Assembly (NCBI RefSeq): GCF_040938485.1
Contig: NW_027271376.1
Span: forward strand, 124,001 to 188,000
Length of the DNA: 64,000 bases
Reading direction: 5' to 3'
Source: Diadema antillarum
Taxonomy: Eukaryota
In this document: positions 1 to 64,000 of the stretch, piece by piece
How the letters are laid out: each line of letters opens with the position of its first letter
Numbering within the stretch: position 1 is the stretch's first letter
The notes under the pieces: generated by a model
Told to the model about the DNA's origin: nothing
Seen by the model: only the letters and a program-made list of their open reading frames with translations
Database searches by the model: none
Program-made: the position numbers and the translations under genes

Positions 1-281
1 AAGCATATGTTTGCATCTTGTTTTGGTTTAAAGATATTTGTTGGATTTGTTTTCGCTCCCCTGTCCTTTTCACTGTACAACTGTATGAAATTTTGCTTTA
101 AGATGTCCCCCTGTGCCTCAGTATACATGTACATGTAGGTCACTAGATTAATGGCGGAATTTGCAAATGCTATTTATTATCATTATCATGCCTTTAACTC
201 CTTAGCCACTGATAATGCCAGTGCTACCTAAATGTACCGGTTCATAATGCTCTAGTGCATGTAGAGGTCAGGGGCTGTGGA

Positions 282-295
282 TTTTTTTTTTTTTT

Positions 296-326
<31 letters not shown>

Positions 327-400
327 GAACACTGCTGGCCAGGGGTATCGAGGGTCAATGGACTCCCCCCCCCCCCCCCACCACACACACACACACACAC
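282..400. repeat. Homopolymer cluster: poly-T, poly-G, then poly-C and (CA)n
   Basis: Direct reading; run lengths may be affected by sequencing error. Confidence 0.9.
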
Positions 401-503
401 ATATGAAGTAACACACAGAATTAATGCATGTAATTAGTACTAAATGCCATCAAATTAATTTTGGGTTTTCTCCTCACAGAAGTGATAGTTGTATGATACA
501 TAT

Positions 504-1173
504 GTGTCCCGTTACAACAAAAGGATCCTAAAGTCGCTGACGAGCTAACCGAGAAAATCGAGTTTGAAGTCAGATCATCAAAATCCGTCAAAACGTTCGG
601 ATTTCTGTTTTTGACACAATTTTGTAGTCTAATGTATCTTCTATCATCTGCAGAAATTTTGAAGCTTAAATGATCAAAGGAAAGGCAAGAAAATAGTATT
701 TTTCTGACCCATGATTTTCCGACTTTTAATGGAACAGAAATGTGTCAGAACATTTGGATTTAGAGGCGTAGTTAGACTCCGCCCCTAGTGTCAACGAAGG
801 AGCGATCTCATTGTTCAGTGCGTGGCATCCTGGTTAGTGATTGGTCGTGCGTAGACCGCTGGCGCTAAGCTTGAATGAACATCGCGGAGGTTGCTAGGAG
901 CGTACCTTCTATTGTCAAACGGTGAAAACTGTCTTGCTTCCCCTTGATCATGATAGCGTAGGAAGGAAAACTTTGAAGGCGGTTTTCTCGGAACGCTGAT
1001 TTCTTAAACCACTCAATATGCGCTAATAAAATCATCGATATCTCCGCAACCGAGCACTTTTATGAGTGATGTTATATATTACATTAAAATGGAAGAGTAA
1101 GGAAGTAATGTCATGTGATTTTCAGAAAATTGTCCTCCCCCAACTTTCGGATCCTTTTGTTGCAGCGGGTCAC
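504..1173. mobile_element. Non-autonomous DNA transposon (MITE), about 670 bp, about 31-bp TIRs
   Basis: Left end GTGTCCCGTTACAACAAAAGGATCCTAAAGT matches the reverse complement of the right end (GTGACCCGCTGCAACAAAAGGATCCGAAAGT). Flanks are AT/TA-rich (ATAT and GTAT). No long ORF. Superfamily unresolved. Confidence 0.85.
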
Positions 1174-1609
1174 GTATATTCACTGGCATGTCTTTGAACT
1201 TGATCCTTCCAGGAAGTGGATGTGTGCTAGGTCCCGATAGCATTACAGTGTAACTCAAGTAGACGAGAACCAGATAAACCTGATTCCCAAAATGTACGAG
1301 GAGTCCGAGTGTCTGCATCCATGGCCTAAACTCATGTTTATTTGTTTTGTACTGAGTAGACAAGTTACTTTTACAGAAAGAATTGGAGGTTTCTTCTATC
1401 AAAAATTCTGTCTCAGAATTGGACGTACATGTATTTTTGTGTGATTTACCTTTTCTATTAAAAACATAGTAGTGTGCTGTATTGCTGCAAAACTTGCATG
1501 CAGACATTATACTTAGCAGTCAAAGCCAGGAGCTCACTAGATTTTTACTTTTGCTGACCCCATCCTTGTACACTCTATTCGTATCTTACTTTCGATTGAT
1601 AATATACAT

Positions 1610-1693
1610 TGTTCGATGGCACGTGCTGTTGACTGTAGAAAGCATATACGGTGTTTGATGGCGCATGCTGTTGACTGTAGAAAGGGAATATGG
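1610..1693. repeat. Two-copy 42-bp tandem repeat
   Basis: TGTTCGATGGCACGTGCTGTTGACTGTAGAAAG at 1610 and TGTTTGATGGCGCATGCTGTTGACTGTAGAAAG at 1652. Confidence 0.85.
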
Positions 1694-2505
1694 CACACTG
1701 CTGTACAATGACTCCTTTTACACAGGTGGATTACCAACCTGTCTGTTCTTGTTGGTGGGGGAAAAGGACCTTGTTTCGGGGCATTGAAGGTTCTTGGAGA
1801 ATAGCAGAACAGCTTTAAAAATGCAATTAACAGATAGACATCAGTCGTCCTTTAAGTTTTTGCAAGTGGGCCATATATTTTACAATATGGACATTTCCTG
1901 CTACAGATAGTGAACAATCTAGTCAGTGCACTGTTCAGCAGAGGTGTTGTAACTGAGATTGTGCCACACTAATTCCATTGTACTATGCATTTAAGAAAAA
2001 AAGGTCTAAGGTACCGTGCGGTTAGTTTTGGATAGCCTGTCTTAAAGGCAAACATACAGTCAAAGCATATTGTAAACGGAGTATATTCAGGAATATACAA
2101 TTGCAAATCGAGGATGTAAGTCATATTTCAATGAATTGCACAAGAAATATTGGAGCCCTTTGATGTTTATGCCATGTATAGTGTATTGTCAAAGACTAAA
2201 AGCCTGAATGCTTGCTTGGTGCTTACTTCCCAAGATCTAGCCTTTTTCTCTCTTTTTTTTTCTGTGAACGATGCCTACTTCATGTTGTACCTCATATTCC
2301 CACCCTCTCCAGTTCATAGACTTTGTTCTGACCCATTCTGCACCTGTAGGGTCACAGATGTTTGCAAGTTTGTGTGCTCAGTGTAGGTACAAAAATATAA
2401 AACTTGCTTCTGTGCAGGCTTCAGATTTGTACAGTCTATAATCTTTCATGTACACTTAACTTGGGTCAATGATTTGGGATACAAATATGTCAGCCACAAG
2501 CTTAA

Positions 2506-2534
2506 AGCTCACCTGAGCAAGGCTCAAGTGAGCT
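2506..2534. repeat. Hairpin AGCTCACCTGAGC-AAG-GCTCAAGTGAGCT, probable HINE 5'-end relic
   Basis: 12 of 13 bp pair in the stem; it resembles terminal hairpins of Helentron-associated elements as I recall them from marine invertebrates. Confidence 0.45.
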
Positions 2535-4379
2535 TTCGCAAATGATTAATCGTCCAGTGTTCTCTAAAACCAGAAGTGATAGAACGTAGCATATTTTGAA
2601 GTGCATTAGTGACCGTAGTTTCAAGTTTGTGCATGGAGCATCCTGGGGAGACCAACTTGGCACCCAATTTTCACATTTTGAAAATCCTTGCTAGACCAAG
2701 AAGTGTTAAACTTACGGTAAGTTAATCCATTTTGAGTATTAAAGTGATTGTATCTAGTTTTAGTTCAGATCTAACTTCAGGTTTCCGATATTTTTTGGTA
2801 AGATAATGAGAAACCTCATATGAAATAGGAAAGAGTGCGTAATTCTAAGAGGGATTCAATGTTTATTTGATGAAAATTGGTTGTAAAATGGTTGAGATAT
2901 CCAAAAGAGAGCAATCATAATGAAAGGTGGGACCCACCTTTTATTAGGATCGCTTTGTTTTACTTTGTTTTTTGATGTCTCAGTTATTCCAAAACCAATA
3001 TTCATCTAATAAACTTTCATTTTTTTTTTTTTTTTTTTTTGGTAGAATGGTGTGCTCTGTATCATTTCATAAGTTGTTGCTTGGTATCTTGCAAAAAAGT
3101 TAAAAGCTCAATCCTTATCTCCACCAATACTGTACCATCCCTTTAAAGTACATCGGTGACAGTAGTTTCAAGTTTGCTCATGGCAGATCCGGGGATGCCC
3201 CCTTGGCCCCCCTTACACAAGTTGCGGCGACTAATTGATGGTGGCAGTCGCGGTAAAGTCTCCTGCAGTGCTACATGTAGGCCCTTAAATCCTGTGGTCT
3301 ACCGGATTGAATACCAGAAACCACATTTCAGTGGTTTGGTGTTCTATCTTACTGTATTCTAATGGTAGCATTTCACTAGGTAGTGAGAATTTTTTTTCTC
3401 ATAATGTTGATCCTTTTAATGGTTATCCCTGTGTGTAATTGTTTCTTTTGGTTGCAGAAGTTTCAAAATCCTCATTATTGCTAAATTCATAAATAAATCT
3501 TAGATGTATTTCAAAAGATTATAAGTTTTTAACTGTTCCTCTCTGAAACTGGCAAATTTTTGGAAATTCAATTCAGATTTTGTGCAGATTTGATTAATTC
3601 TTTAGCTTCAGTACTCTATCTCCCATGTGTGCAGTAAAATTCAGAGGTGCATATTTAATGATGACTAAGATAATAATGTCTGCAACAAATTTTTTCCAGG
3701 ACTGTAAGTGTACCATTCTAACTAATGTTGGAATCCACTTCTATAGGGTGCTCATTGTTTGTTATTAAGATAACTATGCATATTTTCATTGCAGTCAGTC
3801 TTTTGTACGATTTGCCCTGCAATACCTAGGCCAAATGCAAGAATCTCTAAGCGTGTAACAGTGTCAATCATGCTTTTTTGCTTGTGTATTATTTAAACCA
3901 GGTTGATGCATTGATGACCGAGTGGAGCAGGAATAAATGTTTGCATGAAATTGCTGTACTGTACACAGCTGAGCCTCGGAAGGAGTGAGATGTCAGTGGT
4001 ACAACCTGTAATTCCACTCTCACACCAGATTTTCACTCCCCAGAAGTTTACCAAAGGGCATCCTGGAAATGTCCCATTCTCAAAACCTCATGCCCCATTG
4101 TTAACATCTGCTTGATCTGTGTGTGAAGATAAGGCTCATTAAATCAATTCTAGATTACTGGGTTGGTACATCAAATTTGTCCTGTAACTTCGCAAAGCAA
4201 TTTTGCCAGTCACAACAATGTATACACATTATAGAACACAATGCCACCCATGTTCAACTTAACTTTCGTTGAGTAAACAGTTTTATAAAATGGGTTCAAG
4301 AATGTAGCCAATAGGAAGCGCTGAAATGAGACACACCTCCTTCCTTTACTTCAGTACAATTGCACTGCCTGTAATCCTA

Positions 4380-5070
4380 TGGTAGATTGCCGATCGTCTG
4401 TGCGCGCGGCGGCTCCTTTGATGAATTGCATGCATACGCGTACGCGCTGTCAATCCTGTAAACAACTTCTAGTTCGGGCTGCCGGCCGGCCGGCCTGTCT
4501 TCCCTTGTGCATAACGGTATGTGTGGCGTACGTACGTATACTGTACTATACGTACACTTTGTACAGTACAGTAGACCAAGCGTTATGGGACCGGACGCGT
4601 ACATGGAGTCACTTTGAAGAGCAAATCCAACGATTTAGCAGGTTAATTCTCACGCCGTTTTCAGAGTATGTTGTCTAGTAGGCCTATATGAGGAGTCTAT
4701 ATCAAGTCTTTAGGGTAAAGGGTGCATATTCTATGTAAAATAAGTAAGTTTTCATGCGGGTGTCCGGAAACCGTTTCAGCGCCATCTGTGGGATCATTTC
4801 GAAACCGTCTAACGGTTGATCACAGTGGCTAGTATTTTCGTCAAATTTTCTATGTGCTTGTAAATATCTGTAAATAAATTGTATTATAATGTAAATAGCA
4901 CCAGTCTGCAAGAATCTTCAGTCTATTGAAGGAGGCAGACTTAATCAGAAGAAGAAGAAGAAACCCAACCCCCCATTATACTTTAACATACTGTATGTGG
5001 ACTTCCGCGAGTGCGACGTGCGTAAAAGTTTGGGACGAACATCTTCGGACGTCTTGACCCACAAAGGTAC
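4380..5070 (+). promoter_or_regulatory. CpG-rich probable promoter and first non-coding exon region of KLHDC3
   Basis: Local CpG enrichment against CpG-poor flanks, a YY1-like GCGCCATCT at about 4778, and a candidate donor AAAG|GTACGT at 5066/5067 upstream of the acceptor at 7464/7465. Confidence 0.5.
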
Positions 5071-7513
5071 GTGAAAAACGCTGAAAATGATGTTAGTTTT
5101 CGAATTTTCGACCCATTTTATAAAACAAATGATGCACAGGATTATTTCACGCACTCTATCCTGTGCATCATTTGTATAACAACTGTACCTTTAAGGAACT
5201 ACTGTAGAGGCTGTAGTTTCAGAGCTATGGACCAGCACATGACTTTCTATGCCATATGGTATGTGTACAGATAATGGATGTAATGTTTAGGAAAATTGTG
5301 ATTTGATAAAATCGCTTCATCTCATTTGCATTTTGCATCTGTATGTCGCTGCTACCTGTAGGTATAATGTGAAACTTTGGACGTTAAACATGTAATACCA
5401 TGACATTTTTTCAAAGACCTGTGCCATTCTTGATACTGAGATTTGATGCTAGAAGTGATTGGAAAATTATCAGATCGATAATTTTTAAATATATGACAAC
5501 TAACAAGACAATTTACCTCATTTTGGATGTCAAGATCTAGACAAATGGCATAACATTTTATGAGCATCTTACTCAGCCATCAGCCATTTCTGTTATGTTA
5601 TTGTGATTGAGTCATTTGTTGAGAGTACTCTTTCATTCTTTGCATAAATTTTGACTGATTTACATTCAGGTACACATCCAACTGTTTCCAAACCTTTTCT
5701 TAAACTATATCAAGACTGTCACCCTCTTTCTAATAATACTCTCCAATAAAGAGGAATGCTAATCCTGTAAATAACAAAATTGAAGCATTTGCAGTTCCAT
5801 CATGTCACTGAGTAACCAAAGAAGAATTCTAAAACAAATGATATCATGTTAACATGACATTGTAGGGAGCTGCAAATCATGTCTGTTCACGTTTTCTGTT
5901 TCACCAATCATCTTCCAAGTGGTGAGATTGACTTGTTTGGCTCAAAATTTCATTAATCTGCTGTTCTTGCTCAACTCTGCACGTTCAAAGCGACCTTTTT
6001 TTTTATCTTTGAAAAAAAAAAAAAATCTGTGGGCGATCATTCTTTGTGTAGAACCAGCCATGGATGAACGTTGTCACATAGATTTGCACGAGAAGTCACA
6101 AATCCTTACATTAAGTTTACTGTGGGATTCATATTTTTTTATTTAACCATCTGCTCGGACAGAACAATGTATGCATTCTTTTTAAAAGACAATGCCAGGG
6201 AAAGAGACAGTTTGTTTATAAGTAGCAATTTAATTGCTTTTTCATGGTTAGCAGAAATTGTCAATCTTGAGAATGTCAATATGATTGACTGTGTCATGAC
6301 AACAATTTGTAATTATCAATCAAGCGTCTAGAATAGATTTGGTAAAAACAGTGACAAATTCTACATGATTTTGTCATTCTGCTCAGAAAGATAATACCTA
6401 CAAGTGTTGCAATGTGTCTGTACTTTACTAAAACAACGAGGCAACCAAACACCCACCCAAGTTTTAATATCAGACAATGAAATGGAGCAGTTTGTGTTTG
6501 ATTTTGAGTGCTCTGGGAAACAAACAAAGATGTTGACATTTAAGAAATTGACATTTTGACCGATGCAAACACACTGTTTTCTTCCAACTTGTGGGAAAAA
6601 CAATTCTGCAGCTAGTGGTGTTTTGACCAAAGTTTGTATTTTTCAAGGGAAGCTGCAGTATTATTCTCTCTCTCTATCTTGCCATCACAGCAACTCAAAA
6701 TAAAGAGTGTGACGGGGCCAAGAAACTGTACACAACTTCCTCTGCTGATGATTGCGTTTGTCACCAGGGAAGTGACTAACGCCTGTTGAACTTAGCAATC
6801 TGTTTTCTGCTCGGACTTTCTCGTCATACTTGTGTGCATGCAAAGTGTGTATTCCAGATATCCAGGGTGTCACTGTATTTCAGATCTCCACTGCATGATA
6901 CCTTCCAGGAGGTGATGTCATTTGATTAGCAAATTGTCAGAGTTGGTGGAAGTGTCTGGTCACAGCGGCAAGTGCTGAAATCACTGAAGAGGGTTTGGAA
7001 GGAATTAGTTAGGTAAGACAGGGTGTGTGGAGGCATCTTCTCAAGTTGAATCACTTCCTTTAACATAGAAAAAAAAACTAAATTTGCTTTGCTCTAAAAG
7101 TTATGGTCACGCCATATCAATTGTTCTTGAAATCAGAGACTTCCATTCATTATAGAAGTAGCATTCTTGAACTATTCAAATTGCTTTGTTAATGATCATC
7201 ACTTTGGTTTAGTTTAGCCAGTATTTAATGCATACATGCAACCTGTTTTCATGTCTGATAAATGGTTGTAAAAGTGCTGAAGCAAAGAGGGGAGTTGACC
7301 AGAGGAGAGAACACTTCTGTGATAAGCATGCATTGTGCTCCAGCGAACGTCTTTGAATGGGGAAAGTTTTCTTCATTGGCTCTATCACCGGTCTCCAGTG
7401 CCAAGTGGAGAAAATGGAGATACCGCCATATCACAGTGTGTTACTGCTTTCCTTCACTTTACAGGGTGCGTATGTGTGGATCTCTCCAAGACTGATTGCC
7501 CAGTCTCTCGATA

Positions 7514-10500
7514 ATGGCTCACTGGATCGCACATCTGGACGGCGGACCGAGAAGGGTCAACCATGCTGCGGTCAGCGTCGGTGACCACATCTACTCATTT
7601 GGGGGCTACTGCACAGGGGGGAACTACGAGCAGTTGGATCCCATCGATGCCTTTGTCTTCAGTATTGGTGAGTTTCAGTATCATCTGCTATAGAGTATTA
7701 GAATACTACTTAACCCATTGACGAATTGATCTTGCTGTTTGATAGCATGCATTTCGCTCATAGACAACTGCCTTTAATAGAATACTTGGGACTTATCTTC
7801 AATGGGTTTTAACAGTTAGCCCGAGATCGAGTACTCAATGCCATGCCAAATACATCTGTCCATCATTGGTATCTGCATGTGCGGCTATTTCATTCCCAAT
7901 TTCTTGTGCAATGCAATCAATGTAGTTCAGAGGTCTTCTGTATGGGCAGAGTAGTCACAAGGAATTTACATCAGATGTAATTTGTTCCTTAGCATGGAAA
8001 CATTGACCAGTGGATTGTATTCTACGACTAGCTATAATAGGAGAAATGGGTGGAATATCTCCATAGATCTCCTCTTTTTGTTTTGTGCTCTCACCAGCTG
8101 TTATAAGACTGTGCTCTCATAAGAAGCTATGAATATTTGTTGGTGTCATGGTTTTTATCACATCGCTAGAGCGGGTTTCAAGGTTATGAATGAAGAAATT
8201 GTCTCTATTGTTTTATGAATATGACAGATGATGTTGAACTGAGCTTGGTATCATTAGGGTCATGTCCTTCCCATCAGGTTTAAATGCTCTGTTTGGCTGT
8301 CAAAAGGCGCTTGTAAAAAGCCCTGCTGCCATGATAAAAATACATGATTAACTTGTAACGTTTATTCACAGAGTTTCAATTTGTTAAAAGCACTAGTGTT
8401 TATTTGCAACTTTGATGTTTCCATAACTTTGCATTCAGTACCATAAAACTAAGATTTTTCTAAACTGGAACTGTTGCTGAGCAGTTCCAGTTCACCAGTA
8501 CACCAGGGCCCTGTTTCATAAAAGATGTTAGGATGACAACTCTTGCTGGAATGACAACTTCCAATTACAAAAGCCAATCAGGAAGCTGGATTCTTGTCAT
8601 TACCATGACAATTGCCATTCCAGCAAGAGTTGCTATCGCATCGACCTTTTATGAAATGGGGCCCAGCTGTTTTGTTTGTCTCACACTAATTAACACATAC
8701 TGATTGATATGAGAATTCGTGAGAAGATTTAAATGATTTGTCACAGTGAGTATTACGTGTCTAATAAAAGTGCTTGTTAATTTGTTGTTCAATTTTTTTT
8801 TTCTCACATATATACTGTAAGCTCGTGAAATACTATCTTGTCATGAGGATGATCCCATTAGGCTACATTATTCGGTCACTCATTGCTATTTAAAGCAACA
8901 AAGTTGTTTTTTTGACTGTTGATTGTGATCGTGCAGAAGAATCGCCTACTACCAAGTTATTTCTTTGCTGTTATGTCTGTGAAAACACTTCAGAGAACCA
9001 CCCACAATAATCCTACTACATGCCTCTGCCCTGCCTGACGTAGCAACAGCCACTATTTGCATTGTACATTGCATTGAAATCACATCATTAATTCGAAGTC
9101 TTTCCTCATTATATTAGCTCTGATGTGGACTATTACTAGTTATTCAGGCTTTTAAATTGAGCCACTGTTGATTTTGAATACATTATAATTGTATTAACCC
9201 CTGTGCTGCTGGACTCCAATCTTATTTGTTTTCACAGGGAGGTCTAAATGGTCACCCATTACGTATGGCAACCAGCCCAGTGAATGCCCCAGGCACCTGC
9301 CTTTCCAAAGATACGGACACTCCGTGGTCGCTGAGAAGGACAAGATATACCTGTGGGGCGGGAGAAATGATACTTCAGGGGCTGACAACAAACTCTATGC
9401 CTTTGATACCAGTGAGTAGAACAGGGAGAAGTTCAAAACAACCAATTATCTCTCTTTCTTTTTTCTGTATTACATGCAAGTATGTATATGATAATATATG
9501 ACAGATGCCCAGGTGGAAATCAAATTTTTGCATATGAATAATGATAGCTACTGTAAAAGTGATTATTTTCACATTCCATTTTACACACTTTGCTGAGTAA
9601 GATGAATTTTGTGTATTTTTAATTCCATGGAATCAAGATATTTATCAGTGGAACATATGACATGCAAAAATATTTCCTTGTTTTTTATTTTCGTGCTGGT
9701 TTCTGGTTGCATGAAGTGCGTGAAGATTTCCACACCGCAAAAATTTCCACTTTTACAGCAATACCAAGAACTGCTGACACATATTAGGCCAACTATGAAT
9801 ACATGCTGGTTTTCTATGATTAAAAGAAGAATAGAGTGAAGCAGCAAACAGCAATCTTTTGAACCGTTGGGCAATATCATGTAAAATAGTGTTTTTGAAG
9901 ATTTTTTTTTTTTTGCAGTGGTATGAGTTTAGGTTAACAATATGCTTAGATGGAGGAGAGTTTTCCTCTTAACCCGTTGAGGACGAGTCCCGAGTATACT
10001 CGGGCAGGGGTCTATGGGAAATGTGTGTTGTAGCAAAGTCAGCCCATCCTTAACGGGTTAAGGATGTAAGAGAACAGGGCAAACACATTTTATCTGGCTA
10101 CCCATTTTTATTTTTGTTTTTTCCTTATATGTACTAAATGAGATATATATCTTTCTTGGAAAAACATTCAAGTGTATGAGTGCACACTGTAACAAAAGAG
10201 TATGACTGACATGCTCTCATGGAGATGTTACATGACACACACTAAATATCAGTACATCTGTCCCACAATCCTCTGGTTGAAAACCATTTCTTGTGCATTG
10301 AGAAAGTCGACCAGTTGCTATGAGGAATCTAAATGCATTGCATTACATACACATGCATTGCTGTTGTTAGTGCTAGAGGTCATTACAACTCCCCGTCTGA
10401 TTCAGAGGACAGCATCATAGATTGCTTGATTGCATAAGTGTAAATCTGTTCTTTCCTTTCCTTTGTTCTACATGAATTCACTACTTTTCACAAGACTACA

Positions 10501-12148
10501 CATGAGTGAACACAACAGGAAGTGACTTTGATTGTGCACAAGAGATATCCTGAGTTTTGAAAACAAAGCTAAACAAAAGCAAATCGACATCTCTGAGGCA
10601 CACACACACACACACACACACACACAAGTTACTGTGTATTTTTCCAATAAATATGGTATGTTTTAAAGAACGCATGCTAGGTGTTTGATTTTGTTTTGTG
10701 TGATAATTTGTCTATGACATAAGAGTAGTTTATGACATGAAAGGAAGTTAGGTCAACTGTGCAGAAGCTGTAGCTGCCCACCTATTACAGTGTTTTGCAG
10801 CCAAATTCCCTGTCTAAATGATGGGCTTTTCACCTGTGTGATTTGTGCTGTACAAGTGTAACTGTTTCAAAGAAATAATGATGAATCTAAACAACTATGA
10901 CAGGGCTTAGATTAATCCAAAGTTACCCATTTACCCCCTCCCCCCCCCCCTCTCCTCCCCCTTCTAAGTAGCCTTAATGCCCCTCTAAGATATCAATGTA
11001 TGGCTTTCTGGATACTTCTTTATGAATGCTGTCTTGAAAAACAGTTGCCTTTTTACAGAAAAAGGGCTATGCCTTTAAAACTGCATGTGTACAGTGGTTA
11101 AATGCAAAGTATGGAGTTGGAGCAAAAAAAGAAAATGCAGCAAAGAAAACCCTTTTTTCCTCAATTGTCTAGATTATTGTTGTGACCAAACAAACAAGGT
11201 GGCAACCAGAACTGTGAATTGTGTTTCATTCAAGCCTGTTTTGGCAAGAAGGAGGTAGTGAGAAGCTACATATGTCATCCATAAAAAGCACAACACGCAC
11301 TGTCACAAAAATGAAAACGCAAACACACACAGACACACACACCACACAGACAGACAGACAGACAGACGGACACACACACATACACAATACAAACAGAGTT
11401 TAGTGTTTTTTATAAGATGTATGCAGGATGTTTGTTTGTGAGTGATGGTGTGAATTGATGACCAAGAGTGAGTACCCTCCTCCCGTGAGAGTGGTTTTTA
11501 GCCGATCCTTCCTCCTAGCTGGTCTGTGGCAGTGCTACAGTGTGGAAGGATGCTGTCTGTGAGTCAGCGGGCTGATGAAGGCAGCATTGGGCCAATCAGT
11601 TATGATATCCAAAGGATCAACTTTTGAAGCACACTTGGGATAAGATCAAGATGACCTTTGACATAACACTCATGGAAGACTGCTACAAGTGAGTGTCATC
11701 AGCGTCATACTTGATAGACAAGCAAAAGAAAAATGAGTAGAAGCAAACAAAAACAAAAAGGCAAAATTGACAGGAGAACTAAAAGGAAGAAGGACAAAAG
11801 GAAGTTTACCTAGTGAACGCAATTATCTATAATATCCATCGGAATGAAGAAGAAGAAAGTAGAATTATCGGAGACAGCTGCCATCAGTTATGTCTTGAAA
11901 CCAGATTTGACAGCCAGTTTGAGATGAGAGTGACATGCGCTGCCTAAAGTGAACAGCACATTGAGAACTTGGGGCAGCTGTAAAGATATTGAGAAGACAG
12001 CAGAGGCAAAAGTCTTGAAGTGTGGTTACATGTTCGTGATGCATGTGAAGATCCCCGGCAAATGATGGTATCTTTCAAGAGACACCTCGCCCGGAAATGT
12101 TAACATGACTTGAGGAATGTGTGTCACTTGTTCTGATGACACACGTAA

Positions 12149-12224
<76 letters not shown>

Positions 12225-15200
12225 ACACACACACACTTTAATAGTGGAATGTATGTCTGTTGAGCCTTCTCAGATCCGGACTGACAGTGCGCTTTTGAGA
12301 TGCAGACCGCACAAACTGGCATACAAGTTCCTTGAACCTTTACATTTTTGTGTGACATTGCCCCTTCATCTCTCACATCTTTCACTCCCATGAGGAAAGG
12401 ACAATTAACGTGTGTTGGTTTCAAGGGCAACTAAATCATGTTTACCCTCTTTTTCACCGGAAAGTTCATCCGTAAAAAGACTCTTGTGATCGATGTTGGT
12501 GAATTTCAAGCAAAAGAACACAAAAACCTGTAGAGGAAAATTGGAGTATTGATGAGGATGAGTCAATTGTTGAAATGTCTGGGATCTATCATGCATTGCG
12601 TCATCCACAGGTCAGCCCTAATACCTGACATCTGTAGTGGTCGCTCAGTTATGATGACACTTTGAATGAATGGTCCCCTTATTTGTGTCATACAACGAAA
12701 GACTTTATACAAGCCCATTTCCCTTCCTTCTTTTTTCTTGCATATGATATGTGTCAGAATCTGCTTCCTCTGTTTCATGATTTATTCCAAAGAATGTCAT
12801 ATTCTTGACTCATCTGGAGTGGACTAGTAAAGAATGTGTTTCCTTTGAGAAAAAAAAAGAGTGTGATATTAATAACATATCATGTACACGCCAAATCTCA
12901 AAGAAGCACAATGTCTGCAATGCCTTGAATACACAGCCAGGAAAACATACTATTACGTGGAAATGTTCCAAGAATTCTGTGAGGAAGTTTTGTAGTTGTG
13001 CTTTTATGAGCTCTCTAATTTGGTTAACATTGTAACCATGACCTTTATGATGTTTGGAGACCCTGCCATTGTTTGATGTGAGCTGTCTCTCTGAGGCAAA
13101 AATTTCCTTCCAATGATGATATAGAGCATGTTTGCGTCATAGCGTACACATCGGGAAGCTTCCAACCCCCCTTTTGTGCCCACAAGTTTGCACTTGGAAG
13201 GTGGAAAGTCATCCTTACTGATGTCTCCCAGGGTTAAGTTGCAACAGGTGTCAATCATAGCTGTTCTGAATGACTCCGGCACTGTGGTGGACGTGACTAG
13301 CATACTTGTGGTGACCCCTTTTTGCCCTCCTTGGGCTGTCACACGAGATCCATGAGATACTGCTTGATGTGATGGGCCCCGCGGCAGAAATTCCATTTGA
13401 GTACATCATACCACTCAGAAAATCTTCTAAGTGAAAAGGCTTAATTGCTATTTGTCAAGATGTGGGAGCACAGAAGTATTTTCTTGTGTTCCAAGAGTTC
13501 TCTTTCAGCAAAATCCCTCATGATATGCAGTCGTAATGCACTTCATTTATTATTTTTTATGCTTCCTTACTTTCGCTGTGTTTGATCTGATGCAAGATGC
13601 AGATACAAAGCCACTTTATTTCTTATTGCAACTGATTGACAAACCGCCTTTCATCAACTGGAATTAGCCAGTCAGTGTACAGTTGAAACAACTCAACACA
13701 AGAATTTATCAATTTGAATATATTTCTTTTTCCAACCCTTGTTTGTGACTTGTGAGCATGCTGATATACACAAACCTCTGTTTTACTGAGCAGTTTCTAT
13801 GTATGCTTGTTAAGATACAGTGCTTTTTTTTTTCTAAGAAAGCTGCAGAAACATATCAACCCAAATAAATTTTGTGAAGGAGTCAAGATACTTGTAATTG
13901 ACTGCATGCTTTTGATTGCTCCCCCCCCCCCTCCCCTTCTCGCCCTACCACTACCAGAGACAAGCCGTTGGATGCTGGAGTCACCGAGGGGACACCTGCC
14001 GGACGCCACCGATGGCCACACGGCATGTGTCATCGGCAACCGGATGTATGTCTTTGGGGGATTCATTGACCTGGTAAGTGTTTACCTTTGACCTCTCCAG
14101 ATCAACCCTTGTATAGAAACGTCTTGAGACTTTCTACAACTGTAAAGCAAGATATTGTTGCAGCAAGAAATTTTCGCAATTTGGAGCTGGCGGCCTTCTT
14201 TGCGGCATGATATTTTTCCATGAATTGCAGCTGGCATTCAGTGCATATTGTGTAGACAAGAACTTTCGTATGCAGTTTAATTTCGCAAATTTAAAATGCA
14301 TGCAAACATTTCTTGTTTTACTGTATACCAGAATGAATGACATAACTGATATAACTTCATGTATATTAGTCATATATGTAATGTGCTAAGCTGCCTGAAA
14401 CTACTATTATACAGGTATTTCAGGAACATGTATTATGACCATTCATCTATGACAGTACCAAATTTGTGGAGTTGATTTTCAACATTGTTATGAAACTATC
14501 CCCAGGACATGATATAAGTATGTATGCAGTGAAAGGGCAAAGTAGTACTTATTTTGGAGAAATGGGATAAATCATTGATAAAGTTCAAACCATTTACATT
14601 GACGTAGATTGATCACCTTCCTCTGACCTTTGTTGGATGCTGTAAAAGAATTGTGGTGCTAATGTGGCTATAATGTCTCTTTTGAAAGCAATGAAACAAA
14701 TAAGATATCAAAGCCTAGCATACTTTGCTCTCTGTGAAGGATGAAAACTTAGATATGACATTGAAATTTTGAGTGGCATTCTGACAATGCCAGTGATATA
14801 TTTTGCAATGTAGCAATTTGTCTCATGTCCGAAGTTTTCCAATACTGTATGAGCTGAATACTCCTAGCAGCACAATTTATCATCAGTTACATAGCATGGA
14901 TTAGTTAAGCTACTCTTAAGCAATTGAGGATGGTTTGATTTTTTTTTGCTACAACACGCATTTCCCATAGACACTTGCCCAAGTATACTCAGGACTCGTC
15001 TCAATGGGTTAATACATTTACCTTCAAATTGCCATATGATATCTGTTGAGAAGGCTTGAACACAATTATTGGTGATCTGGTTTTGAGCATTGCATGAAAT
15101 GTGAAATTTATTTTGTTGCTTGTACAGAAAGTATCCATTTCTTCGTTGTTGTATATGGTATCATTTGCCCCCTTTTTTTCCTTCTTGAAAATGTGCCAAT

Positions 15201-18200
15201 ATTCGATGATTGTGCATTGTATCCAATCAATTCCAGATTATATGCCTGTAATGCAATGCAATGAGTGGTGGTAACATTATATCTGTACTTGAAAATGATC
15301 CACTTAAGTATAATCATGTTTATATGTTCAGTTCACTGGTACTCAACTACTGGTAATGGATCTTAGGTACATGTATTATTATCAATTAGGCACAAGCCTT
15401 CTTTTTACCTCATTTTCATTTCCTTCATTTTCCTTATCCCATGTTCAGATGCAGAGCTATTCCAATTTAACATATGCCCTGGACTTCAGGGAAATGAAAT
15501 GGACACTACTGCAGCCAAAGGTTAGTCTTGGTTCAAGTTGTTTTTTATCAGAATCTGTGTGAGTGAGAGTGCATGAAGGAGAGTGCGAGGTTGAGCAAGA
15601 TGTTTGTGAGCATGATCGTGATGTGTGAGATAGTAATCATCTGTCTCTTTTACACAGTATGTTTTTCTCTGCTGCTCATTAAAGGCAGCATGAGTCAAAC
15701 TTGAAATGATGCATCTGTTTGTTTGTTTGTTTGTTTGTTTGTTTGAGTGAGAATGTCCTCCAGAGACTAAAAATGCATGTGTGTAGCTGTTTTATATTGA
15801 TGGGGTTTGCCGTCTTTTGTAACAATTTCCAAATACCATTCCTTGACCTTAAATATCATGTAGCTGTTCTGCCATATATTTCCAATGCAAGAGAATATGT
15901 GGACAGTGAAAGCAGAAAAGAGGAGGAGGTCAAAATCTTGTCATTTTTTCCCTCCATTTCATCCACAGGGTGGCGAGGTTCCACACTGGAGAGACTTCCA
16001 CACCGCCACACCCTTCGGTGACCACATGTACGTGTTTGGTGGTCGGTCAGATGTCTCGGGACCGTGGTACACCGGCCGGGAGTTCTACTGCAATAGGCTG
16101 AAGATGTTCGACACCAGGAACTCGCAGTGGCTGACGCCCAGGGCAACAGGGGACGAACCCATCGGGAGAAGAAGTCATTCAGCAGGTGAATTAAAGCTCC
16201 GAGAAGACCCCAGATTATTTTGAAAGAGCTGAAAGGTGCATGGTCTGGGTCCCGTTGCATAAAACTTTTTTGGCAACCTTAAAAATTCAGGTTGGGATTT
16301 GCCCAACCTGAATTTTTAAAGGTTGCTAACCAAAGAATGTAAAATCTGTTGCATAAAAACTCTGGTTGAGAGCTTCCAACCGGAATTTTGTGATTTCAAC
16401 CGGAAAAAAAATCCGGTTGGAGTTTTATGCAACGGGCCCCCGCTGGTGTTTTAGTCAAATGCGTACGCGGGCGCACAGCGCAAGTTTCCGGTAGAGACCT
16501 ACGCTATCGACTCCTCTCTAGCGCCTACGTTTTGGCCCACTTCCCCGAGTCCAAAGAAGTCCGATTCACTGTAGTCGGTGGTCGGATCACAGTACAGTTC
16601 AGCTCGTGATTCGGGTGAGGGGGAAGACAGCTTTAGTAAAGTTCTTTTGTGATGTCGTAATAACAAGCACATATGCACGCACCATGGCATTACTACAGAC
16701 TGGGCAATGCGCAGAGAAGACAACGTAGGCAACGTTACTTAGCAACAACTACGCACTTTACTCTTGATGACAGCTCAACTTCGGTAATCTTCGTATCAAA
16801 GCTAATGGTGATTGGCAGTATCATCAACAGCGCCCTCTACACCACCTGGACTATGCCCCTTTAAGAGTGGAAGAGAGATAGAAATGTTGCACATCAGACA
16901 GAATGAGGACATGCTGGATCAGGCTTCCCAATTATGAATTTGACTGCGTGTGATTGAATGTGTACTTTACACAAAATATGTTTTTGCGGTGTCTGTAAGT
17001 TTACAAGTCAACTGATATTCACAAAATGAAAAGTCACAAAAATAGTGCCTCATACAGTGCAGAATGGGCAGTACATCATATGTGACCCTGCATCACCAAA
17101 CCAACAAAAAGTCGCCAGACATTGATTTTTAGTTAAGAGCAGATTCTGAAAGAGCAGACTTCAAGCTTTAAAATGATGTATAACTCAATTCATATGGACT
17201 TTCCGAACACATCTAAATGTTGGAAAGAAAGCACACACTCTGGAAAGTGTGAACTGAGAAAAAAGGCTGTGAAGTACAGGGTCTATTCAAGCGCATAATA
17301 TTTGCCAAGCTGTGATAGCTGTTTGAGGAATGGAAGAAAAAACAGGATGTTAACCACTGGAGCAACAACAATGAAGGAATTATCAGATTAAGTTGAAATT
17401 AAGCATCGTGTATTAACACATTCTGTAGATGACTACCCCATGGTAATGCCAACTTTCAAAGCAGTAGCATCATCCTTTCTAAAGTTATTAGAGTTCAAAG
17501 TGAAGAGTATGGACAGGGTTTGTAGGAATGAAAAGGGGACTCTATAACATACGCCTAATCACACTATTCTACCATGAAGTGTTTGAGGAAAACTGAAAAA
17601 CACAATTTCCTGTGTCTTTTATGATCTCAAACTTTGGGATAATGTAAAAAAAGACTTGCTCTTTCAGAAAATATAAAGCTCAAGACTCAAGATTTGCTGG
17701 GTTGACCCATTTCACCTATTTTCAGTCCTTACACAAAATCAATGTATGCAACTTTTTGTTTGTTTTGTGATGCACGGTCACATATTGAAGGTTGTAAATC
17801 ACAAAGTGAAGAAAGATAATATGGGTATCTATTCCCATTCCTTTACTGTGCTTCTTTACTATGAATTTACCCACTTGCGAAGTTGTATTACTTGTTCAGA
17901 TTCATTAAACATTGTATTTGCGGAATATAAGGCATTCGCAGGAATCAGTTCCCAAATGTAATTACCTTTGGTAACTGTGAAATTACCATACTGTCGTTGG
18001 AGAAGGGGAGAGGGGAATTCACCTGGAGTATAAGTGCCATTAGCTTTGCTGAAAGAAAAGTGCAAAGTAGTTTCCTTACATATGGAGGGAAAAGTGTAAA
18101 AAATAATGCATTAAAAATATTGTCATTATCCTCTGAAGGAAGATGGGGACTGGAACAGATTTGGACATACATGTAGCAGTCTATAGATTTAAAAGGAAAG

Positions 18201-21200
18201 TGTTCCAATGTGCCAGCCTAGCAGTGACAGAGAGATTCTTTTAAACCATCCTGAGCCATTTTCTAACCCTTTTCAATCCTTCTTATTTGCATGAGTCATA
18301 AGATGGCCCCTAGAAAACTGTCAGTAAGAGAGATTGCCTCTTAGCCCCAGCAAAAAAAAAAAAAATGTTACCATGGTAATAAGGATAGGTATGTAGTGCA
18401 CAAATTATATTTGTCCTGAAAAAAAAAAATACAAATCTTGAATCTAAGTTATCACTACTGCATAATACCACATTTGAGAGATTCAAGTCATTTTTACATC
18501 ATGAAGTATATGCTGTGTTCACTCTGCTTATAAATAAGCTCCTGAGCAGATTAAAAGAAGTATCTAAAGGAAATATGTTTTGTTCCCAACAGTACTGTAT
18601 GATAATCACCTCTGTGTGTTTGGAGGCTTCAACCACACCATCGACACCCACTTCAACGACCTCCACAAGCTGGACCTGTCGTCGATGGAGTGGAAGAAGG
18701 TGGAGTGCAAGGGAAAGATTCCGTGCAAGAGACGTCGACAATGCTGCATTGTACATCGCGACAGGATGATCATGTTTGGAGGGACAAGGTGTGCATTTTG
18801 GACTAGACTATCTAACAAAGCCCCCTTCACTAGTTCAATGACATACCAATTATAGCTCTGATAGTGTGATACTCGATAAGACCAGACATTGTAATGGCAT
18901 TGAACATGAGAACATTTTTTTTTTTCTTTAAGGGGGGGGGGGGGGGAGTGGGTTAGGGGATTGTTTGTTTTGGGGTTGGATTTTTTTGGGGGGTGGATAG
19001 GGAGAGGGCAACATGGTAACATGCAATGAGGTAATTAAAAAAAAAGTCAACCACATTGTAGCTGTCCTTTCTGTCAAATGACAAGCATCAAATAAAGAAA
19101 AACCTGTAGAAAATGAATATTTGTGTGTTGTAAATTAGCCACTTAGGGATATGTGATCATATCAAGGGATAGATAGTTTGATTGGTAGAGGGAATGCCAT
19201 TTGGCTGTCTATCACAGAGAAATACTTTGTTTACCCCTGACTATTACTGAGTAAAACCTTATTCCCATGATAGTTCTAGCTTAAATTTTGGAGTGTAAAG
19301 GTTGTGATTGTGATCCTGAAAATGGATCATCCTATTTTAGTTCTCAAGACATTGTCGGATTTCTGCATTTGCTCTCTTTTTTTCGCTGCATTCTGATCAT
19401 TCCTCTTATGTTTTACTTACAATTTTTTTATTTGTGGGTGCGGCTGGATTGTTTTGTTGTCTCTGTGAAACAGAAGTTTGAGGCTGTGGTAACAAAGTCA
19501 AGAGCTTTTCTCACAGTGCATACTATCTTGTTGTCTCTGCCACAGCCCAAGGGAAAAGTACATCCCTGGAGGAAGTCCCGGGGAGAACCTGATTGACCTA
19601 GCAGATCTACACATCCTGGACTTTGGTAAGTGGGGAGCTATTTCTAAAGGGCTGCATACATTGTCTGGATAAGTTGGGGATGTTCAATTGCTGTGACTAG
19701 CCTCTTCCAATTATCACAGAATGTTGTTGTTTGTTTGCTTGCTTGTTTGTTTTTGAAGTACAATGTATGGTGTTTTGTCTGGCTGATTGCAGAAAGAATG
19801 GTAATTGACCTTATCTGTACTATTAGCCTAGAGCAATGAAATCAATTTATGTCTTGGATGGACAAAGTGTTGTATGAAAAAAAGGGGGTTATCATACCAG
19901 GTACCTATACAGGATGAGCACTCAAGGAGAAGATACAAAATATGTTCACAAGAATTTACTGAGCAAACACTGCATGACAGTGAAAGGTTTGTGTCGTGTT
20001 TGGTATATCCATCATCTATAGGTGATCCTTGGACTGAGTATTGCCCCAGACATTGTACCAAATATAGTTCTACGGAAATCGTAGGATGAGTGGGGCTGTT
20101 GGAGGGGTGCATTAAAGCCCCACACGATGCAGTCTTAAACACAGTGCCGATATTTCACACCCTGTAAGCCTCCTAAACCCAGCTCCCAACACATTCGAGT
20201 GGTGGCAACCACATTCAACGGTGATAGTAAACCACCATTATGCATTGTGGCAGAAAAGAGGAAGATAGAAAGCTGAATCCATGCCATGCTCAAGCTGTCT
20301 TGGATTTATGAGTAGCATAAGCGCCAGCAGGCAGAATGGCGTAAATTGAATTCAGATGAGAAAGATCTGTTGTATTGAAGTCGTGCATATTTTCATGAAG
20401 CAGGGATGTTGGTGGAAACCACCTATTCAATCTATGACAGGCAATGGTGTCTCCATTTCTCCACTCTCACAGTGGTGTGTACACATACCTCGGGGTATTC
20501 ACTTCAGAAAGCATGTGTTCTTTTGAAAGTTTGAACGATGATATAAATGAGGAAGAATGGTTTGCAGTTACACCATGTGTATGTAGGCCTCGACAGGACT
20601 GTTGTTTAGTGAATGAGGACCCTGGAAAGAGGAGAGTGGAGGAGGGAAGTGACATAGGGAGAGTGTATGGTAGGCAAAAAGTGACAATTGAGGAGCAGCA
20701 GTGAGCTGGAAGTTGACGTTACACTAGTAAAGATGGGAAAAGAGGAGACAGGGACAGTTGTAAGGAAGAATAGAGCATGTATTTGGTCAATAATTGAGCT
20801 GCTGCAGCCCACCCATCCTCAAAATTGATCTTTTCCGAATCATATGTGAAAGATCCCCATGATTTATTAAAGGAAGACAGAAAAAAAGGAAATTATGTGA
20901 AGTTTTTTTTTTAGAGACTGAGGTTAGTGTGAGACTTGGGGGACAAGTACTCTGATTATCACCTCACACATGTGGTTGCAACCTGTATAATTGTTTTTCA
21001 TGAAAACACATAAAACTTGAAATCCTATAACTTTCTCACTTCATACCTAAGGGCCAAATCTAAATAAACTTCCAACATTTCATTAATCAAACTTTACTAT
21101 TTTCATTAAAGTTAACTTGATTGTGGAGTGGCATTGATTGTGCTCTAATGATGCTGGTTTGAATGATTTGGGATGTTTCAATCTTTATTTTTTGTCCCCG

Positions 21201-22676
21201 CCGAACGAGTTCGAGCAGGGGACTATGAAACGGGCTCCGTACGTGTGTGTGTCCGTGTGTCCGTCCGTGTGTGCGTCCGTGTGTGATCAAAATCTTCAAT
21301 TTGCTACTTCTCTGTCATTTATGAGCCAATTTTGATTCTGTTTGCTTTGTATGATAGCACTACATGGGAGCTTTGAAACTTCTACACAGAATTTCAGTCG
21401 TGACCTTTGACCTTGACCTTTGACCTATATTGTACATTTTGCTACAAAATGCTACTCCTTCGCCATTTCTAACCCGATTTCGATTCCGTTTGCTTTATGT
21501 GATGGCACTAGGTGAGGGCTTCAAAACTTCTACACAGAATTTTGACCTTTGACTTCTTTGACCTTTGACCTTGATTTTTTGACCTATATTGTACATTTTG
21601 CTACAAAATGCTACTCCTTCGCCATTTCTAACCCGATTTCGATTCCGTTTGCTTTATGTGATGGCACTAGGTGAGGGCTTCAAAACTTCTACACAGAATT
21701 TTGACCTTTGACTTCTTTGACCTTTGACCTTGATTTTTGACCTATATTGTACATTGGCTACAAAATGCTACTCCTTCGCCATTTCTAACCCGATTTCGAT
21801 TCTGTTTCCTTTATGTGATGGCACTAGGTGAGGGCTTCAAAACTTCTACACAGAATTTTGACCTTTGACTTCTTTGACCTTTGACCTTGATTTTTTACCT
21901 ATATTGTACATTTTGCTACTAAATGCTACTTCCGGCGGGGACATATATTACGCACCGCGTAATTTCTACTTTTCCTTGTTTCCAGAGCCATCTCTGAAGA
22001 CCATGTGCCAGATGACAATTATCAATGAGAAGATTGACCCGTCCTGTCTGCCAAAGACACTGAGGTAAGATATCTTGGTGTCTCATCACATCCTGCAGTG
22101 ATAATGAAAGCAGTGGGCCATTAAACAGGACCAACTGCCAACAATAGTGTTTGCATTTTCCGTTTTCAATGCAGGTGGCATGTCAATTGCATTGTTGTTT
22201 TTTATCCATAGTTATAGTTATCCACTCTCTAGATGAAACTGATCGCCAGTATATTTTTTTATTTCAGAAAATATCTCAAATTTTGCTAGCACACATTTTT
22301 TTTTTTGAAGTGTTTGCACACATGGTATACTCTGCGTACAAACACTTCAAAAAAGCTCATGATGATCAAGATTCATGTACTGCCAAATAAGAAATAAATA
22401 AGAGGCTTTTATGTGTATATGATAACATCTGTTTCATAGATCTATTAGACTCTTGGAATATGTATTTTATGTTTTATAGAGGGCAATGCCTAAATGATTT
22501 CCAATGTCTTGCCACATGTGCTTCACATGCAGGTTTTGTCGCTAAAATTTCTTACATAGCAAAACATTAACAGCAGATTAACCCGTTCCACACTGAATTC
22601 TAAAATCCCCATAGACTTAATACACAGGCCACCAGGTTCCCGTATGGAACGGGTTACAGCAGAGGCAGTTTGCCTC

Positions 22677-22707
<31 letters not shown>

Positions 22708-22827
22708 ATCTCTTATCTTTCTTTCTATGTGTCTTTCTTTGTCTCTTCGTCTCGAAGGTGGGAAATTGCTGCCATGACAACGAACAGTGACATCAGCCAG
22801 CCGTGTGAGGCCACGCAGCAGGGATGA
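7514..22827 (+). CDS. KLHDC3: Kelch domain-containing protein 3 (CRL2 substrate receptor), 9 coding exons, 385 aa
   Basis: Exons 7514-7667, 9238-9411, 13958-14073, 15449-15520, 15969-16185, 18593-18788, 19546-19625, 21986-22064, 22758-22827. All junctions are GT-AG and phase-consistent, total 1158 nt. Translation begins MAHWIAHLDGGPRRVNHAAVSVGDHIYSFGGYC and contains RYGHS, LWGGRND, WRDFHTA, GRRSHSA, RRRQCC, DLHILDF, PSLKTMC. It ends RWEIAAMTTNSDISQPCEATQQG*, collinear with human KLHDC3 as I recall it. Confidence 0.96.
8507..8663. mobile_element. Harbinger-like MITE with CAG target duplication
   Basis: CAG|GGCCCTGTTTCATAAAAG ... CTTTTATGAAATGGGGCC|CAG, with an additional internal inverted repeat (CTCTTGCTGGAATG / CATTCCAGCAAGAG). 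Confidence 0.8.
9973..10057. mobile_element. Short piggyBac-like MITE (TTAA|CCC...GGG|TTAA), about 85 bp; copies at 38179-38265, about 7714-7806 and about 14935-15012
   Basis: TTAACCCGTTGAGGACGAGTCCCGAGTATACTCGGG...AACGGGTTAA with an internal perfect hairpin CCCGAGTATACTCGGG. The 38179 copy is its reverse complement. Confidence 0.85.
12151..12237. repeat. (CA)n microsatellite; others at about 380-400, 10599-10625, 44878-44902 and 59515-59545
   Basis: Direct reading of dinucleotide runs. Confidence 0.97.
16248..16439. mobile_element. Harbinger-like MITE in KLHDC3 intron 5
   Basis: CTG|GGTCCCGTTGCATAAAACT ... AGTTTTATGCAACGGGCCC|CCG, with an internal 24-bp hairpin. Confidence 0.75.
17082..17781. 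mobile_element. MITE related to the 504-1173 element, about 700 bp, in KLHDC3 intron 5
   Basis: Left GTGACCCTGCATCACCAAACCAACAAAAAGTCGC; right GCAACTTTTTGTTTGTTTTGTGATGCACGGTCAC. ATAT lies on both sides. Confidence 0.8.
21188..21972 (+). mobile_element. DINE-1/HINE-like (Helentron-associated) non-autonomous element with an internal tandem array of about 158-bp units
   Basis: T-rich 5' end, subterminal inverted repeat GTCCCCGCC (21194) / GGCGGGGAC (21934), CCGT/GTGT microsatellite, GACCTTTGACCTTGA-rich units recurring at 21422, 21581, 21739 and 21896, a 3' stem-loop ACGC-ACC-GCGT (21950-21960), and a T-rich tail. Confidence 0.8.
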
Positions 22828-25019
22828 CCTCCAGCCGTGTTGTGGAAATAGCTGTCAGGAAGTGGGGGAGCTTCTTGCTGCTTCTCTTGCCAGCATCTTG
22901 CATGCCAGTCTGTTATTATGCTCTCCAGTGGATGAAAAACAAACCTTAAAATCGCGGGAATATGTCTGAGAAAAGGCACGGACAGTGTGGGAGAAAAAAA
23001 AAACAAAGAAACAGCAGCTTCCTCTTACACCAGGTTTTTCTGGAGCTGACTTCACTGTACTGTGCCTGGCCTGTCTGGATGACAGTGTCACTGTTCTCTG
23101 ATTATTCTCAGGAGGTGAAGATGACGCGCACATCTTACAATCATCATCTTCAAACTCTATCGAGGCTTGTCTCTTGAAAGTTCTTGCCATTGTGATCAGC
23201 TGCGTACTCGTATGCAGCACTCTTATTTTGATGACTGCAGTACTTCCAGCCTGTGATTTGTGCTAAGAGAACTTCAGAAATAGGATGTGCAGAGTGCTAA
23301 CTTGGGAAATATCACTCTCTCATCCGTACATCTATTTCACTGACAGTATTTTACCATCAAACTTTTTCCTTATCAACCGCCTTTCAGAAAATGGAAGCAG
23401 GGTATTTCTTATGAAGAAGACAAATAAGTTGGTTTTTTTACAGAAAAATTTTAAAGCACCAACAAAGGAATGAATCGGCAAAGAAATCTGACAGAATGAC
23501 AGTGCAACCAAAAGATTGACAATTCAAATATATTATGTTGAATTGACTTTATACCAAATGCTCGTGGGTTCAAAACTCGCTTTTGCACCAAGCCAGGTGT
23601 GCATTCATCCAATCTTGTTAATATGTGTGCTTTTGACTAGATTATTTTGTTCTTTTTCCATCCAACATCCCAAGTGTGTGCGCAATGGACGTGAACACTA
23701 AGACAGTTGCTGTGTATATACACGTATTTTGTGTGTGTAGCCAAAATTGAAAGTTTCAGTTGAACTAAGTTTTGTGCTTCTGCTGTTCTGTTCAAAAATG
23801 TTGTCTTACACGTTGTAAACCTTGTGCATAGCTGCCATGTATTCAGAGCAGCAGTCATGGGTGGTTATCCTGATGTCATAGTATTTCTTCTGCCATTATG
23901 TCATCTGAACTCATCCCTCTGTGGGTAAGAGATGCAAGAGCCAAGAGTCAACCCTTATCATATTCAGAACCATTTTTGAAATGTATGAACTTCAATGAAG
24001 TGTAGGAAAAATGTGCAATGAAGTTTTTTTATGGGGAATTTCTCTCTTCACAGGTCCGAGCCACTGAGCAATTTATTTCACTTGTCAAAGACTTTATATG
24101 TGTCCACCAAAGATAATAGCAAAAAAGGCAAGTTTTTGATGAGCTAATGTTTGAGTTTTTATGAAGTTGTGCAGTTTTGAGAGTTTGATGTGATTTTATT
24201 TCTCTATAGCTATATGCCATACGTTATATGGCAACTTTTTTTTTTCTTTTTTTTTTTTCTACTGATATCCCTGTGAGCTAATATTTTAGTTGTCCAGCAT
24301 GTTAACCCCGGGGATGGCATAGTTTAGAGAAGAAATGACAGAAACATTTTAGAAAATGGGTAAAAGTGAACCCAATAGTAGTCAATTTTACACTGTCATT
24401 ATGGCACCAAATTACAGAACAAAAAGAGGGGGCGAGATTGCTTGGTCTGTAGTGATCTGCATACAAAATACAATGCAGAGATGATTCATGTTTTCCTGAC
24501 AGTGCTTTAGTGAAATTCACAATGCCTGTGCATAATTTTTAGTACCTAAGATTGTTTGTGCTTTTGCTCTTTGTTTTTAAAGGGAAGATATCAAATCTCC
24601 CTTCCATAGGCTGTTTTGAACGCTCATGATTAAAGGACAGAACTGGTCCATTGTGTTACCAACATTGCATCAGTATATTTTCTAGACAGTTTGTGAGGAG
24701 AGTTGGTACGTTTCCTTTCATGTAAGTAGTCCGACAAGAAGACCGATGAACTTGATAACTCATTCCCACAAACACGTTTGATGTTGCTAAACAGCAATTA
24801 GCCCAGCACTGTTTCAGACTTTTACCATTATTTGAATGTCAGAGATGGAAATCAAGACAATGTTGAGGTTATGAGCAGTGAAATTAACATTTCAGCAAGT
24901 TTTTGACACTGTGCATGATATATTCTATGAAGCCTATGAAATTTGATAACGACTATTAAATTGTTGGGTTGTTTTTTAGGTTTTTTTTTGTTCTTCTGAT
25001 ATTTGATTTTTTTTTTTAC

Positions 25020-25500
25020 TTATTTCCCTGCCCCTAAAGGGTGCCAGAGGCATTATGTGTTGGAGGTGTCCATCCGTCCATATGTCTATCCATCTGTACA
25101 TCCATTCTTCAGTCCCAGATCTTGTCACTGCCATTGACGAAAAACTGTTTCTTTTTCTTTGTACCTGGTCCTAGTATGCTACATGGTCATAAGGTGTAGA
25201 TGTGCTGATTGGATTATATCTCAAGGTCAAAGGTCCCTGAACTTTTGCTGAAAAAAAAGCATGTTCCAGCTGTAACTTTTTTAAAGTCCAATAATTATGT
25301 TGTTTGAAGCAGTGGATAGAAATAAGTGTAGATACAACTTTGTGCAGAGAGGGTTAAAGGTCAATCCTCAGTCAGTGGTCAAAGGTCATTGACCTTCATA
25401 AAAGTGTACATATGAAAAGCCATGTACTTATAATGGCAGATACAGTGATTGCACTAGAAGGTGCCAGCATCCCAGATGACTGTAGGCAGGATTTCACTGT
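25020..25500 (+). mobile_element. Degenerate HINE-like relic
   Basis: T-rich start, CCATCCGTCCAT microsatellite and recurrent AAGGTCAAAGGTC motifs; boundaries approximate. Confidence 0.45.
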
Positions 25501-26692
25501 GAAAATGGATTGAAACACACCATAGGGCCTACTACAGTCTGGGTGTAATCACAGTGCCTGCCTGCTGACTGTGAGGATGCTGAAATGAGATCCAGTGTTT
25601 GTTATTCAGAATAGGAAGACCATTAGCAGGAAAAAAACGTTTGAACTGTTTAACATGTGGTTATGGACCAAGGTCTGTCATGACTGTGAATAGACAGGCA
25701 TTTTTAATAAGTTACAATAATCGTAGCTGTGACAGCGACATCAAAGATATTCACAGCTGATTGGTTGTTTTGTAAATGCTGCCATGACAATCTTTTATTG
25801 ATGTTGTTCTACAGGAGGAGAAAAAAAAAAGCGAGGCTGTGAAAACCACACAGAAAAAAGCATATCTAAAATTGATCTTTTCCATTTCGCACAAAACATT
25901 ACTTTGGTCTGATAATTTTGTTGTCCTTTCTTTGCAATAGTGCAGGAATGCATACACATCTATATGTAAATATGTTTGGGGCTTTTCGTGTCTGTGTTTG
26001 TGTTTAGTTTTAAGAAGCCCTGTTTTGCACGTTTTCTCAATTAGCACAAATTTTAGCCATACGTGTTCTTGAAAATTGGCTTCAAAATGACCAATGCGAA
26101 ATCTTAAGATCACCCAATGTGGTTTTGCTGTTTTCGAAAATGTTCTTTGGATTGTATCCATTTTGTTATACTGAAAAGCATTTTTCAGTAATTGTAACAC
26201 AGAGTTTGTCATTCCCTGTGATCAGGTAATCTATATGACCATGTCTGTTATGTTATATACCGCTGAGAGAAGTCATCATTTATAGATTGATGAGCTTGGG
26301 CCTTCAAAAGGCAGTAAGGTTTTACATCAGGACTCACTATGTATGCTGAATACAGACTCACAGGCTTTAATCGGGAAGTGAACTACAGGCAGTTTTGTGT
26401 GGCGTGACAGTGGCTAAGAGAGCTCGGCATTGGTTACATGACAAACTTTGCCATGTTTCAGCACCATGCGTTCAAATTGAACAAATTTCAAATAGATTTG
26501 CTTGGGTTTCGAAACTTACCTTAGTTTGCAGTCACATTGGCAAAACATACGAGAACTTGACTAAAACTTTAAGTTTTGCCAGTGTGACCATGGCTCTTGA
26601 GAAGGTCGAGGATTCAAGCCCCATCATAAAACTTGCATCCTTGCACAAGACTGCACCTCACAATGCACCTTTCTACTTAGGAGGGTATATTG

Positions 26693-26852
26693 CAGTGGCG
26701 GATCCAGAGGGGGGCGCACCGCCCGCCCCCCCCCCCCTTTATTTTTGGTTAGAACAAAGGAAATTAAATAAAAATGGGGTGTGTGTACACCCCCCTTTAA
26801 TTTTGCAAAGGCTCCCCCCCCCCCCTTTATGGAATTCCTGGATCCGCCCCTG
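26693..26852. mobile_element. CAGTGGCGGATCC-type MITE, about 160 bp; second copy at 51492-51650, fragments near 3180 and 49300
   Basis: CAGTGGCGGATCCAG ... CTGGATCCGCCCCTG with a TATTG direct repeat on both flanks. The 51492 copy has the same termini but no clear TSD. Confidence 0.8.
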
Positions 26853-27850
26853 TATTGGTATATGGTGGGAAGCTGAATGTTCTTTGTTTTAATTAAGCCT
26901 GAAAGATATGGACAGATGAGTTGACATACACAAAGTGATGTCAATTTGTTTCAAATATCTGGGGCAGTGATACATCGTGGTTAAGCATTTTAAGCTCCAT
27001 TATGTTTTGTTCTTGAGAATAACAAAAGACTGTTATTGAGGCAATCATCTTTGTACCGTTCTTGTTTGTTTGTACCACCATGTGAGTGGTTTGGGGACAG
27101 GGTAATGTTACTCCTTTTCTTCCCCCATAGATTGAGTTCTGTTCTGTAGTGTATATGACCCGTAGAACATCAGTGTTACTCCGTAATTGTTTTATTACAA
27201 TATTTTGTTGTGTAACACTTGCCTTGCAGTCCATAGATTTATTCTGTAAACATTCTCTTCTAATGTCTTTCATGTGTTGCCTCATTTACACTGTAAAAAA
27301 GCGTACCAAAATGAGTGAATTTTTGGTGACGTTACCCATATTCTGTCAATATGACACTGCTTTTTACTTATCAAGATGTTTTGTGATTCTTAACCACTAA
27401 TTTTAATATATTTTCTACAATAATCTTATCTTTATTATTATCGTTATTTTTTTTTGTACACACACAGAGTTTTGTGTTGTGTGTGCTGAAAGATAAAAAG
27501 AATGAGGTGTGAGGCTGCAGTTATTGCTAGAACAATTCCTCAAAGGAATTATGAGCTACCCAGTGCCACCCATGAGCCTGATAAAGTTCATGAACAATGA
27601 TTTTTTAACTTGGTAGTGATAACTTCTGCAGACCATTGGCTTACCAGTTATATAAATTTTTGTCTCGCTGTGTTTCCAAAAATATATATACATAAATAGA
27701 CCAACAAACAAACAGTAAGAAGGCATGAGGGTCATTAAAGGCATAATTTACCATTTGCAGATGAAACAAAAACCCAGCATTAGTGCTTTAAAATAATTCT
27801 AAAATGTGAGTTAGGGATAGAAACAACCACTGAAAAAAATTGAATCCGTA

Positions 27851-28232
27851 TAATCGTGTGAACAGTTCTGGTTGAGGTGTGGATTTAGCTTTTAACGTTT
27901 TGCGAGATACAGGAAACCACTCTATGAGATGTCAAAGAGCATGCAATTCTGAGGGGTATCAAAAGTTTATTTGATGAAAATCGGTTTTGAAATGGCTGAG
28001 ATATCCAAAAAGAAGGTGAAACAAAGAGATCCTAATAAAAGGTGTGACCTGTCGCCTTTAATTATTATCAGTTTTTTGGATATCTCAGCCATTTGAAAAC
28101 CAATTTTCATCAACTAAACGTTGAATTCTTAGAATTACATGCTCTTTCATATTTCATAAGAGGTTTCTCATTATCTCACTTAGGAATGTTCAAAACATGA
28201 ATCCCCACCTCAACCAGTACTGTACAGTCCCT
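27851..28232. mobile_element. Second copy of the TTAA/AGGG Kolobok-like MITE family
   Basis: Collinear with 35177-35559 and ends CCAGTACTGTACAGTCCCT|TTAA; the left terminus is degenerate. Confidence 0.8.
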
Positions 28233-31200
28233 TTAAGTGTTGTTAAATACACAAAATGTGAACAATAGTTATGATAAGAATGTTTCCAGACTAAACCATC
28301 TACAGTTACGGTTTATTGGGAAAAACACTGATATCTCCTTATATTTTAGGCTTTATTGCGAAAATTTTATATGTAGGATGTTTTGTGATAGAACAGACTT
28401 ACACATATGCATCAAATGTATTATCTTGAACATTTTAGAAATCACTGCTCCCAAAGGTGAACTCTACCTTTAAACTCTGGTCAGATTCAAACATCATTGT
28501 AATGTGCCTCATGAAAACCAAAAGATCACCGTAGATCACCTGATGTCGGAAATATCAGCAAGAACCCAGTGATACTACTGATCTGCTGCTATTTAATTCA
28601 GGGTGGACTATTCTTGAATTTTTGAAATACATGTATTGTGTACCTGATATGTGGAAAATTGGATTTGTTGGTGTTCATTTCTTGTCCAGTCAGTATATGT
28701 GTACATCCAGATTTCATACAGTCTGCTGCATTGTTCCATTTTAATGGTAACTACAGTACTGATTATCAAGGCTGGTAACTTTTTAGAATACCCAAGTGAA
28801 GAAAGTGACTTCTGGTGTTTATTTTTTTTTTATTTATTTTTTTTTGTTTTTGTTTTGTTTTTGTTTTTTTGTTTTGTTTTTTTTTGCATGTTCATTGTTT
28901 TTAAATAGATATCACACTAAGATGTAGTGTACTTTGTAGTTTTTATGCACAGATTTCATTTATCATTTTACTTTTTCATTATTTCGAGATATTCAACACT
29001 CTTTTGGAGTGAAGCTGTGGTACTCCAGTTTCATGTTTTTGCTGTAAAGGGCAATTAATGTGTATATATGGAGTTTCTGTGTCAGAGAAGAACATTTGAC
29101 TTGGTGCTATATGAGTGTCTAATTTTAGCAGGACATCGATGCAAAGGGTTACCATCGAAAAAGGTCAGCTTATTTTTTTCCTATGCGTGGCAGAACGAGG
29201 AAGAAATATTGTGGCCTTCTGCTTTAACCTGATTGAGTTTCCCGAAACCAAATCACATGATAGTTATTTCTTTCCTGTTGCTTTTCCTTTCACTACTCCC
29301 CCCCCCCCCCCCCCCACTTTCCTTTTTTTTATCACATGGACAACAAAGTAGCTTCTTAGACTGATTTCTTCAGCCTATGGAGCATTAATGCAGACCCTTT
29401 AGTGGCTACAATGTTTATGGCTCATGTAGTAGTGACAGATATTTCTTATTCATGTATGCACATGTATTGGGATTCTGAAAAGCCAGTTTGTCATTAAGTT
29501 GTGGGAAGTTTTCATTTCTTTCTCTTTTTTTTTTTCAAGTTTGAATAGTGTGCAAAAAAAATGTTTGTTTCCATTCATGTTCATAACCGCATGAGAAGGT
29601 ATGGACTGTTTGTAATAAAGAATTGAAATAAAGTTGGCCTCCCATTGTTGTGGGGCACCGCAAATATGCCATGATAATAATGATAATTTTATTATTATTT
29701 GCGTCATACACATATTAAGCTAACATGCCATGGCCGTTCAGCATCTGAGGTGTTGTGATAGCCCAACATTCTGCATTCATTGCACCAATTTTGGGCAAAG
29801 TTTTCATATTCTCAAGGGGAAAAAGGGATTCAGGAAAAGCATATTCATTTATGTTTGAATGAAGACCCCCTGCCCTGTAGATTTGAGAAGTCTTACATTA
29901 GTCTATTAGAACAATCAAAAATTTTAAAAGTCCACAGAAGTTAGGTTTCTGTTATGTTCATGAAATAGTGGTATTGTATCGGCCATAATCACACTGATTT
30001 ATCTGATTTTGCTATATACAGTGTAAATCAAAGTGTATCATTACCCTAAAAATTTACTTCGTGACATGGAAAAGCACCTAAAGGGCATTGTCAATTTCTT
30101 CCATATAATTTTTTACCTGGCCCCTACAGAATTTATTCCTAACAGTTAAATGAACTTAGTAAATGCCCGTTTGGTGTGTGCATGTTGTCCTTGCGTGCAT
30201 CTCCTCATTGCACCTGTTACAAAATTATCTTAGCCATACAATTGCAACCATGAAAGCGCATACCATATGTCCATGTACATCGCATCTTACCTCGGTATCA
30301 GGGATTGCATAATTTATATGATGTGTGTATCGAATGCAATGGGGTTTACAATATACCTTCAGAATATGTGCTTTCATCATCATGCATAACTATCGCTGAC
30401 GCCATACACCGTATACATATGATAAAGCTGACAACATGCATAGCATATTGGTAATGTAACAGTGTGTGTATTTGATTTATTAGCATTGAATAGTGAGTGT
30501 GCCTGCCCCACGTTACAAAGATTCAAGATAGCATAATGAATGCGTGGGATAATACTACGAAGTCTGTTAGTGTTATGCAAAAACATGCCTGAACCCTCCC
30601 TTCACTGATTGGGCAAGTGTGTGGTAGACAACTACAGCTGGCCAAGCCATCCCGCACATACGTATACTACACACAAAAGAGTCACACAAAAATATCCAAT
30701 CTTTGCGATCAACCTCTATTGATGGTGTTTGTTGACTTAGCCTGAATTAAAGACATTTACACTTTTTTAGTGCAATTTGGAAGAATTCTTCTTATCATTA
30801 TTTCTACTAAGAGCTTCACACTCATATTCTAAGAAAACATTATTAGAATGACTCTTCCACGAGATAGACTGCAAAGACAGTAAAAAATACTGTTCCTAAT
30901 ATAACTACAGCAATTCTTGCTGAATGTGAGCTTGAGAGTGACTGAGGTGTTTCAGACTAAAAGAGAATGAAAGCCAAATACTGAGTACTACAGTGAATTG
31001 AAGGAATGCAGCAATATGACAATCTCTTCAAAAGTTTTAAAGCTTTGGTGCAGCCATTGCTGGATGAGAAAACTAAAACACTTTATGATGTCCCGCATGG
31101 AAATTGACAAAAACAAAATATACAGAAAACATATTTTCAACATACCATTTACATTTCAACATATTTTCAATTTCCTTGCATAATGAAAGAATACTTGACT

Positions 31201-32563
31201 TCCTATTTCAGAAAGCATGGGGAATTATATCACCCTTAACATAATGTCAATAACAGGTCAAGGGAAAGTTTACTTTTTATAAAAAAGTGAAATTTGTGGA
31301 ATTCTCTTTATATTTTCTTTACATCATTGTGCATCCCTAATGTCAACAACCATAGTAGTCTTCTCATCCAGCGATGGCTGCGCCAAAATGTTAAGAATTA
31401 GTAAGTTTTTTTTAAAAGATTGTCTGATTTTCTTCAAACTTTCACCAATGTGTAGTACTAATTCATTTACTCTATCCACATGTATAATTGGGTATCATTT
31501 TTCTTTAAGTCATCTAGTTCCACAAACCACAGTTCTTAGTCTGGAACTAAATTTTGATGAACTAAATCTTTTGATTTAGACTTTTATCATTAATTATTAT
31601 TTTTTCACAAAGTAATCTTTTCTTTGAACACTTTATTGTTTCAGTTGCAGAAATTTCACAGACCTTTCTTTAACGTTTACAAGGTATATTTCAGTCTTTC
31701 ATTTTTGCAAAATCTGCCACTCTATTGTTAGTTAAGTTCATCAACTACTTGCAAGACTATTGCCATGAAATTCTTAAGAGAAAACTGAATGATGACAAGA
31801 TGATTTCTTTTTCTGCAGCAAACTCCCCTAAGACCTACAGGTTTTAAATAGACCAATCCTCAATGTTGCAACATACAATGTACTCTTCTAGTAAACACTA
31901 GCCACAAAGTATTACTATTGCATTGTGTACTTCACTATGTCAAATTAACCTTGAATAAGATTTTTACTCAAACCATGAATCTGAGCAAAGAGAAGCCTGA
32001 ATATTTCAGTCACAGATATACAATCTGAGCAAAACAGTACAGAAGATAAAAGCCCTAATTTCAGCGCCTCAATAGGAATAAAACAAGATGTGAGTCATGG
32101 CTTAGCTATAAACGTTCCTCTGATTTCTCCAATTGCATAGATATGAAAATAGGCATTGGTGCAACTACAGCAAAAAAGTGGAGGTAAAACTAACACATAC
32201 AAACTTGTTACCTTGTACACTCGGAGTCACATGTAATGATAATGGGAGGCTAATTAAAGTGAGCTTGTACAACAGTCCTAATCAAGCCAAAAAGGTGACA
32301 GTGAAATGAGTCATTAAAACGTGTGAAACGCAGGAAGCAAGCAGATCAGCCCATTTCCTCTGCTCACAAAATTTGCATACAAAAATAAACGAGCTTCTTA
32401 ATCTCAAAAGGTAGAAGCACTGGTTAATTTGTTGCTTCATATGGGATTAAAAGTGACTCATCTCGTTAACTTTGACAACTAGTGCATTTAGATTTTCTTC
32501 ATGAAGCTCAAAGAAATGTACTACATGTAATACTCTGAGATGGAATAAAAGATGCTGCTGGGA

Positions 32564-35500
32564 TCATTCTTTGATAGTGGTATCAGCTGTCAAGTCCATG
32601 GCGAGTTCACTGTTAGCGACAGTCACTGTGACCTCGTGGTGACCAGCATCAATTACAAAGTTGCCTTGATCTTCATTTGCCTGATCAACTGCCTGATTGA
32701 TCAAGTTTCCAGAGGTGAGAACCTCCTGGTTGTAGAGGGACGGATCCAACGTGACGTAGGTGATGTTCTCCATGACATCATGATGGCCAATGATGCTACC
32801 CTCTGTGCCTGGCCCCAGAGTACTGGCAGCTACGATGTTTAAGTACCCCTCCGCATCTTTGAGGACTACCGTCTGGACTGTCTCATTGACAACGGTCATG
32901 TCGCCACCCTGTGTAGACGGTGTTGGTGCCTGAGAGTGAAGTCTGGCCTTCCCCTGTTGACCTGTGGTTTGTTGAGTATGTAGAGCAGCAACGTCTCCAC
33001 TACTACCCTGCACATCTCCTTGTGGTGGAGGCTCATTAGTACTGGATGCCGTAGGACGAGCTTTAGACACCCCACACTCTTGTGGGGACGTTTGAGTCCT
33101 GGATGATCTCTTGTCCTGTGATGAGCTTTGTGACATGGCTGTGAGATGATGTTCAACATTGGGGGCAGTGTTGCTCTCCACAGAGAGGACCCTGTTGCCA
33201 CTGATGTTATTGCCTTTGCTTGACACATCATTGCTGACTTGTGTTTGGTATAAGGATCCCTGGGTATCTTCCGTTCGTGTGGGACTTCCTGGACCAATTT
33301 GAACACCACCTTCCACGCTGCTACTGCCATTTACTTCCTTGACTTTTGGGGTCTCAGCATTATTCCTCCTGGCTCTAGAAGACCCCTGTGATCTTTTCTT
33401 AGTCCTATAGGTCACTCCTTCTGACAACTTCTCGAGCGAGTGCAACATATCGCAGAGGAATCTCTCATCTTTCACCAGTGAGACCTGAGAATGGAGCTTG
33501 TCAAGGAGGTCTTTGTTCTTGTTGATAAGTTGCCTGCACTTGGTGGCATTCCTCTTGGGTGTTGAAGATGCCTTTGTACTTTCTGGCTTGACCGAGTCAA
33601 GAGACTTTACAAGGTCGTCATCATCATCTCCTCCCGGAGGATGACGGTGGGAGTCACCGTCATGAAGGACATCATCATCCAAACAGAAGAGGGGATTGTC
33701 TCTGTAGGACTCACAAAGTTGGTCCCACGACCACCCCTCTACATGTCGGAAGATGGCACAAAAGTGTTTGCATGGCAGGAGACATCTAGACCAGTACGAG
33801 CATGAGCAAGACGGGAACTTGTCCTCACTGCCAAAGGAGACCCTGTGGGCCTGAGATTTGTCCCCTCTGACCAAGAACTGGCCGTTTTGTTCAGCCTGGA
33901 TTCCCTCCGCCTTGATACCAGAGGCCATGTTCTTTTCGATGTGCTCTACGATGAGTCTTGGTCTGCTGTGCAGGAAGGCAGGAACGGCTTCACTGTACTT
34001 GAGGTAGCTGCTAGAATAGCGAGCGTTGAATTCAACATACCTAGCATGTAGGAAAAAGGCAAGTGAAATAGATCAAACAGAGTGGGACAAGGTGAAATAC
34101 AGGAAAGAAATCATTTCAAAATAGTTGCACAAAATTGTAAGTTTTGCTTACATGAGGCAAATACTTGATGAAACTTGATAGATATGAACATTCTCTGATC
34201 AAAGATGCAGATCTTGTATGGAAGAAGAAGAAAAAAAAATCTATCTCACATCTGAAAAGATGATGACTTCATGAGTATGCGGAGAAATAATCATGAATCC
34301 ACATGACTTGGCCAGTAAAATGAGTGAACAATAATGCAATGTTTATATAAACCTTTTTACATAATATGGAAAGGTCAAGAATGACCTTCTGAATATTCAG
34401 ATGACATGGTTTAACCACAGGATGAGATACTATGTCTCTGCTTCTATCCTATCTCCTGTTGCCTTCTGGTTACTCTGTTCTTGTTCTTGCTCTTGTTGTT
34501 GTAGACAATGTTGTGTGACATAAATTTGTTCTGCATGACATGGACATATGCTTTGCAATACACTGCACTTCTGTTACGATGAATATGGTTATAACGAAAC
34601 TCTTGTTACAACAAAGCAAAAATTCAGGTCCCAAAATTATTGTCTATATATCGTTGTATACTTCACTGTTTGGTTATAACAAAATTTCAGTATAACAAAA
34701 GAAAACTGCTAGTCCTTAGGACTTCATTATAATGAGAGTCACCTAGAATCCAATTTTCCACTAGTATTTTTTTTTCTCAGCTCATATGCAAAGCCTTACA
34801 AGGAGTCTCAGCCAGAAAAGGGTTCCTGCCAGCCAGCATAACAGGATAACTTACACCTTCAGTAAACTACTCAAGATAGCACTAAAAGCCATTTTCAACA
34901 AGAAGACATCCTATTCACCTAGAGGGCATTAGTAATTGATGGAACTTGTTTTCATTGATTCAGCATTATCCATAGCAGAATGAGAATTGGAGATGACTTG
35001 ATCTCACTTTTGACATGAAGCACAATTATGATGCTGTAATCTCGCAGAGGAAATGTTGTACACATGGGGGTAGGGAGAACTGGAGACAGAGAAATACTAC
35101 AGTGGGAACTGGGAATAAAGAGAACCTTGGACAAGGAAAATTTGATCAATATCAGTTTTTTTTAAACTGAAGTTAAAGGGTGTGTACAGTTCTGGTCGAT
35201 GTGTAGATTTAGCTTTCAACATTTTGCGAGATATTCAGAAACCACTCTATGAGATGTCAAAGACAATGCAGTTCCAAGGGGTATCAAAAGTTTATTCGAT
35301 GAAAGTCGGTTTTGAAATGGCTGAGATATCCAAAAACAAGGTGAAACAAAGAGATCCTAATAAAGTTGGGGCATGTCGCCTTTTATTATTAGCACTTTTT
35401 GGGATATCTCAGCCATTTGAAAACCAATTTTCATCAAATAAACGTTGAATCCTTCTTAAAATTACATGCTCTTTCATATTTCATAAGAGGCTTTTCATTA

Positions 35501-38500
35501 TCTCACTTAGGAATGTTCAAAACATGAATCCTTACCTCAACCAGTACTGAACAGTCCCTTTAAATCTTAAAACAAAAAAATAAAGAATTTCTCTTTAAGA
35601 ACCCCCTGAAAATATCAGGTGTATAGCCCAACAAAAACTCTTTAGACCAAATTCTCTCAGGAGTTGAAAGGTAGAAATCATACGATCCTTACCTCCTGTA
35701 TGCAGCGGGAAAGTGCTTTGTGTAGAGGACTGTGATGACCTCACTCAAGCTACACTCCTTGTACTGGCTGATGTAGTCGCAGCGGAACATCTCGTCTTGC
35801 TGCCGAACGCCCTTGGCTGCATACAGGCTCACCCTGACACTCTCACTCTGAAAGGCAGCTGCCCATCTCTGGGGTTGCAACAAACAAATCAACAGTTATA
35901 CAGATGACAAAGAGAATGTAAGAACCACAGACATATTTTGCATATAAAAACAGAAAATGGTTTCTTATTATTTTGTTCAAGGCAAACTGCCCTTAAGCTC
36001 TTGCTAACAATGCACACATTTGCATCTTCCACTCACTGATTGATTCAAAATATGTTCACTATGATTACTTATAAACTATATACAGAATGTACTTTGCAGT
36101 GTTTTATATTCATGAATTTTGGGAGCCAAAAATATTCAGAAAGTAAGCAACTTGAAAAAATATTGCCTCCTATAACACAAATACATCATCATCATCACCT
36201 ACTAGCACCTGTGCTACCTCTTGGTTCTTTTAGCAACCTCATTGTATACAACATTGCCATATTGTAGCTCTTTTTTAGATTAATAGTTTTAGATTACATA
36301 ATCATTTATATTATAGATTATATTCAATATGTTTTGTTTAGATCGTTAACTACATGTAGTATGTATTAATATTGATGTATAAACATGTATTCAAACTTTC
36401 CTGTACATATGTTGTTGTTATAAATAAACTCAAACTCAAACTTCTAAAAAGTTGGATATTGCAAGCTTTTCTCTTAAGAAGTGATACATCATCTTTCCAT
36501 TCCGTCAATGTGGTTAATGATTGAGAATTCAACCGCTTGCGAAACTGTCTTGCAAGTCCCAATTCGCGATACCAGTAGGCCTACTTGCAAAACATATGCA
36601 GTATGCAGTAGTCGATCCATGTCTGTTCATCCATATTGATGTCTCTTTTTTATACATACTTTATACTTTATAGATACTTTATACATATTTACACATATGT
36701 ATGCTTTATACATAGATATCTATATATATATACATGTGTGTCTGTACCTTATACATATATACCTATAATGTTACATGTGAAGCGTTGTGGTGAAATCAAT
36801 CAGTTCAAGCATGAACTACATATAAATACGAAGAAATACATAGAACCACACTCAATCCAAACTCCTCCTCCAAGCAGACCTTTATCTATCATCTACCTTG
36901 GAACACGAGAGCCAGTAAGAGGAGAAATAATTTGCCACCAGTTCATTCTCTTTCCAGGTAAACATGGAGCGCAGAACCTTGAGGGCGGATGCATGTTCCC
37001 TGTGGGTTGGTGCCATGGCAACACGATGCATGGTCTTGATGATGCGGTTCCTTGTCACTGGGTTGACAACCTCAGAAGATGTCGCCAACCAATCTGTCCA
37101 CATCTTCTCACATCGGCTGACAGAGAATAGAGCAGTGCAGTCTGTGGAAGAGGAGTAATACTACTTTCAGCTCTTAAATGGCATTAGAGATACCCCCCCC
37201 CCATTATGATACAATCACATTACCACATGAGGCATAAAAAAGGTTGCTCCTAAATTACCATTATTCACAACATGATATGGCACCAATTGTACATGTACTT
37301 GGAAGTCAAGCCAGTTATACAAAGCAGTCTTCACGCATCAATAACCACCACACTTAACCAAATTTGTGAAATCCAAAAATCAATATTAAATATCAGTGAT
37401 TTTTATTTTCACTGGAAAATGTAAAGAAAGTGCCATGCCTCTCGACTTCGTCTCGGGGCATAGCACTGTTGAGAAATCACCTCCGTGCATATAGGTTTAC
37501 CATCTCCCTCTGAAGCAGTCGATATTTGTATACTATCCCCTCTCCTTCCCCTCCCTCTACAAAGAGAGAGAGAGAAAAAAAAAAAAAACGACATGAAAAA
37601 GAGAGAATACTTTACCTGGCAGAGCAGTTTTCACGGCCTCAATCTCTGGGTCAAAGTAGTCAACCAGAAAAGCGGCAGGTTTCCACATTGGATTCCATCG
37701 CATGAAGATGCGAAGGGCCTCAGCTATATCCTCCGCCGTGTCACTGTGGGACACAAAGAAGCCGACAACCACATAGCCAGCGTTGGTTCTGACTGACAGG
37801 AGGAAGAGGGGTAAGGGGTAGCCAGCACTCCGGTAGACTGCATCCAGCACTGTGACCGTTGTGCCATATTTGTTGAGGAGGCGCTGCTGCCAGCATGTCT
37901 GGCTGCAGAATAAGAATTTGCCTGATTCGGGTGCTGTTAGGAGCAGAATATAACATGAAAATGAAATAGATTTACCAATTATTCCATATAGCCAATACAT
38001 GCAAAGTCATGGAAAATTATGGTATCATCATTGGCAAAATTTACTCCTTCAACTTTGGGTTTGATAGAAAGATCTTTACGAAGTAAAAAAAGTCATACAA
38101 TCCAAGGAAACTTTACAGATTACAAGTTCATAAACTTCATACATTTCTGGGCCTTCAAAGCACCAGTTAAATCATTAACCCGCTGAGGGCAGACTGATTT
38201 TGCTACAACCTGCATTTCCCATATAGACCCCTGCCCGAGTATACTCGGGACTCGTCCTCAACGGGGTAACATATCCTGTGTCCATAGCAAACCAGTACCT
38301 GCTTTGAGTGGCCGGTACTCAAAGAAGTCACCATGGGCACTCTCCCATGACTTGACCAGCATGGACATGTTGCCTTGGTCCACCTTGGTGTGGATTTCCT
38401 TCTTGGCCTTCTGCACTGCATGCCGAATATCCACATCTGTCGGGTAATAGCGCCGCCGCGTCCTGTGCGGTTGCTCTGACGAGTGGAAGAGCTCGCTCTG

Positions 38501-41500
38501 CACGTACTCTTCCAGGTGTCGCCTGATTTCCGGCACCCGGACAATCCCCCTGGCGGTGAGCTCAACGATCTTGTGGAGAATCCTGGGGTCAACTGCTTCC
38601 CTGAGTCCTGCAGCCTAAGGCAGGATGGTATGGCATGTCAGCATGGGGGAGTTGCTAGTCATAGGTATTGTTAGTAATCCCTCACACTAACTTTTGATTA
38701 GGTATCCTAGAATAGTTGTAATACATCGCTTTGGATAGCAATCGATGGCAAACGTGTGTGCTTCATCAGGCCCCCAGGATGGCTATAATTTGGAAAAGAA
38801 AAATGGCATATGGCAGGTTGTAACTTTTTGGAGGGGGGCCTGAGGTTAAAACAAAGCATGCACATCTTACTGCTGAGTGTGCAACTGATTTACATGCATT
38901 GGTAGCTCATTTGCAATATATTACACCAAAACAATACTGTCTTTCCATCATCCCTGCTACATATTCCATATTGAAATATGATTTTCTTGATGCACGTTTG
39001 GTTGCAGCTTCCATCTCACAGATTCCAGAATGTATATGCCAATGAAAACTCTTGGTTTTCCCTTGAAGGACATGTATCCTAACAAAGAAAAGTCCCTAGA
39101 TGTAAGTGCTTTCTAAAAAGGCAGCAAGAAACTGACAATTTATTCTAGTCCCTGATGTGCCAGCTCACTAAATTTAAAAGAGTAACTCATGTCAGAGAGC
39201 AAGAATGTAGACCATCATCCAAATAAGTGAAAATACAACTTTTACATTTCCTCTCCTGATGGCACAATTAAAACAACAGAACAACTGGAAAAACAGCAAG
39301 CATGCAAATCAAAACATCCAACACTTGATTTCACCACTTGGCATAAGCCATGATATTGGAGGATCAAACTAAGTGGAACTGCATGCAACTTGGATATTCT
39401 GGTAGCAAAAAGCTGGGATATTCAGGCTGGTGTGACTCACAATGTTATTGACAGGATGCCCAACGTGTGAAGATAGTGGAGGAAGACTGACGTAGAAGAG
39501 GGTCTCTGTCTGGATGGAATCAGCCCCGAGTTCAAACTCCTCCCTCAGACGTTTCTTGGCCATCACACGGGAGTGTCCCGAAGGCACTGGTTCACTCACC
39601 TGACAATTACATTCATTCAAGGAGAATATTCTGCTGAATTTGGGTCATCACACTTACAGAGACTCCAATCCCAAACATCTCTCAAACTGGAGATTCTCCT
39701 GCCTGGAGCCCTCTAGCAAACTGGAGACTATGATCGCATGAACATGCGCAAGGCATCATATACATGAAGCATAATGTCCCTTGCATCCAGGGTCTAACTC
39801 TTGGGTTATGAATGCTTTCTGTCACTATCTTGAATTTAGCTTTAACATAAAGTTGGGCTGGATAAAGCTAACTTCTAAGCAAACAAAATACATTTTAAGT
39901 GGGAGATACACACTTATAGTGGGTGAAACTTAAGCAAGAGAGGGGGAGATTTTGCACAGATGGCCTCAGAGGGGAAGATTTTGGATGAAAGCGAGAGAGT
40001 TGGAGCCCTTGCAACAATATCATTTATGCTTACAAATCTGGGCGGAAATTATTACAAGAACACTATCAATGATTATTACCTATACGAGGGAGTTTTGCGA
40101 GGCGATTACAGTTGGTATTTTGCAGGGTCGGGAGTTCAGCAGGTGACATTAGAGCATATCACGAGCATCCGGGGTTTTACATCAACAGTGGACTCCTGTT
40201 ATAACGAAATCCTCGGGACCTGCAGTTTTCTTTCGTTATATCGGAATTTTATTATAACTGAACAAATAAACAATAGAAATACATAGAGTGGATGACATTG
40301 CAGCCCAAATTTTTACTTCGTTATAACCAGAATTTTGTTATAACCGTGTTCGTTATAATAGGAGTGCACTGTAAAACAGGGAGGTGGGAAGAGAAGGAGT
40401 GGAATCTCTCTTCCCACCTCCCTGCTTTACATGTAAACATTCCGATCGACCACGAAGAGAAAACATTCAAGGAGGTCACTGCGTGTCGATTACACGCACT
40501 GCAGAAGAACGCCGATAAATCAACTCATACAAGGTCGACCACTTCCAGCAGCACTGCGCGTCAAACAATGATTAGTCCATTTGTGCTCAATAACTGCACA
40601 GTGACCATCAGTTATTACAACTCTCCAAATTGAAACAGAAGCAAAAATAAAGTGTAAAAGCGTTCAGATGTTTGAAGTTTGCCTGTTACAACTATATATG
40701 TATCTTTGAAGTTGGAGTTGAATGATATAAATTGATGTTTTTCAATTATTCGACATCTTGGCGATAATCTACAGGTAGTCAAATGTGGCTTGATCTATAT
40801 CATAGTGTATAGCCGTATTCACATATTTTCCTAATTTACCTAGGGGATAGGTAATAATTATGATATTGACTGGCCTTGAGGGAGATACCAGAAAATATTC
40901 TTTCATATTATCGTCAATATTATATAACTATTCATGTTAGTGAGAATGAGAAGAGTATACAATACAAAGCGAATTCTTTAATGAAATGCAAATGTTTGCT
41001 GATATTGCAAAATTTCTGAGAATGCAATCTTTTTTGTTCAATCTACCTGAAAGTGATTAATAAAAGAGACCAAAAATCAAAATACTAGTACATAGAGAAG
41101 TGCACCAATAAGGAGAAAAAATTTTGAGAAGCTGTATCTGAAAAAATTTGTTGTCTAACTTTAGCAAAGTGCACAAAAGAGTACTATTCCACAAGTCAGA
41201 TATATCCTCCTCGAGCAGTACTGGGTATATTCCTTGTTAATGTGGAAAGACATCTGGAAAATATTGCTGAACTCTCTTCATGATTTTATGCTTACTTTCT
41301 TTGATCATATTGAGAAAAGTGTTAAAGAAGTAACCCTGAGGCTAATACAGTATATTGAGAAAAATGTGTGAATGTTAATTACCTCAATTCTATGTGTTGG
41401 AAATCTGAGGATCTGTACCACATATATGCTTGCAGGGCAGTCCATTTTCTTCGTATCTTGGACAAGTTTTCTCCTCTTCTTAGGAACTGCGTCATTTGAT

Positions 41501-44500
41501 GCATCTTCTGCCTTCATCGATCAATAACCATTTGAGGGGAAAAACAATATATGATCAATGAGTTACATGAACACACAAGACATAAAATGCTTTAGGGTTT
41601 GGTTACATGAGAAACATTTATAGATGATGACTGGCGGGGGAGGGAACATACCGAATGTTACACCCGAAGGGTTTGAAATGCTATTGAGGGAGGTTATAAG
41701 TCCCGAGACGAAGTCGAGGGACTTATTGCCTCCCGAAATAGCATTTCAAACCCTGAGGGTGGAACGTTTGGTACATGTTCCCGACAACAAAAGTCATCAT
41801 CTGTTATATTATATGAGTTAGTCAAATACATCAAATACGTCAACGTCAACCACCCAGCACAACGCGGTTAACGCCCTCGATCGCTCGCTCGCACAGAGCC
41901 AAATTCACTGTGCGCGCGCGATAGGCCTTCTGTCATTTGTTACGTGAAAATGTTTTCCCATGGGATTGTGAATGTTCGCCCATGGGCGAGCATTAAACGA
42001 ATGTACCTCCATCACGTGACTGTGTTTAGCCAATCACTAACCGGTATTTGACTAACCCATTTAATATAATTATTATAGAATTTGTATGTACAATGTATTT
42101 TAAAAGATGAATGCTACAATGTGCATAGATGGGAAAAATCTTGTGGAAGGTTTTTATATGTACACTGAACACATAGGTCTCTAGCTTCAGGCCATTTCAG
42201 AGACATGTCATCAAAACTAGCATCAAATCATGAAAACATTTTAATAATAACCTGATAGAGTCATACAAATGTGTATTACGTCATGTATGCATCATCATCT
42301 GAACATACACAGCGTACTAGCACCAGTAGTGGTGATATCAAAACCTGCCATGTCAGGATTCATTCAATACAACTGTAGGATTGCTGTAAAAAAAGAGGAA
42401 AGATTATAACATCTTTGCTTACCTTTCTCTTTGCTTTTGCCTTTTCATTGCGGTCTCTTCCCTGATGGCAGATATAGACATGGCGGTGCATGTAGAAGAA
42501 TGGAGTGCCATCACACTCAATCTTGGGTGATTGGCCTCCATAGTCTAGCCTCCATCGCAGGAAATTCTTGCCAGGGTCAGGAATAGATACTGAAGTAAGA
42601 AAATGGGTATTCAAATGAAGCATGAATACATTAGACTATATATTTCTGATAAAAATTAGTCCAGTTTTGATCAAGCTGGAGGGAAGTCGGCAAATGTGCT
42701 TATGGTTAACTGCACATTACTATTTGTTCTACAGACACTACAATAACATTTTGTAGCACAGCAACATTGCCTTTTTTAAGCAGCCATTGGCATTGGCATA
42801 GCAAAGCTCCAAGTCAAATTTAATCTAAAATTACAAATGACCTAACCTATACTAACGCTAAATTTGAATTTAAAACTGTCAAAAAGAGAGTTCATTCATG
42901 ATCACTACCATATATATGTGGTGAAAGGAATGGATATCGGAATCTGGGCATGCTATATAAATATGGTAGGTGATATATTATAAAGATATCGCATCACGAG
43001 TTACGGCACAACTTATGTTAGCTCTAACGAGTTTTACAAGCGAGGTGTTCGCCAATGAAACTCAATTGTCCACATACAACCAACGTTAATGGTGTTGACT
43101 AACAACAACTTTAACGAGTGGGACTGTATCAGGCCATTACCGTTGAGTAAAACGCACTGCTAACTAAGTTTGCAATTCTGCTGCAACAAGAGCATTCAGC
43201 ACTGACCTGTTGGTTTTCCAAAATCCTTATCTTTGTGGACTGTAATAAATTTCACTCTGTATCGCTCTTCGTGCTCTGAAATGCATTTGTACACGTCCTC
43301 GATACTGCGAAATTTCACAGTGATGCTCGACTTCGATGCCATGGTAGCGGCGGCCCAGGCATCCTGGCCTCTCGTCGAATGGTATCGCATCGCATGCATG
43401 CACATCGGGCATTCGCACCCGGACCCTCGACCCTGGGAGAATGATGATGATGATGCTGAGGAGATGGAGTTGAGAGCAGTTAAAATGAAGTCTGAAAAGA
43501 AAGAGTGCAATTTTATAGGCACAACAGTGAAAATTTTATCCAAATCAGATAAAGTTAGGGAAATATATGAAACTGTTAAGTTTCGCTAATTTTGTTACAC
43601 AGTTAAAACAGTAGATTTGAATATGTAAATAAAAAAAATGAGTGAATTGCTTCTTGGATTGTGTTAAAAAAAAAATGAAACCCGACGAAAATTTGATTTC
43701 CTGCTCTAAAAGTGTAAAACATGTTATACAATGACATACCCACTGACCTCTACTAGGCCAAAGTGGAGGTCAGTGTATACATGATACCTAGATGAATAAC
43801 GTCAAAATATTGATCAGTCAGATAATATTTATGTTACGATTTGAGACCGGGGCATAATTGCATTTGGACACAAACACACACACACAAACAAAATGAAATT
43901 TCAAAATTTTGTGTACAATCAATGGCTGGATTTGAGGCGGCGATTACATAATCAACTCATACACTGCAATTTGCATACCGCTTCTTGAATTAATAATGAT
44001 AATAGGCTGTATACATGTAAAGTCTTAAACACGACAAGACAAAAACACTTCCTGGATCCCTGTGTTCCTGTATTATAGATCATGTCATCATAGTTATATT
44101 TCATCGATGAGAAAGAGAACAAGAGAACTAGGCCTACATATATGATCTCTACAAATAGCACTGCCAAGAGAAAGTGGGTTGCAATTTATTTTCACACCCC
44201 TTCTACGCCAGATTGATTCGGAATTAATCATTATGGTTGTATTTGCAGAGCTGTTGCACCATTAGCACCGTCTGTTTTTTGACAGGCCAAACTATAGGTC
44301 TACCTATCACCACGGTCGCCGTGGTGGAGTTTGACGAGTATATTACGATGTTTTCCTGGGCTTCTGTTCCAATAAAATCGGAATATATGCTCTGCAGGCC
44401 CGTGTAGTTTCATGTGGAAAATAGCACAAGAACACTGCAAATTATAATCTCTCTTCAACATGAATAACTCAATTATCAATCAATCCCACTGATAAGTTAT

Positions 44501-45204
44501 TGAAGAGAAAATATTGACATAACATGATGCCAAACATATATCTCTTAAATATTAGATCATATAACTCATACTCCACTTATAAGAGCATAGACATAAAAAC
44601 GAACTAAAAATACAATATACAAATCTAGAATGAAATAATTTACAAAAACCCAACCAGCCCTTTTTCAATTTCAATTTCAATTCAATTCAATTCAAATGAT
44701 TTTATTTCCGTATAAAATCTTCCAACCAAAATAAATATTCATCTATCCTAGATATCTAATCTAACTATCCTTCTTCAAATCAAATCCCAATCCCACCAAC
44801 CCCCAAGTCACCAATCGCAGAAACACACCTACACCCACATCCACCAACCCACATACACACCACACCACCCCCCTTTCACACACACACACACACACACACA
44901 CATTACAAAGTGGGGTAGGCACATTGATAAAGTTTTCATGGTATAAGTACAAGTTACTGTAAGTAGGTTAACTTCAAATGAGGTTAGCACGTTGCTCGGC
45001 GAAAATCAATTGATGCAGTTATATCTCAATCATTTCATTTCATTTCATGTTATTAATAGTCAAAAATTCAAACAACGCCAACAGATTCACATCTGATTAA
45101 CTTAATAGAGACATTTTTGTCTATGTGGAAAAAATATACGTCTACATAGACATATTTGTTTTGATCCTTTTGTCATTTGGAGCTCAGGGTAAATATTTAC
45201 CCAT
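32564..45204 (-). CDS. Domesticated Mutator-like (MULE) transposase-derived protein: CaRF-like DNA-binding region + degenerate MULE DDE domain + SWIM zinc finger + low-complexity tail, about 1040-1091 aa
   Basis: Minus-strand exons: (45204-45201 with 43491-43207, or starting at ATG 43342), 42589-42423, 41511-41383, 39599-39441, 38614-38299, 37933-37616, 37141-36897, 35868-35693, 34040-32564. All are AG/GT bounded, phases chain without stops, and the total is 3123 nt from ATG 43342. CaRF-like motifs: DGTPF..YICHQGRDR, KKMDCPASIYVVQILRFP, FYVSLP..H..H, ILHKIVEL..RG, YYPTDVDIRHAV. MULE motifs: VLDAVY, LPLFLLSVRTNAGY, FLVDY..EIEAV. SWIM: CSCSYWSRCLLPCKH at 33808-33764. The start codon and the 41511 acceptor (weak pyrimidine tract) are the least certain parts. 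Confidence 0.88.
35177..35559. mobile_element. TTAA-flanked MITE with AGGG...CCCT termini (Kolobok-like); further copies at about 27851-28232 and 2795-3142 (inverted, truncated)
   Basis: TTAA|AGGGTGTGTACAGTTCTGG ... CCAGTACTGAACAGTCCCT|TTAA. An internal inverted repeat (TTTTGAAATGGCTGAGATATCCAAAAA) is shared with the other two copies. Confidence 0.85.
38179..38265. mobile_element. Inverted copy of the short piggyBac-like MITE, in an intron of the MULE-derived gene
   Basis: TTAA|CCCGCTGAGG...CCCGAGTATACTCGGGACTCGTCCTCAACGGG|GTAA. Confidence 0.8.
40186..40371. mobile_element. Short Tc1/mariner-like MITE with TATAAC repeats; degenerate relative at about 34561-34744
   Basis: CAGTGGACTCCTGTTATAACGAA ... 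TTCGTTATAATAGGAGTGCACTG|TA. Confidence 0.8.
41622..42075. mobile_element. Unclassified repeat with a fold-back of about 190 bp centred on GAC-GAA-GTC; shorter relative at about 37430-37470
   Basis: AGATGATGACT...TATAAGTCCC GAGACGAAGTCGA GGGACTTAT...AGTCATCATCT (41622-41812), followed by a CpG-rich segment. CTCGACTTCGTCTCGG at 37441-37456 is the reverse complement of the same core. Confidence 0.65.
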
Positions 45205-46850
45205 CTGCTCCAAGAGTGCCTCGGCATATGGAACGAATCCATCATTACTAATCGATTCTTCATTGGACTAAACAGAAGACAATTATCGATGGCCTCAGTC
45301 TGCAAATAGGCGGAGAAAGAGTGCAGGGAGGAAGGTGTGAAATCTGCCATGATTAAAAAATGACAAAATGTATTTGCTCTAGACTAGTGAAAGGAATAAG
45401 GGCAGGGGTGAAGGTACATCTCTAACTTAGTCGCACCGGGTGTGTGATTTAAGTATACCGCTGCCATGAAAATTATTATCAATAGTTTCACCGAGCTCAG
45501 TGGTATGATGGACTCAGAACTGGCAGAGTTTCAGAAAGGAAGAGAAACGCATAGTTTGACGTGGTTGACAATGTCTGTTTTCAAAGTGTGGATTTACCTT
45601 GGATTGTTTGTTGCCTCGACCACAATATCGACTTGGATATTTTCAGGTAAATTGCGGAGCTACTCTAAATCGTATACTGGCTTATTATACATAATTTCAA
45701 TTTAGCCATTCCTTTAAGATTTATCCAAATTATTCTTTAAATGAAAATTAGACAAAAGGGTCTTTGTCCAACAAATCCTACAGTGAATGACAATGTTGAA
45801 TAATAATGTCGACTTTACATAAGTGACACTTTTGAAAACGCACTTGTTCTTGATCACAAACGAATTCACTCTGCTTGGTTTTATCCATTACTCCAATAAT
45901 GGTCATCCAAAAGGAAAATTATAATAGATAATTAGTGATATTAATTATCAATTATAATTTTCCTTATAATGGCTAATGATGCTTCAAGTTGTCGTAATAA
46001 CATAGTCATGAGTGTAGTGCGGGTTTGTTGCTGTTGGTTTTTTTTTACTACTTGAGATTACACGAGATACTATAATATATTTCTGCAAAGCTTTATTTTG
46101 TCTTTTAGAAAATGATCATGAATTGAACACTTCTTCAACAAAGTTTAAATGACCGTGTACCAACCATATCATGTAACTGATGCTTAAGATTTGCCGTTAA
46201 ATCTCGGGCACCTGAGATTATTCCTTGTATCTTTTAAGCCATAAAATTTATATAGAAACGCATGTTGCTGAGGAATTTATCTAAACATATTTCCACTATC
46301 GACAATCATGCCACTATCTTGCAGTATACCTGAAGAGTTGAATGGTTCTTCTTTATGTTTTTGTTCTTGTTTTTTCTCCAAAATAGAGCGTTTCTATTCA
46401 AGGGGCGTGGTTTTTCAGAGAGCTTCGGTCTACAATGACAACCAATTGGAAAGCAGACAGTTACCCCAAGGGATCAGGGGCAGCCATGCGTCACACACAA
46501 TCATTGAAGACAAAATATTGTCATCTTATCAGGTGAACTTATGTGAATATGACTGCTTATAATGATTCTCCTACACTTGCTCAGGGTGCCCCCCCCCCCC
46601 CTTCGAAACGCGATGACAATAATTATGACGACAATGTTCACAATACTAATTATAATAGTTCCGAATATAGTCACAATTTTACTCTCACACATATACCGCA
46701 ATAACGAATAGTTCGCGAGATTTATAGTTCACAATACTTCTAATCTGACACATTTCAGTGTTCATTTCTGTTTGCTTGTAAGTCCTTACGATTGTGAGGA
46801 GACGTCTATAGACTTTTTGTTTACTTTTATTTTGTCTTGAAAATCTGCTT

Positions 46851-47786
46851 ATGAACTCTGCAACAATTACTGTTTCGTGTCGCATTGGATGCGTAACATT
46901 AGTGTCCATTATTGTACTCGCACAGCTAATGAGGCGACGCACGATATCCCAGGGCTGTTTGACAATGAGGATGCGGCCAGATTATCATCTCTACAACCAC
47001 CTGGGGGCAAAGGTCATCTCATCACTCAACCACATCATCGTTCTCGACGACCTGAAATTGATGTTCTGCTGCATCCCACACACCGGCTGTAACTACTGGA
47101 AACACCTCTTTCAATCGTACCGCCTAGATGAACGAGGAGATGTTGAAAGGCAGGCAACAGGGAGAGTGTCGGACATTCGATTGCTGAGCCAGTACGGGAT
47201 TGGAGAGGTTAAACAGAGACTCCTAAACTACTCGTCATTTATCTTCACGCGAAATCCGTTTCACAGACTACTCTCGGCATTCATAACTTCTTTCCGACTA
47301 GACCGCGGCGGTGACGACAAGGAGGAAGTTCGGAGAATTTACAAATCTAAGATTGAAAGGAAATCTGAGTCAGGCGATAGGGCAGCTATAACAAACAAGA
47401 CCTTGGATGCTATATCATTCCCGGAATTTATAGATTTCATATCGCAATCACACAACAAATTCCACAAGAGTGACGAGGCGAACTGGTTGGGAATGTACCA
47501 ACTCTGTCACCTATGTGGCATCGATTATGATTTCGTTGGGAAATACGAAACTTTTGCCGACGATTCGAAAGAGGCTTTCGAGAAATTTGGTCTCCCTGGA
47601 GTGGTCAACGAGTCGGAGATCGAGAGAGAGGAGGAAGACATTAGCGATGTCACCTTACGTCATTATTTCTCTCAACTAAACCCTTACCAGATCGGAAATT
47701 TCACGAAGCGCTTTGTGGCAGATAAGATTTTGTTCGGATACATGACTCCAGATGTAGTCATGCAATATCTGACAGATAGGCATTGA
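46851..47786 (+). CDS. Carbohydrate sulfotransferase-like protein (HNK-1/CHST8-14, Sulfotransfer_2 family), single coding exon, 311 aa
   Basis: Uninterrupted 311-aa ORF. It has an N-terminal hydrophobic type II anchor (IGCVTLVSIIVLAQL), a 5'-PSB-like FCCIPHTGCNYWK, a 3'-PB FTRNPFHRLLSAF, and LCHLCGIDYDFVGKYETF plus D.ILFGY, all typical of this family. Confidence 0.88.
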   Translation: MNSATITVSCRIGCVTLVSIIVLAQLMRRRTISQGCLTMRMRPDYHLYNHLGAKVISSLNHIIVLDDLKLMFCCIPHTGCNYWKHLFQSYRLDERGDVERQATGRVSDIRLLSQYGIGEVKQRLLNYSSFIFTRNPFHRLLSAFITSFRLDRGGDDKEEVRRIYKSKIERKSESGDRAAITNKTLDAISFPEFIDFISQSHNKFHKSDEANWLGMYQLCHLCGIDYDFVGKYETFADDSKEAFEKFGLPGVVNESEIEREEEDISDVTLRHYFSQLNPYQIGNFTKRFVADKILFGYMTPDVVMQYLTDRH

Positions 47787-48732
47787 GAACGTAAATACAT
47801 TCACTGCCTGCCATGGCTATTGAAACCTTTATCTAATCTGTCTTCATTTCCGAATATGTATGAACATTTACGATAATAAAAAAGCCAACCTGAAGAATTA
47901 TAGCATATTTTGTTTTTAAGAGACCTGGCATCATAATTACATGATCACAAGATTTAAAGTTATCATTATGTCATACAAATGTATTTCTTTTTTTAAGGAG
48001 TTCTCCAATCCGCGTATAGGTATATCCATAACCTACCATATCAATGGAAAACCAAAATTGTATATTGTAAGCTTGGGATATCAATTCACCAAAGTTACAT
48101 TGCCATCATCAAACAAACAACATTCCGCTTGCTGCGTCCTGATAGAATACAAGGGAATATATTGTCATCGTAAATTGAGTAAACTGAACGTCATAATTAC
48201 AAAGTGAAGTAAAACTTGTATACAAGCTTCATTGTTGTCATCGGTACGTTTAGCATGTCAGTGTGTGTGTATGTGTGTGTGCGTTTGTGTTACACAAATT
48301 TTGTTGTTTATGGATTAAAAAATAAACACCGTTAATTTGGACACAATACCCATGATTAATTGCTTTTTGAAACAGTGTTCCTTTTATCTTAATTGTTGGT
48401 CTTTTGGATGAGACTTAAAACAGTTGGTCCCGCGCGGTTGCACAGCTTACATGCAAGCATTGATTCAAAACATCATATCCCACAATATTTTTGTAACGGC
48501 TCTAACTGAATACTTCATTTACCAAAAGATGTAATACAAGGCGGTTTTCCTTTGTTAGTTTCAATCTCGTATCGTCTTCCGGAAAGTGCTTGACTGCTTT
48601 GTTGACTAAAGTGATATAGATTTTCCATCACAGACATTAATCACTGAAGACATTAAGAAAAATATAATGGTTTTCTTATCAGGTGAACTTATGTGAAAAT
48701 CAGTCCTCGTGATTTGCCTTAACTTGCTCATA

Positions 48733-49000
48733 GGGCAGTAATAGCTCAGTTGCTAGCGCGTCTGCCTCACGATCCAAAGGACCCGAGTTCGATTCACAAT
48801 TAAGTCCCACTAATTAAGCAATATTAGGTGTAATCATACCGTCCTCTCTGTAAGAGGCAAAACACTCACGTCCCTCGGAAGGATTTTCCAGGACATAAAA
48901 TGGAGGTACCGTGTGTGAGAGAGTCACAACTCATGCACCTAAAAGATCATCGTAAAGAGCAGGGTGAAGTGGTCCCACCTCACATCCAACTGGACTCCAT
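48733..49000 (+). mobile_element. tRNA-derived SINE
   Basis: Pol III A box TAGCTCAGTTGC (48742) and B box GAGTTCGATTC (48785), no complete cloverleaf, followed by a non-tRNA body (CGTCCCTCGGAAGG...GGAGGTACCGTGTG...GCACCTAAAAGATC). The 3' boundary is approximate. Confidence 0.75.
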
Positions 49001-49581
49001 GGATGACCAGCTGTTCCAGCTGAATTATCCAGCCATCATCTCGGATGGAAATAAAACAAACAAACTTTGTCTTCACTGTGTACTAAGTCTATATGGAGGT
49101 GCGAATAGCTCTCACCGGCAATGAAAAACATAAACGGCAGTAGAACGGAGTGGTAATCAATATAATGCCATGTGTCATACTACTGCAGGATAACACGATG
49201 GGGGAAAAAACAGACACAAGAAATAAACGTTGTGTGATTTTTATTTACTGATATGAGTATAACCGAGAGCAAAGAAAAAAAAGAAGAGGGGATTGAAAAT
49301 ACCCCCCCCCCCCTCTTTGCTGGATCAGCCATGATTACCATGTAAAGGAAATAAGTTTGAGTGATTTATCAAATCAGATGAAGAACACATTGCACTATAC
49401 ATAAGCAAGAACGAAAAACACTACCCAAAGGCTGTAAATGCTTGCCTATTCGTGAATCTGAATTCCTCAATATTCATTATAGGCTGGTGATGGTGCGAAG
49501 TTGAATGCTTTTTTCTAACATGAATGTTTTAACGCGTGTTTTACACATGCTGTGTGATAAAATCATAACTAGTAACATTAA

Positions 49582-49967
49582 AGGGGATGGCTAGTAACTG
49601 ACCAGTGGGAATCAGTGGGAATGCTGGGGGATGATTGTTCAATATCTGTTGTTGTGTGAAAATTATTTGCTTCAGAATGGTCTCATATTCCAGTAATGTG
49701 CAGTTCAATGTTTCCAGGTTAGCATGCCTGTACTGTGTCGGGGCGATCGTTAACGGGCCGTTAATGATCGCCCCGTCACCGTAGGCTCATACAGGCATGC
49801 TAACCTGGAAACATTAATCTGCACATTACTTGAATATGAGACCATTCTGAAGCAATTTCACACAACAATAGATATACAATGTACTCTTAAATGAATCCCA
49901 CAAGGACTGGGGCAATCACCCCCAGCATTCCCACTGATTCCCTCTGATTAGTTACTAGCCATTCCCT
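49582..49967. mobile_element. Fold-back (almost wholly palindromic) TTAA-flanked MITE, about 386 bp
   Basis: TTAA|AGGGGATGGCTAGTAACT ... AGTTACTAGCCATTCCCT|TTAA. The arms pair over most of their length (e.g. GCTTCAGAATGGTCTCATATT / AATATGAGACCATTCTGAAGC), with the centre at GATCGTTAACGGGCCGTTAATGATC. Confidence 0.9.
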
Positions 49968-50639
49968 TTAAACTGAATGAAGTAGTTAGCTATTTGAATA
50001 TCGATTGCCGTGATCATTCAAATTTGCCCGATATAGAATGATCACATCGTTAAATCGGATGCAATTTTGACGAAATTAGACGCCTAAACTTATGCTTAAT
50101 TTGTCGGCAAGAGCTACTATCAAGCAATTATCTTATCCAAACATCCTGACGTACCAGTGTTTTAGTGGAATTCAAATCCCTAATGATGAGCGTTTCGGTT
50201 TTAGTCAGAGACGACAAGTCAGTTATTTCAGTCAGTACTTTCCATCAATTTGACCAATCAAAGAGAATTCATAATGCGTATAGGCTATAATGAATTATAA
50301 TGCACAATAAAGAGAGTAAATTTGTCGTTGACGCTCATGAGATCAGGAATAATGCACAGTCATTATTACATTTGCACCATATTTGTGAATCATGTAGTCC
50401 AATGGTACCCCCACTCCCGAAAAAGATAATTATACAAGTATACCTATGTAATAATGATAATTTAAAAAAAAAAAAAAACAACCAATCAATCAATCAATAA
50501 TTCGCATTTTCTGCAGTGGTTGTTGTATAGCTTCTACATTTTTACATCATTTTATTGACACCATTCTTTTCTCTCTCTCTTTTTTTTCAAGAAAATGACA
50601 GCAATCGGCTATGTCTATCTTGTTGTTGATTTTCTTCTA

Positions 50640-50951
50640 AAGTTCCCAAAGTTTTAATTCTGGAATAAGGAGGGGTGCGTGGTGACGAGTCTTCCGTTGA
50701 AGTCTGCACGAGTATGTACTTTTTCGTCAGCAGTTGGCGCTCTTCACTTAACAAGTCCAGAAGTCCACATGCTGGTACAGTATGCCAAAAGCATGCGCAG
50801 CTAGCTAGCACTGCTGCAGGTAGGTGTACACATATGTGTATGTACACAATACTACTAAAGATCCTTCTGGTAACCTACTACAAATTTGTACCTTCGAACG
50901 GCTGCCGAAGTTGAAAGAGAAAGTCTAGCCACATTACTTGCGTCAACTAAA
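50640..50951 (+). promoter_or_regulatory. CpG-rich probable promoter/5' leader of TSNAX
   Basis: CpG-containing stretch immediately upstream of ATG 50952, with a possible non-coding exon donor CAG|GTAGGT at 50819/50820. Confidence 0.45.
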
Positions 50952-53900
50952 ATGGCAGAACGTGTCTGGGATAACCATGAAAAGGGTCAACGTGACAAAG
51001 GTAGTGTCATCATTTACGTGGAGGCGTTATTTCAGAAATGTAGTCACCTTGCTTGCAATAGATAAACCCCAACACTACAATAGTCCCTCCTGTTGTCTCC
51101 GGTGTCCTCATCAAGTTCCAGCTTAGCCTTAGCCCATCCAGTGATGTAAATTACATCTAAAAATTTTAACTACTTACGATACTGCAGTTGGAAATGCAGA
51201 TCTAGATACCTGGGCTATCATATATCTATAATTAATTGGATTGGTTTGCCGATAGTGAGTACGAATGTGTAACGTTTAAGACGTCTGTAGAAAAGGGTCT
51301 AAATATTTGATGCATACTTTTGCCACTACATTCTACAACAATTAAAGTTTATAGATTTCTAGGCCAAAATTTAATTATTCAGATTGATCTAAAGCTAGAT
51401 TAGTGCCTCTACTCTCCTCACTACTGACCCTTCCTGGCGGGGGTCTTTAGGGAAATCAAATACAAGGAGGTACAAGATTCAATATTTAAAGCAGTGGCGG
51501 ATCCAGAAGGGGGCGCACCGGGCGTGCGCTCCCTCTTTATTATTATTATTATTTTCTAAACAAAAGAAATAAACAGAAAAAATAGGGGCGTATGCACCCC
51601 CATTTAATTTTGTAAAGGCACCTTTTTGGGAATTCCTGGATCCACTCCTGATAAACATTGTGATTTGTGTTCTGAGGAACACACTAATTTTAAAGCAACC
51701 TTGGGGCTTGACTTCTGGACAACAAAACAGTGAAAAGACAACACCGTAATTCGTTCCCAATTGTCTTTCCTCTATGGGAAATGTTGTATGTAGCTCTCTT
51801 GAATCTGTTCAAATTTAGTTTATACCTAACCATTCCATTTTTACCTGAAGTTAATCTGAATAGTAACACACACAGTGCAGTATACATGAGGGCAGTCTTT
51901 GGTTCATATTTCTTGGCCCGTCTTCACCAGGTAACTACAAGCGGAACAGACGAGGAGGTCACCCATCCCATCATAAGCAGAGAAAGGAAGAGAATGTAGA
52001 ACCAGTAGAAATGACTCCTGCTCTTCAGGCTTTCAAGTGAGTTGTGCAATCTCTTTGTACACTGTGGTATGTATGAGGATTGTCTCAGTTTCCCTCAGAA
52101 TATTAGAGAAGCACTGTGTTACAATTGAGAACAGAAATATGATGAGTACAATATAATACTTAAGGCACAAGTCAGTAATTTACTTGTTGAAATCTATGCA
52201 ATTTGGTCTGCTTTGATTGGTAAAATCAATTCTGCAATGACTTTTCACTGCATCCACATAAGTAATTACATGTATGCAAATAGGTAAAGACTTCTGTCTG
52301 CCAAGAGCAGTGTTCTGACTTGTTCTAAAGAGCCCTTGAAAAATATCTCTGGTGATTTTTTAAATAATATGAGAAATGCTATCCAGGTTACATTACAATC
52401 ATAATACCAACTGATGATTATCAATCTGAAGAAGACTGATTGTACTTGTGTGAATTCAACCAGAACATAATTTCTCTCGGCCAAATCTTGTGATCTGTCA
52501 CGTCAAAGCAGTAACATTCATTTGCAGATGTGCTGATGTAACATGTAGTTGATATGCAATTAATACCTTTACTACAGTATCTAAAGCAGAGCCACGTAGT
52601 GTTTGTCAGTAATATGCCAGTTTTGCTGCTCATTTCTTTGTTTGTGTCAGAGGCTACCAAGCTGAACTGGACAGAAAGCATGACAAGTATGAGAGGCTGG
52701 TCAAATTGAGCAGGGACATCACAATCGAGAGCAAGAGGATAATTTTCCTATTGCACAGAATAGATGGGTGAGTAAATTAAAGTCATATGCATGTACATGC
52801 ACATATCAAGAATTAAAATAGAAATGATTCCATTGTAGAGGGGTGTGATGAGCACACCCTTTGTGCTTCATAGTTTAAACTCTCAAAAGCAAATACAGGG
52901 GCATCACATTGAAAAAAAAACCCAAAAGAACAGGAGGATGACATTCATCTGGACTAATTTTTTTTAATAATCTTTCAAAAAAAATGAATAATGCTATGTC
53001 ATAGGAGATTGTAGAGGATAATATTGTCCATCCACTACAGAGATCAAAGAAAGCTACATCCCAGCATATGCTGCCTCAAAGATTTAAATTAACTACTGTA
53101 GTTTCATGACAAATGGAATCTGTTAATTTCATATTGTCACTATTGAATTATCATGAGCATTTATTGTTTGTATTGGTATCACATTATTATTATTAGTAGT
53201 AGTAGTAGTAGGAAGAAGACGAGGAGGAGTATTATTTTCATTTCTTTATTTACCTTTTTCAATATCTTATTGAATTATGTACAGAGTTCAAATTTTGTCT
53301 GTAGGCATGTTGCTATTGTACCTAAGCCTGTCATGCAAAATATAGTACCTTATAAAACTTCAGAGTATATGAATTGTTTTCTCTCTTTTTTAGTTTGATG
53401 TCCTGTTTTATTTTCATTTTTAATTTTCAATGATATGCTTGTCATTTTGAAGGCAACAGATATGGTGCAATATGCTCCATTTACAATGGTGTAAAAAGTT
53501 CGAACATTTTATGTTAGAATGAAACATGCAGTATAGGATTTAAATTATGTTGTACAGTGACAATATTCTGCTGTGTATTATTTCTGTAATTCAGAGAAGC
53601 CAGCAGGAACAAGGTAGTGAAGGATGCAGAAGAGAAATTGAAAGCAGTTGGGAGCAATTTAATTGCCAAGATTGCTCATGAACTCAAGGTAGGTTCTTCT
53701 TGTAGGCCATACTAATGTGTTCATGCGTAACATTTCTGCAGATCAGGATGTCGGGGTGAAGGGTCGATGTCATTTTCAGTAGTACCCAAATGTGTATTAT
53801 GCAATTTCCATAGCTCAGGAGGTATTCAATATTCTTCATCAAATGTGTTAAACAGGTAAAATGTGATCAAGTACATCAGGGCAAATAAATGATGAGATTA

Positions 53901-55877
53901 TGGCAATCATTGGTGAGGGCCAAGGAGCCATGTATCAAAGTCAAAATTTGAAATTTTATCTTTTGAGCAAAAACTGGAAAAGTATTCAACGAATTTTTGT
54001 TCTGGTAGAATCACAGATTATAGGAATGATAGGACAAACAGACTAAAGAGTACATAAGATATAATGGAGGTTAGAGGTACAAGTGTAAACCTCAAGATCA
54101 AATTTGAAATGTTCATTAGCATGTGCAAAAACTCGGTTTGTACAAAACATTCAGATTCTGGGTAAAGTAAGGTGAGGATCCACAGGATGACTCCTGCTGG
54201 TCATTTATATTGGCAAAGTAATTTAAGTTGTCTTTTAGGTGATTAGAGTGAGATGTGAAATGTACATAGCTTTGTTAGTATTTGTGATTGTACAAAAGTG
54301 TAGATGTTTATCAAAACTGCTAAGATTTTCACATTATTCAATGTGATAAAACATGGTTGGTGTTGGTGTTTGCTCATGCTATACTGTACCATAGTGCTCT
54401 TCTCGTATTTTGACAGACGTTTTTTTTTTTTTTTTTTTTTTTTGGGGGGGGGTGTTTTGTTTTGTTTGTTTTTTATTATTCATCAAAGTTAGGTTTGTTG
54501 CAAATGCATGTACATTGTTCTCTGTTGAACGAGTTCCATCATATTAGGAATGCAAAGTGATTAGAAAAAGAAGAATAATTGCAGCCCTGAACGAGGGTGC
54601 CTGTATTGAATCTGCTCATAGCTGGTGATTTGGTGGTGGTTTGTAGCATTCATTCATTCATGATGATATCTTTCCTCAAGGGTGAAGACCTTCATCAGTT
54701 CTTGAGGGCGTTTTCCCCCGGCCTGCAGGAATACGTTGAAGCATTGTCCTTCTGTTTCTACCTCAAGGAGGAAAGACTGATTTCAAGGAAAGAAATCGCT
54801 TCAAGATTTATTTTCAGGGAGTGCGACAAAACGAGGGAAACTACGTCAAATGTAAGATGAGCTGTGAGTAATTTCATAAATTTTTCCCTCCAATGAGAAT
54901 CTTTGCCATCTTTACCCATGCTTACATGCATTCTTGGGGGACATTTCCTGCTTTATATGTAGGTCTGCACAGAATTCAGCATTCATTGATCCATCTTTCT
55001 GGAATTTTATTCTGAGCAATCACCTAAAATTTGGGCTCTGTTGTTCAGCTTTTAGACATCTCATTATGTATCATTGCCTGTGTTTGTAGTAAGCTTCAGA
55101 GTATACTATGTAGCAGTGGAGATTGTGTGGAGTATGAAATGCTGGTAATAGAAATTCTTGATTGAATATCGTGTTGATAAATGAATGTCAGGAGACATAA
55201 AGAAAAAGAACATAGCAGACCAACGCCATGTGATAATGTTATATTAATAGGTAGGCGTCTAGTGCAGATTTGAATAAGATTTTTACATGGCATGCACCAA
55301 ATGGACACAAAATGGCAAAGTGACATAGCATCAGACACTCAATAACATAATTATAACCCTGACTGACTTGTTTCCTCATGAATAGGAAGATGAGCAGGCA
55401 GCCTTGAGCCGGACAGAAGACTTGGGTCAGAAAAGTGAGGAAACCACCGATATCAAGCCCTCAGTGTCCTCGAGTACTGCCAGTAATGAATCAGCTGCAG
55501 AAATGGAAGGGGCATCGACGTCCCTAGAACTGCCTCCTCTAGAGTACATGTTGGGACTCGCAGACTTTACTGGGGAGCTGATGAGACTGTGCATCAACAC
55601 CATTGGTGGTGGCGACCTGGAACGACCCTTCCACCTCGTCTCATTCACGAGGGCCATCAATGAGGGTTTCCAGCTCATCGGCAACCTTGCCGGGAGAGAG
55701 ATGGTGCGCAAGTCCTCGGTCATGCGGCAGAGCCTGAAGAAGATGGAGGATGCGTGCTACGTCATCAGGGTCAGGGGGTCGGAGATTCCGCAGCACATGC
55801 TGAAGGATGCCCTCTTCTCGCCTCCGGAGTTTGCCAGCCATGACAGTGACTTCAAGCAGGAGGAGATGGTGAATTGA
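50952..55877 (+). CDS. TSNAX: Translin-associated protein X (TRAX, C3PO nuclease subunit), 6 coding exons, 342 aa
   Basis: Exons 50952-51000, 51931-52036, 52651-52767, 53595-53688, 54681-54851, 55386-55877; phase-consistent, 1029 nt. Motifs: [78 protein letters not shown]. The first exon has an aaaATGg context. Confidence 0.95.
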
Positions 55878-57521
55878 TTTCGAGAATGCCGACTTGCAGG
55901 AAGGAAACACCGGGGACAAGGTGGAGTTAGCTCACTCATGTATGACTTGTCACCTTGTTGCCCTAAGTAATAAAGGTTGCAAACTCTAGACAGGGAAGAC
56001 CTCCCTACTCTAAAGCCAACACACATGTCCGATTAAGTAATCTTGGTGAAAAAAAAGAGTGTTGAAAGTGAGGTTCATCTAAAATTTGTTGATAGCTATG
56101 TTTTGAATGATCCAATCATATTTGAATACCTTGTCTTCTGCATGCTTGACTCCATCTAAACTTCAAAGCCCACCATCTCCAAATTGTTTTTCCGCAACTT
56201 TTTATACCACTCTGTGACCATTTTGGAAACTAAAGCAGACCATATTCTACGTCAGCAGAAAGCTTAGATTCTGGAGATTTTAAACAATTCGAACTTTATC
56301 TGACTGTCATGATGACCAGCCACATTGTGATATAGAGAAATGGTAGACATCCATACTGATGTCATATGTACATCAGTGCCAGATACAAGGAACTGTTTAA
56401 AGCTAGCCATCCTGTCATATTTTAAACACCATGATGAAATGTATCTCACATTTGTCTCTCTTAAGTGGTAATGTGGATTTGCAGTGGGTAGAAATAAATG
56501 GGCAAACTACCAGTAAACAGATAAATTTGAAAGTCCTTGGCTGTATTCTCTGGAGCACAAATATCTCTTGGTTTCATGTGTATGGAATCATTGAGGCATA
56601 TGTATTAACCATCTTAGTGATGCATTCACGAAAGATTCATGAAAGATACGAGGAAGCTGCAGTAGTTCCACAAACATTTAAGAAATGTCCCTCTGTCAGT
56701 GAAGAGCATTTTCTTTTAAAATAATTATTCAGATCATGAAAAATATGGAGGCCAATCTTGTTTGGGAGATACTGTACCGGCATGTTTTTCAAATTGTACA
56801 GACATACCTAAAAACGCTATACTGAAACAATATTCTTAGAAGTTTGCTTAATAGACTGGCATTATAAAACTGATGAACTTCCTGATAGCAGTGACTAATC
56901 ATGATGAACAATGTGCCTGGTACTAAACTTGTACCAGAGACTGCTTTTACCTCCAGTAAGAATTGTCGAGTGTTTTCCCATTCTTGTTTGGTATTATATC
57001 ATGTAAAACATTTCATCTGTGTATGAACTGGACAGCTTGCTAACTTGGGAAGATCTGAATAACATTTTGGCTCATCCTAGGATCATTTCAATGTAAAGCA
57101 TAGAGGTAGTATTCCTCCCTGGGAATGAATTATAATGAGAATCCAGTATACTGTGAATCCATGGGGATATTTCTAAGACATCAGGGAGTCATCACAACCT
57201 TGCAAAATACAAAGAAAGTCAATATTGCGTCTGAAAGATTGTTTGTGGGTTGTGTGTTGTGACGGACAGGTAGACATCATTTATATTTTCCCAGTCTGGT
57301 CTAAACTCAGCAGTTGACCTTTGAGAAAGAGGGGGGCAAATGTGGCGTCTTTTTCAGGAGTGTGTCCATTAATGAATAGTAAGGTTTCTGATGGACATCA
57401 CGCCATACCATGGGATTAATTAGGGGAATTTCAGGCATGAGCCAGTTCACTGTTACAATCTGAATATGCTCAGATGAAAGTCCTTGCAGACTTCTCTCGA
57501 AATTGGCTTGTAACTAAGGTA

Positions 57522-58412
57522 CAGGGGAAACTCGGTATAACGAACACTGCTATAACGAGATTTTTCCTTCCACACAAGTCTACGTAAAATGCTACTCTTA
57601 TAGCGAGATCGGCTATAACGAAATAACTGCTATAACGAGATAAATTTTGTGACTTCCAAACAAAGAAAAACATAGCCAATCAAACCTGCTATAGCGAGGT
57701 AAAGCAAAATGCCTTCGGTAAAGCTTTACTTCGCCTGTGCTATAATCTTCCGAGATTGTAAAGCTTGATGCGCCAAAAATTGTCTTGTACATACATAATC
57801 ATTTTCTTCAGTGCACTCCAGCTAGCACTGCATGTTGTACGTGTAAGTGTGTGTGTGTGCGCACACTGATACATGCAGAAAATGTGGTGGGACGGCCATA
57901 TGTATACATGACATCATCATGACGTTTAGCAGGAATGAGTCAATCTGATGCTGTGATTGGCTTTCTACGTAGGGAATTCCCCATCTTCACACACACGCAG
58001 TCATAATGGACATAAAGTGTGTCACATACACACACAGCATTGTGCCGACCATATTCAAGCTTTCCATACAACACACACCCATACGATAACCACATACCAA
58101 TCCACATATGATCTTGATACAATCGCAAGCTATATAGATTTACAAATTGAAACATCTACAATTAATAAGAAACACATTCTTGATATTGGATTTCCTTGGC
58201 GAAAAACATCTTCTTACCCATAAAGGTGAGTAATTCCCTCACACACAATATCAAGTTATCAGTATTGATTGAAATATGATGGGTAGTCCCACATGTGCAC
58301 ATTAATGTCTTTATGTTATGCCTTCTTTTATGCCTACTGATATAACGAGATATCGGCTATAACGAGGAAAATGACTCGGTCCCAACCATCTCGTTATATC
58401 GAGTTTCCACTG
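57522..58412. mobile_element. Tc1/mariner (pogo/Tigger-like) non-autonomous element, about 890 bp, TA-flanked
   Basis: TA|CAGGGGAAACTCGGTATAACGA ... TCGTTATATCGAGTTTCCACTG|TA, with repeated subterminal CTATAACGA motifs at both ends. Confidence 0.85.
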
Positions 58413-59512
58413 TATTTCAAAATCTGGATAGGCTTTCATGAAAACTATTTCACTGGTATTCATGCATGACCTAGTATAGGATGCATGTATCGGACTGTAC
58501 AGGTGAATGTGTGATCTTTCAACCAAACTAAGAAAAGTTATTCATGCAGCACTTTCGTGTAAATTACAGCTCTCTGCTTGGCTGCTTTCAACTGCTCTTT
58601 TATTGAAAAAGATCGATCCATGTTTTGAAGTCTGTGGTTCAGAGGCTGTTGCAAATCATTGCTAACTGTGGTCATTGATACTGCTGTGCATTCTACAGTG
58701 TCCAACATATTTTGTTAAATTTCATTAAAAACTTTATTCCTCGTGTGTAACATGTCCTTGAATTTTTTATTTGCTTTTTTAATCTGCTGCTCCCAGTTTA
58801 GTATACATGTACAATCACCACAATCTGTTTTGAGTATTCTCCCATCCACTTCATTATCTCAAGAATGTATTCTGGATAGATTTATGTGTGCATGTACAAT
58901 GCAGTCTCATGCAATCTGACTTCAGGAAGCCTTTGAGCTAGCATATGACCTTAGGAAGGAAAAGAAGAAAAGATAATCCTGTGAGATTTATGAAAGCTGC
59001 AAGAATTGTTTTGCAGGAAGAAACACTATCACTGGTATCAAATACTTAATAAAACTACCATGAAGATAATGGTGAAAGGACTCTGGAGGTAAAGATCGTA
59101 TTTTTGTGTTCCTGATGCAGCTTTTGAGATCAGTTGATTTTCAAGTTTATAATCCTTAAAAAGCCTTTCTTGCAAGTACATACATCAAGAAAACTTCTGT
59201 CTCGTTTCCAGTATTTTCAGGAACACTGATTACTGACACATCCATGTCCATTTGAGCATTGAATACATTAAATATTTCGTGTACTAAGGACGCACGTTTT
59301 CATCTGTCGCATAAAAGTTTTGAAATGAGAAAGAGAGATGAAGAGGGAGGGAGGAAGAGGCTGAGAGAAGATATGCACAGGTTTTGCTGGTCGATTCTGA
59401 GAAGATAGCATTTTGTGTACCTTTTTTTACTTTACTCGTTTTGTTAACTTGTTGCGCTTCAATTTCGACCAGGGAGCTTTTGCATGCACACAAACGCACG
59501 CACTCACGCACG

Positions 59513-59547
<35 letters not shown>

Positions 59548-60657
59548 ACAGGAGCAATCTCGACAGAATAACAGAAGAATCGGTCATCCACAGTAAGTTA
59601 GTCACGGGAAACCGCCGATATATCTTTATTTCACAAATATCCAATGTACACAGGGCAAACGCAAGGACGTGGAATAAAAGTTTAACTTTGATAAATAGTT
59701 CTCTGTAGGGTTTGTGAAGTCTATACACTTTGTGCATCTCCTTGATGGCATTGCCGCACACCCACTTGGTGTGGCTCTGGCAAATGTATGCGCTCATTCG
59801 CATGGGAGGATTTTCCATAATTATCCTACTTCACCTGTGATTTCCATACGACATGATCTGAAGTAGATAGTCTTTCTTTGGGAATAAATGTCACAAAGTA
59901 AGTATACTAACAGAAAGCACTATTAAAAAGAAAAGAGGTGAAAGCTACACTCTACATGAAATTAAACTGCAAGCACTCATGTCCAAATAATTAGCTTCAA
60001 ACGAAATCATAAGAACCCTGCTACACGGAACAAAACAATTGACTGCTTGTGTTCGTTCATCGTTTGCGATGGAAACAAGACTAGTGATGGGATCAAATTC
60101 ACCATTGTCAAAGGCATTGTAAAAATACTGTTTTGTGGTAGTGATGGTACCACGTTAATTCTTTGGAAAGCCACTATGCTGGCCTATTCGAGCTTCTGCA
60201 CATTTCGTTTAGATTCCCCCATGCTGGAGAAATCTCCACTGTCTTTGGAAATACCTATTTTGGTTACATATCGCAATTTGAACTCATCTGACACAGCTAA
60301 AAGACGAACGAGACAATACTACAAACGATCGTAATTGCTTCAAGCAGATTTACACAACAAATTAGTGATGCGTGAAAGGGTGTTGTGCAATTCGAGTTTG
60401 GTTTCACTTCCTTTATTTTGTTTGTTTCAACAAAGAGAAAACGGGACAAATAGAACTATTCCATGGTGCGGCGTAAGTACACACAATGTGTGTTTTCTAG
60501 TGTTCTCTTTTAGGAGATTTTTTTTTCCATGTGCAGTGGCTGCCATGTTAGCCGCAAAGGGAAATACACAGTATCTATCTGGATGTAACAAGTGTGGGCT
60601 TAACACTCTTTATGGTAATTATGCTTTTTAGCGGTTGATGTATTAGAGACGATGCGT

Positions 60658-63195
60658 TTATTTTGGAATGAGATCATCGATTGACTCGCCCTTCTCGAGT
60701 CGCTTCTCCATTTCGATAATGAGCTTGACGCCGTCGATGACGCAGTTGACCTGCTCGACCTCGGACGTGCCCAGACGGTCCAGGTTGGAGACGTCGTAGA
60801 CACCGCCCACGGCTTCGGTCAGCTCTCCGGCTGGGAGACGAAGTGAAAAGACGTGAGATTAGAGTTACAATGAATGAGGAGAAGTAGCGATTCATATTCA
60901 ACTCGTTGACAACCTAGGGACATACTGTCGAGTAAAAAAGGCACTGCAAACAAGTCATGGATTCAGGCTAAAGTGGGAACATGTGAATAATTTGCTGTTA
61001 CATTTATTCAGGAAATCTATTATGTAATCACTAATCATAGTTTACTTCGTCTTCCTCTTTTGACACAAAAATATGTCCTTAATCTATACATTTTATACAG
61101 GCTTTATTTTGCCATGAATTATGACTGATTTACAGATAGCGGATGAAAATTACAATGAAATTAAATATTTCTCCATGAAGAAAAAAGAAACCAAAGCAAG
61201 GAATTAAGATTCTTTGGTTACAAAGTAATGAGTCTGGATTGTAGCGAGATTAACTGAAGGTTCTGAGATGATTAATAAATCTGTCTTTCTACCCTGTATA
61301 CCCCATACTGGACTGCTATTAACCCGATTATTTCCACCAGCATCCACACTTAAAAGGATAGTGATAAGGAGGAAGTTTGGAGATGGTTAACTCCATAGCA
61401 GCATCGAGAGACTTACAGGTGCCACGCTCCTGGAGTCGGAGCTTCTTGCAGATCGCCTTCAGCTTGGCCTCCTTATCGATGGCGGCCAGTTTGGGGATCC
61501 TGACGTGGACACTGCAACGCACCCCGGTGCCGAGGTTGCTAGGGCAGGTCAGGATGTAGCCGAGATGCTGGCTCCACATGAACTCCGATCCGTTCTTCTT
61601 GATGTGCTCCTCCACCTGCACACATCCCATAAAGCAATGAAATGACTGGTTTGTTGATCCCTTTCATTTCTATTTCACTTTAGTTTTCACTCCACAAAGA
61701 AAGAGAAGATTTCAAATGCGGTTTGGACATGAATATCCACTTTGGCACATAGTACCTCTGCCGTTCAAACCAGTGATAACAAAAAAAAAAAGGAATAATA
61801 TTTCAAGAACTTTCTAAGAGTAAAGACAGAAAATGGACGCTCAATATAGATTATGGAAAAGCAGTAGTAGAGCTGAAGGTGAAATGACAGTCAATTCAAA
61901 AAGCGGTCCATACCTTTCAGTGACTTCATGGATTTAGCGAAGATTTCCCGTTTGATTAGCACTTAAAGCGATATGGATTTTACAGCTTATTATCAGTTAC
62001 TCGGGAATAGATCCATTGGAAATCTCAGTTTGACACAGAGAAGGCTGGCTTTCCCCAATTCATTCGAATTTTCATTTCATCATACTCATCATCAGTCCAA
62101 TATTTTGCGAGATTCCGAAAATTCTTTCTCTGTACTATATCACCGATGGGATCAATTATAGGGGTCACCCTCACCTGGTTGAGGCCAGAAGCCCAGCGCT
62201 TGAAGACATTCTTCATGTTGCCGCCCATCTCCATGGAGATGATGCGAGTGTGGTCCTCCTCGTTAACCCACACCAAGAAGTTCTTCTTGTCGTTGTGCCT
62301 GCACGAGAGCGAAGAAACAGAATACATCAAGATCGTTCATCGTTCTTGCGACAAAGAGTTCTAGTATGATTTTACTGTGTGAAAATGAGAACTGCCAAAG
62401 AATTGAGCTTGGTGCACTATGATCAATGATCAAGTAATCATTTCCTATACAGAGTGATGATTTGGGATCTGCTTGGTGGGTGTTTGATAAGAGATATAAA
62501 GATGTATTTTACAAGGAGAAATTGATTGTAGCAGACACCTTGTAGACGGGGCACAAACATAAGTTATATAATCTGAAAGTGGAAATTGTGGACTGAGAAA
62601 CATGTTGTCTTCTGCTTGGTCCCCGCTTCCTCTGAGCTTCAGAGCTTAAAGGAAACCCAAACCCGAAGAGAAATGTGGATTGAGTGAAAGCAGCAGCATT
62701 AGTAGAACACACCAGTGAAAGTTTGAGGAAAATCGGACAATCGATGTAAAAGTTATGAATTTTTAAAGTTTTGGTGTTGGAACCGCTGGAGGAGGAGACT
62801 ACTAGAGGTTATGACGTATGTGTGGACAACAATATAAAGAAAATATAAAGAGAATTCAACAAAAATCCCCCTTTCATGAAACTTAAACATTCCATCAACT
62901 TGATACTGACATATGTAATATTCCCCCTGCCTTCTCAAAGCGGTTAGTCAAGTGCTCTTTCATTATGCTAAAAAAGTGAATTTTTGTAAATAATTGAGTA
63001 CATCATCCCATCTATACACGCACCAGATTCCACGGCCGTCGGGGAAGTCACGTGCCATACCACCTGACGTGAAATGGCGGGAGATTGGCTTCTCGAACAG
63101 GAAGTGATCCTCGATCAGCTGCCTCTGGTCGGCCTCGGACAGCGTGGGCAGAGCGTAGTACTTGCCCTTCAGTTCACCGCCTAGCGAGTCAAGAG
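60658..63195 (-). CDS. AK: Phosphagen kinase, echinoderm CK-lineage arginine kinase, 3' partial (last 4 coding exons)
   Basis: Exons 63195-63024, 62298-62175, 61615-61417, 60830-60658, phase-consistent. Translation includes [71 protein letters not shown], and [60 protein letters not shown]. Upstream exons lie beyond the window. Phosphagen kinase is certain; arginine specificity is inferred. Confidence 0.9.
62650..62995. mobile_element. TTAA/AGG-type MITE fragment in an arginine kinase intron; related palindromic copy at about 30940-31520
   Basis: Starts TTAA|AGGAAACCC. It shares segments such as GTGAAAGTTTGAGGAAAATCGGACAAT, AAGAAAATATAAAGAGAATTC and AGTCAAGTGCTCTTTCATTATGC with the reverse strand of about 31120-31510. 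Confidence 0.65.
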
Positions 63196-64000
63196 CTGTA
63201 CCAAGAGAAAAAAAAAATAAGTCAAACGTTTCTATAGCGACCACGTAATTAAGAACCTTCCTAAATCTCCATCTCTGACCACGAGACATTGATTTTGCGC
63301 GTATTATCAGGAATATGACATTGTATTTCCTCTTCTCATTTCCAACATGCACTTCGATAGTGGGGTCTTAAAATAGCCATGCGGTAAAAATCTTGTCTTT
63401 TAGCCCTCTACGAAGCCCATTTTATTCATTGTCATTTGACAAATTAAGTTATCAAGAAATAGTTCTGACGATTTCCTTACGAAGGACCATTGCGAGGTTC
63501 AAAATCTGTAAGCAAAATACATGTATATTTAGATATTAATTATGACATTCGCACAGAATGATAACGAAAAATAGATTTGAGATTTGTCGACTATAATATG
63601 CTGGCAAGAATCTCGCTTGGCGTAGTTCTAACCCTGAAATATCATCCTCAATGGAGAATTTTTCCAGTTGAGGTCTTTCATACAACATTTACGAGTGTCA
63701 TGATGGTCTGGTCGTATGATGAAAAAAACCTCCTTATTGATATGCATTTGTCATAAAATTATTACATGATTTACAATTTACAAGTCACAACCGCGTACTT
63801 GCAGAGCAATCAAGTCACTTTGGTAGTTATGATCAATGTCTAGAATATTATAACAAAACTATAGTACAGCGTGACTTGATTAGGTGGCAGTGCTTTCCAG
63901 CGTGTCAATCTACATTGTACTTTCAGTAAAGAAACAAACAAAACAGTCACTTTCACGCCGCACGTAGGCGCAGCTCTTGCGTCAAATTAGTCTCCAGGGG

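What the first reader, a model, noticed from the sequence alone, without database searches (positions are those of the whole stretch)
32564..45204. Intron-rich domesticated Mutator transposase: CaRF-like DNA-binding region + MULE fold + SWIM finger in one host gene
Seen: 9-10 phase-consistent exons over 12.6 kb encode an intact ORF of over 1000 aa. I found no TIRs or TSD around it, and its introns have accumulated unrelated MITEs. Established: vertebrate CaRF is a transcription factor, and MULE transposases have an N-terminal DNA-binding domain, a DDE core and often a SWIM finger. Here a CaRF-like region (KKMDCPASIYV..ILRFP, FYVSLP..H..H, ILHKIVEL..RG..EIRRHLEEYVQSELF, YYPTDVDIRHAV) is still attached to the whole transposase body. 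Inference: this is an independently domesticated host transcription or chromatin factor that keeps the ancestral architecture from which CaRF-type proteins may derive. I do not recognise it as a named gene.
Basis: partly seen in the sequence, partly recalled or inferred. Interest (0 to 1): 0.82.

Follow-up and report, generated by a model that had tools for sequence, protein, structure and literature searches.

The report
Urchin gene tamed from Mutator transposase
This is a real, intact sea-urchin (Diadema) gene that descends from a Mutator-type jumping-gene enzyme, has lost key catalytic residues, has stayed at one chromosomal place in three urchin species under strong selection, and carries the same DNA-binding domain as the vertebrate factor CaRF, so it most likely now works as a DNA-binding regulator.

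Summary
Confirmed. On the minus strand, 9 GT-AG exons (CDS 43342-32564) encode an intact protein of 1040/1044 aa. It is the NCBI model 'uncharacterized protein [Diadema antillarum]'. Domains: full-length Pfam ALS2CR8 (the CaRF domain, E 1.4e-37), a MULE/IS256-type RNase H-like core, an intact SWIM finger, and a long S/T-rich tail.

It is a host gene, not a mobile copy:
- No TIR or TSD flanks it.
- The only near-identical copy is an allelic haplotig.
- D. setosum and Lytechinus carry it beside the same Kelch gene with the same 9 exons.
- dN/dS is 0.19 overall and 0.04 in the core.
- D337 and D398 are kept, but the family's C, H and E are S419, R422 and R516.

Two corrections. The domain architecture is not special to this gene: it is standard for a metazoan MULE clade, including an amphioxus element with 73-bp TIRs, a 9-bp TSD and intact DDE. 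That element shares six intron positions with this gene, so the introns came from the transposon. The stretch 43343-45204 has no support.

I could not obtain a vertebrate CaRF sequence, so the link to CaRF origin stays an inference. The scan noted a similar gene on another piece of this genome (s1-215026).

The parts
32564..43342 (-). Coding span of the gene: 9 exons, 1040 aa (1044 aa with the alternative donor of exon 2)
   Evidence: Model built. Identical to public protein P0001 except for VSKD. Exact spliced mapping.
43207..43342 (-). Exon 1: start codon in an ACCATGG context, N-terminal beta-alpha-beta unit (aa 1-45), donor in phase 1
   Evidence: The haplotig model starts 66 nt upstream at an in-frame ATG.
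42423..42589 (-). Exon 2: first half of the zinc-finger sheet, with C86 at 42468-42470. An alternative donor at 42411 adds 4 aa.
41383..41511 (-). Exon 3: basic PKKRRK motif, read as an NLS (41467-41484), and the KKMDCPA strand with invariant C130 (41437-41439)
39441..39599 (-). Exon 4: last strand of the finger and the H193-x-x-H196 zinc ligands (39456-39467)
38299..38614 (-). Exon 5: helical HTH-like half of ALS2CR8 (aa 205-295), including the RRRYYPT motif
   Evidence: Pfam 49.8 bits on this exon alone. VIA-align matches to homeodomain/HTH and transposase DNA-binding domains at Z 4.4-5.0.
37616..37933 (-). Exon 6: RNase H-like core strands 1-4, with D337 (37842-37844) and D398 (37659-37661) kept
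36897..37141 (-). Exon 7: strand 5 and the degenerate CxxH site. The family motif LLCDFHREKAW reads LFSVSRCEKMW here (S419, R422; 37113-37124).
35693..35868 (-). Exon 8: the helix that carries the catalytic E in relatives. NNGVERQNE reads AKGVRQQDE here (R516; 35803-35805).
32564..34040 (-). Exon 9: end of the core, the SWIM finger CxC..CxH (aa 631-645; 33764-33808), a conserved helix at aa 721-760, a poorly conserved S/T-rich linker, a conserved C-terminal block of about 80 aa, and the stop codon
35173..35563 (.). Palindromic MITE-like repeat in intron 8. Copies lie at 2798-3149 and 27859-28236. It is not part of the gene's ancestry.
   Evidence: (I1)
41622..41802 (.). Palindromic MITE-like repeat in intron 2
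   Evidence: I3, I8

Best explanation
The gene is a domesticated Mutator-like (MULE) transposase of echinoids. It comes from a metazoan MULE clade whose transposase already had about 8 introns and this layout: an N-terminal WRKY-GCM1-type zinc finger plus a helix-turn-helix (together Pfam ALS2CR8, the CaRF DNA-binding domain), an IS256/MULE RNase H-like core, and a SWIM finger. The copy became fixed beside a Kelch gene before Diadema and Lytechinus split, and it lost its TIRs and the catalytic H and E.

Shown: the anatomy, immobility, conserved synteny, purifying selection, and loss of catalytic residues.

Inferred: the protein enters the nucleus (PKKRRK motif) and binds specific DNA through the finger and HTH. 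The dead but very strongly conserved core and SWIM finger would serve for oligomerisation or partner binding. The S/T-rich tail would serve for regulation or activation. On this reading it is a transcription or chromatin factor working like plant FHY3/FAR1.
For: - Intact 9-exon ORF, identical to an independent public model.
- ALS2CR8 at 130 bits over the whole profile.
- N-terminal model (pLDDT 83): the best PDB match is Aft2-DNA (Z 6.4, 75 residues, rmsd 2.7), and WRKY33 and WRKY1 also match. Residues 205-295 resemble HTH/homeodomain and transposase DNA-binding domains.
- Atlas shape and feature matches go to FAR1+MULE, AFT+MULE, HTH_FAR1 and chordate 'calcium-responsive transcription factor-like' clusters.
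- Core model (pLDDT 87, pTM 0.85): it matches ISCth4 (IS256) transposase at E 1.6e-6 and plant FRS proteins at TM 0.72-0.76 over 350-370 residues.
- Of the 22 non-orthologous relatives aligned, 17 keep D, D, C, H and E. All three urchin orthologs have H to R and E to R/K.
- dN/dS against D. setosum is 0.190 (CI 0.14-0.25) overall, 0.037 in the core and SWIM, and 0.17 in the DNA-binding part, with dS 0.155.
- The same neighbours and the same 9 exons occur in D. setosum and L. variegatus.
- The only close copy is collinear at 97.4% over 24.5 kb, which marks it as a haplotig.
- No TIR, whereas amphioxus relative L004 has 73-bp TIRs and the 9-bp TSD ACTTGGCCC.
Against: - There is no expression evidence. 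No RNA run was listed, so splice junctions rest on GT-AG rules, phase, and agreement among annotated models of three species.
- DNA binding, nuclear location and a transcriptional role are inferred from folds and motifs only. The structural Z scores of 4-6.4 for the N-terminal part are modest.
- Two of the three acidic residues remain, so residual metal binding cannot be excluded.
- Orthologs outside echinoids were not searched.
Confidence: 0.8

Rival explanations
1. It is the echinoid ortholog of vertebrate CaRF itself. On this view one ancient domestication happened in a deuterostome ancestor, and vertebrate CaRF later lost or degraded the transposase body.
For: - The ALS2CR8 domain is shared over its full length.
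- A chordate 'calcium-responsive transcription factor-like' cluster is among the nearest by shape and by features.
- Pfenning 2010 (PMC2877716) reports a second conserved CaRF region (mouse aa 292-472) of unknown function just after the DNA-binding domain, which is where the MULE core would sit.
Against: - No vertebrate CaRF sequence could be fetched, so no tree or alignment tests this.
- The chordate CaRF-like clusters carry ALS2CR8 only and did not appear among the nearest shapes of the core model.
- The urchin clade has no supported sister.
- Mobile members of the clade exist, so separate captures are easy to imagine.
Confidence: 0.12
2. It is a domesticated but still catalytic nuclease or recombinase, as with RAG1, PiggyMac or Kat1, that uses D337, D398 and a substitute acidic residue.
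For: - Both aspartates are kept.
- The core is the most constrained part (dN/dS 0.037).
- D520 and E521 lie one helical turn after the lost E.
Against: - The family's near-invariant H and E are replaced by arginine or lysine in all three urchin orthologs.
- Diadema has also lost the C.
- Positive charges at the metal site argue against catalysis.
Confidence: 0.05
3. It is still the transposase gene of a mobile or recently mobile non-TIR MULE.
For: Relatives are mobile: the amphioxus element has TIRs and a TSD, and an identical 993-aa protein sits at 10 loci in a frog.
Against: - It is single copy at a conserved syntenic place in three species.
- No TIR.
- H and E are lost.
- Purifying selection acts between species.
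Confidence: 0.02

Closest known systems
Plant FHY3 / FAR1 / FRS proteins (MULE-derived transcription factors)
   Same: The layout matches: a WRKY-GCM1/FAR1-type zinc finger followed by an HTH, then a MULE RNase H-like core, then SWIM. The core plus SWIM model superposes on FRS clusters at TM 0.72-0.76 over 350-370 residues. The N-terminal model matches FAR1+MULE clusters, and HTH_FAR1 is a lead by features. Both are immobile host genes derived from MULEs (abstracts of PMC13306707 and PMC6000157).
   Different: This gene is from animals, not plants. The DNA-binding part matches Pfam ALS2CR8, not Pfam FAR1. It has a 360-aa S/T-rich tail. It is a separate domestication event. Its function is untested.
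Vertebrate CaRF (CARF / ALS2CR8), calcium-response factor
   Same: The ALS2CR8 domain is shared over the whole Pfam profile (E 1.4e-37). A basic NLS-like motif lies inside the domain. CaRF binds DNA directly through this region (PMC2877716).
   Different: Chordate CaRF-like clusters show ALS2CR8 only, without MULE or SWIM. Orthology was not tested. CaRF was described as having a unique DNA-binding domain with no family.
Autonomous ALS2CR8-MULE transposons, e.g. the Branchiostoma floridae element in L004 (2825-19165)
   Same: Same domain order. Six of its seven intron positions match in phase and lie within 4 alignment columns. About 31% identity over the whole protein.
   Different: The amphioxus element has 73-bp TIRs, a 9-bp TSD and intact D, D, C, H and E. 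The urchin gene has none of these marks of mobility.
Vertebrate ZSWIM1 / ZSWIM3
   Same: The core matches Pfam ZSWIM1-3_RNaseH-like, and a SWIM finger follows.
   Different: No match to ZSWIM3_N or the DUF5575 domains. The N-terminus is ALS2CR8 instead.
Teleost genes annotated 'si:dkey-31c13.1', and the COPS9-adjacent gene of Betta and Monopterus
   Same: ALS2CR8 + MULE + SWIM with 35-42% identity. The Betta gene shares 7 of 8 intron positions.
   Different: There is no supported sister relation to the urchin clade. Most keep intact catalytic residues. The Betta and Monopterus genes add a PHD finger, and Betta has lost D1 instead. All are uncharacterised; no paper mentions them.

Membership tests
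Pfam ALS2CR8 / CaRF-domain proteins | Match to PF15299 above the gathering score over most of the profile | tested here: met
   130.3 bits against a cut-off of 28.9; residues 51-274 cover profile positions 5-234 of 235
Pfam ALS2CR8 / CaRF-domain proteins | Orthology to vertebrate CARF (tree position, synteny) | not testable with these tools
   No vertebrate CARF sequence was returned by any search. The protein labelled 'CARF [B. lanceolatum]' is a MULE-family fragment.
MULE / Mutator transposase (active element) | IS256/MULE-type RNase H-like fold | tested here: met
   Foldseek match to ISCth4 transposase at E 1.6e-6, probability 1.00. PF21056 at 29.6 bits against a cut-off of 27.2.
MULE / Mutator transposase (active element) | Complete D-D-E triad plus the conserved C/H after strand 5 | tested here: not met
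   D337 and D398 are kept; the C, H and E positions are S419, R422 and R516. Of the 22 non-orthologous relatives aligned, 17 keep all five.
MULE / Mutator transposase (active element) | Terminal inverted repeats and a 9-bp target-site duplication | tested here: not met
   No spanning inverted repeat. The flank-against-flank score of 22 is about the shuffle maximum of 21. Positive control: the amphioxus relative has 73-bp TIRs and a 9-bp TSD.
MULE / Mutator transposase (active element) | Multiple dispersed copies | tested here: not met
   The 90% cluster holds only an allelic haplotig and the D. setosum ortholog. Unannotated genomic copies could not be searched.
SWIM zinc finger | CxCx(n)CxH signature | tested here: met
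   C631, C633, C643 and H645 are present and aligned with near-invariant family columns. The Pfam SWIM score of 17.3 is below the cut-off of 19.6.
WRKY-GCM1 fold DNA-binding domains (the type with an insert, found in MULE transposases; Babu 2006) | Four-stranded sheet with C..C..H-x-x-H zinc ligands | tested here: inconclusive
   C86, C130, H193 and H196 are conserved. The top PDB match is Aft2-DNA at Z 6.4, with WRKY33 at 4.9 and WRKY1 at 4.3. These Z values are below the level at which the tool's own note allows confidence. Foldseek found nothing.
Domesticated transposase (host gene) | Orthologs at a conserved place, purifying selection, loss of mobility | tested here: met
FHY3/FAR1 family | Pfam FAR1 DNA-binding domain; plant lineage | tested here: not met
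   No PF03101 match. The resemblance is in fold and layout only.

The most novel reading that the evidence does not exclude
The 'orphan' DNA-binding domain of the vertebrate neuronal factor CaRF is the WRKY-GCM1 finger plus HTH module of an intron-bearing metazoan Mutator clade. On this reading CaRF is a transposase-derived factor, and its conserved region of unknown function after the DNA-binding domain may be a remnant of the RNase H-like core. This urchin gene would then be a full-length, catalytically dead living counterpart: an animal FHY3/FAR1. In the library searched, no paper links CaRF or ALS2CR8 to transposases.
Probability: 0.5. Interest if true: 0.65.

Novelty: new member of a known kind. 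Interest (0 to 1): 0.55.

Why it matters
Domesticated MULE transposases are well-studied regulators in plants (FHY3/FAR1, MUSTANG), but they are hardly described in animals. This gene is a clean animal case. It has a mobile relative for comparison, with TIRs, a TSD and the same introns.

It also gives a testable origin for the CaRF DNA-binding domain. That domain was published as unique and without a family (PMC2877716). If the link holds, CaRF's DNA recognition can be read through WRKY-GCM1/FAR1 structural knowledge, and the urchin gene offers a tractable embryo system for asking what a dead transposase core does in a regulator.

The conserved 8-intron structure of a mobile DNA transposon gene across phyla is unusual. 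It warns against using intron richness as a sign of domestication.

Tried and rejected
- RNA evidence: the look-up of sequencing runs listed no run.
- Vertebrate CaRF sequence: three word-index homolog searches and the representative search returned none. P0060, named 'CARF [B. lanceolatum]', proved to be a MULE-family fragment whose best relatives carry MULE and SWIM.
- PDB by sequence: nothing below E 0.4.
- Foldseek against PDB with the N-terminal model: nothing. Only VIA-align gave the WRKY-GCM1 lead.
- Hits of exon 5 to P0003, P0014 and P0088 (an Olduvai/NBPF-like protein): these are highly repetitive proteins whose scores sum many weak stretches. I judged them artefacts.
- dN/dS of Diadema against Lytechinus: dS is saturated, so the comparison is unusable.
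- The ORF at 45105-45383 as a first exon: it is not in any annotated model and not needed, so I rejected it.
- 1:1 orthology with fish si:dkey-31c13.1: not supported by the tree.
- L. pictus protein P0151 is not on record for a locus look-up. I used L. variegatus P0177 instead.
- DNA of the frog copies could not be fetched.
Full report
OBSERVATION.
The minus strand of 32564-43342 holds nine open segments that join through GT..AG introns with consistent phases. Together they form a 3123-nt CDS of 1040 aa, ending at the stop codon 32564-32566.

An exhaustive protein search with exon 5 returned a 1044-aa public protein at 100% identity (P0001). It equals my model except for an alternative donor of exon 2 that adds VSKD. 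NCBI lists it as 'uncharacterized protein [Diadema antillarum]' on contig JBFRCO010000488.1. The D. setosum model uses the same exon 2 donor as mine.

Nothing supports coding sequence between 43343 and 45204.

DOMAINS AND FOLDS.
Pfam finds ALS2CR8 over residues 51-274. This covers profile positions 5-234 of 235, at 130 bits and E 1.4e-37. ZSWIM1-3_RNaseH-like is above its cut-off. MULE and SWIM match below their cut-offs.

An AlphaFold model of residues 1-310 reached pLDDT 83. Its best solved match is the Aft2-DNA complex (Z 6.4, 75 residues, rmsd 2.7, model residues 5-198). WRKY33 (Z 4.9) and AtWRKY1 (Z 4.3) follow. Residues 205-295 resemble homeodomain/HTH domains and transposase DNA-binding domains (TnsB, IstA, HNF1) at Z 4.4-5.0. 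These Z values are modest and Foldseek found nothing, but several lines agree with them:
- The putative ligands C86, C130 and H193-x-x-H196 are conserved.
- Babu et al. 2006 (PMC1702500) describe an insert-containing WRKY-GCM1 finger at the N-terminus of MULE transposases. They include a subfamily of animal MULEs with two residues between the histidines, and sea-urchin and Ciona members with a C-terminal PHD finger.
- Atlas matches go to FAR1+MULE, AFT+MULE and HTH_FAR1 clusters.

The model of residues 300-690 reached pLDDT 87 and pTM 0.85. It matches the IS256-family ISCth4 transposase at E 1.6e-6. It also matches plant FAR1-RELATED SEQUENCE clusters at TM 0.72-0.76 over 350-370 residues.

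The SWIM signature C631-x-C633...C643-x-H645 is intact.

The last 360 residues are S/T-rich. Between Diadema and Lytechinus they are poorly conserved, except for a helix at 721-760 and the final block of about 80 residues.

THE FAMILY.
Long relatives found with exon 5 and later searches mostly carry ALS2CR8 + MULE/RNase H-like + SWIM. Some add PHD or Ulp1 protease domains. They come from amphioxus, teleosts, frogs, a hemichordate, a nemertean, crustaceans, a tick and cnidarians. A sponge protein was also among the exon-5 hits, but its domains were not scanned. The architecture is therefore the norm for a metazoan MULE clade, not a peculiarity of this gene.

At least one member is a bona fide transposon. 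In Branchiostoma floridae locus L004, 73-nt inverted repeats (96% complementary) at 2825-2897 and 19093-19165 enclose the gene. They are flanked by a perfect 9-bp direct repeat, ACTTGGCCC. The encoded protein keeps D, D, C, H and E.

In the frog Phyllobates terribilis, one identical 993-aa protein is encoded at 10 loci. The gene span is 21.68 kb at each of the four places shown, which points to recent amplification.

INTRONS.
I mapped the proteins exactly onto their loci and projected the intron positions onto one alignment.
- The Diadema gene, a second Lytechinus paralog, the Betta gene and the amphioxus transposon share intron positions and phases.
- Four positions fall in exactly the same column in all four genes (alignment columns 233, 482, 564 and 622).
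- Two more lie within 4 columns in the same phase.

The intron-rich structure was therefore inherited from the mobile ancestor. It is not evidence of domestication.

EVIDENCE FOR DOMESTICATION.
(a) Place. D. setosum has the ortholog between a Sulfotransfer_2 gene and the same 385-aa Kelch gene. Its DNA is collinear with the window at 78-92% identity. L. variegatus has the ortholog beside the same Kelch gene. All three have the same nine exons and phases.

(b) Copy number. The 90% identity cluster holds only P0001, the D. setosum ortholog and one more D. antillarum protein. The locus of that last protein is collinear with the window at 97.4% over 24.5 kb, introns and flanks included, and differs by a few insertions. 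It is an allelic haplotig.

(c) Ends. No inverted repeat spans the gene. The best inverted alignment of the flanks scores no better than shuffled sequence.

(d) Selection. Nei-Gojobori dN/dS between the two Diadema species (dS 0.155):

| Region | dN/dS | Bootstrap CI |
|---|---|---|
| Whole protein | 0.190 | 0.14-0.25 |
| Residues 1-306 | 0.166 | 0.08-0.32 |
| Residues 307-680 | 0.037 | 0.007-0.08 |
| Tail (681-end) | 0.372 | 0.24-0.58 |

(e) Active site. The family consensus is LLDATYRT / FMVDF / LLCDFHREKAW / NNGVERQNE.
- Diadema has D337 and D398 but S419, R422 and R516.
- Lytechinus keeps the C but has R at the H position and K at the E position.
- Of the 22 non-orthologous relatives aligned, 17 keep all five residues.
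- H and E were thus lost before the two urchin lineages split. From my own knowledge that split is of the order of 200 million years or more; saturated dS is consistent with this.

PHYLOGENY.
In a maximum-likelihood tree of 32 family members, the three urchin orthologs form a fully supported clade on a long stem (1.17 changes per column) with no supported sister. The Lytechinus paralog and the Betta/Monopterus gene are separate long branches. The fish genes labelled si:dkey-31c13.1 group with amphioxus and multi-copy fish members on short branches. This fits separate domestications out of a mobile pool, but the backbone is unresolved.

MECHANISM.
Shown: a conserved bipartite DNA-binding-type module containing a basic PKKRRK motif, a conserved but catalytically crippled RNase H-like core, an intact SWIM finger, and immobility.

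Inferred: the protein is a nuclear, sequence-specific DNA-binding factor. Its dead core and SWIM finger, the most constrained part, would mediate oligomerisation or partner contacts. From established knowledge, this is how the core and SWIM of FHY3/FAR1 serve dimerisation and activation. The tail would act as a regulatory or activation region.

Alternatives are given under the rival explanations: residual catalysis, true CaRF orthology, and continued mobility.

RELATION TO CaRF.
Pfenning et al. 2010 (PMC2877716) state that CaRF belongs to no known DNA-binding family. They also report a second conserved region (mouse aa 292-472) of unknown function after the DNA-binding domain.

In the library searched, no paper holds ALS2CR8 together with transposase. 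The two papers that hold ALS2CR8 with any 'transpos-' word were seen by title and abstract only. None holds CaRF with Mutator and domesticated, or CaRF with WRKY-GCM1.

My data show that the ALS2CR8 domain is the standard N-terminal module of a MULE clade. Because WRKY-GCM1 fingers are typical of MULEs, descent from transposon to host is the more economical direction.

The chordate CaRF-like clusters seen in the Atlas carry ALS2CR8 only and did not match the core model. The claim about CaRF's origin therefore remains an inference.

EARLIER NOTES OF THE SCAN.
Note s1-220838, on this window, says D and D are kept while CxxH and E are lost. I confirm this. Note s1-215026 reports a similar intact CaRF-like/MULE/SWIM gene on another piece of this genome, read in the same way. 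It may be the haplotig or the Diadema counterpart of the Lytechinus paralog; I did not resolve which.

VERDICT.
This is a new, uncharacterised member of a known kind (a domesticated MULE transposase). Its added value is a possible explanation of where the CaRF DNA-binding domain comes from, and it gives a matched pair of mobile and domesticated relatives.

Noticed in passing
L004:2825-19165 (Branchiostoma floridae, CM022894.1): A complete 16.3-kb MULE transposon. It has 73-nt TIRs (96% complementary) and a perfect 9-bp TSD, ACTTGGCCC. It carries an 8-exon ALS2CR8-MULE-SWIM gene with intact D, D, C, H and E. An N run begins 24 bp beyond the right end of the element and was left as it is.
   Followed up: yes
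Phyllobates terribilis GCA_046119375.1 (no DNA retrievable): One identical 993-aa ALS2CR8-MULE-SWIM-Ulp1-PHD protein is encoded at 10 loci. The gene span is 21.68 kb at each of the four places shown. This suggests very recent amplification of a large intron-bearing element.
   Followed up: partly
L003:10001-21476 (Lytechinus variegatus LOC121431720): A second intron-rich urchin paralog (896 aa, 8 exons) on its own long branch, with C replaced by S and E replaced by D. It may be another domestication. A Diadema counterpart may be what scan note s1-215026 describes.
   Followed up: partly
L002:10001-14568 (Betta splendens) and Monopterus P0173: A fish family member beside COPS9/MYEOV2 with an added C-terminal PHD finger. 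The Betta protein has lost the first catalytic D (G instead). In Monopterus it is annotated as a COPS9 isoform, probably a read-through model.
   Followed up: partly
window 42411-42422: Alternative donor of exon 2. The D. antillarum model includes 12 more bases (VSKD) than the D. setosum model and my model.
   Followed up: yes
window 43343-43408: An in-frame upstream ATG, 66 nt before the conserved start, is used by the haplotig's annotated model (1066 aa). The conserved start is the ACCATGG at 43342.
   Followed up: partly
window 46851-47786 (+): A 311-aa ORF of the Sulfotransfer_2 family (E 3.9e-31). It is also the neighbour of the gene in D. setosum.
   Followed up: yes
window 61331-62330 (-): Two exons of an ATP:guanido phosphotransferase (arginine/creatine kinase type) gene.
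   Followed up: partly
   Followed up: yes
L007:18258-19008 against window 500-1178: The two haplotypes differ by insertions in the introns that resemble repeats elsewhere in the window.
   Followed up: no

Follow-up and report, generated by a model that had tools for sequence, protein, structure and literature searches.

A sea urchin gene with a Mutator-type transposase core in which the catalytic Glu and the CxxH motif are lost

Active Mutator-like elements (MULEs), such as Muta1 of Aedes aegypti and MuDR, encode transposases with a DDE core, a CxxH motif and a Trp residue between the second Asp and the Glu. The requirement for these residues is strict in Muta1: replacement of either Asp or of the Glu by Ala abolishes transposition, a His-to-Ala change in the CxxH motif removes 99.5% of it, and W401, the equivalent of W496 in the protein described here, also matters (PMC5225508). 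Host genes derived from Mutator-like transposases are known from plants. FHY3/FAR1/FRS and MUSTANG are described as retaining the transposase core between a zinc-type DNA-binding region at the N-terminus and a SWIM finger at the C-terminus, and as binding DNA without transposition (PMC8599713, PMC13306707, PMC3435246). Our literature search found no paper on the catalytic residues of FAR1, and PMC8599713 does not treat them. Vertebrate CaRF (ALS2CR8) and ZSWIM1/ZSWIM3 resemble the protein described here at the level of Pfam families, as they share PF15299, PF21056 and a SWIM finger with it. CaRF is reported to be a DNA-binding factor. Our search found no open paper that links CaRF/ALS2CR8 to transposases, and the function of ZSWIM1/3 is almost uncharacterised (PMC10236294).

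Domesticated transposases that have lost catalytic activity are a familiar phenomenon, and the gene that we describe here from the sea urchin Diadema antillarum would be a good case of transposase domestication, not an unprecedented one. It lies in a window of 64,000 nucleotides, which is the whole stretch of DNA that was analysed. We consider it probable that the segment under study (35693-37844) represents the catalytic core of an echinoid host gene, present as a single copy and domesticated from a Mutator-superfamily (MULE) transposase, in a family that combines an ALS2CR8/CaRF region, a ZSWIM1/3-type core and a SWIM finger. Like the plant genes, it would be a host gene of Mutator-like origin; unlike them, it would represent an independent domestication in animals, from another MULE lineage and with an N-terminal region of the ALS2CR8/CaRF rather than the FAR1 type. 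The N-terminal region of Muta1, which is FLYWCH, is also of another type.

Joining of the exon coordinates and comparison with the public 'uncharacterized protein [Diadema antillarum]' (P0002) yields a single minus-strand model, from 43342 to 32564, that reproduces P0002 exactly: nine coding exons, GT-AG boundaries throughout, and an intact frame of 1044 amino acids (Table 1). The basis for the expression and splice junctions of this nine-exon gene is the public annotation together with the canonical splice sites. The pieces of catalytic core singled out in the original prediction are exons 6, 7 and 8 of this spliced gene, and exon 6 matches residues 308-412 of P0002 at 100%.

The protein begins with the ALS2CR8/CaRF-type N-terminal region; next comes an RNase H-like (MULE) core of the ZSWIM1/3 type, and after it a SWIM finger. 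On the whole of P0002, PF15299 scores 130.3 bits, above its cut-off, at residues 51-274 and over profile positions 5-234 of 235; H193 and H196, encoded by exon 4, are nearly invariant (at least 90% conserved). The core is recognised by PF21056 (ZSWIM1-3_RNaseH-like), which scores 29.6 bits against a cut-off of 27.2 at residues 316-416 and which, with the C-terminal SWIM ligands, gives P0002 the ZSWIM1/ZSWIM3-type layout. The Pfam MULE profile PF10551, with a cut-off of 27.6, reaches no more than 18.5 bits on exon 6 and is not listed for whole P0002; the relatives P0006 and P0013 pass this cut-off with 44.6 and 39.4 bits. The Pfam SWIM profile likewise stays under its cut-off (16.2-17.3 bits against 19.6). 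The tail encoded by exon 9 is rich in Ser, Gln and Thr and fast-evolving, with its last ~60 residues conserved. The N-terminal region takes its putative DNA-binding role from the name of its family only. Foldseek gave no match for this region, and a wide VIA search returned weak matches below noise level, to the AFT2 WRKY-GCM1 domain (Z 5.5) and to helix-turn-helix folds (about 5).

Table 1. Coding exons and key residues of the Diadema antillarum gene, in positions of the window.
Feature	Position	Strand	Evidence
Coding exon 1 (Met1 to ~residue 45)	43207..43342	-	GT-AG model reproducing P0002; tblastn of P0002
Coding exon 2, start of ALS2CR8/CaRF-type region	42411..42589	-	PF15299 E 8.8e-6 on the piece; gene model
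Coding exon 3, ALS2CR8 region, includes DCPA Cys	41383..41511	-	PF15299 E 6.4e-7; gene model
Coding exon 4, ALS2CR8 region, includes H193 and H196	39441..39599	-	PF15299 E 0.015 on the piece; gene model
Coding exon 5, helical C-terminal part of ALS2CR8 region	38299..38614	-	PF15299 E 5.5e-13; splice sites read; gene model
Coding exon 6, RNase H-like strands 1-4, both kept Asp	37616..37933	-	PF21056 31.9 bits; PF10551 18.5 bits
Coding exon 7, strand 5, former CxxH site, helical insertion	36897..37141	-	Splice sites read; match to P0002; gene model
Coding exon 8, conserved Trp and former catalytic-Glu helix	35693..35868	-	Splice sites; match to P0002; gene model
Coding exon 9, end of core, SWIM finger, tail, stop codon	32564..34040	-	Gene model; per-domain identities; alignment
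D337, first catalytic Asp, kept	37842..37844	-	Asp in 32/32 aligned, 164/166 of all relatives; model strand 44-49
D398, second catalytic Asp, kept	37659..37661	-	30/32 aligned, 160/166 overall; directly after model strand 105-108
S419-V420-S421-R422 in the C-D-F-H columns, CxxH lost	37113..37124	-	Gapless alignment, 30 relatives
W496, conserved Trp, kept; 20 residues before the Glu column	35863..35865	-	Invariant in 32-relative alignment; 54/56 overall
R516 in place of the catalytic Glu	35803..35805	-	Glu in 26/32 aligned, 45/54 overall; start of model helix 225-234
D519-E520, acidic, one helical turn past R516	35791..35796	-	Alignment column
SWIM zinc finger CxCx9CxH (C631, C633, C643, H645)	33764..33808	-	All four ligands invariant, 32 relatives

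The original prediction, made from the sequence alone, was of a disarmed transposase core, with both Asp residues kept, CxxH and the catalytic Glu lost, and the scaffold under purifying selection. The peptides, residues and codons that it named all lie on the minus strand where it had placed them. D337 in VLDAVY and D398 in FLVDY are present; CTALFSVSRCEKMW, which begins at 37139 on the minus strand, occupies the place where MULEs carry C/DxxH; and YAAKGVRQQD has an Arg where the third acidic residue is expected. The family patterns that it used for comparison are real, as the consensus of 32 aligned relatives reads LLCDFHREKAW and TNNGVERQN, and the flanking residues (W427, W496, SLS, FLP..Y.KY and FL.NRP) are conserved in the relatives. 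These were gathered by a large profile-free search because word searches were poor, with exon 6 giving no match and exon 9 only an exon-sized ortholog, P0001.

In a gapless alignment to relatives with an intact D-D-CxxH-E set, S419/R422 fall in the Cys/His columns and R516 in the Glu column, which is anchored by G514 (31/32) and Q518 (27/32). P0002 has no complete D-D-E triad, with Arg at the Glu column, and no C/DxxH motif (S..R); the conserved Trp, W496, is present. In the census of all relatives Cys is found in 87/94 and His in 79/88, and Glu is the site that the family has lost most often (counts for Trp and Glu in Table 1). D-D-C-H-E is read in 36 of the 50 relatives that cover all five sites, and P0002, reading D-D-S-R-R, is the most degenerate. 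Since P0002 alone among the relatives lacks Cys, His and Glu together, random variation within a poorly constrained motif does not explain its pattern. Retention of the two Asp residues needs no special explanation, as they are almost never lost across the family, even in members without the Glu.

A PDB search by sequence gave no match for the protein. In an AlphaFold (AF2) model (pLDDT 87.6, pTM 0.86), the core adopts the RNase H-like fold of the IS256/Mutator type, and D337, D398 and R516 are predicted to sit at its canonical places (strand 1, directly after strand 4, and the first part of the catalytic helix, respectively), in keeping with a disarmed transposase core. The closest solved fold is that of the ISCth4 transposase (IS256 family, PDB 6xgx/6xg8/6xgw), which is the top match of the model both in Foldseek (E 1e-5) and in VIA (Z 13.7, rmsd 4.2 over 224 residues); VIA gives a Z of about 9 for Hermes, RAG1 and integrases. 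ISCth4 is bacterial, only 9-14% identical to the urchin protein and, unlike it, catalytically intact. The IS256-Mutator relationship is known (PMC5225508), and the fold match agrees with it.

Orthologs in two other sea urchins indicate when the residues were lost. LOC129264676 of Lytechinus pictus (P0152) is 67% identical to P0002 over residues 200-680 and keeps both Asp residues, with a Lys at the Glu column. A genomic contig of a third urchin (L001) carries an ortholog of exon 8 with an intron at the same place and in the same phase, and it too has Lys at the Glu column. Neither ortholog has a normal DDE, the residue being Lys in both and Arg in Diadema. The alignment, the structure model and the orthologs, all three proposed as checks with the original prediction, thus speak for it. 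Because Lys occupies the Glu position in two other urchins, loss of the Glu appears to be old and fixed. At the CxxH site Lytechinus reads LFCYHRCE (C-Y-H-R in these columns), with the Cys kept and the His one place closer; since Cys and His are still there with altered spacing, loss of CxxH appears to be specific to the Diadema lineage. The evidence for orthology of the urchin genes consists of the tree, the sequence identity and a single shared intron. The tree groups the urchin pair with 100% support, on a long stem (0.94), within a 99% clade of amphioxus, fish and frog members.

Selection on the scaffold is visible in the same comparison. Between the orthologs pS is 0.79-0.85, which is saturated, so that dS could not be estimated and pN and pS are given instead; pN is 0.26 in exon 8, 0.19 at the start of exon 9 and 0.47 in the tail. 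Diadema and Lytechinus are 73% identical in the N-terminal region, 75% in strands 1-5 of the RNase H fold and 68% in the SWIM finger. Saturated pS against a core pN of 0.19-0.26, together with the identity of the putative DNA-binding region and of strands 1-5, bears out the purifying selection that the original prediction had proposed.

Intact members of the family are found in amphioxus, teleosts (si:dkey-31c13.1-like) and frogs. They are 36-41% identical to P0002 over the core and have the same domain order, but they read D-D-C-H-E where the urchin protein reads D-D-S-R-R. A fish relative, P0046, is annotated as 'Calcium-responsive transcription factor'. Introns are shared with P0002 at 412/413 and 494/495 in the frog and at 412/413 in amphioxus, and the position of the last junction is similar, ~552/553. 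We considered introns as evidence of domestication and rejected them, because multi-copy frog elements and amphioxus members of the family share these intron positions. In Phyllobates, units of more than 28 kb that are 99.9% identical occur in at least 10 places and look like a recently mobile or duplicating element. The urchin gene connects this under-described deuterostome MULE family, which has intact members in all three groups and seems to be amplifying still in a poison frog, with the domains of vertebrate CaRF and ZSWIM1/3, about whose origin and function little is understood.

We propose that disarming of the urchin protein proceeded stepwise. The Glu would have been lost before the split of Diadema and Lytechinus, in the common ancestor of these distant urchins, and the CxxH motif would then have decayed in the Diadema line, while the Asp pair, the fold, the putative DNA-binding region and the SWIM finger probably stayed under selection throughout. 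Because the D/D/E and CxxH-His mutants of Muta1 are inactive or nearly so, we infer that P0002 would, by the Muta1 standard, be unable to cut or join DNA. Selection appears to keep the putative N-terminal DNA-binding region, strands 1-5 of the RNase H fold and the SWIM finger; given the conservation of these parts, the most likely role of the protein is that of a regulator that binds specific DNA sequences, or of an assembly scaffold, like FHY3/FAR1 in plants and CaRF in vertebrates. The role as a chromatin or transcription scaffold that the original prediction had suggested would be of this kind. In all likelihood P0002 has been tamed into a protein that binds DNA but has ceased to cut it. 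Such a gene would offer a clean case from animals, and one that can be dated, of the disarming of a Mutator-type transposase, and sea urchin embryos are a tractable system for studying the binding and function of such proteins.

A bolder extension of this proposal, which we regard as improbable, concerns the replacement of the Glu by a basic residue, Arg in Diadema and Lys in the two other urchins, which has persisted across a very deep split next to two strictly conserved Asp residues. The change may have been selected and not a product of decay, with the positive charge replacing the metal ion in the Asp pocket and converting the site into a metal-independent clamp for DNA phosphates or ends; the same family would then be the source of CaRF and ZSWIM1/3 through repeated, independent losses of the Glu. 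If this were true, the old catalytic cleft of P0002 would read a transposon-end-like or structured DNA site.

It is also conceivable, though unlikely, that the protein is kept as a host defence, as a trans-dominant repressor: a dead transposase that binds the ends of related active MULEs, multimerises and blocks their transposition. The best-conserved parts of the protein (the putative DNA-binding region, strands 1-5 and the SWIM finger) would suit such a function, as would the frequency with which the family has lost the Glu, and the seemingly very young mobile copies with intact D-D-C-H-E in the frog show that family members of this kind exist elsewhere. A repressor would, however, require a persistent target element to explain conservation across a very deep split. 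Within the 64-kb window, tblastn of P0002 finds no second copy and no intact family member, and we know of no intact members of this ALS2CR8/ZSWIM-type MULE family in urchins.

Less plausible still is a protein that remains a nuclease or recombinase with a non-canonical site, in which D337, D398 and E520 (or D519) bind metal, or in which the Arg or Lys partly replaces it. Both Asp residues are strictly conserved, position 520 is acidic in all three urchins (Asp in Lytechinus and in the L001 urchin), and in the model it lies at i+4 from R516, one turn along the same helix. The column of position 520 is nevertheless variable among the aligned relatives (E10, K8, Q5, R3), which argues against a catalytic role. 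A Glu of QQDEMF at the catalytic position would have overturned the reading of a lost triad; E520 instead aligns with the second, non-catalytic Glu of ERQNE in the closest relatives. In Muta1, moreover, the Glu-to-Ala change is enough to abolish activity, and losing the His of CxxH has the same effect (PMC5225508); the retention of the Asp pair in nearly all members, including those without the Glu, suggests a structural role for it.

We judge it very unlikely that we are dealing with a pseudogene or a transposon copy in decay, without host function and with an open frame that is due to luck or to an annotation artefact. Such decay could account for the loss of three of five key residues, the worst case in the family, and for Pfam MULE and SWIM scores below their cut-offs; no RNA run containing the locus was found, the four runs used here all being DNA. 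It is hard to reconcile with 1044 codons that stay open over nine GT-AG exons, with four intact SWIM ligands, and with orthologs in two other urchins that retain 63-75% protein identity in the core despite saturated synonymous change. The anatomy of the locus argues in the same direction. Active MULEs have terminal inverted repeats, whereas no inverted repeats bounding the gene were found, and the locus does not show the anatomy of a mobile element (terminal inverted repeats, a target-site duplication, several copies). In independent DNA runs each exon position checked is covered by one contig per run, a contig depth that is not a copy number; repeats of the introns give thousands of contigs in the same runs. 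The gene also has ordinary neighbours, one encoding a sulfotransferase and the other a member of the translin family.

Errors of assembly or sequencing in one genome as the source of the Arg codon and the SVSR stretch can be set aside almost entirely, since we found no point in support of them, an independent run of the same species from another study and a close relative cover both places, the sole difference among those listed there, 37113 T>C, leaves R422 unchanged, and the orthologs carry Lys rather than Glu. The close relative, organism B, carries the locus including its introns.

The peptides behind the original prediction, VLDAVY (Asp codon 37844-37842), FLVDY (Asp codon 37661-37659), CTALFSVSRCEKMW (starting at 37139) and YAAKGVRQQD (Arg codon 35805-35803), were all recovered on the minus strand. 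They are spread over distinct open stretches, and the introns between these stretches have canonical splice sites. Because word searches with exon 9 and exon 6 yielded almost no matches, exon 6 was taken to a profile-free search. This returned 1316 relatives, among them P0002, a protein of 1044 aa that is 100% identical to the query and is named 'uncharacterized protein [Diadema antillarum]' in the database. In a local script only one GT-AG model, comprising nine coding exons, yielded the P0002 sequence, and for all protein-level analyses the joined product was taken solely as this stored protein, whose residue numbers we use.

Coding exons of the transposase-derived gene and its core junctions (window coordinates)
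Feature	Position	Strand	Basis
Coding exon 1	43342-43207	-	GT-AG model reproducing P0002
Coding exon 2	42589-42411	-	GT-AG model reproducing P0002
Coding exon 3	41511-41383	-	GT-AG model reproducing P0002
Coding exon 4	39599-39441	-	GT-AG model reproducing P0002
Coding exon 5	38614-38299	-	GT-AG model; end of ALS2CR8/CaRF family, PF15299, E 5.5e-13
Coding exon 6, both Asp	37933-37616	-	GT-AG model; PF21056 ZSWIM1-3_RNaseH-like, 31.9 bits, above cut-off
Coding exon 7	37141-36897	-	GT-AG model reproducing P0002
Coding exon 8	35868-35693	-	GT-AG model reproducing P0002
Coding exon 9	34040-32564	-	GT-AG model; weak SWIM finger match in Pfam
Core junctions	37616/37141, 36897/35868, 35693/34040	-	compared with frog contig L002 and amphioxus contig L006

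When Pfam was run exon by exon, three more pieces upstream of exon 5 matched earlier parts of PF15299, and exon 6 scored 18.5 bits against MULE PF10551, below the cut-off. The whole protein matches PF15299 (130.3 bits, residues 51-274) and PF21056 (29.6 bits); SWIM reaches 16.2 bits, below the cut-off, although 4/4 SWIM ligands are present.

The motif consensus was drawn from an alignment of 32 core regions, in which the first Asp (family LLDATY) and second Asp (FMVDF) are represented by D337 and D398. At the CxxH motif the family reads LLCDFHREKAW whereas the Diadema protein reads, without gaps, LFSVSRCEKMW, which places S419 in the Cys column and R422 in the His column. Likewise, family TNNGVERQNE is met by AAKGVRQQDE, with R516 in a Glu column anchored by G514 (Gly in 31/32) and Q518 (Gln in 27/32). 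The predicted loss of both CxxH and the catalytic Glu is thereby borne out. A nearby substitute Glu was also considered: E520 pairs with the second Glu of ERQNE, and the variability of that column (E10, K8, Q5, R3) argues that the position is not catalytic.

How unusual this combination is can be seen when the 169 relatives that were retrieved are aligned to a profile. The first Asp is kept in 164/166 relatives, the second in 160/166, Cys in 87/94, His in 79/88, the conserved Trp in 54/56 and Glu in 45/54, so that Glu is the site most often lost and the two Asp almost never are. Among 50 proteins covering all five sites, 36 are DDCHE and nine have lost Glu alone or His alone; the Diadema protein, DDSRR, is the sole one with three sites gone. 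Retention of both Asp was correctly predicted, but because it holds family-wide it is a general property of the fold and not peculiar to the urchin gene. A parallel teleost case, on a long stem (0.83), is formed by P0084 (Coregonus) and P0120/P0170 (Polymixia), in which Glu replaces the second Asp, Cys and His are gone (S/N..L) and the catalytic Glu is retained, a pattern of decay that is the reverse of the urchin one.

The predicted structure agrees with these assignments. AlphaFold2 was run on P0002 residues 290-690 with the 32-row alignment (model number = P0002 number - 289; pLDDT 87.6, pTM 0.86). D337 lies within the first core strand (model 44-49) and D398 immediately past the fourth (model 105-108); the fifth strand is CTALF, SVSR sits where it meets the next helix, and beyond lies a helical insertion. 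In helix 225-234 R516 comes third, at the customary place of the catalytic Glu in an RNase H-like fold, and E520 is one turn on. The closest solved structures are complexes of the ISCth4 (IS256-family) transposase (Foldseek E 1e-5, probability 1.00; VIA Z 13.7, rmsd 4.2 Å over 224 residues), followed in VIA at Z about 9 by RAG1, Hermes, P element transposase and retroviral integrases; such neighbours are expected for a Mutator-superfamily core.

Orthologs allow the losses to be ordered. A word search with P0002 identified Lytechinus pictus LOC129264676 (P0152, 1002 aa), 67% identical over residues 200-680. Aligned pairwise with P0002, it has the same residues at D337, D398 and W496, reads LFCYHRCETLW at the CxxH place, with Cys retained and His one position closer, and carries Lys in the Glu column. 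Orthologous exons 8 and 9, their intron unchanged in position and phase, are also present on L001, a genomic Logan contig of a third urchin, and here too Lys stands in the Glu column. Glu is thus missing from both orthologs, but Arg is not shared, and since both have Lys, a basic residue replaced Glu before these lineages split. Diadema and the camarodonts diverged early in the history of euechinoids, at least on the order of 200 million years ago. Cys and His have both gone completely, and this loss is specific to the Diadema lineage. Maximum likelihood places the two urchin proteins as sisters with 100% support, on a long stem of 0.94 changes per column, nested in a clade (99%) that also includes sequences from amphioxus, fish and frog.

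Diadema-Lytechinus identity is 73% in the ALS2CR8 region, 75% in strands 1-5, 50% in the helical insertion, 55% in exon 8, 68% in the SWIM region and 26% in the tail. When the window is compared with L001, pS is 0.79-0.85, at saturation, and pN amounts to 0.26 for exon 8, 0.19 for the opening 135 codons of exon 9 and 0.47 for the tail. The low core pN (0.19-0.26) clearly points to purifying selection, as had been proposed for the scaffold. The last ~60 tail residues (window 32564-32690, P0002 about 972-1035) are kept in all three urchins with the pattern NIT.VT ... QEV ... IDxxH..(V/I)TVTVA..EL and may form an interaction motif; the rest of the Ser/Gln/Thr-rich tail evolves fast.

Muta1, an active MULE, no longer transposes once any one of its DDE residues is replaced by Ala, and an Ala in place of the CxxH His cuts transposition by 99.5% (PMC5225508). 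By the Muta1 standard we infer that the urchin protein is dead as a transposase. Constraint is strongest on the SWIM finger, the N-terminal region of ALS2CR8/CaRF type and the first half of the RNase H-like core, a distribution that makes a sequence-specific DNA-binding regulator or scaffold the most likely role. The main alternative is that it represses related elements, and a non-canonical nuclease is a minor one. The N-terminal 300 residues have a confident fold prediction (pLDDT 86.9), with no clear relative among solved structures in Foldseek or VIA; the top matches, the WRKY-GCM1 DNA-binding domain of yeast AFT2 (Z 5.5) and several DNA-binding domains of the helix-turn-helix kind (Z about 5), all fall below noise level, and the list is compatible with a DNA-binding module while proving nothing.

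The surroundings bear on whether this is a host gene or a transposon copy. No inverted repeats bound the gene, the only ones present being small palindromes in introns and dispersed intron repeats, and the window holds one copy. An independent same-species run and a close relative, organism B, each gave one contig per run at background depth at each listed exon position; in both species intron repeats occur at contig depths of thousands to millions, a depth that is no copy number. Among the variants listed, 37113 T>C is the sole one within the former CxxH codons and is synonymous, lending weak support to key-codon identity. The flanking genes are ordinary ones: a single-exon Sulfotransfer_2 gene (46851-47786, plus strand; PF03567 E 3.9e-31), which faces the transposase-derived gene head-to-head at about 3.5 kb from the latter's start codon, and a translin-family exon (55404-55877, plus strand; PF01997 E 2.6e-26).

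Extremely abundant short intron repeats lie at 35050-35650, 38050-38450, 34450-34850, 36050-36450 and 37450-37650; one of them, MITE-like, is a palindrome whose arms span 35248-35336 and 35397-35485. An organism B contig (run X4) joins 38176 straight to 38268, lacking ~91 bases (38177-38267) of the intron after exon 5; a high-copy repeat has loose ends at this spot, at 38223 and 38269.

Introns were rejected as a mark of domestication, as they fall at the same places in the amphioxus gene and the multi-copy frog element: the intron at 412/413 is common to frog and amphioxus members, that at 494/495 is found in frog, and at the last junction (about 552/553) frog and amphioxus introns lie within the same interval. 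These shared positions indicate that the introns are ancestral to the family; one of them lies precisely between the second Asp and CxxH.

Transposase-derived host factors are a well-known phenomenon. The plant factors FHY3/FAR1/FRS and MUSTANG derive from MULEs (PMC8599713, PMC13306707, PMC3435246) and share the three-part layout of the urchin gene. For animals, a survey of MULEs reports 'limited evidence' of them in chordates (PMC6446971), and one of transposon-derived factors counts a small number of FHY3-like genes in molluscs, sponges and amphioxus (PMC10027918). We found no paper in the open literature on the ALS2CR8-MULE-SWIM family, its CaRF link or the urchin gene, which is a new and well-documented example of an already known kind.

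The Phyllobates terribilis member (GCA_046119375.1; contigs L002-L005) encodes 993 aa with D-D-C-H-E intact and ALS2CR8, MULE, SWIM and weak PHD matches. It lies in units of >28 kb (e.g. L002:1536-29686) that recur at 99.93-99.95% identity in at least 10 places of the genome; their left boundary is sharp and falls about 2.5 kb upstream of the gene. The units resemble either a giant MULE-type element of very young age or a large duplication that arose recently.
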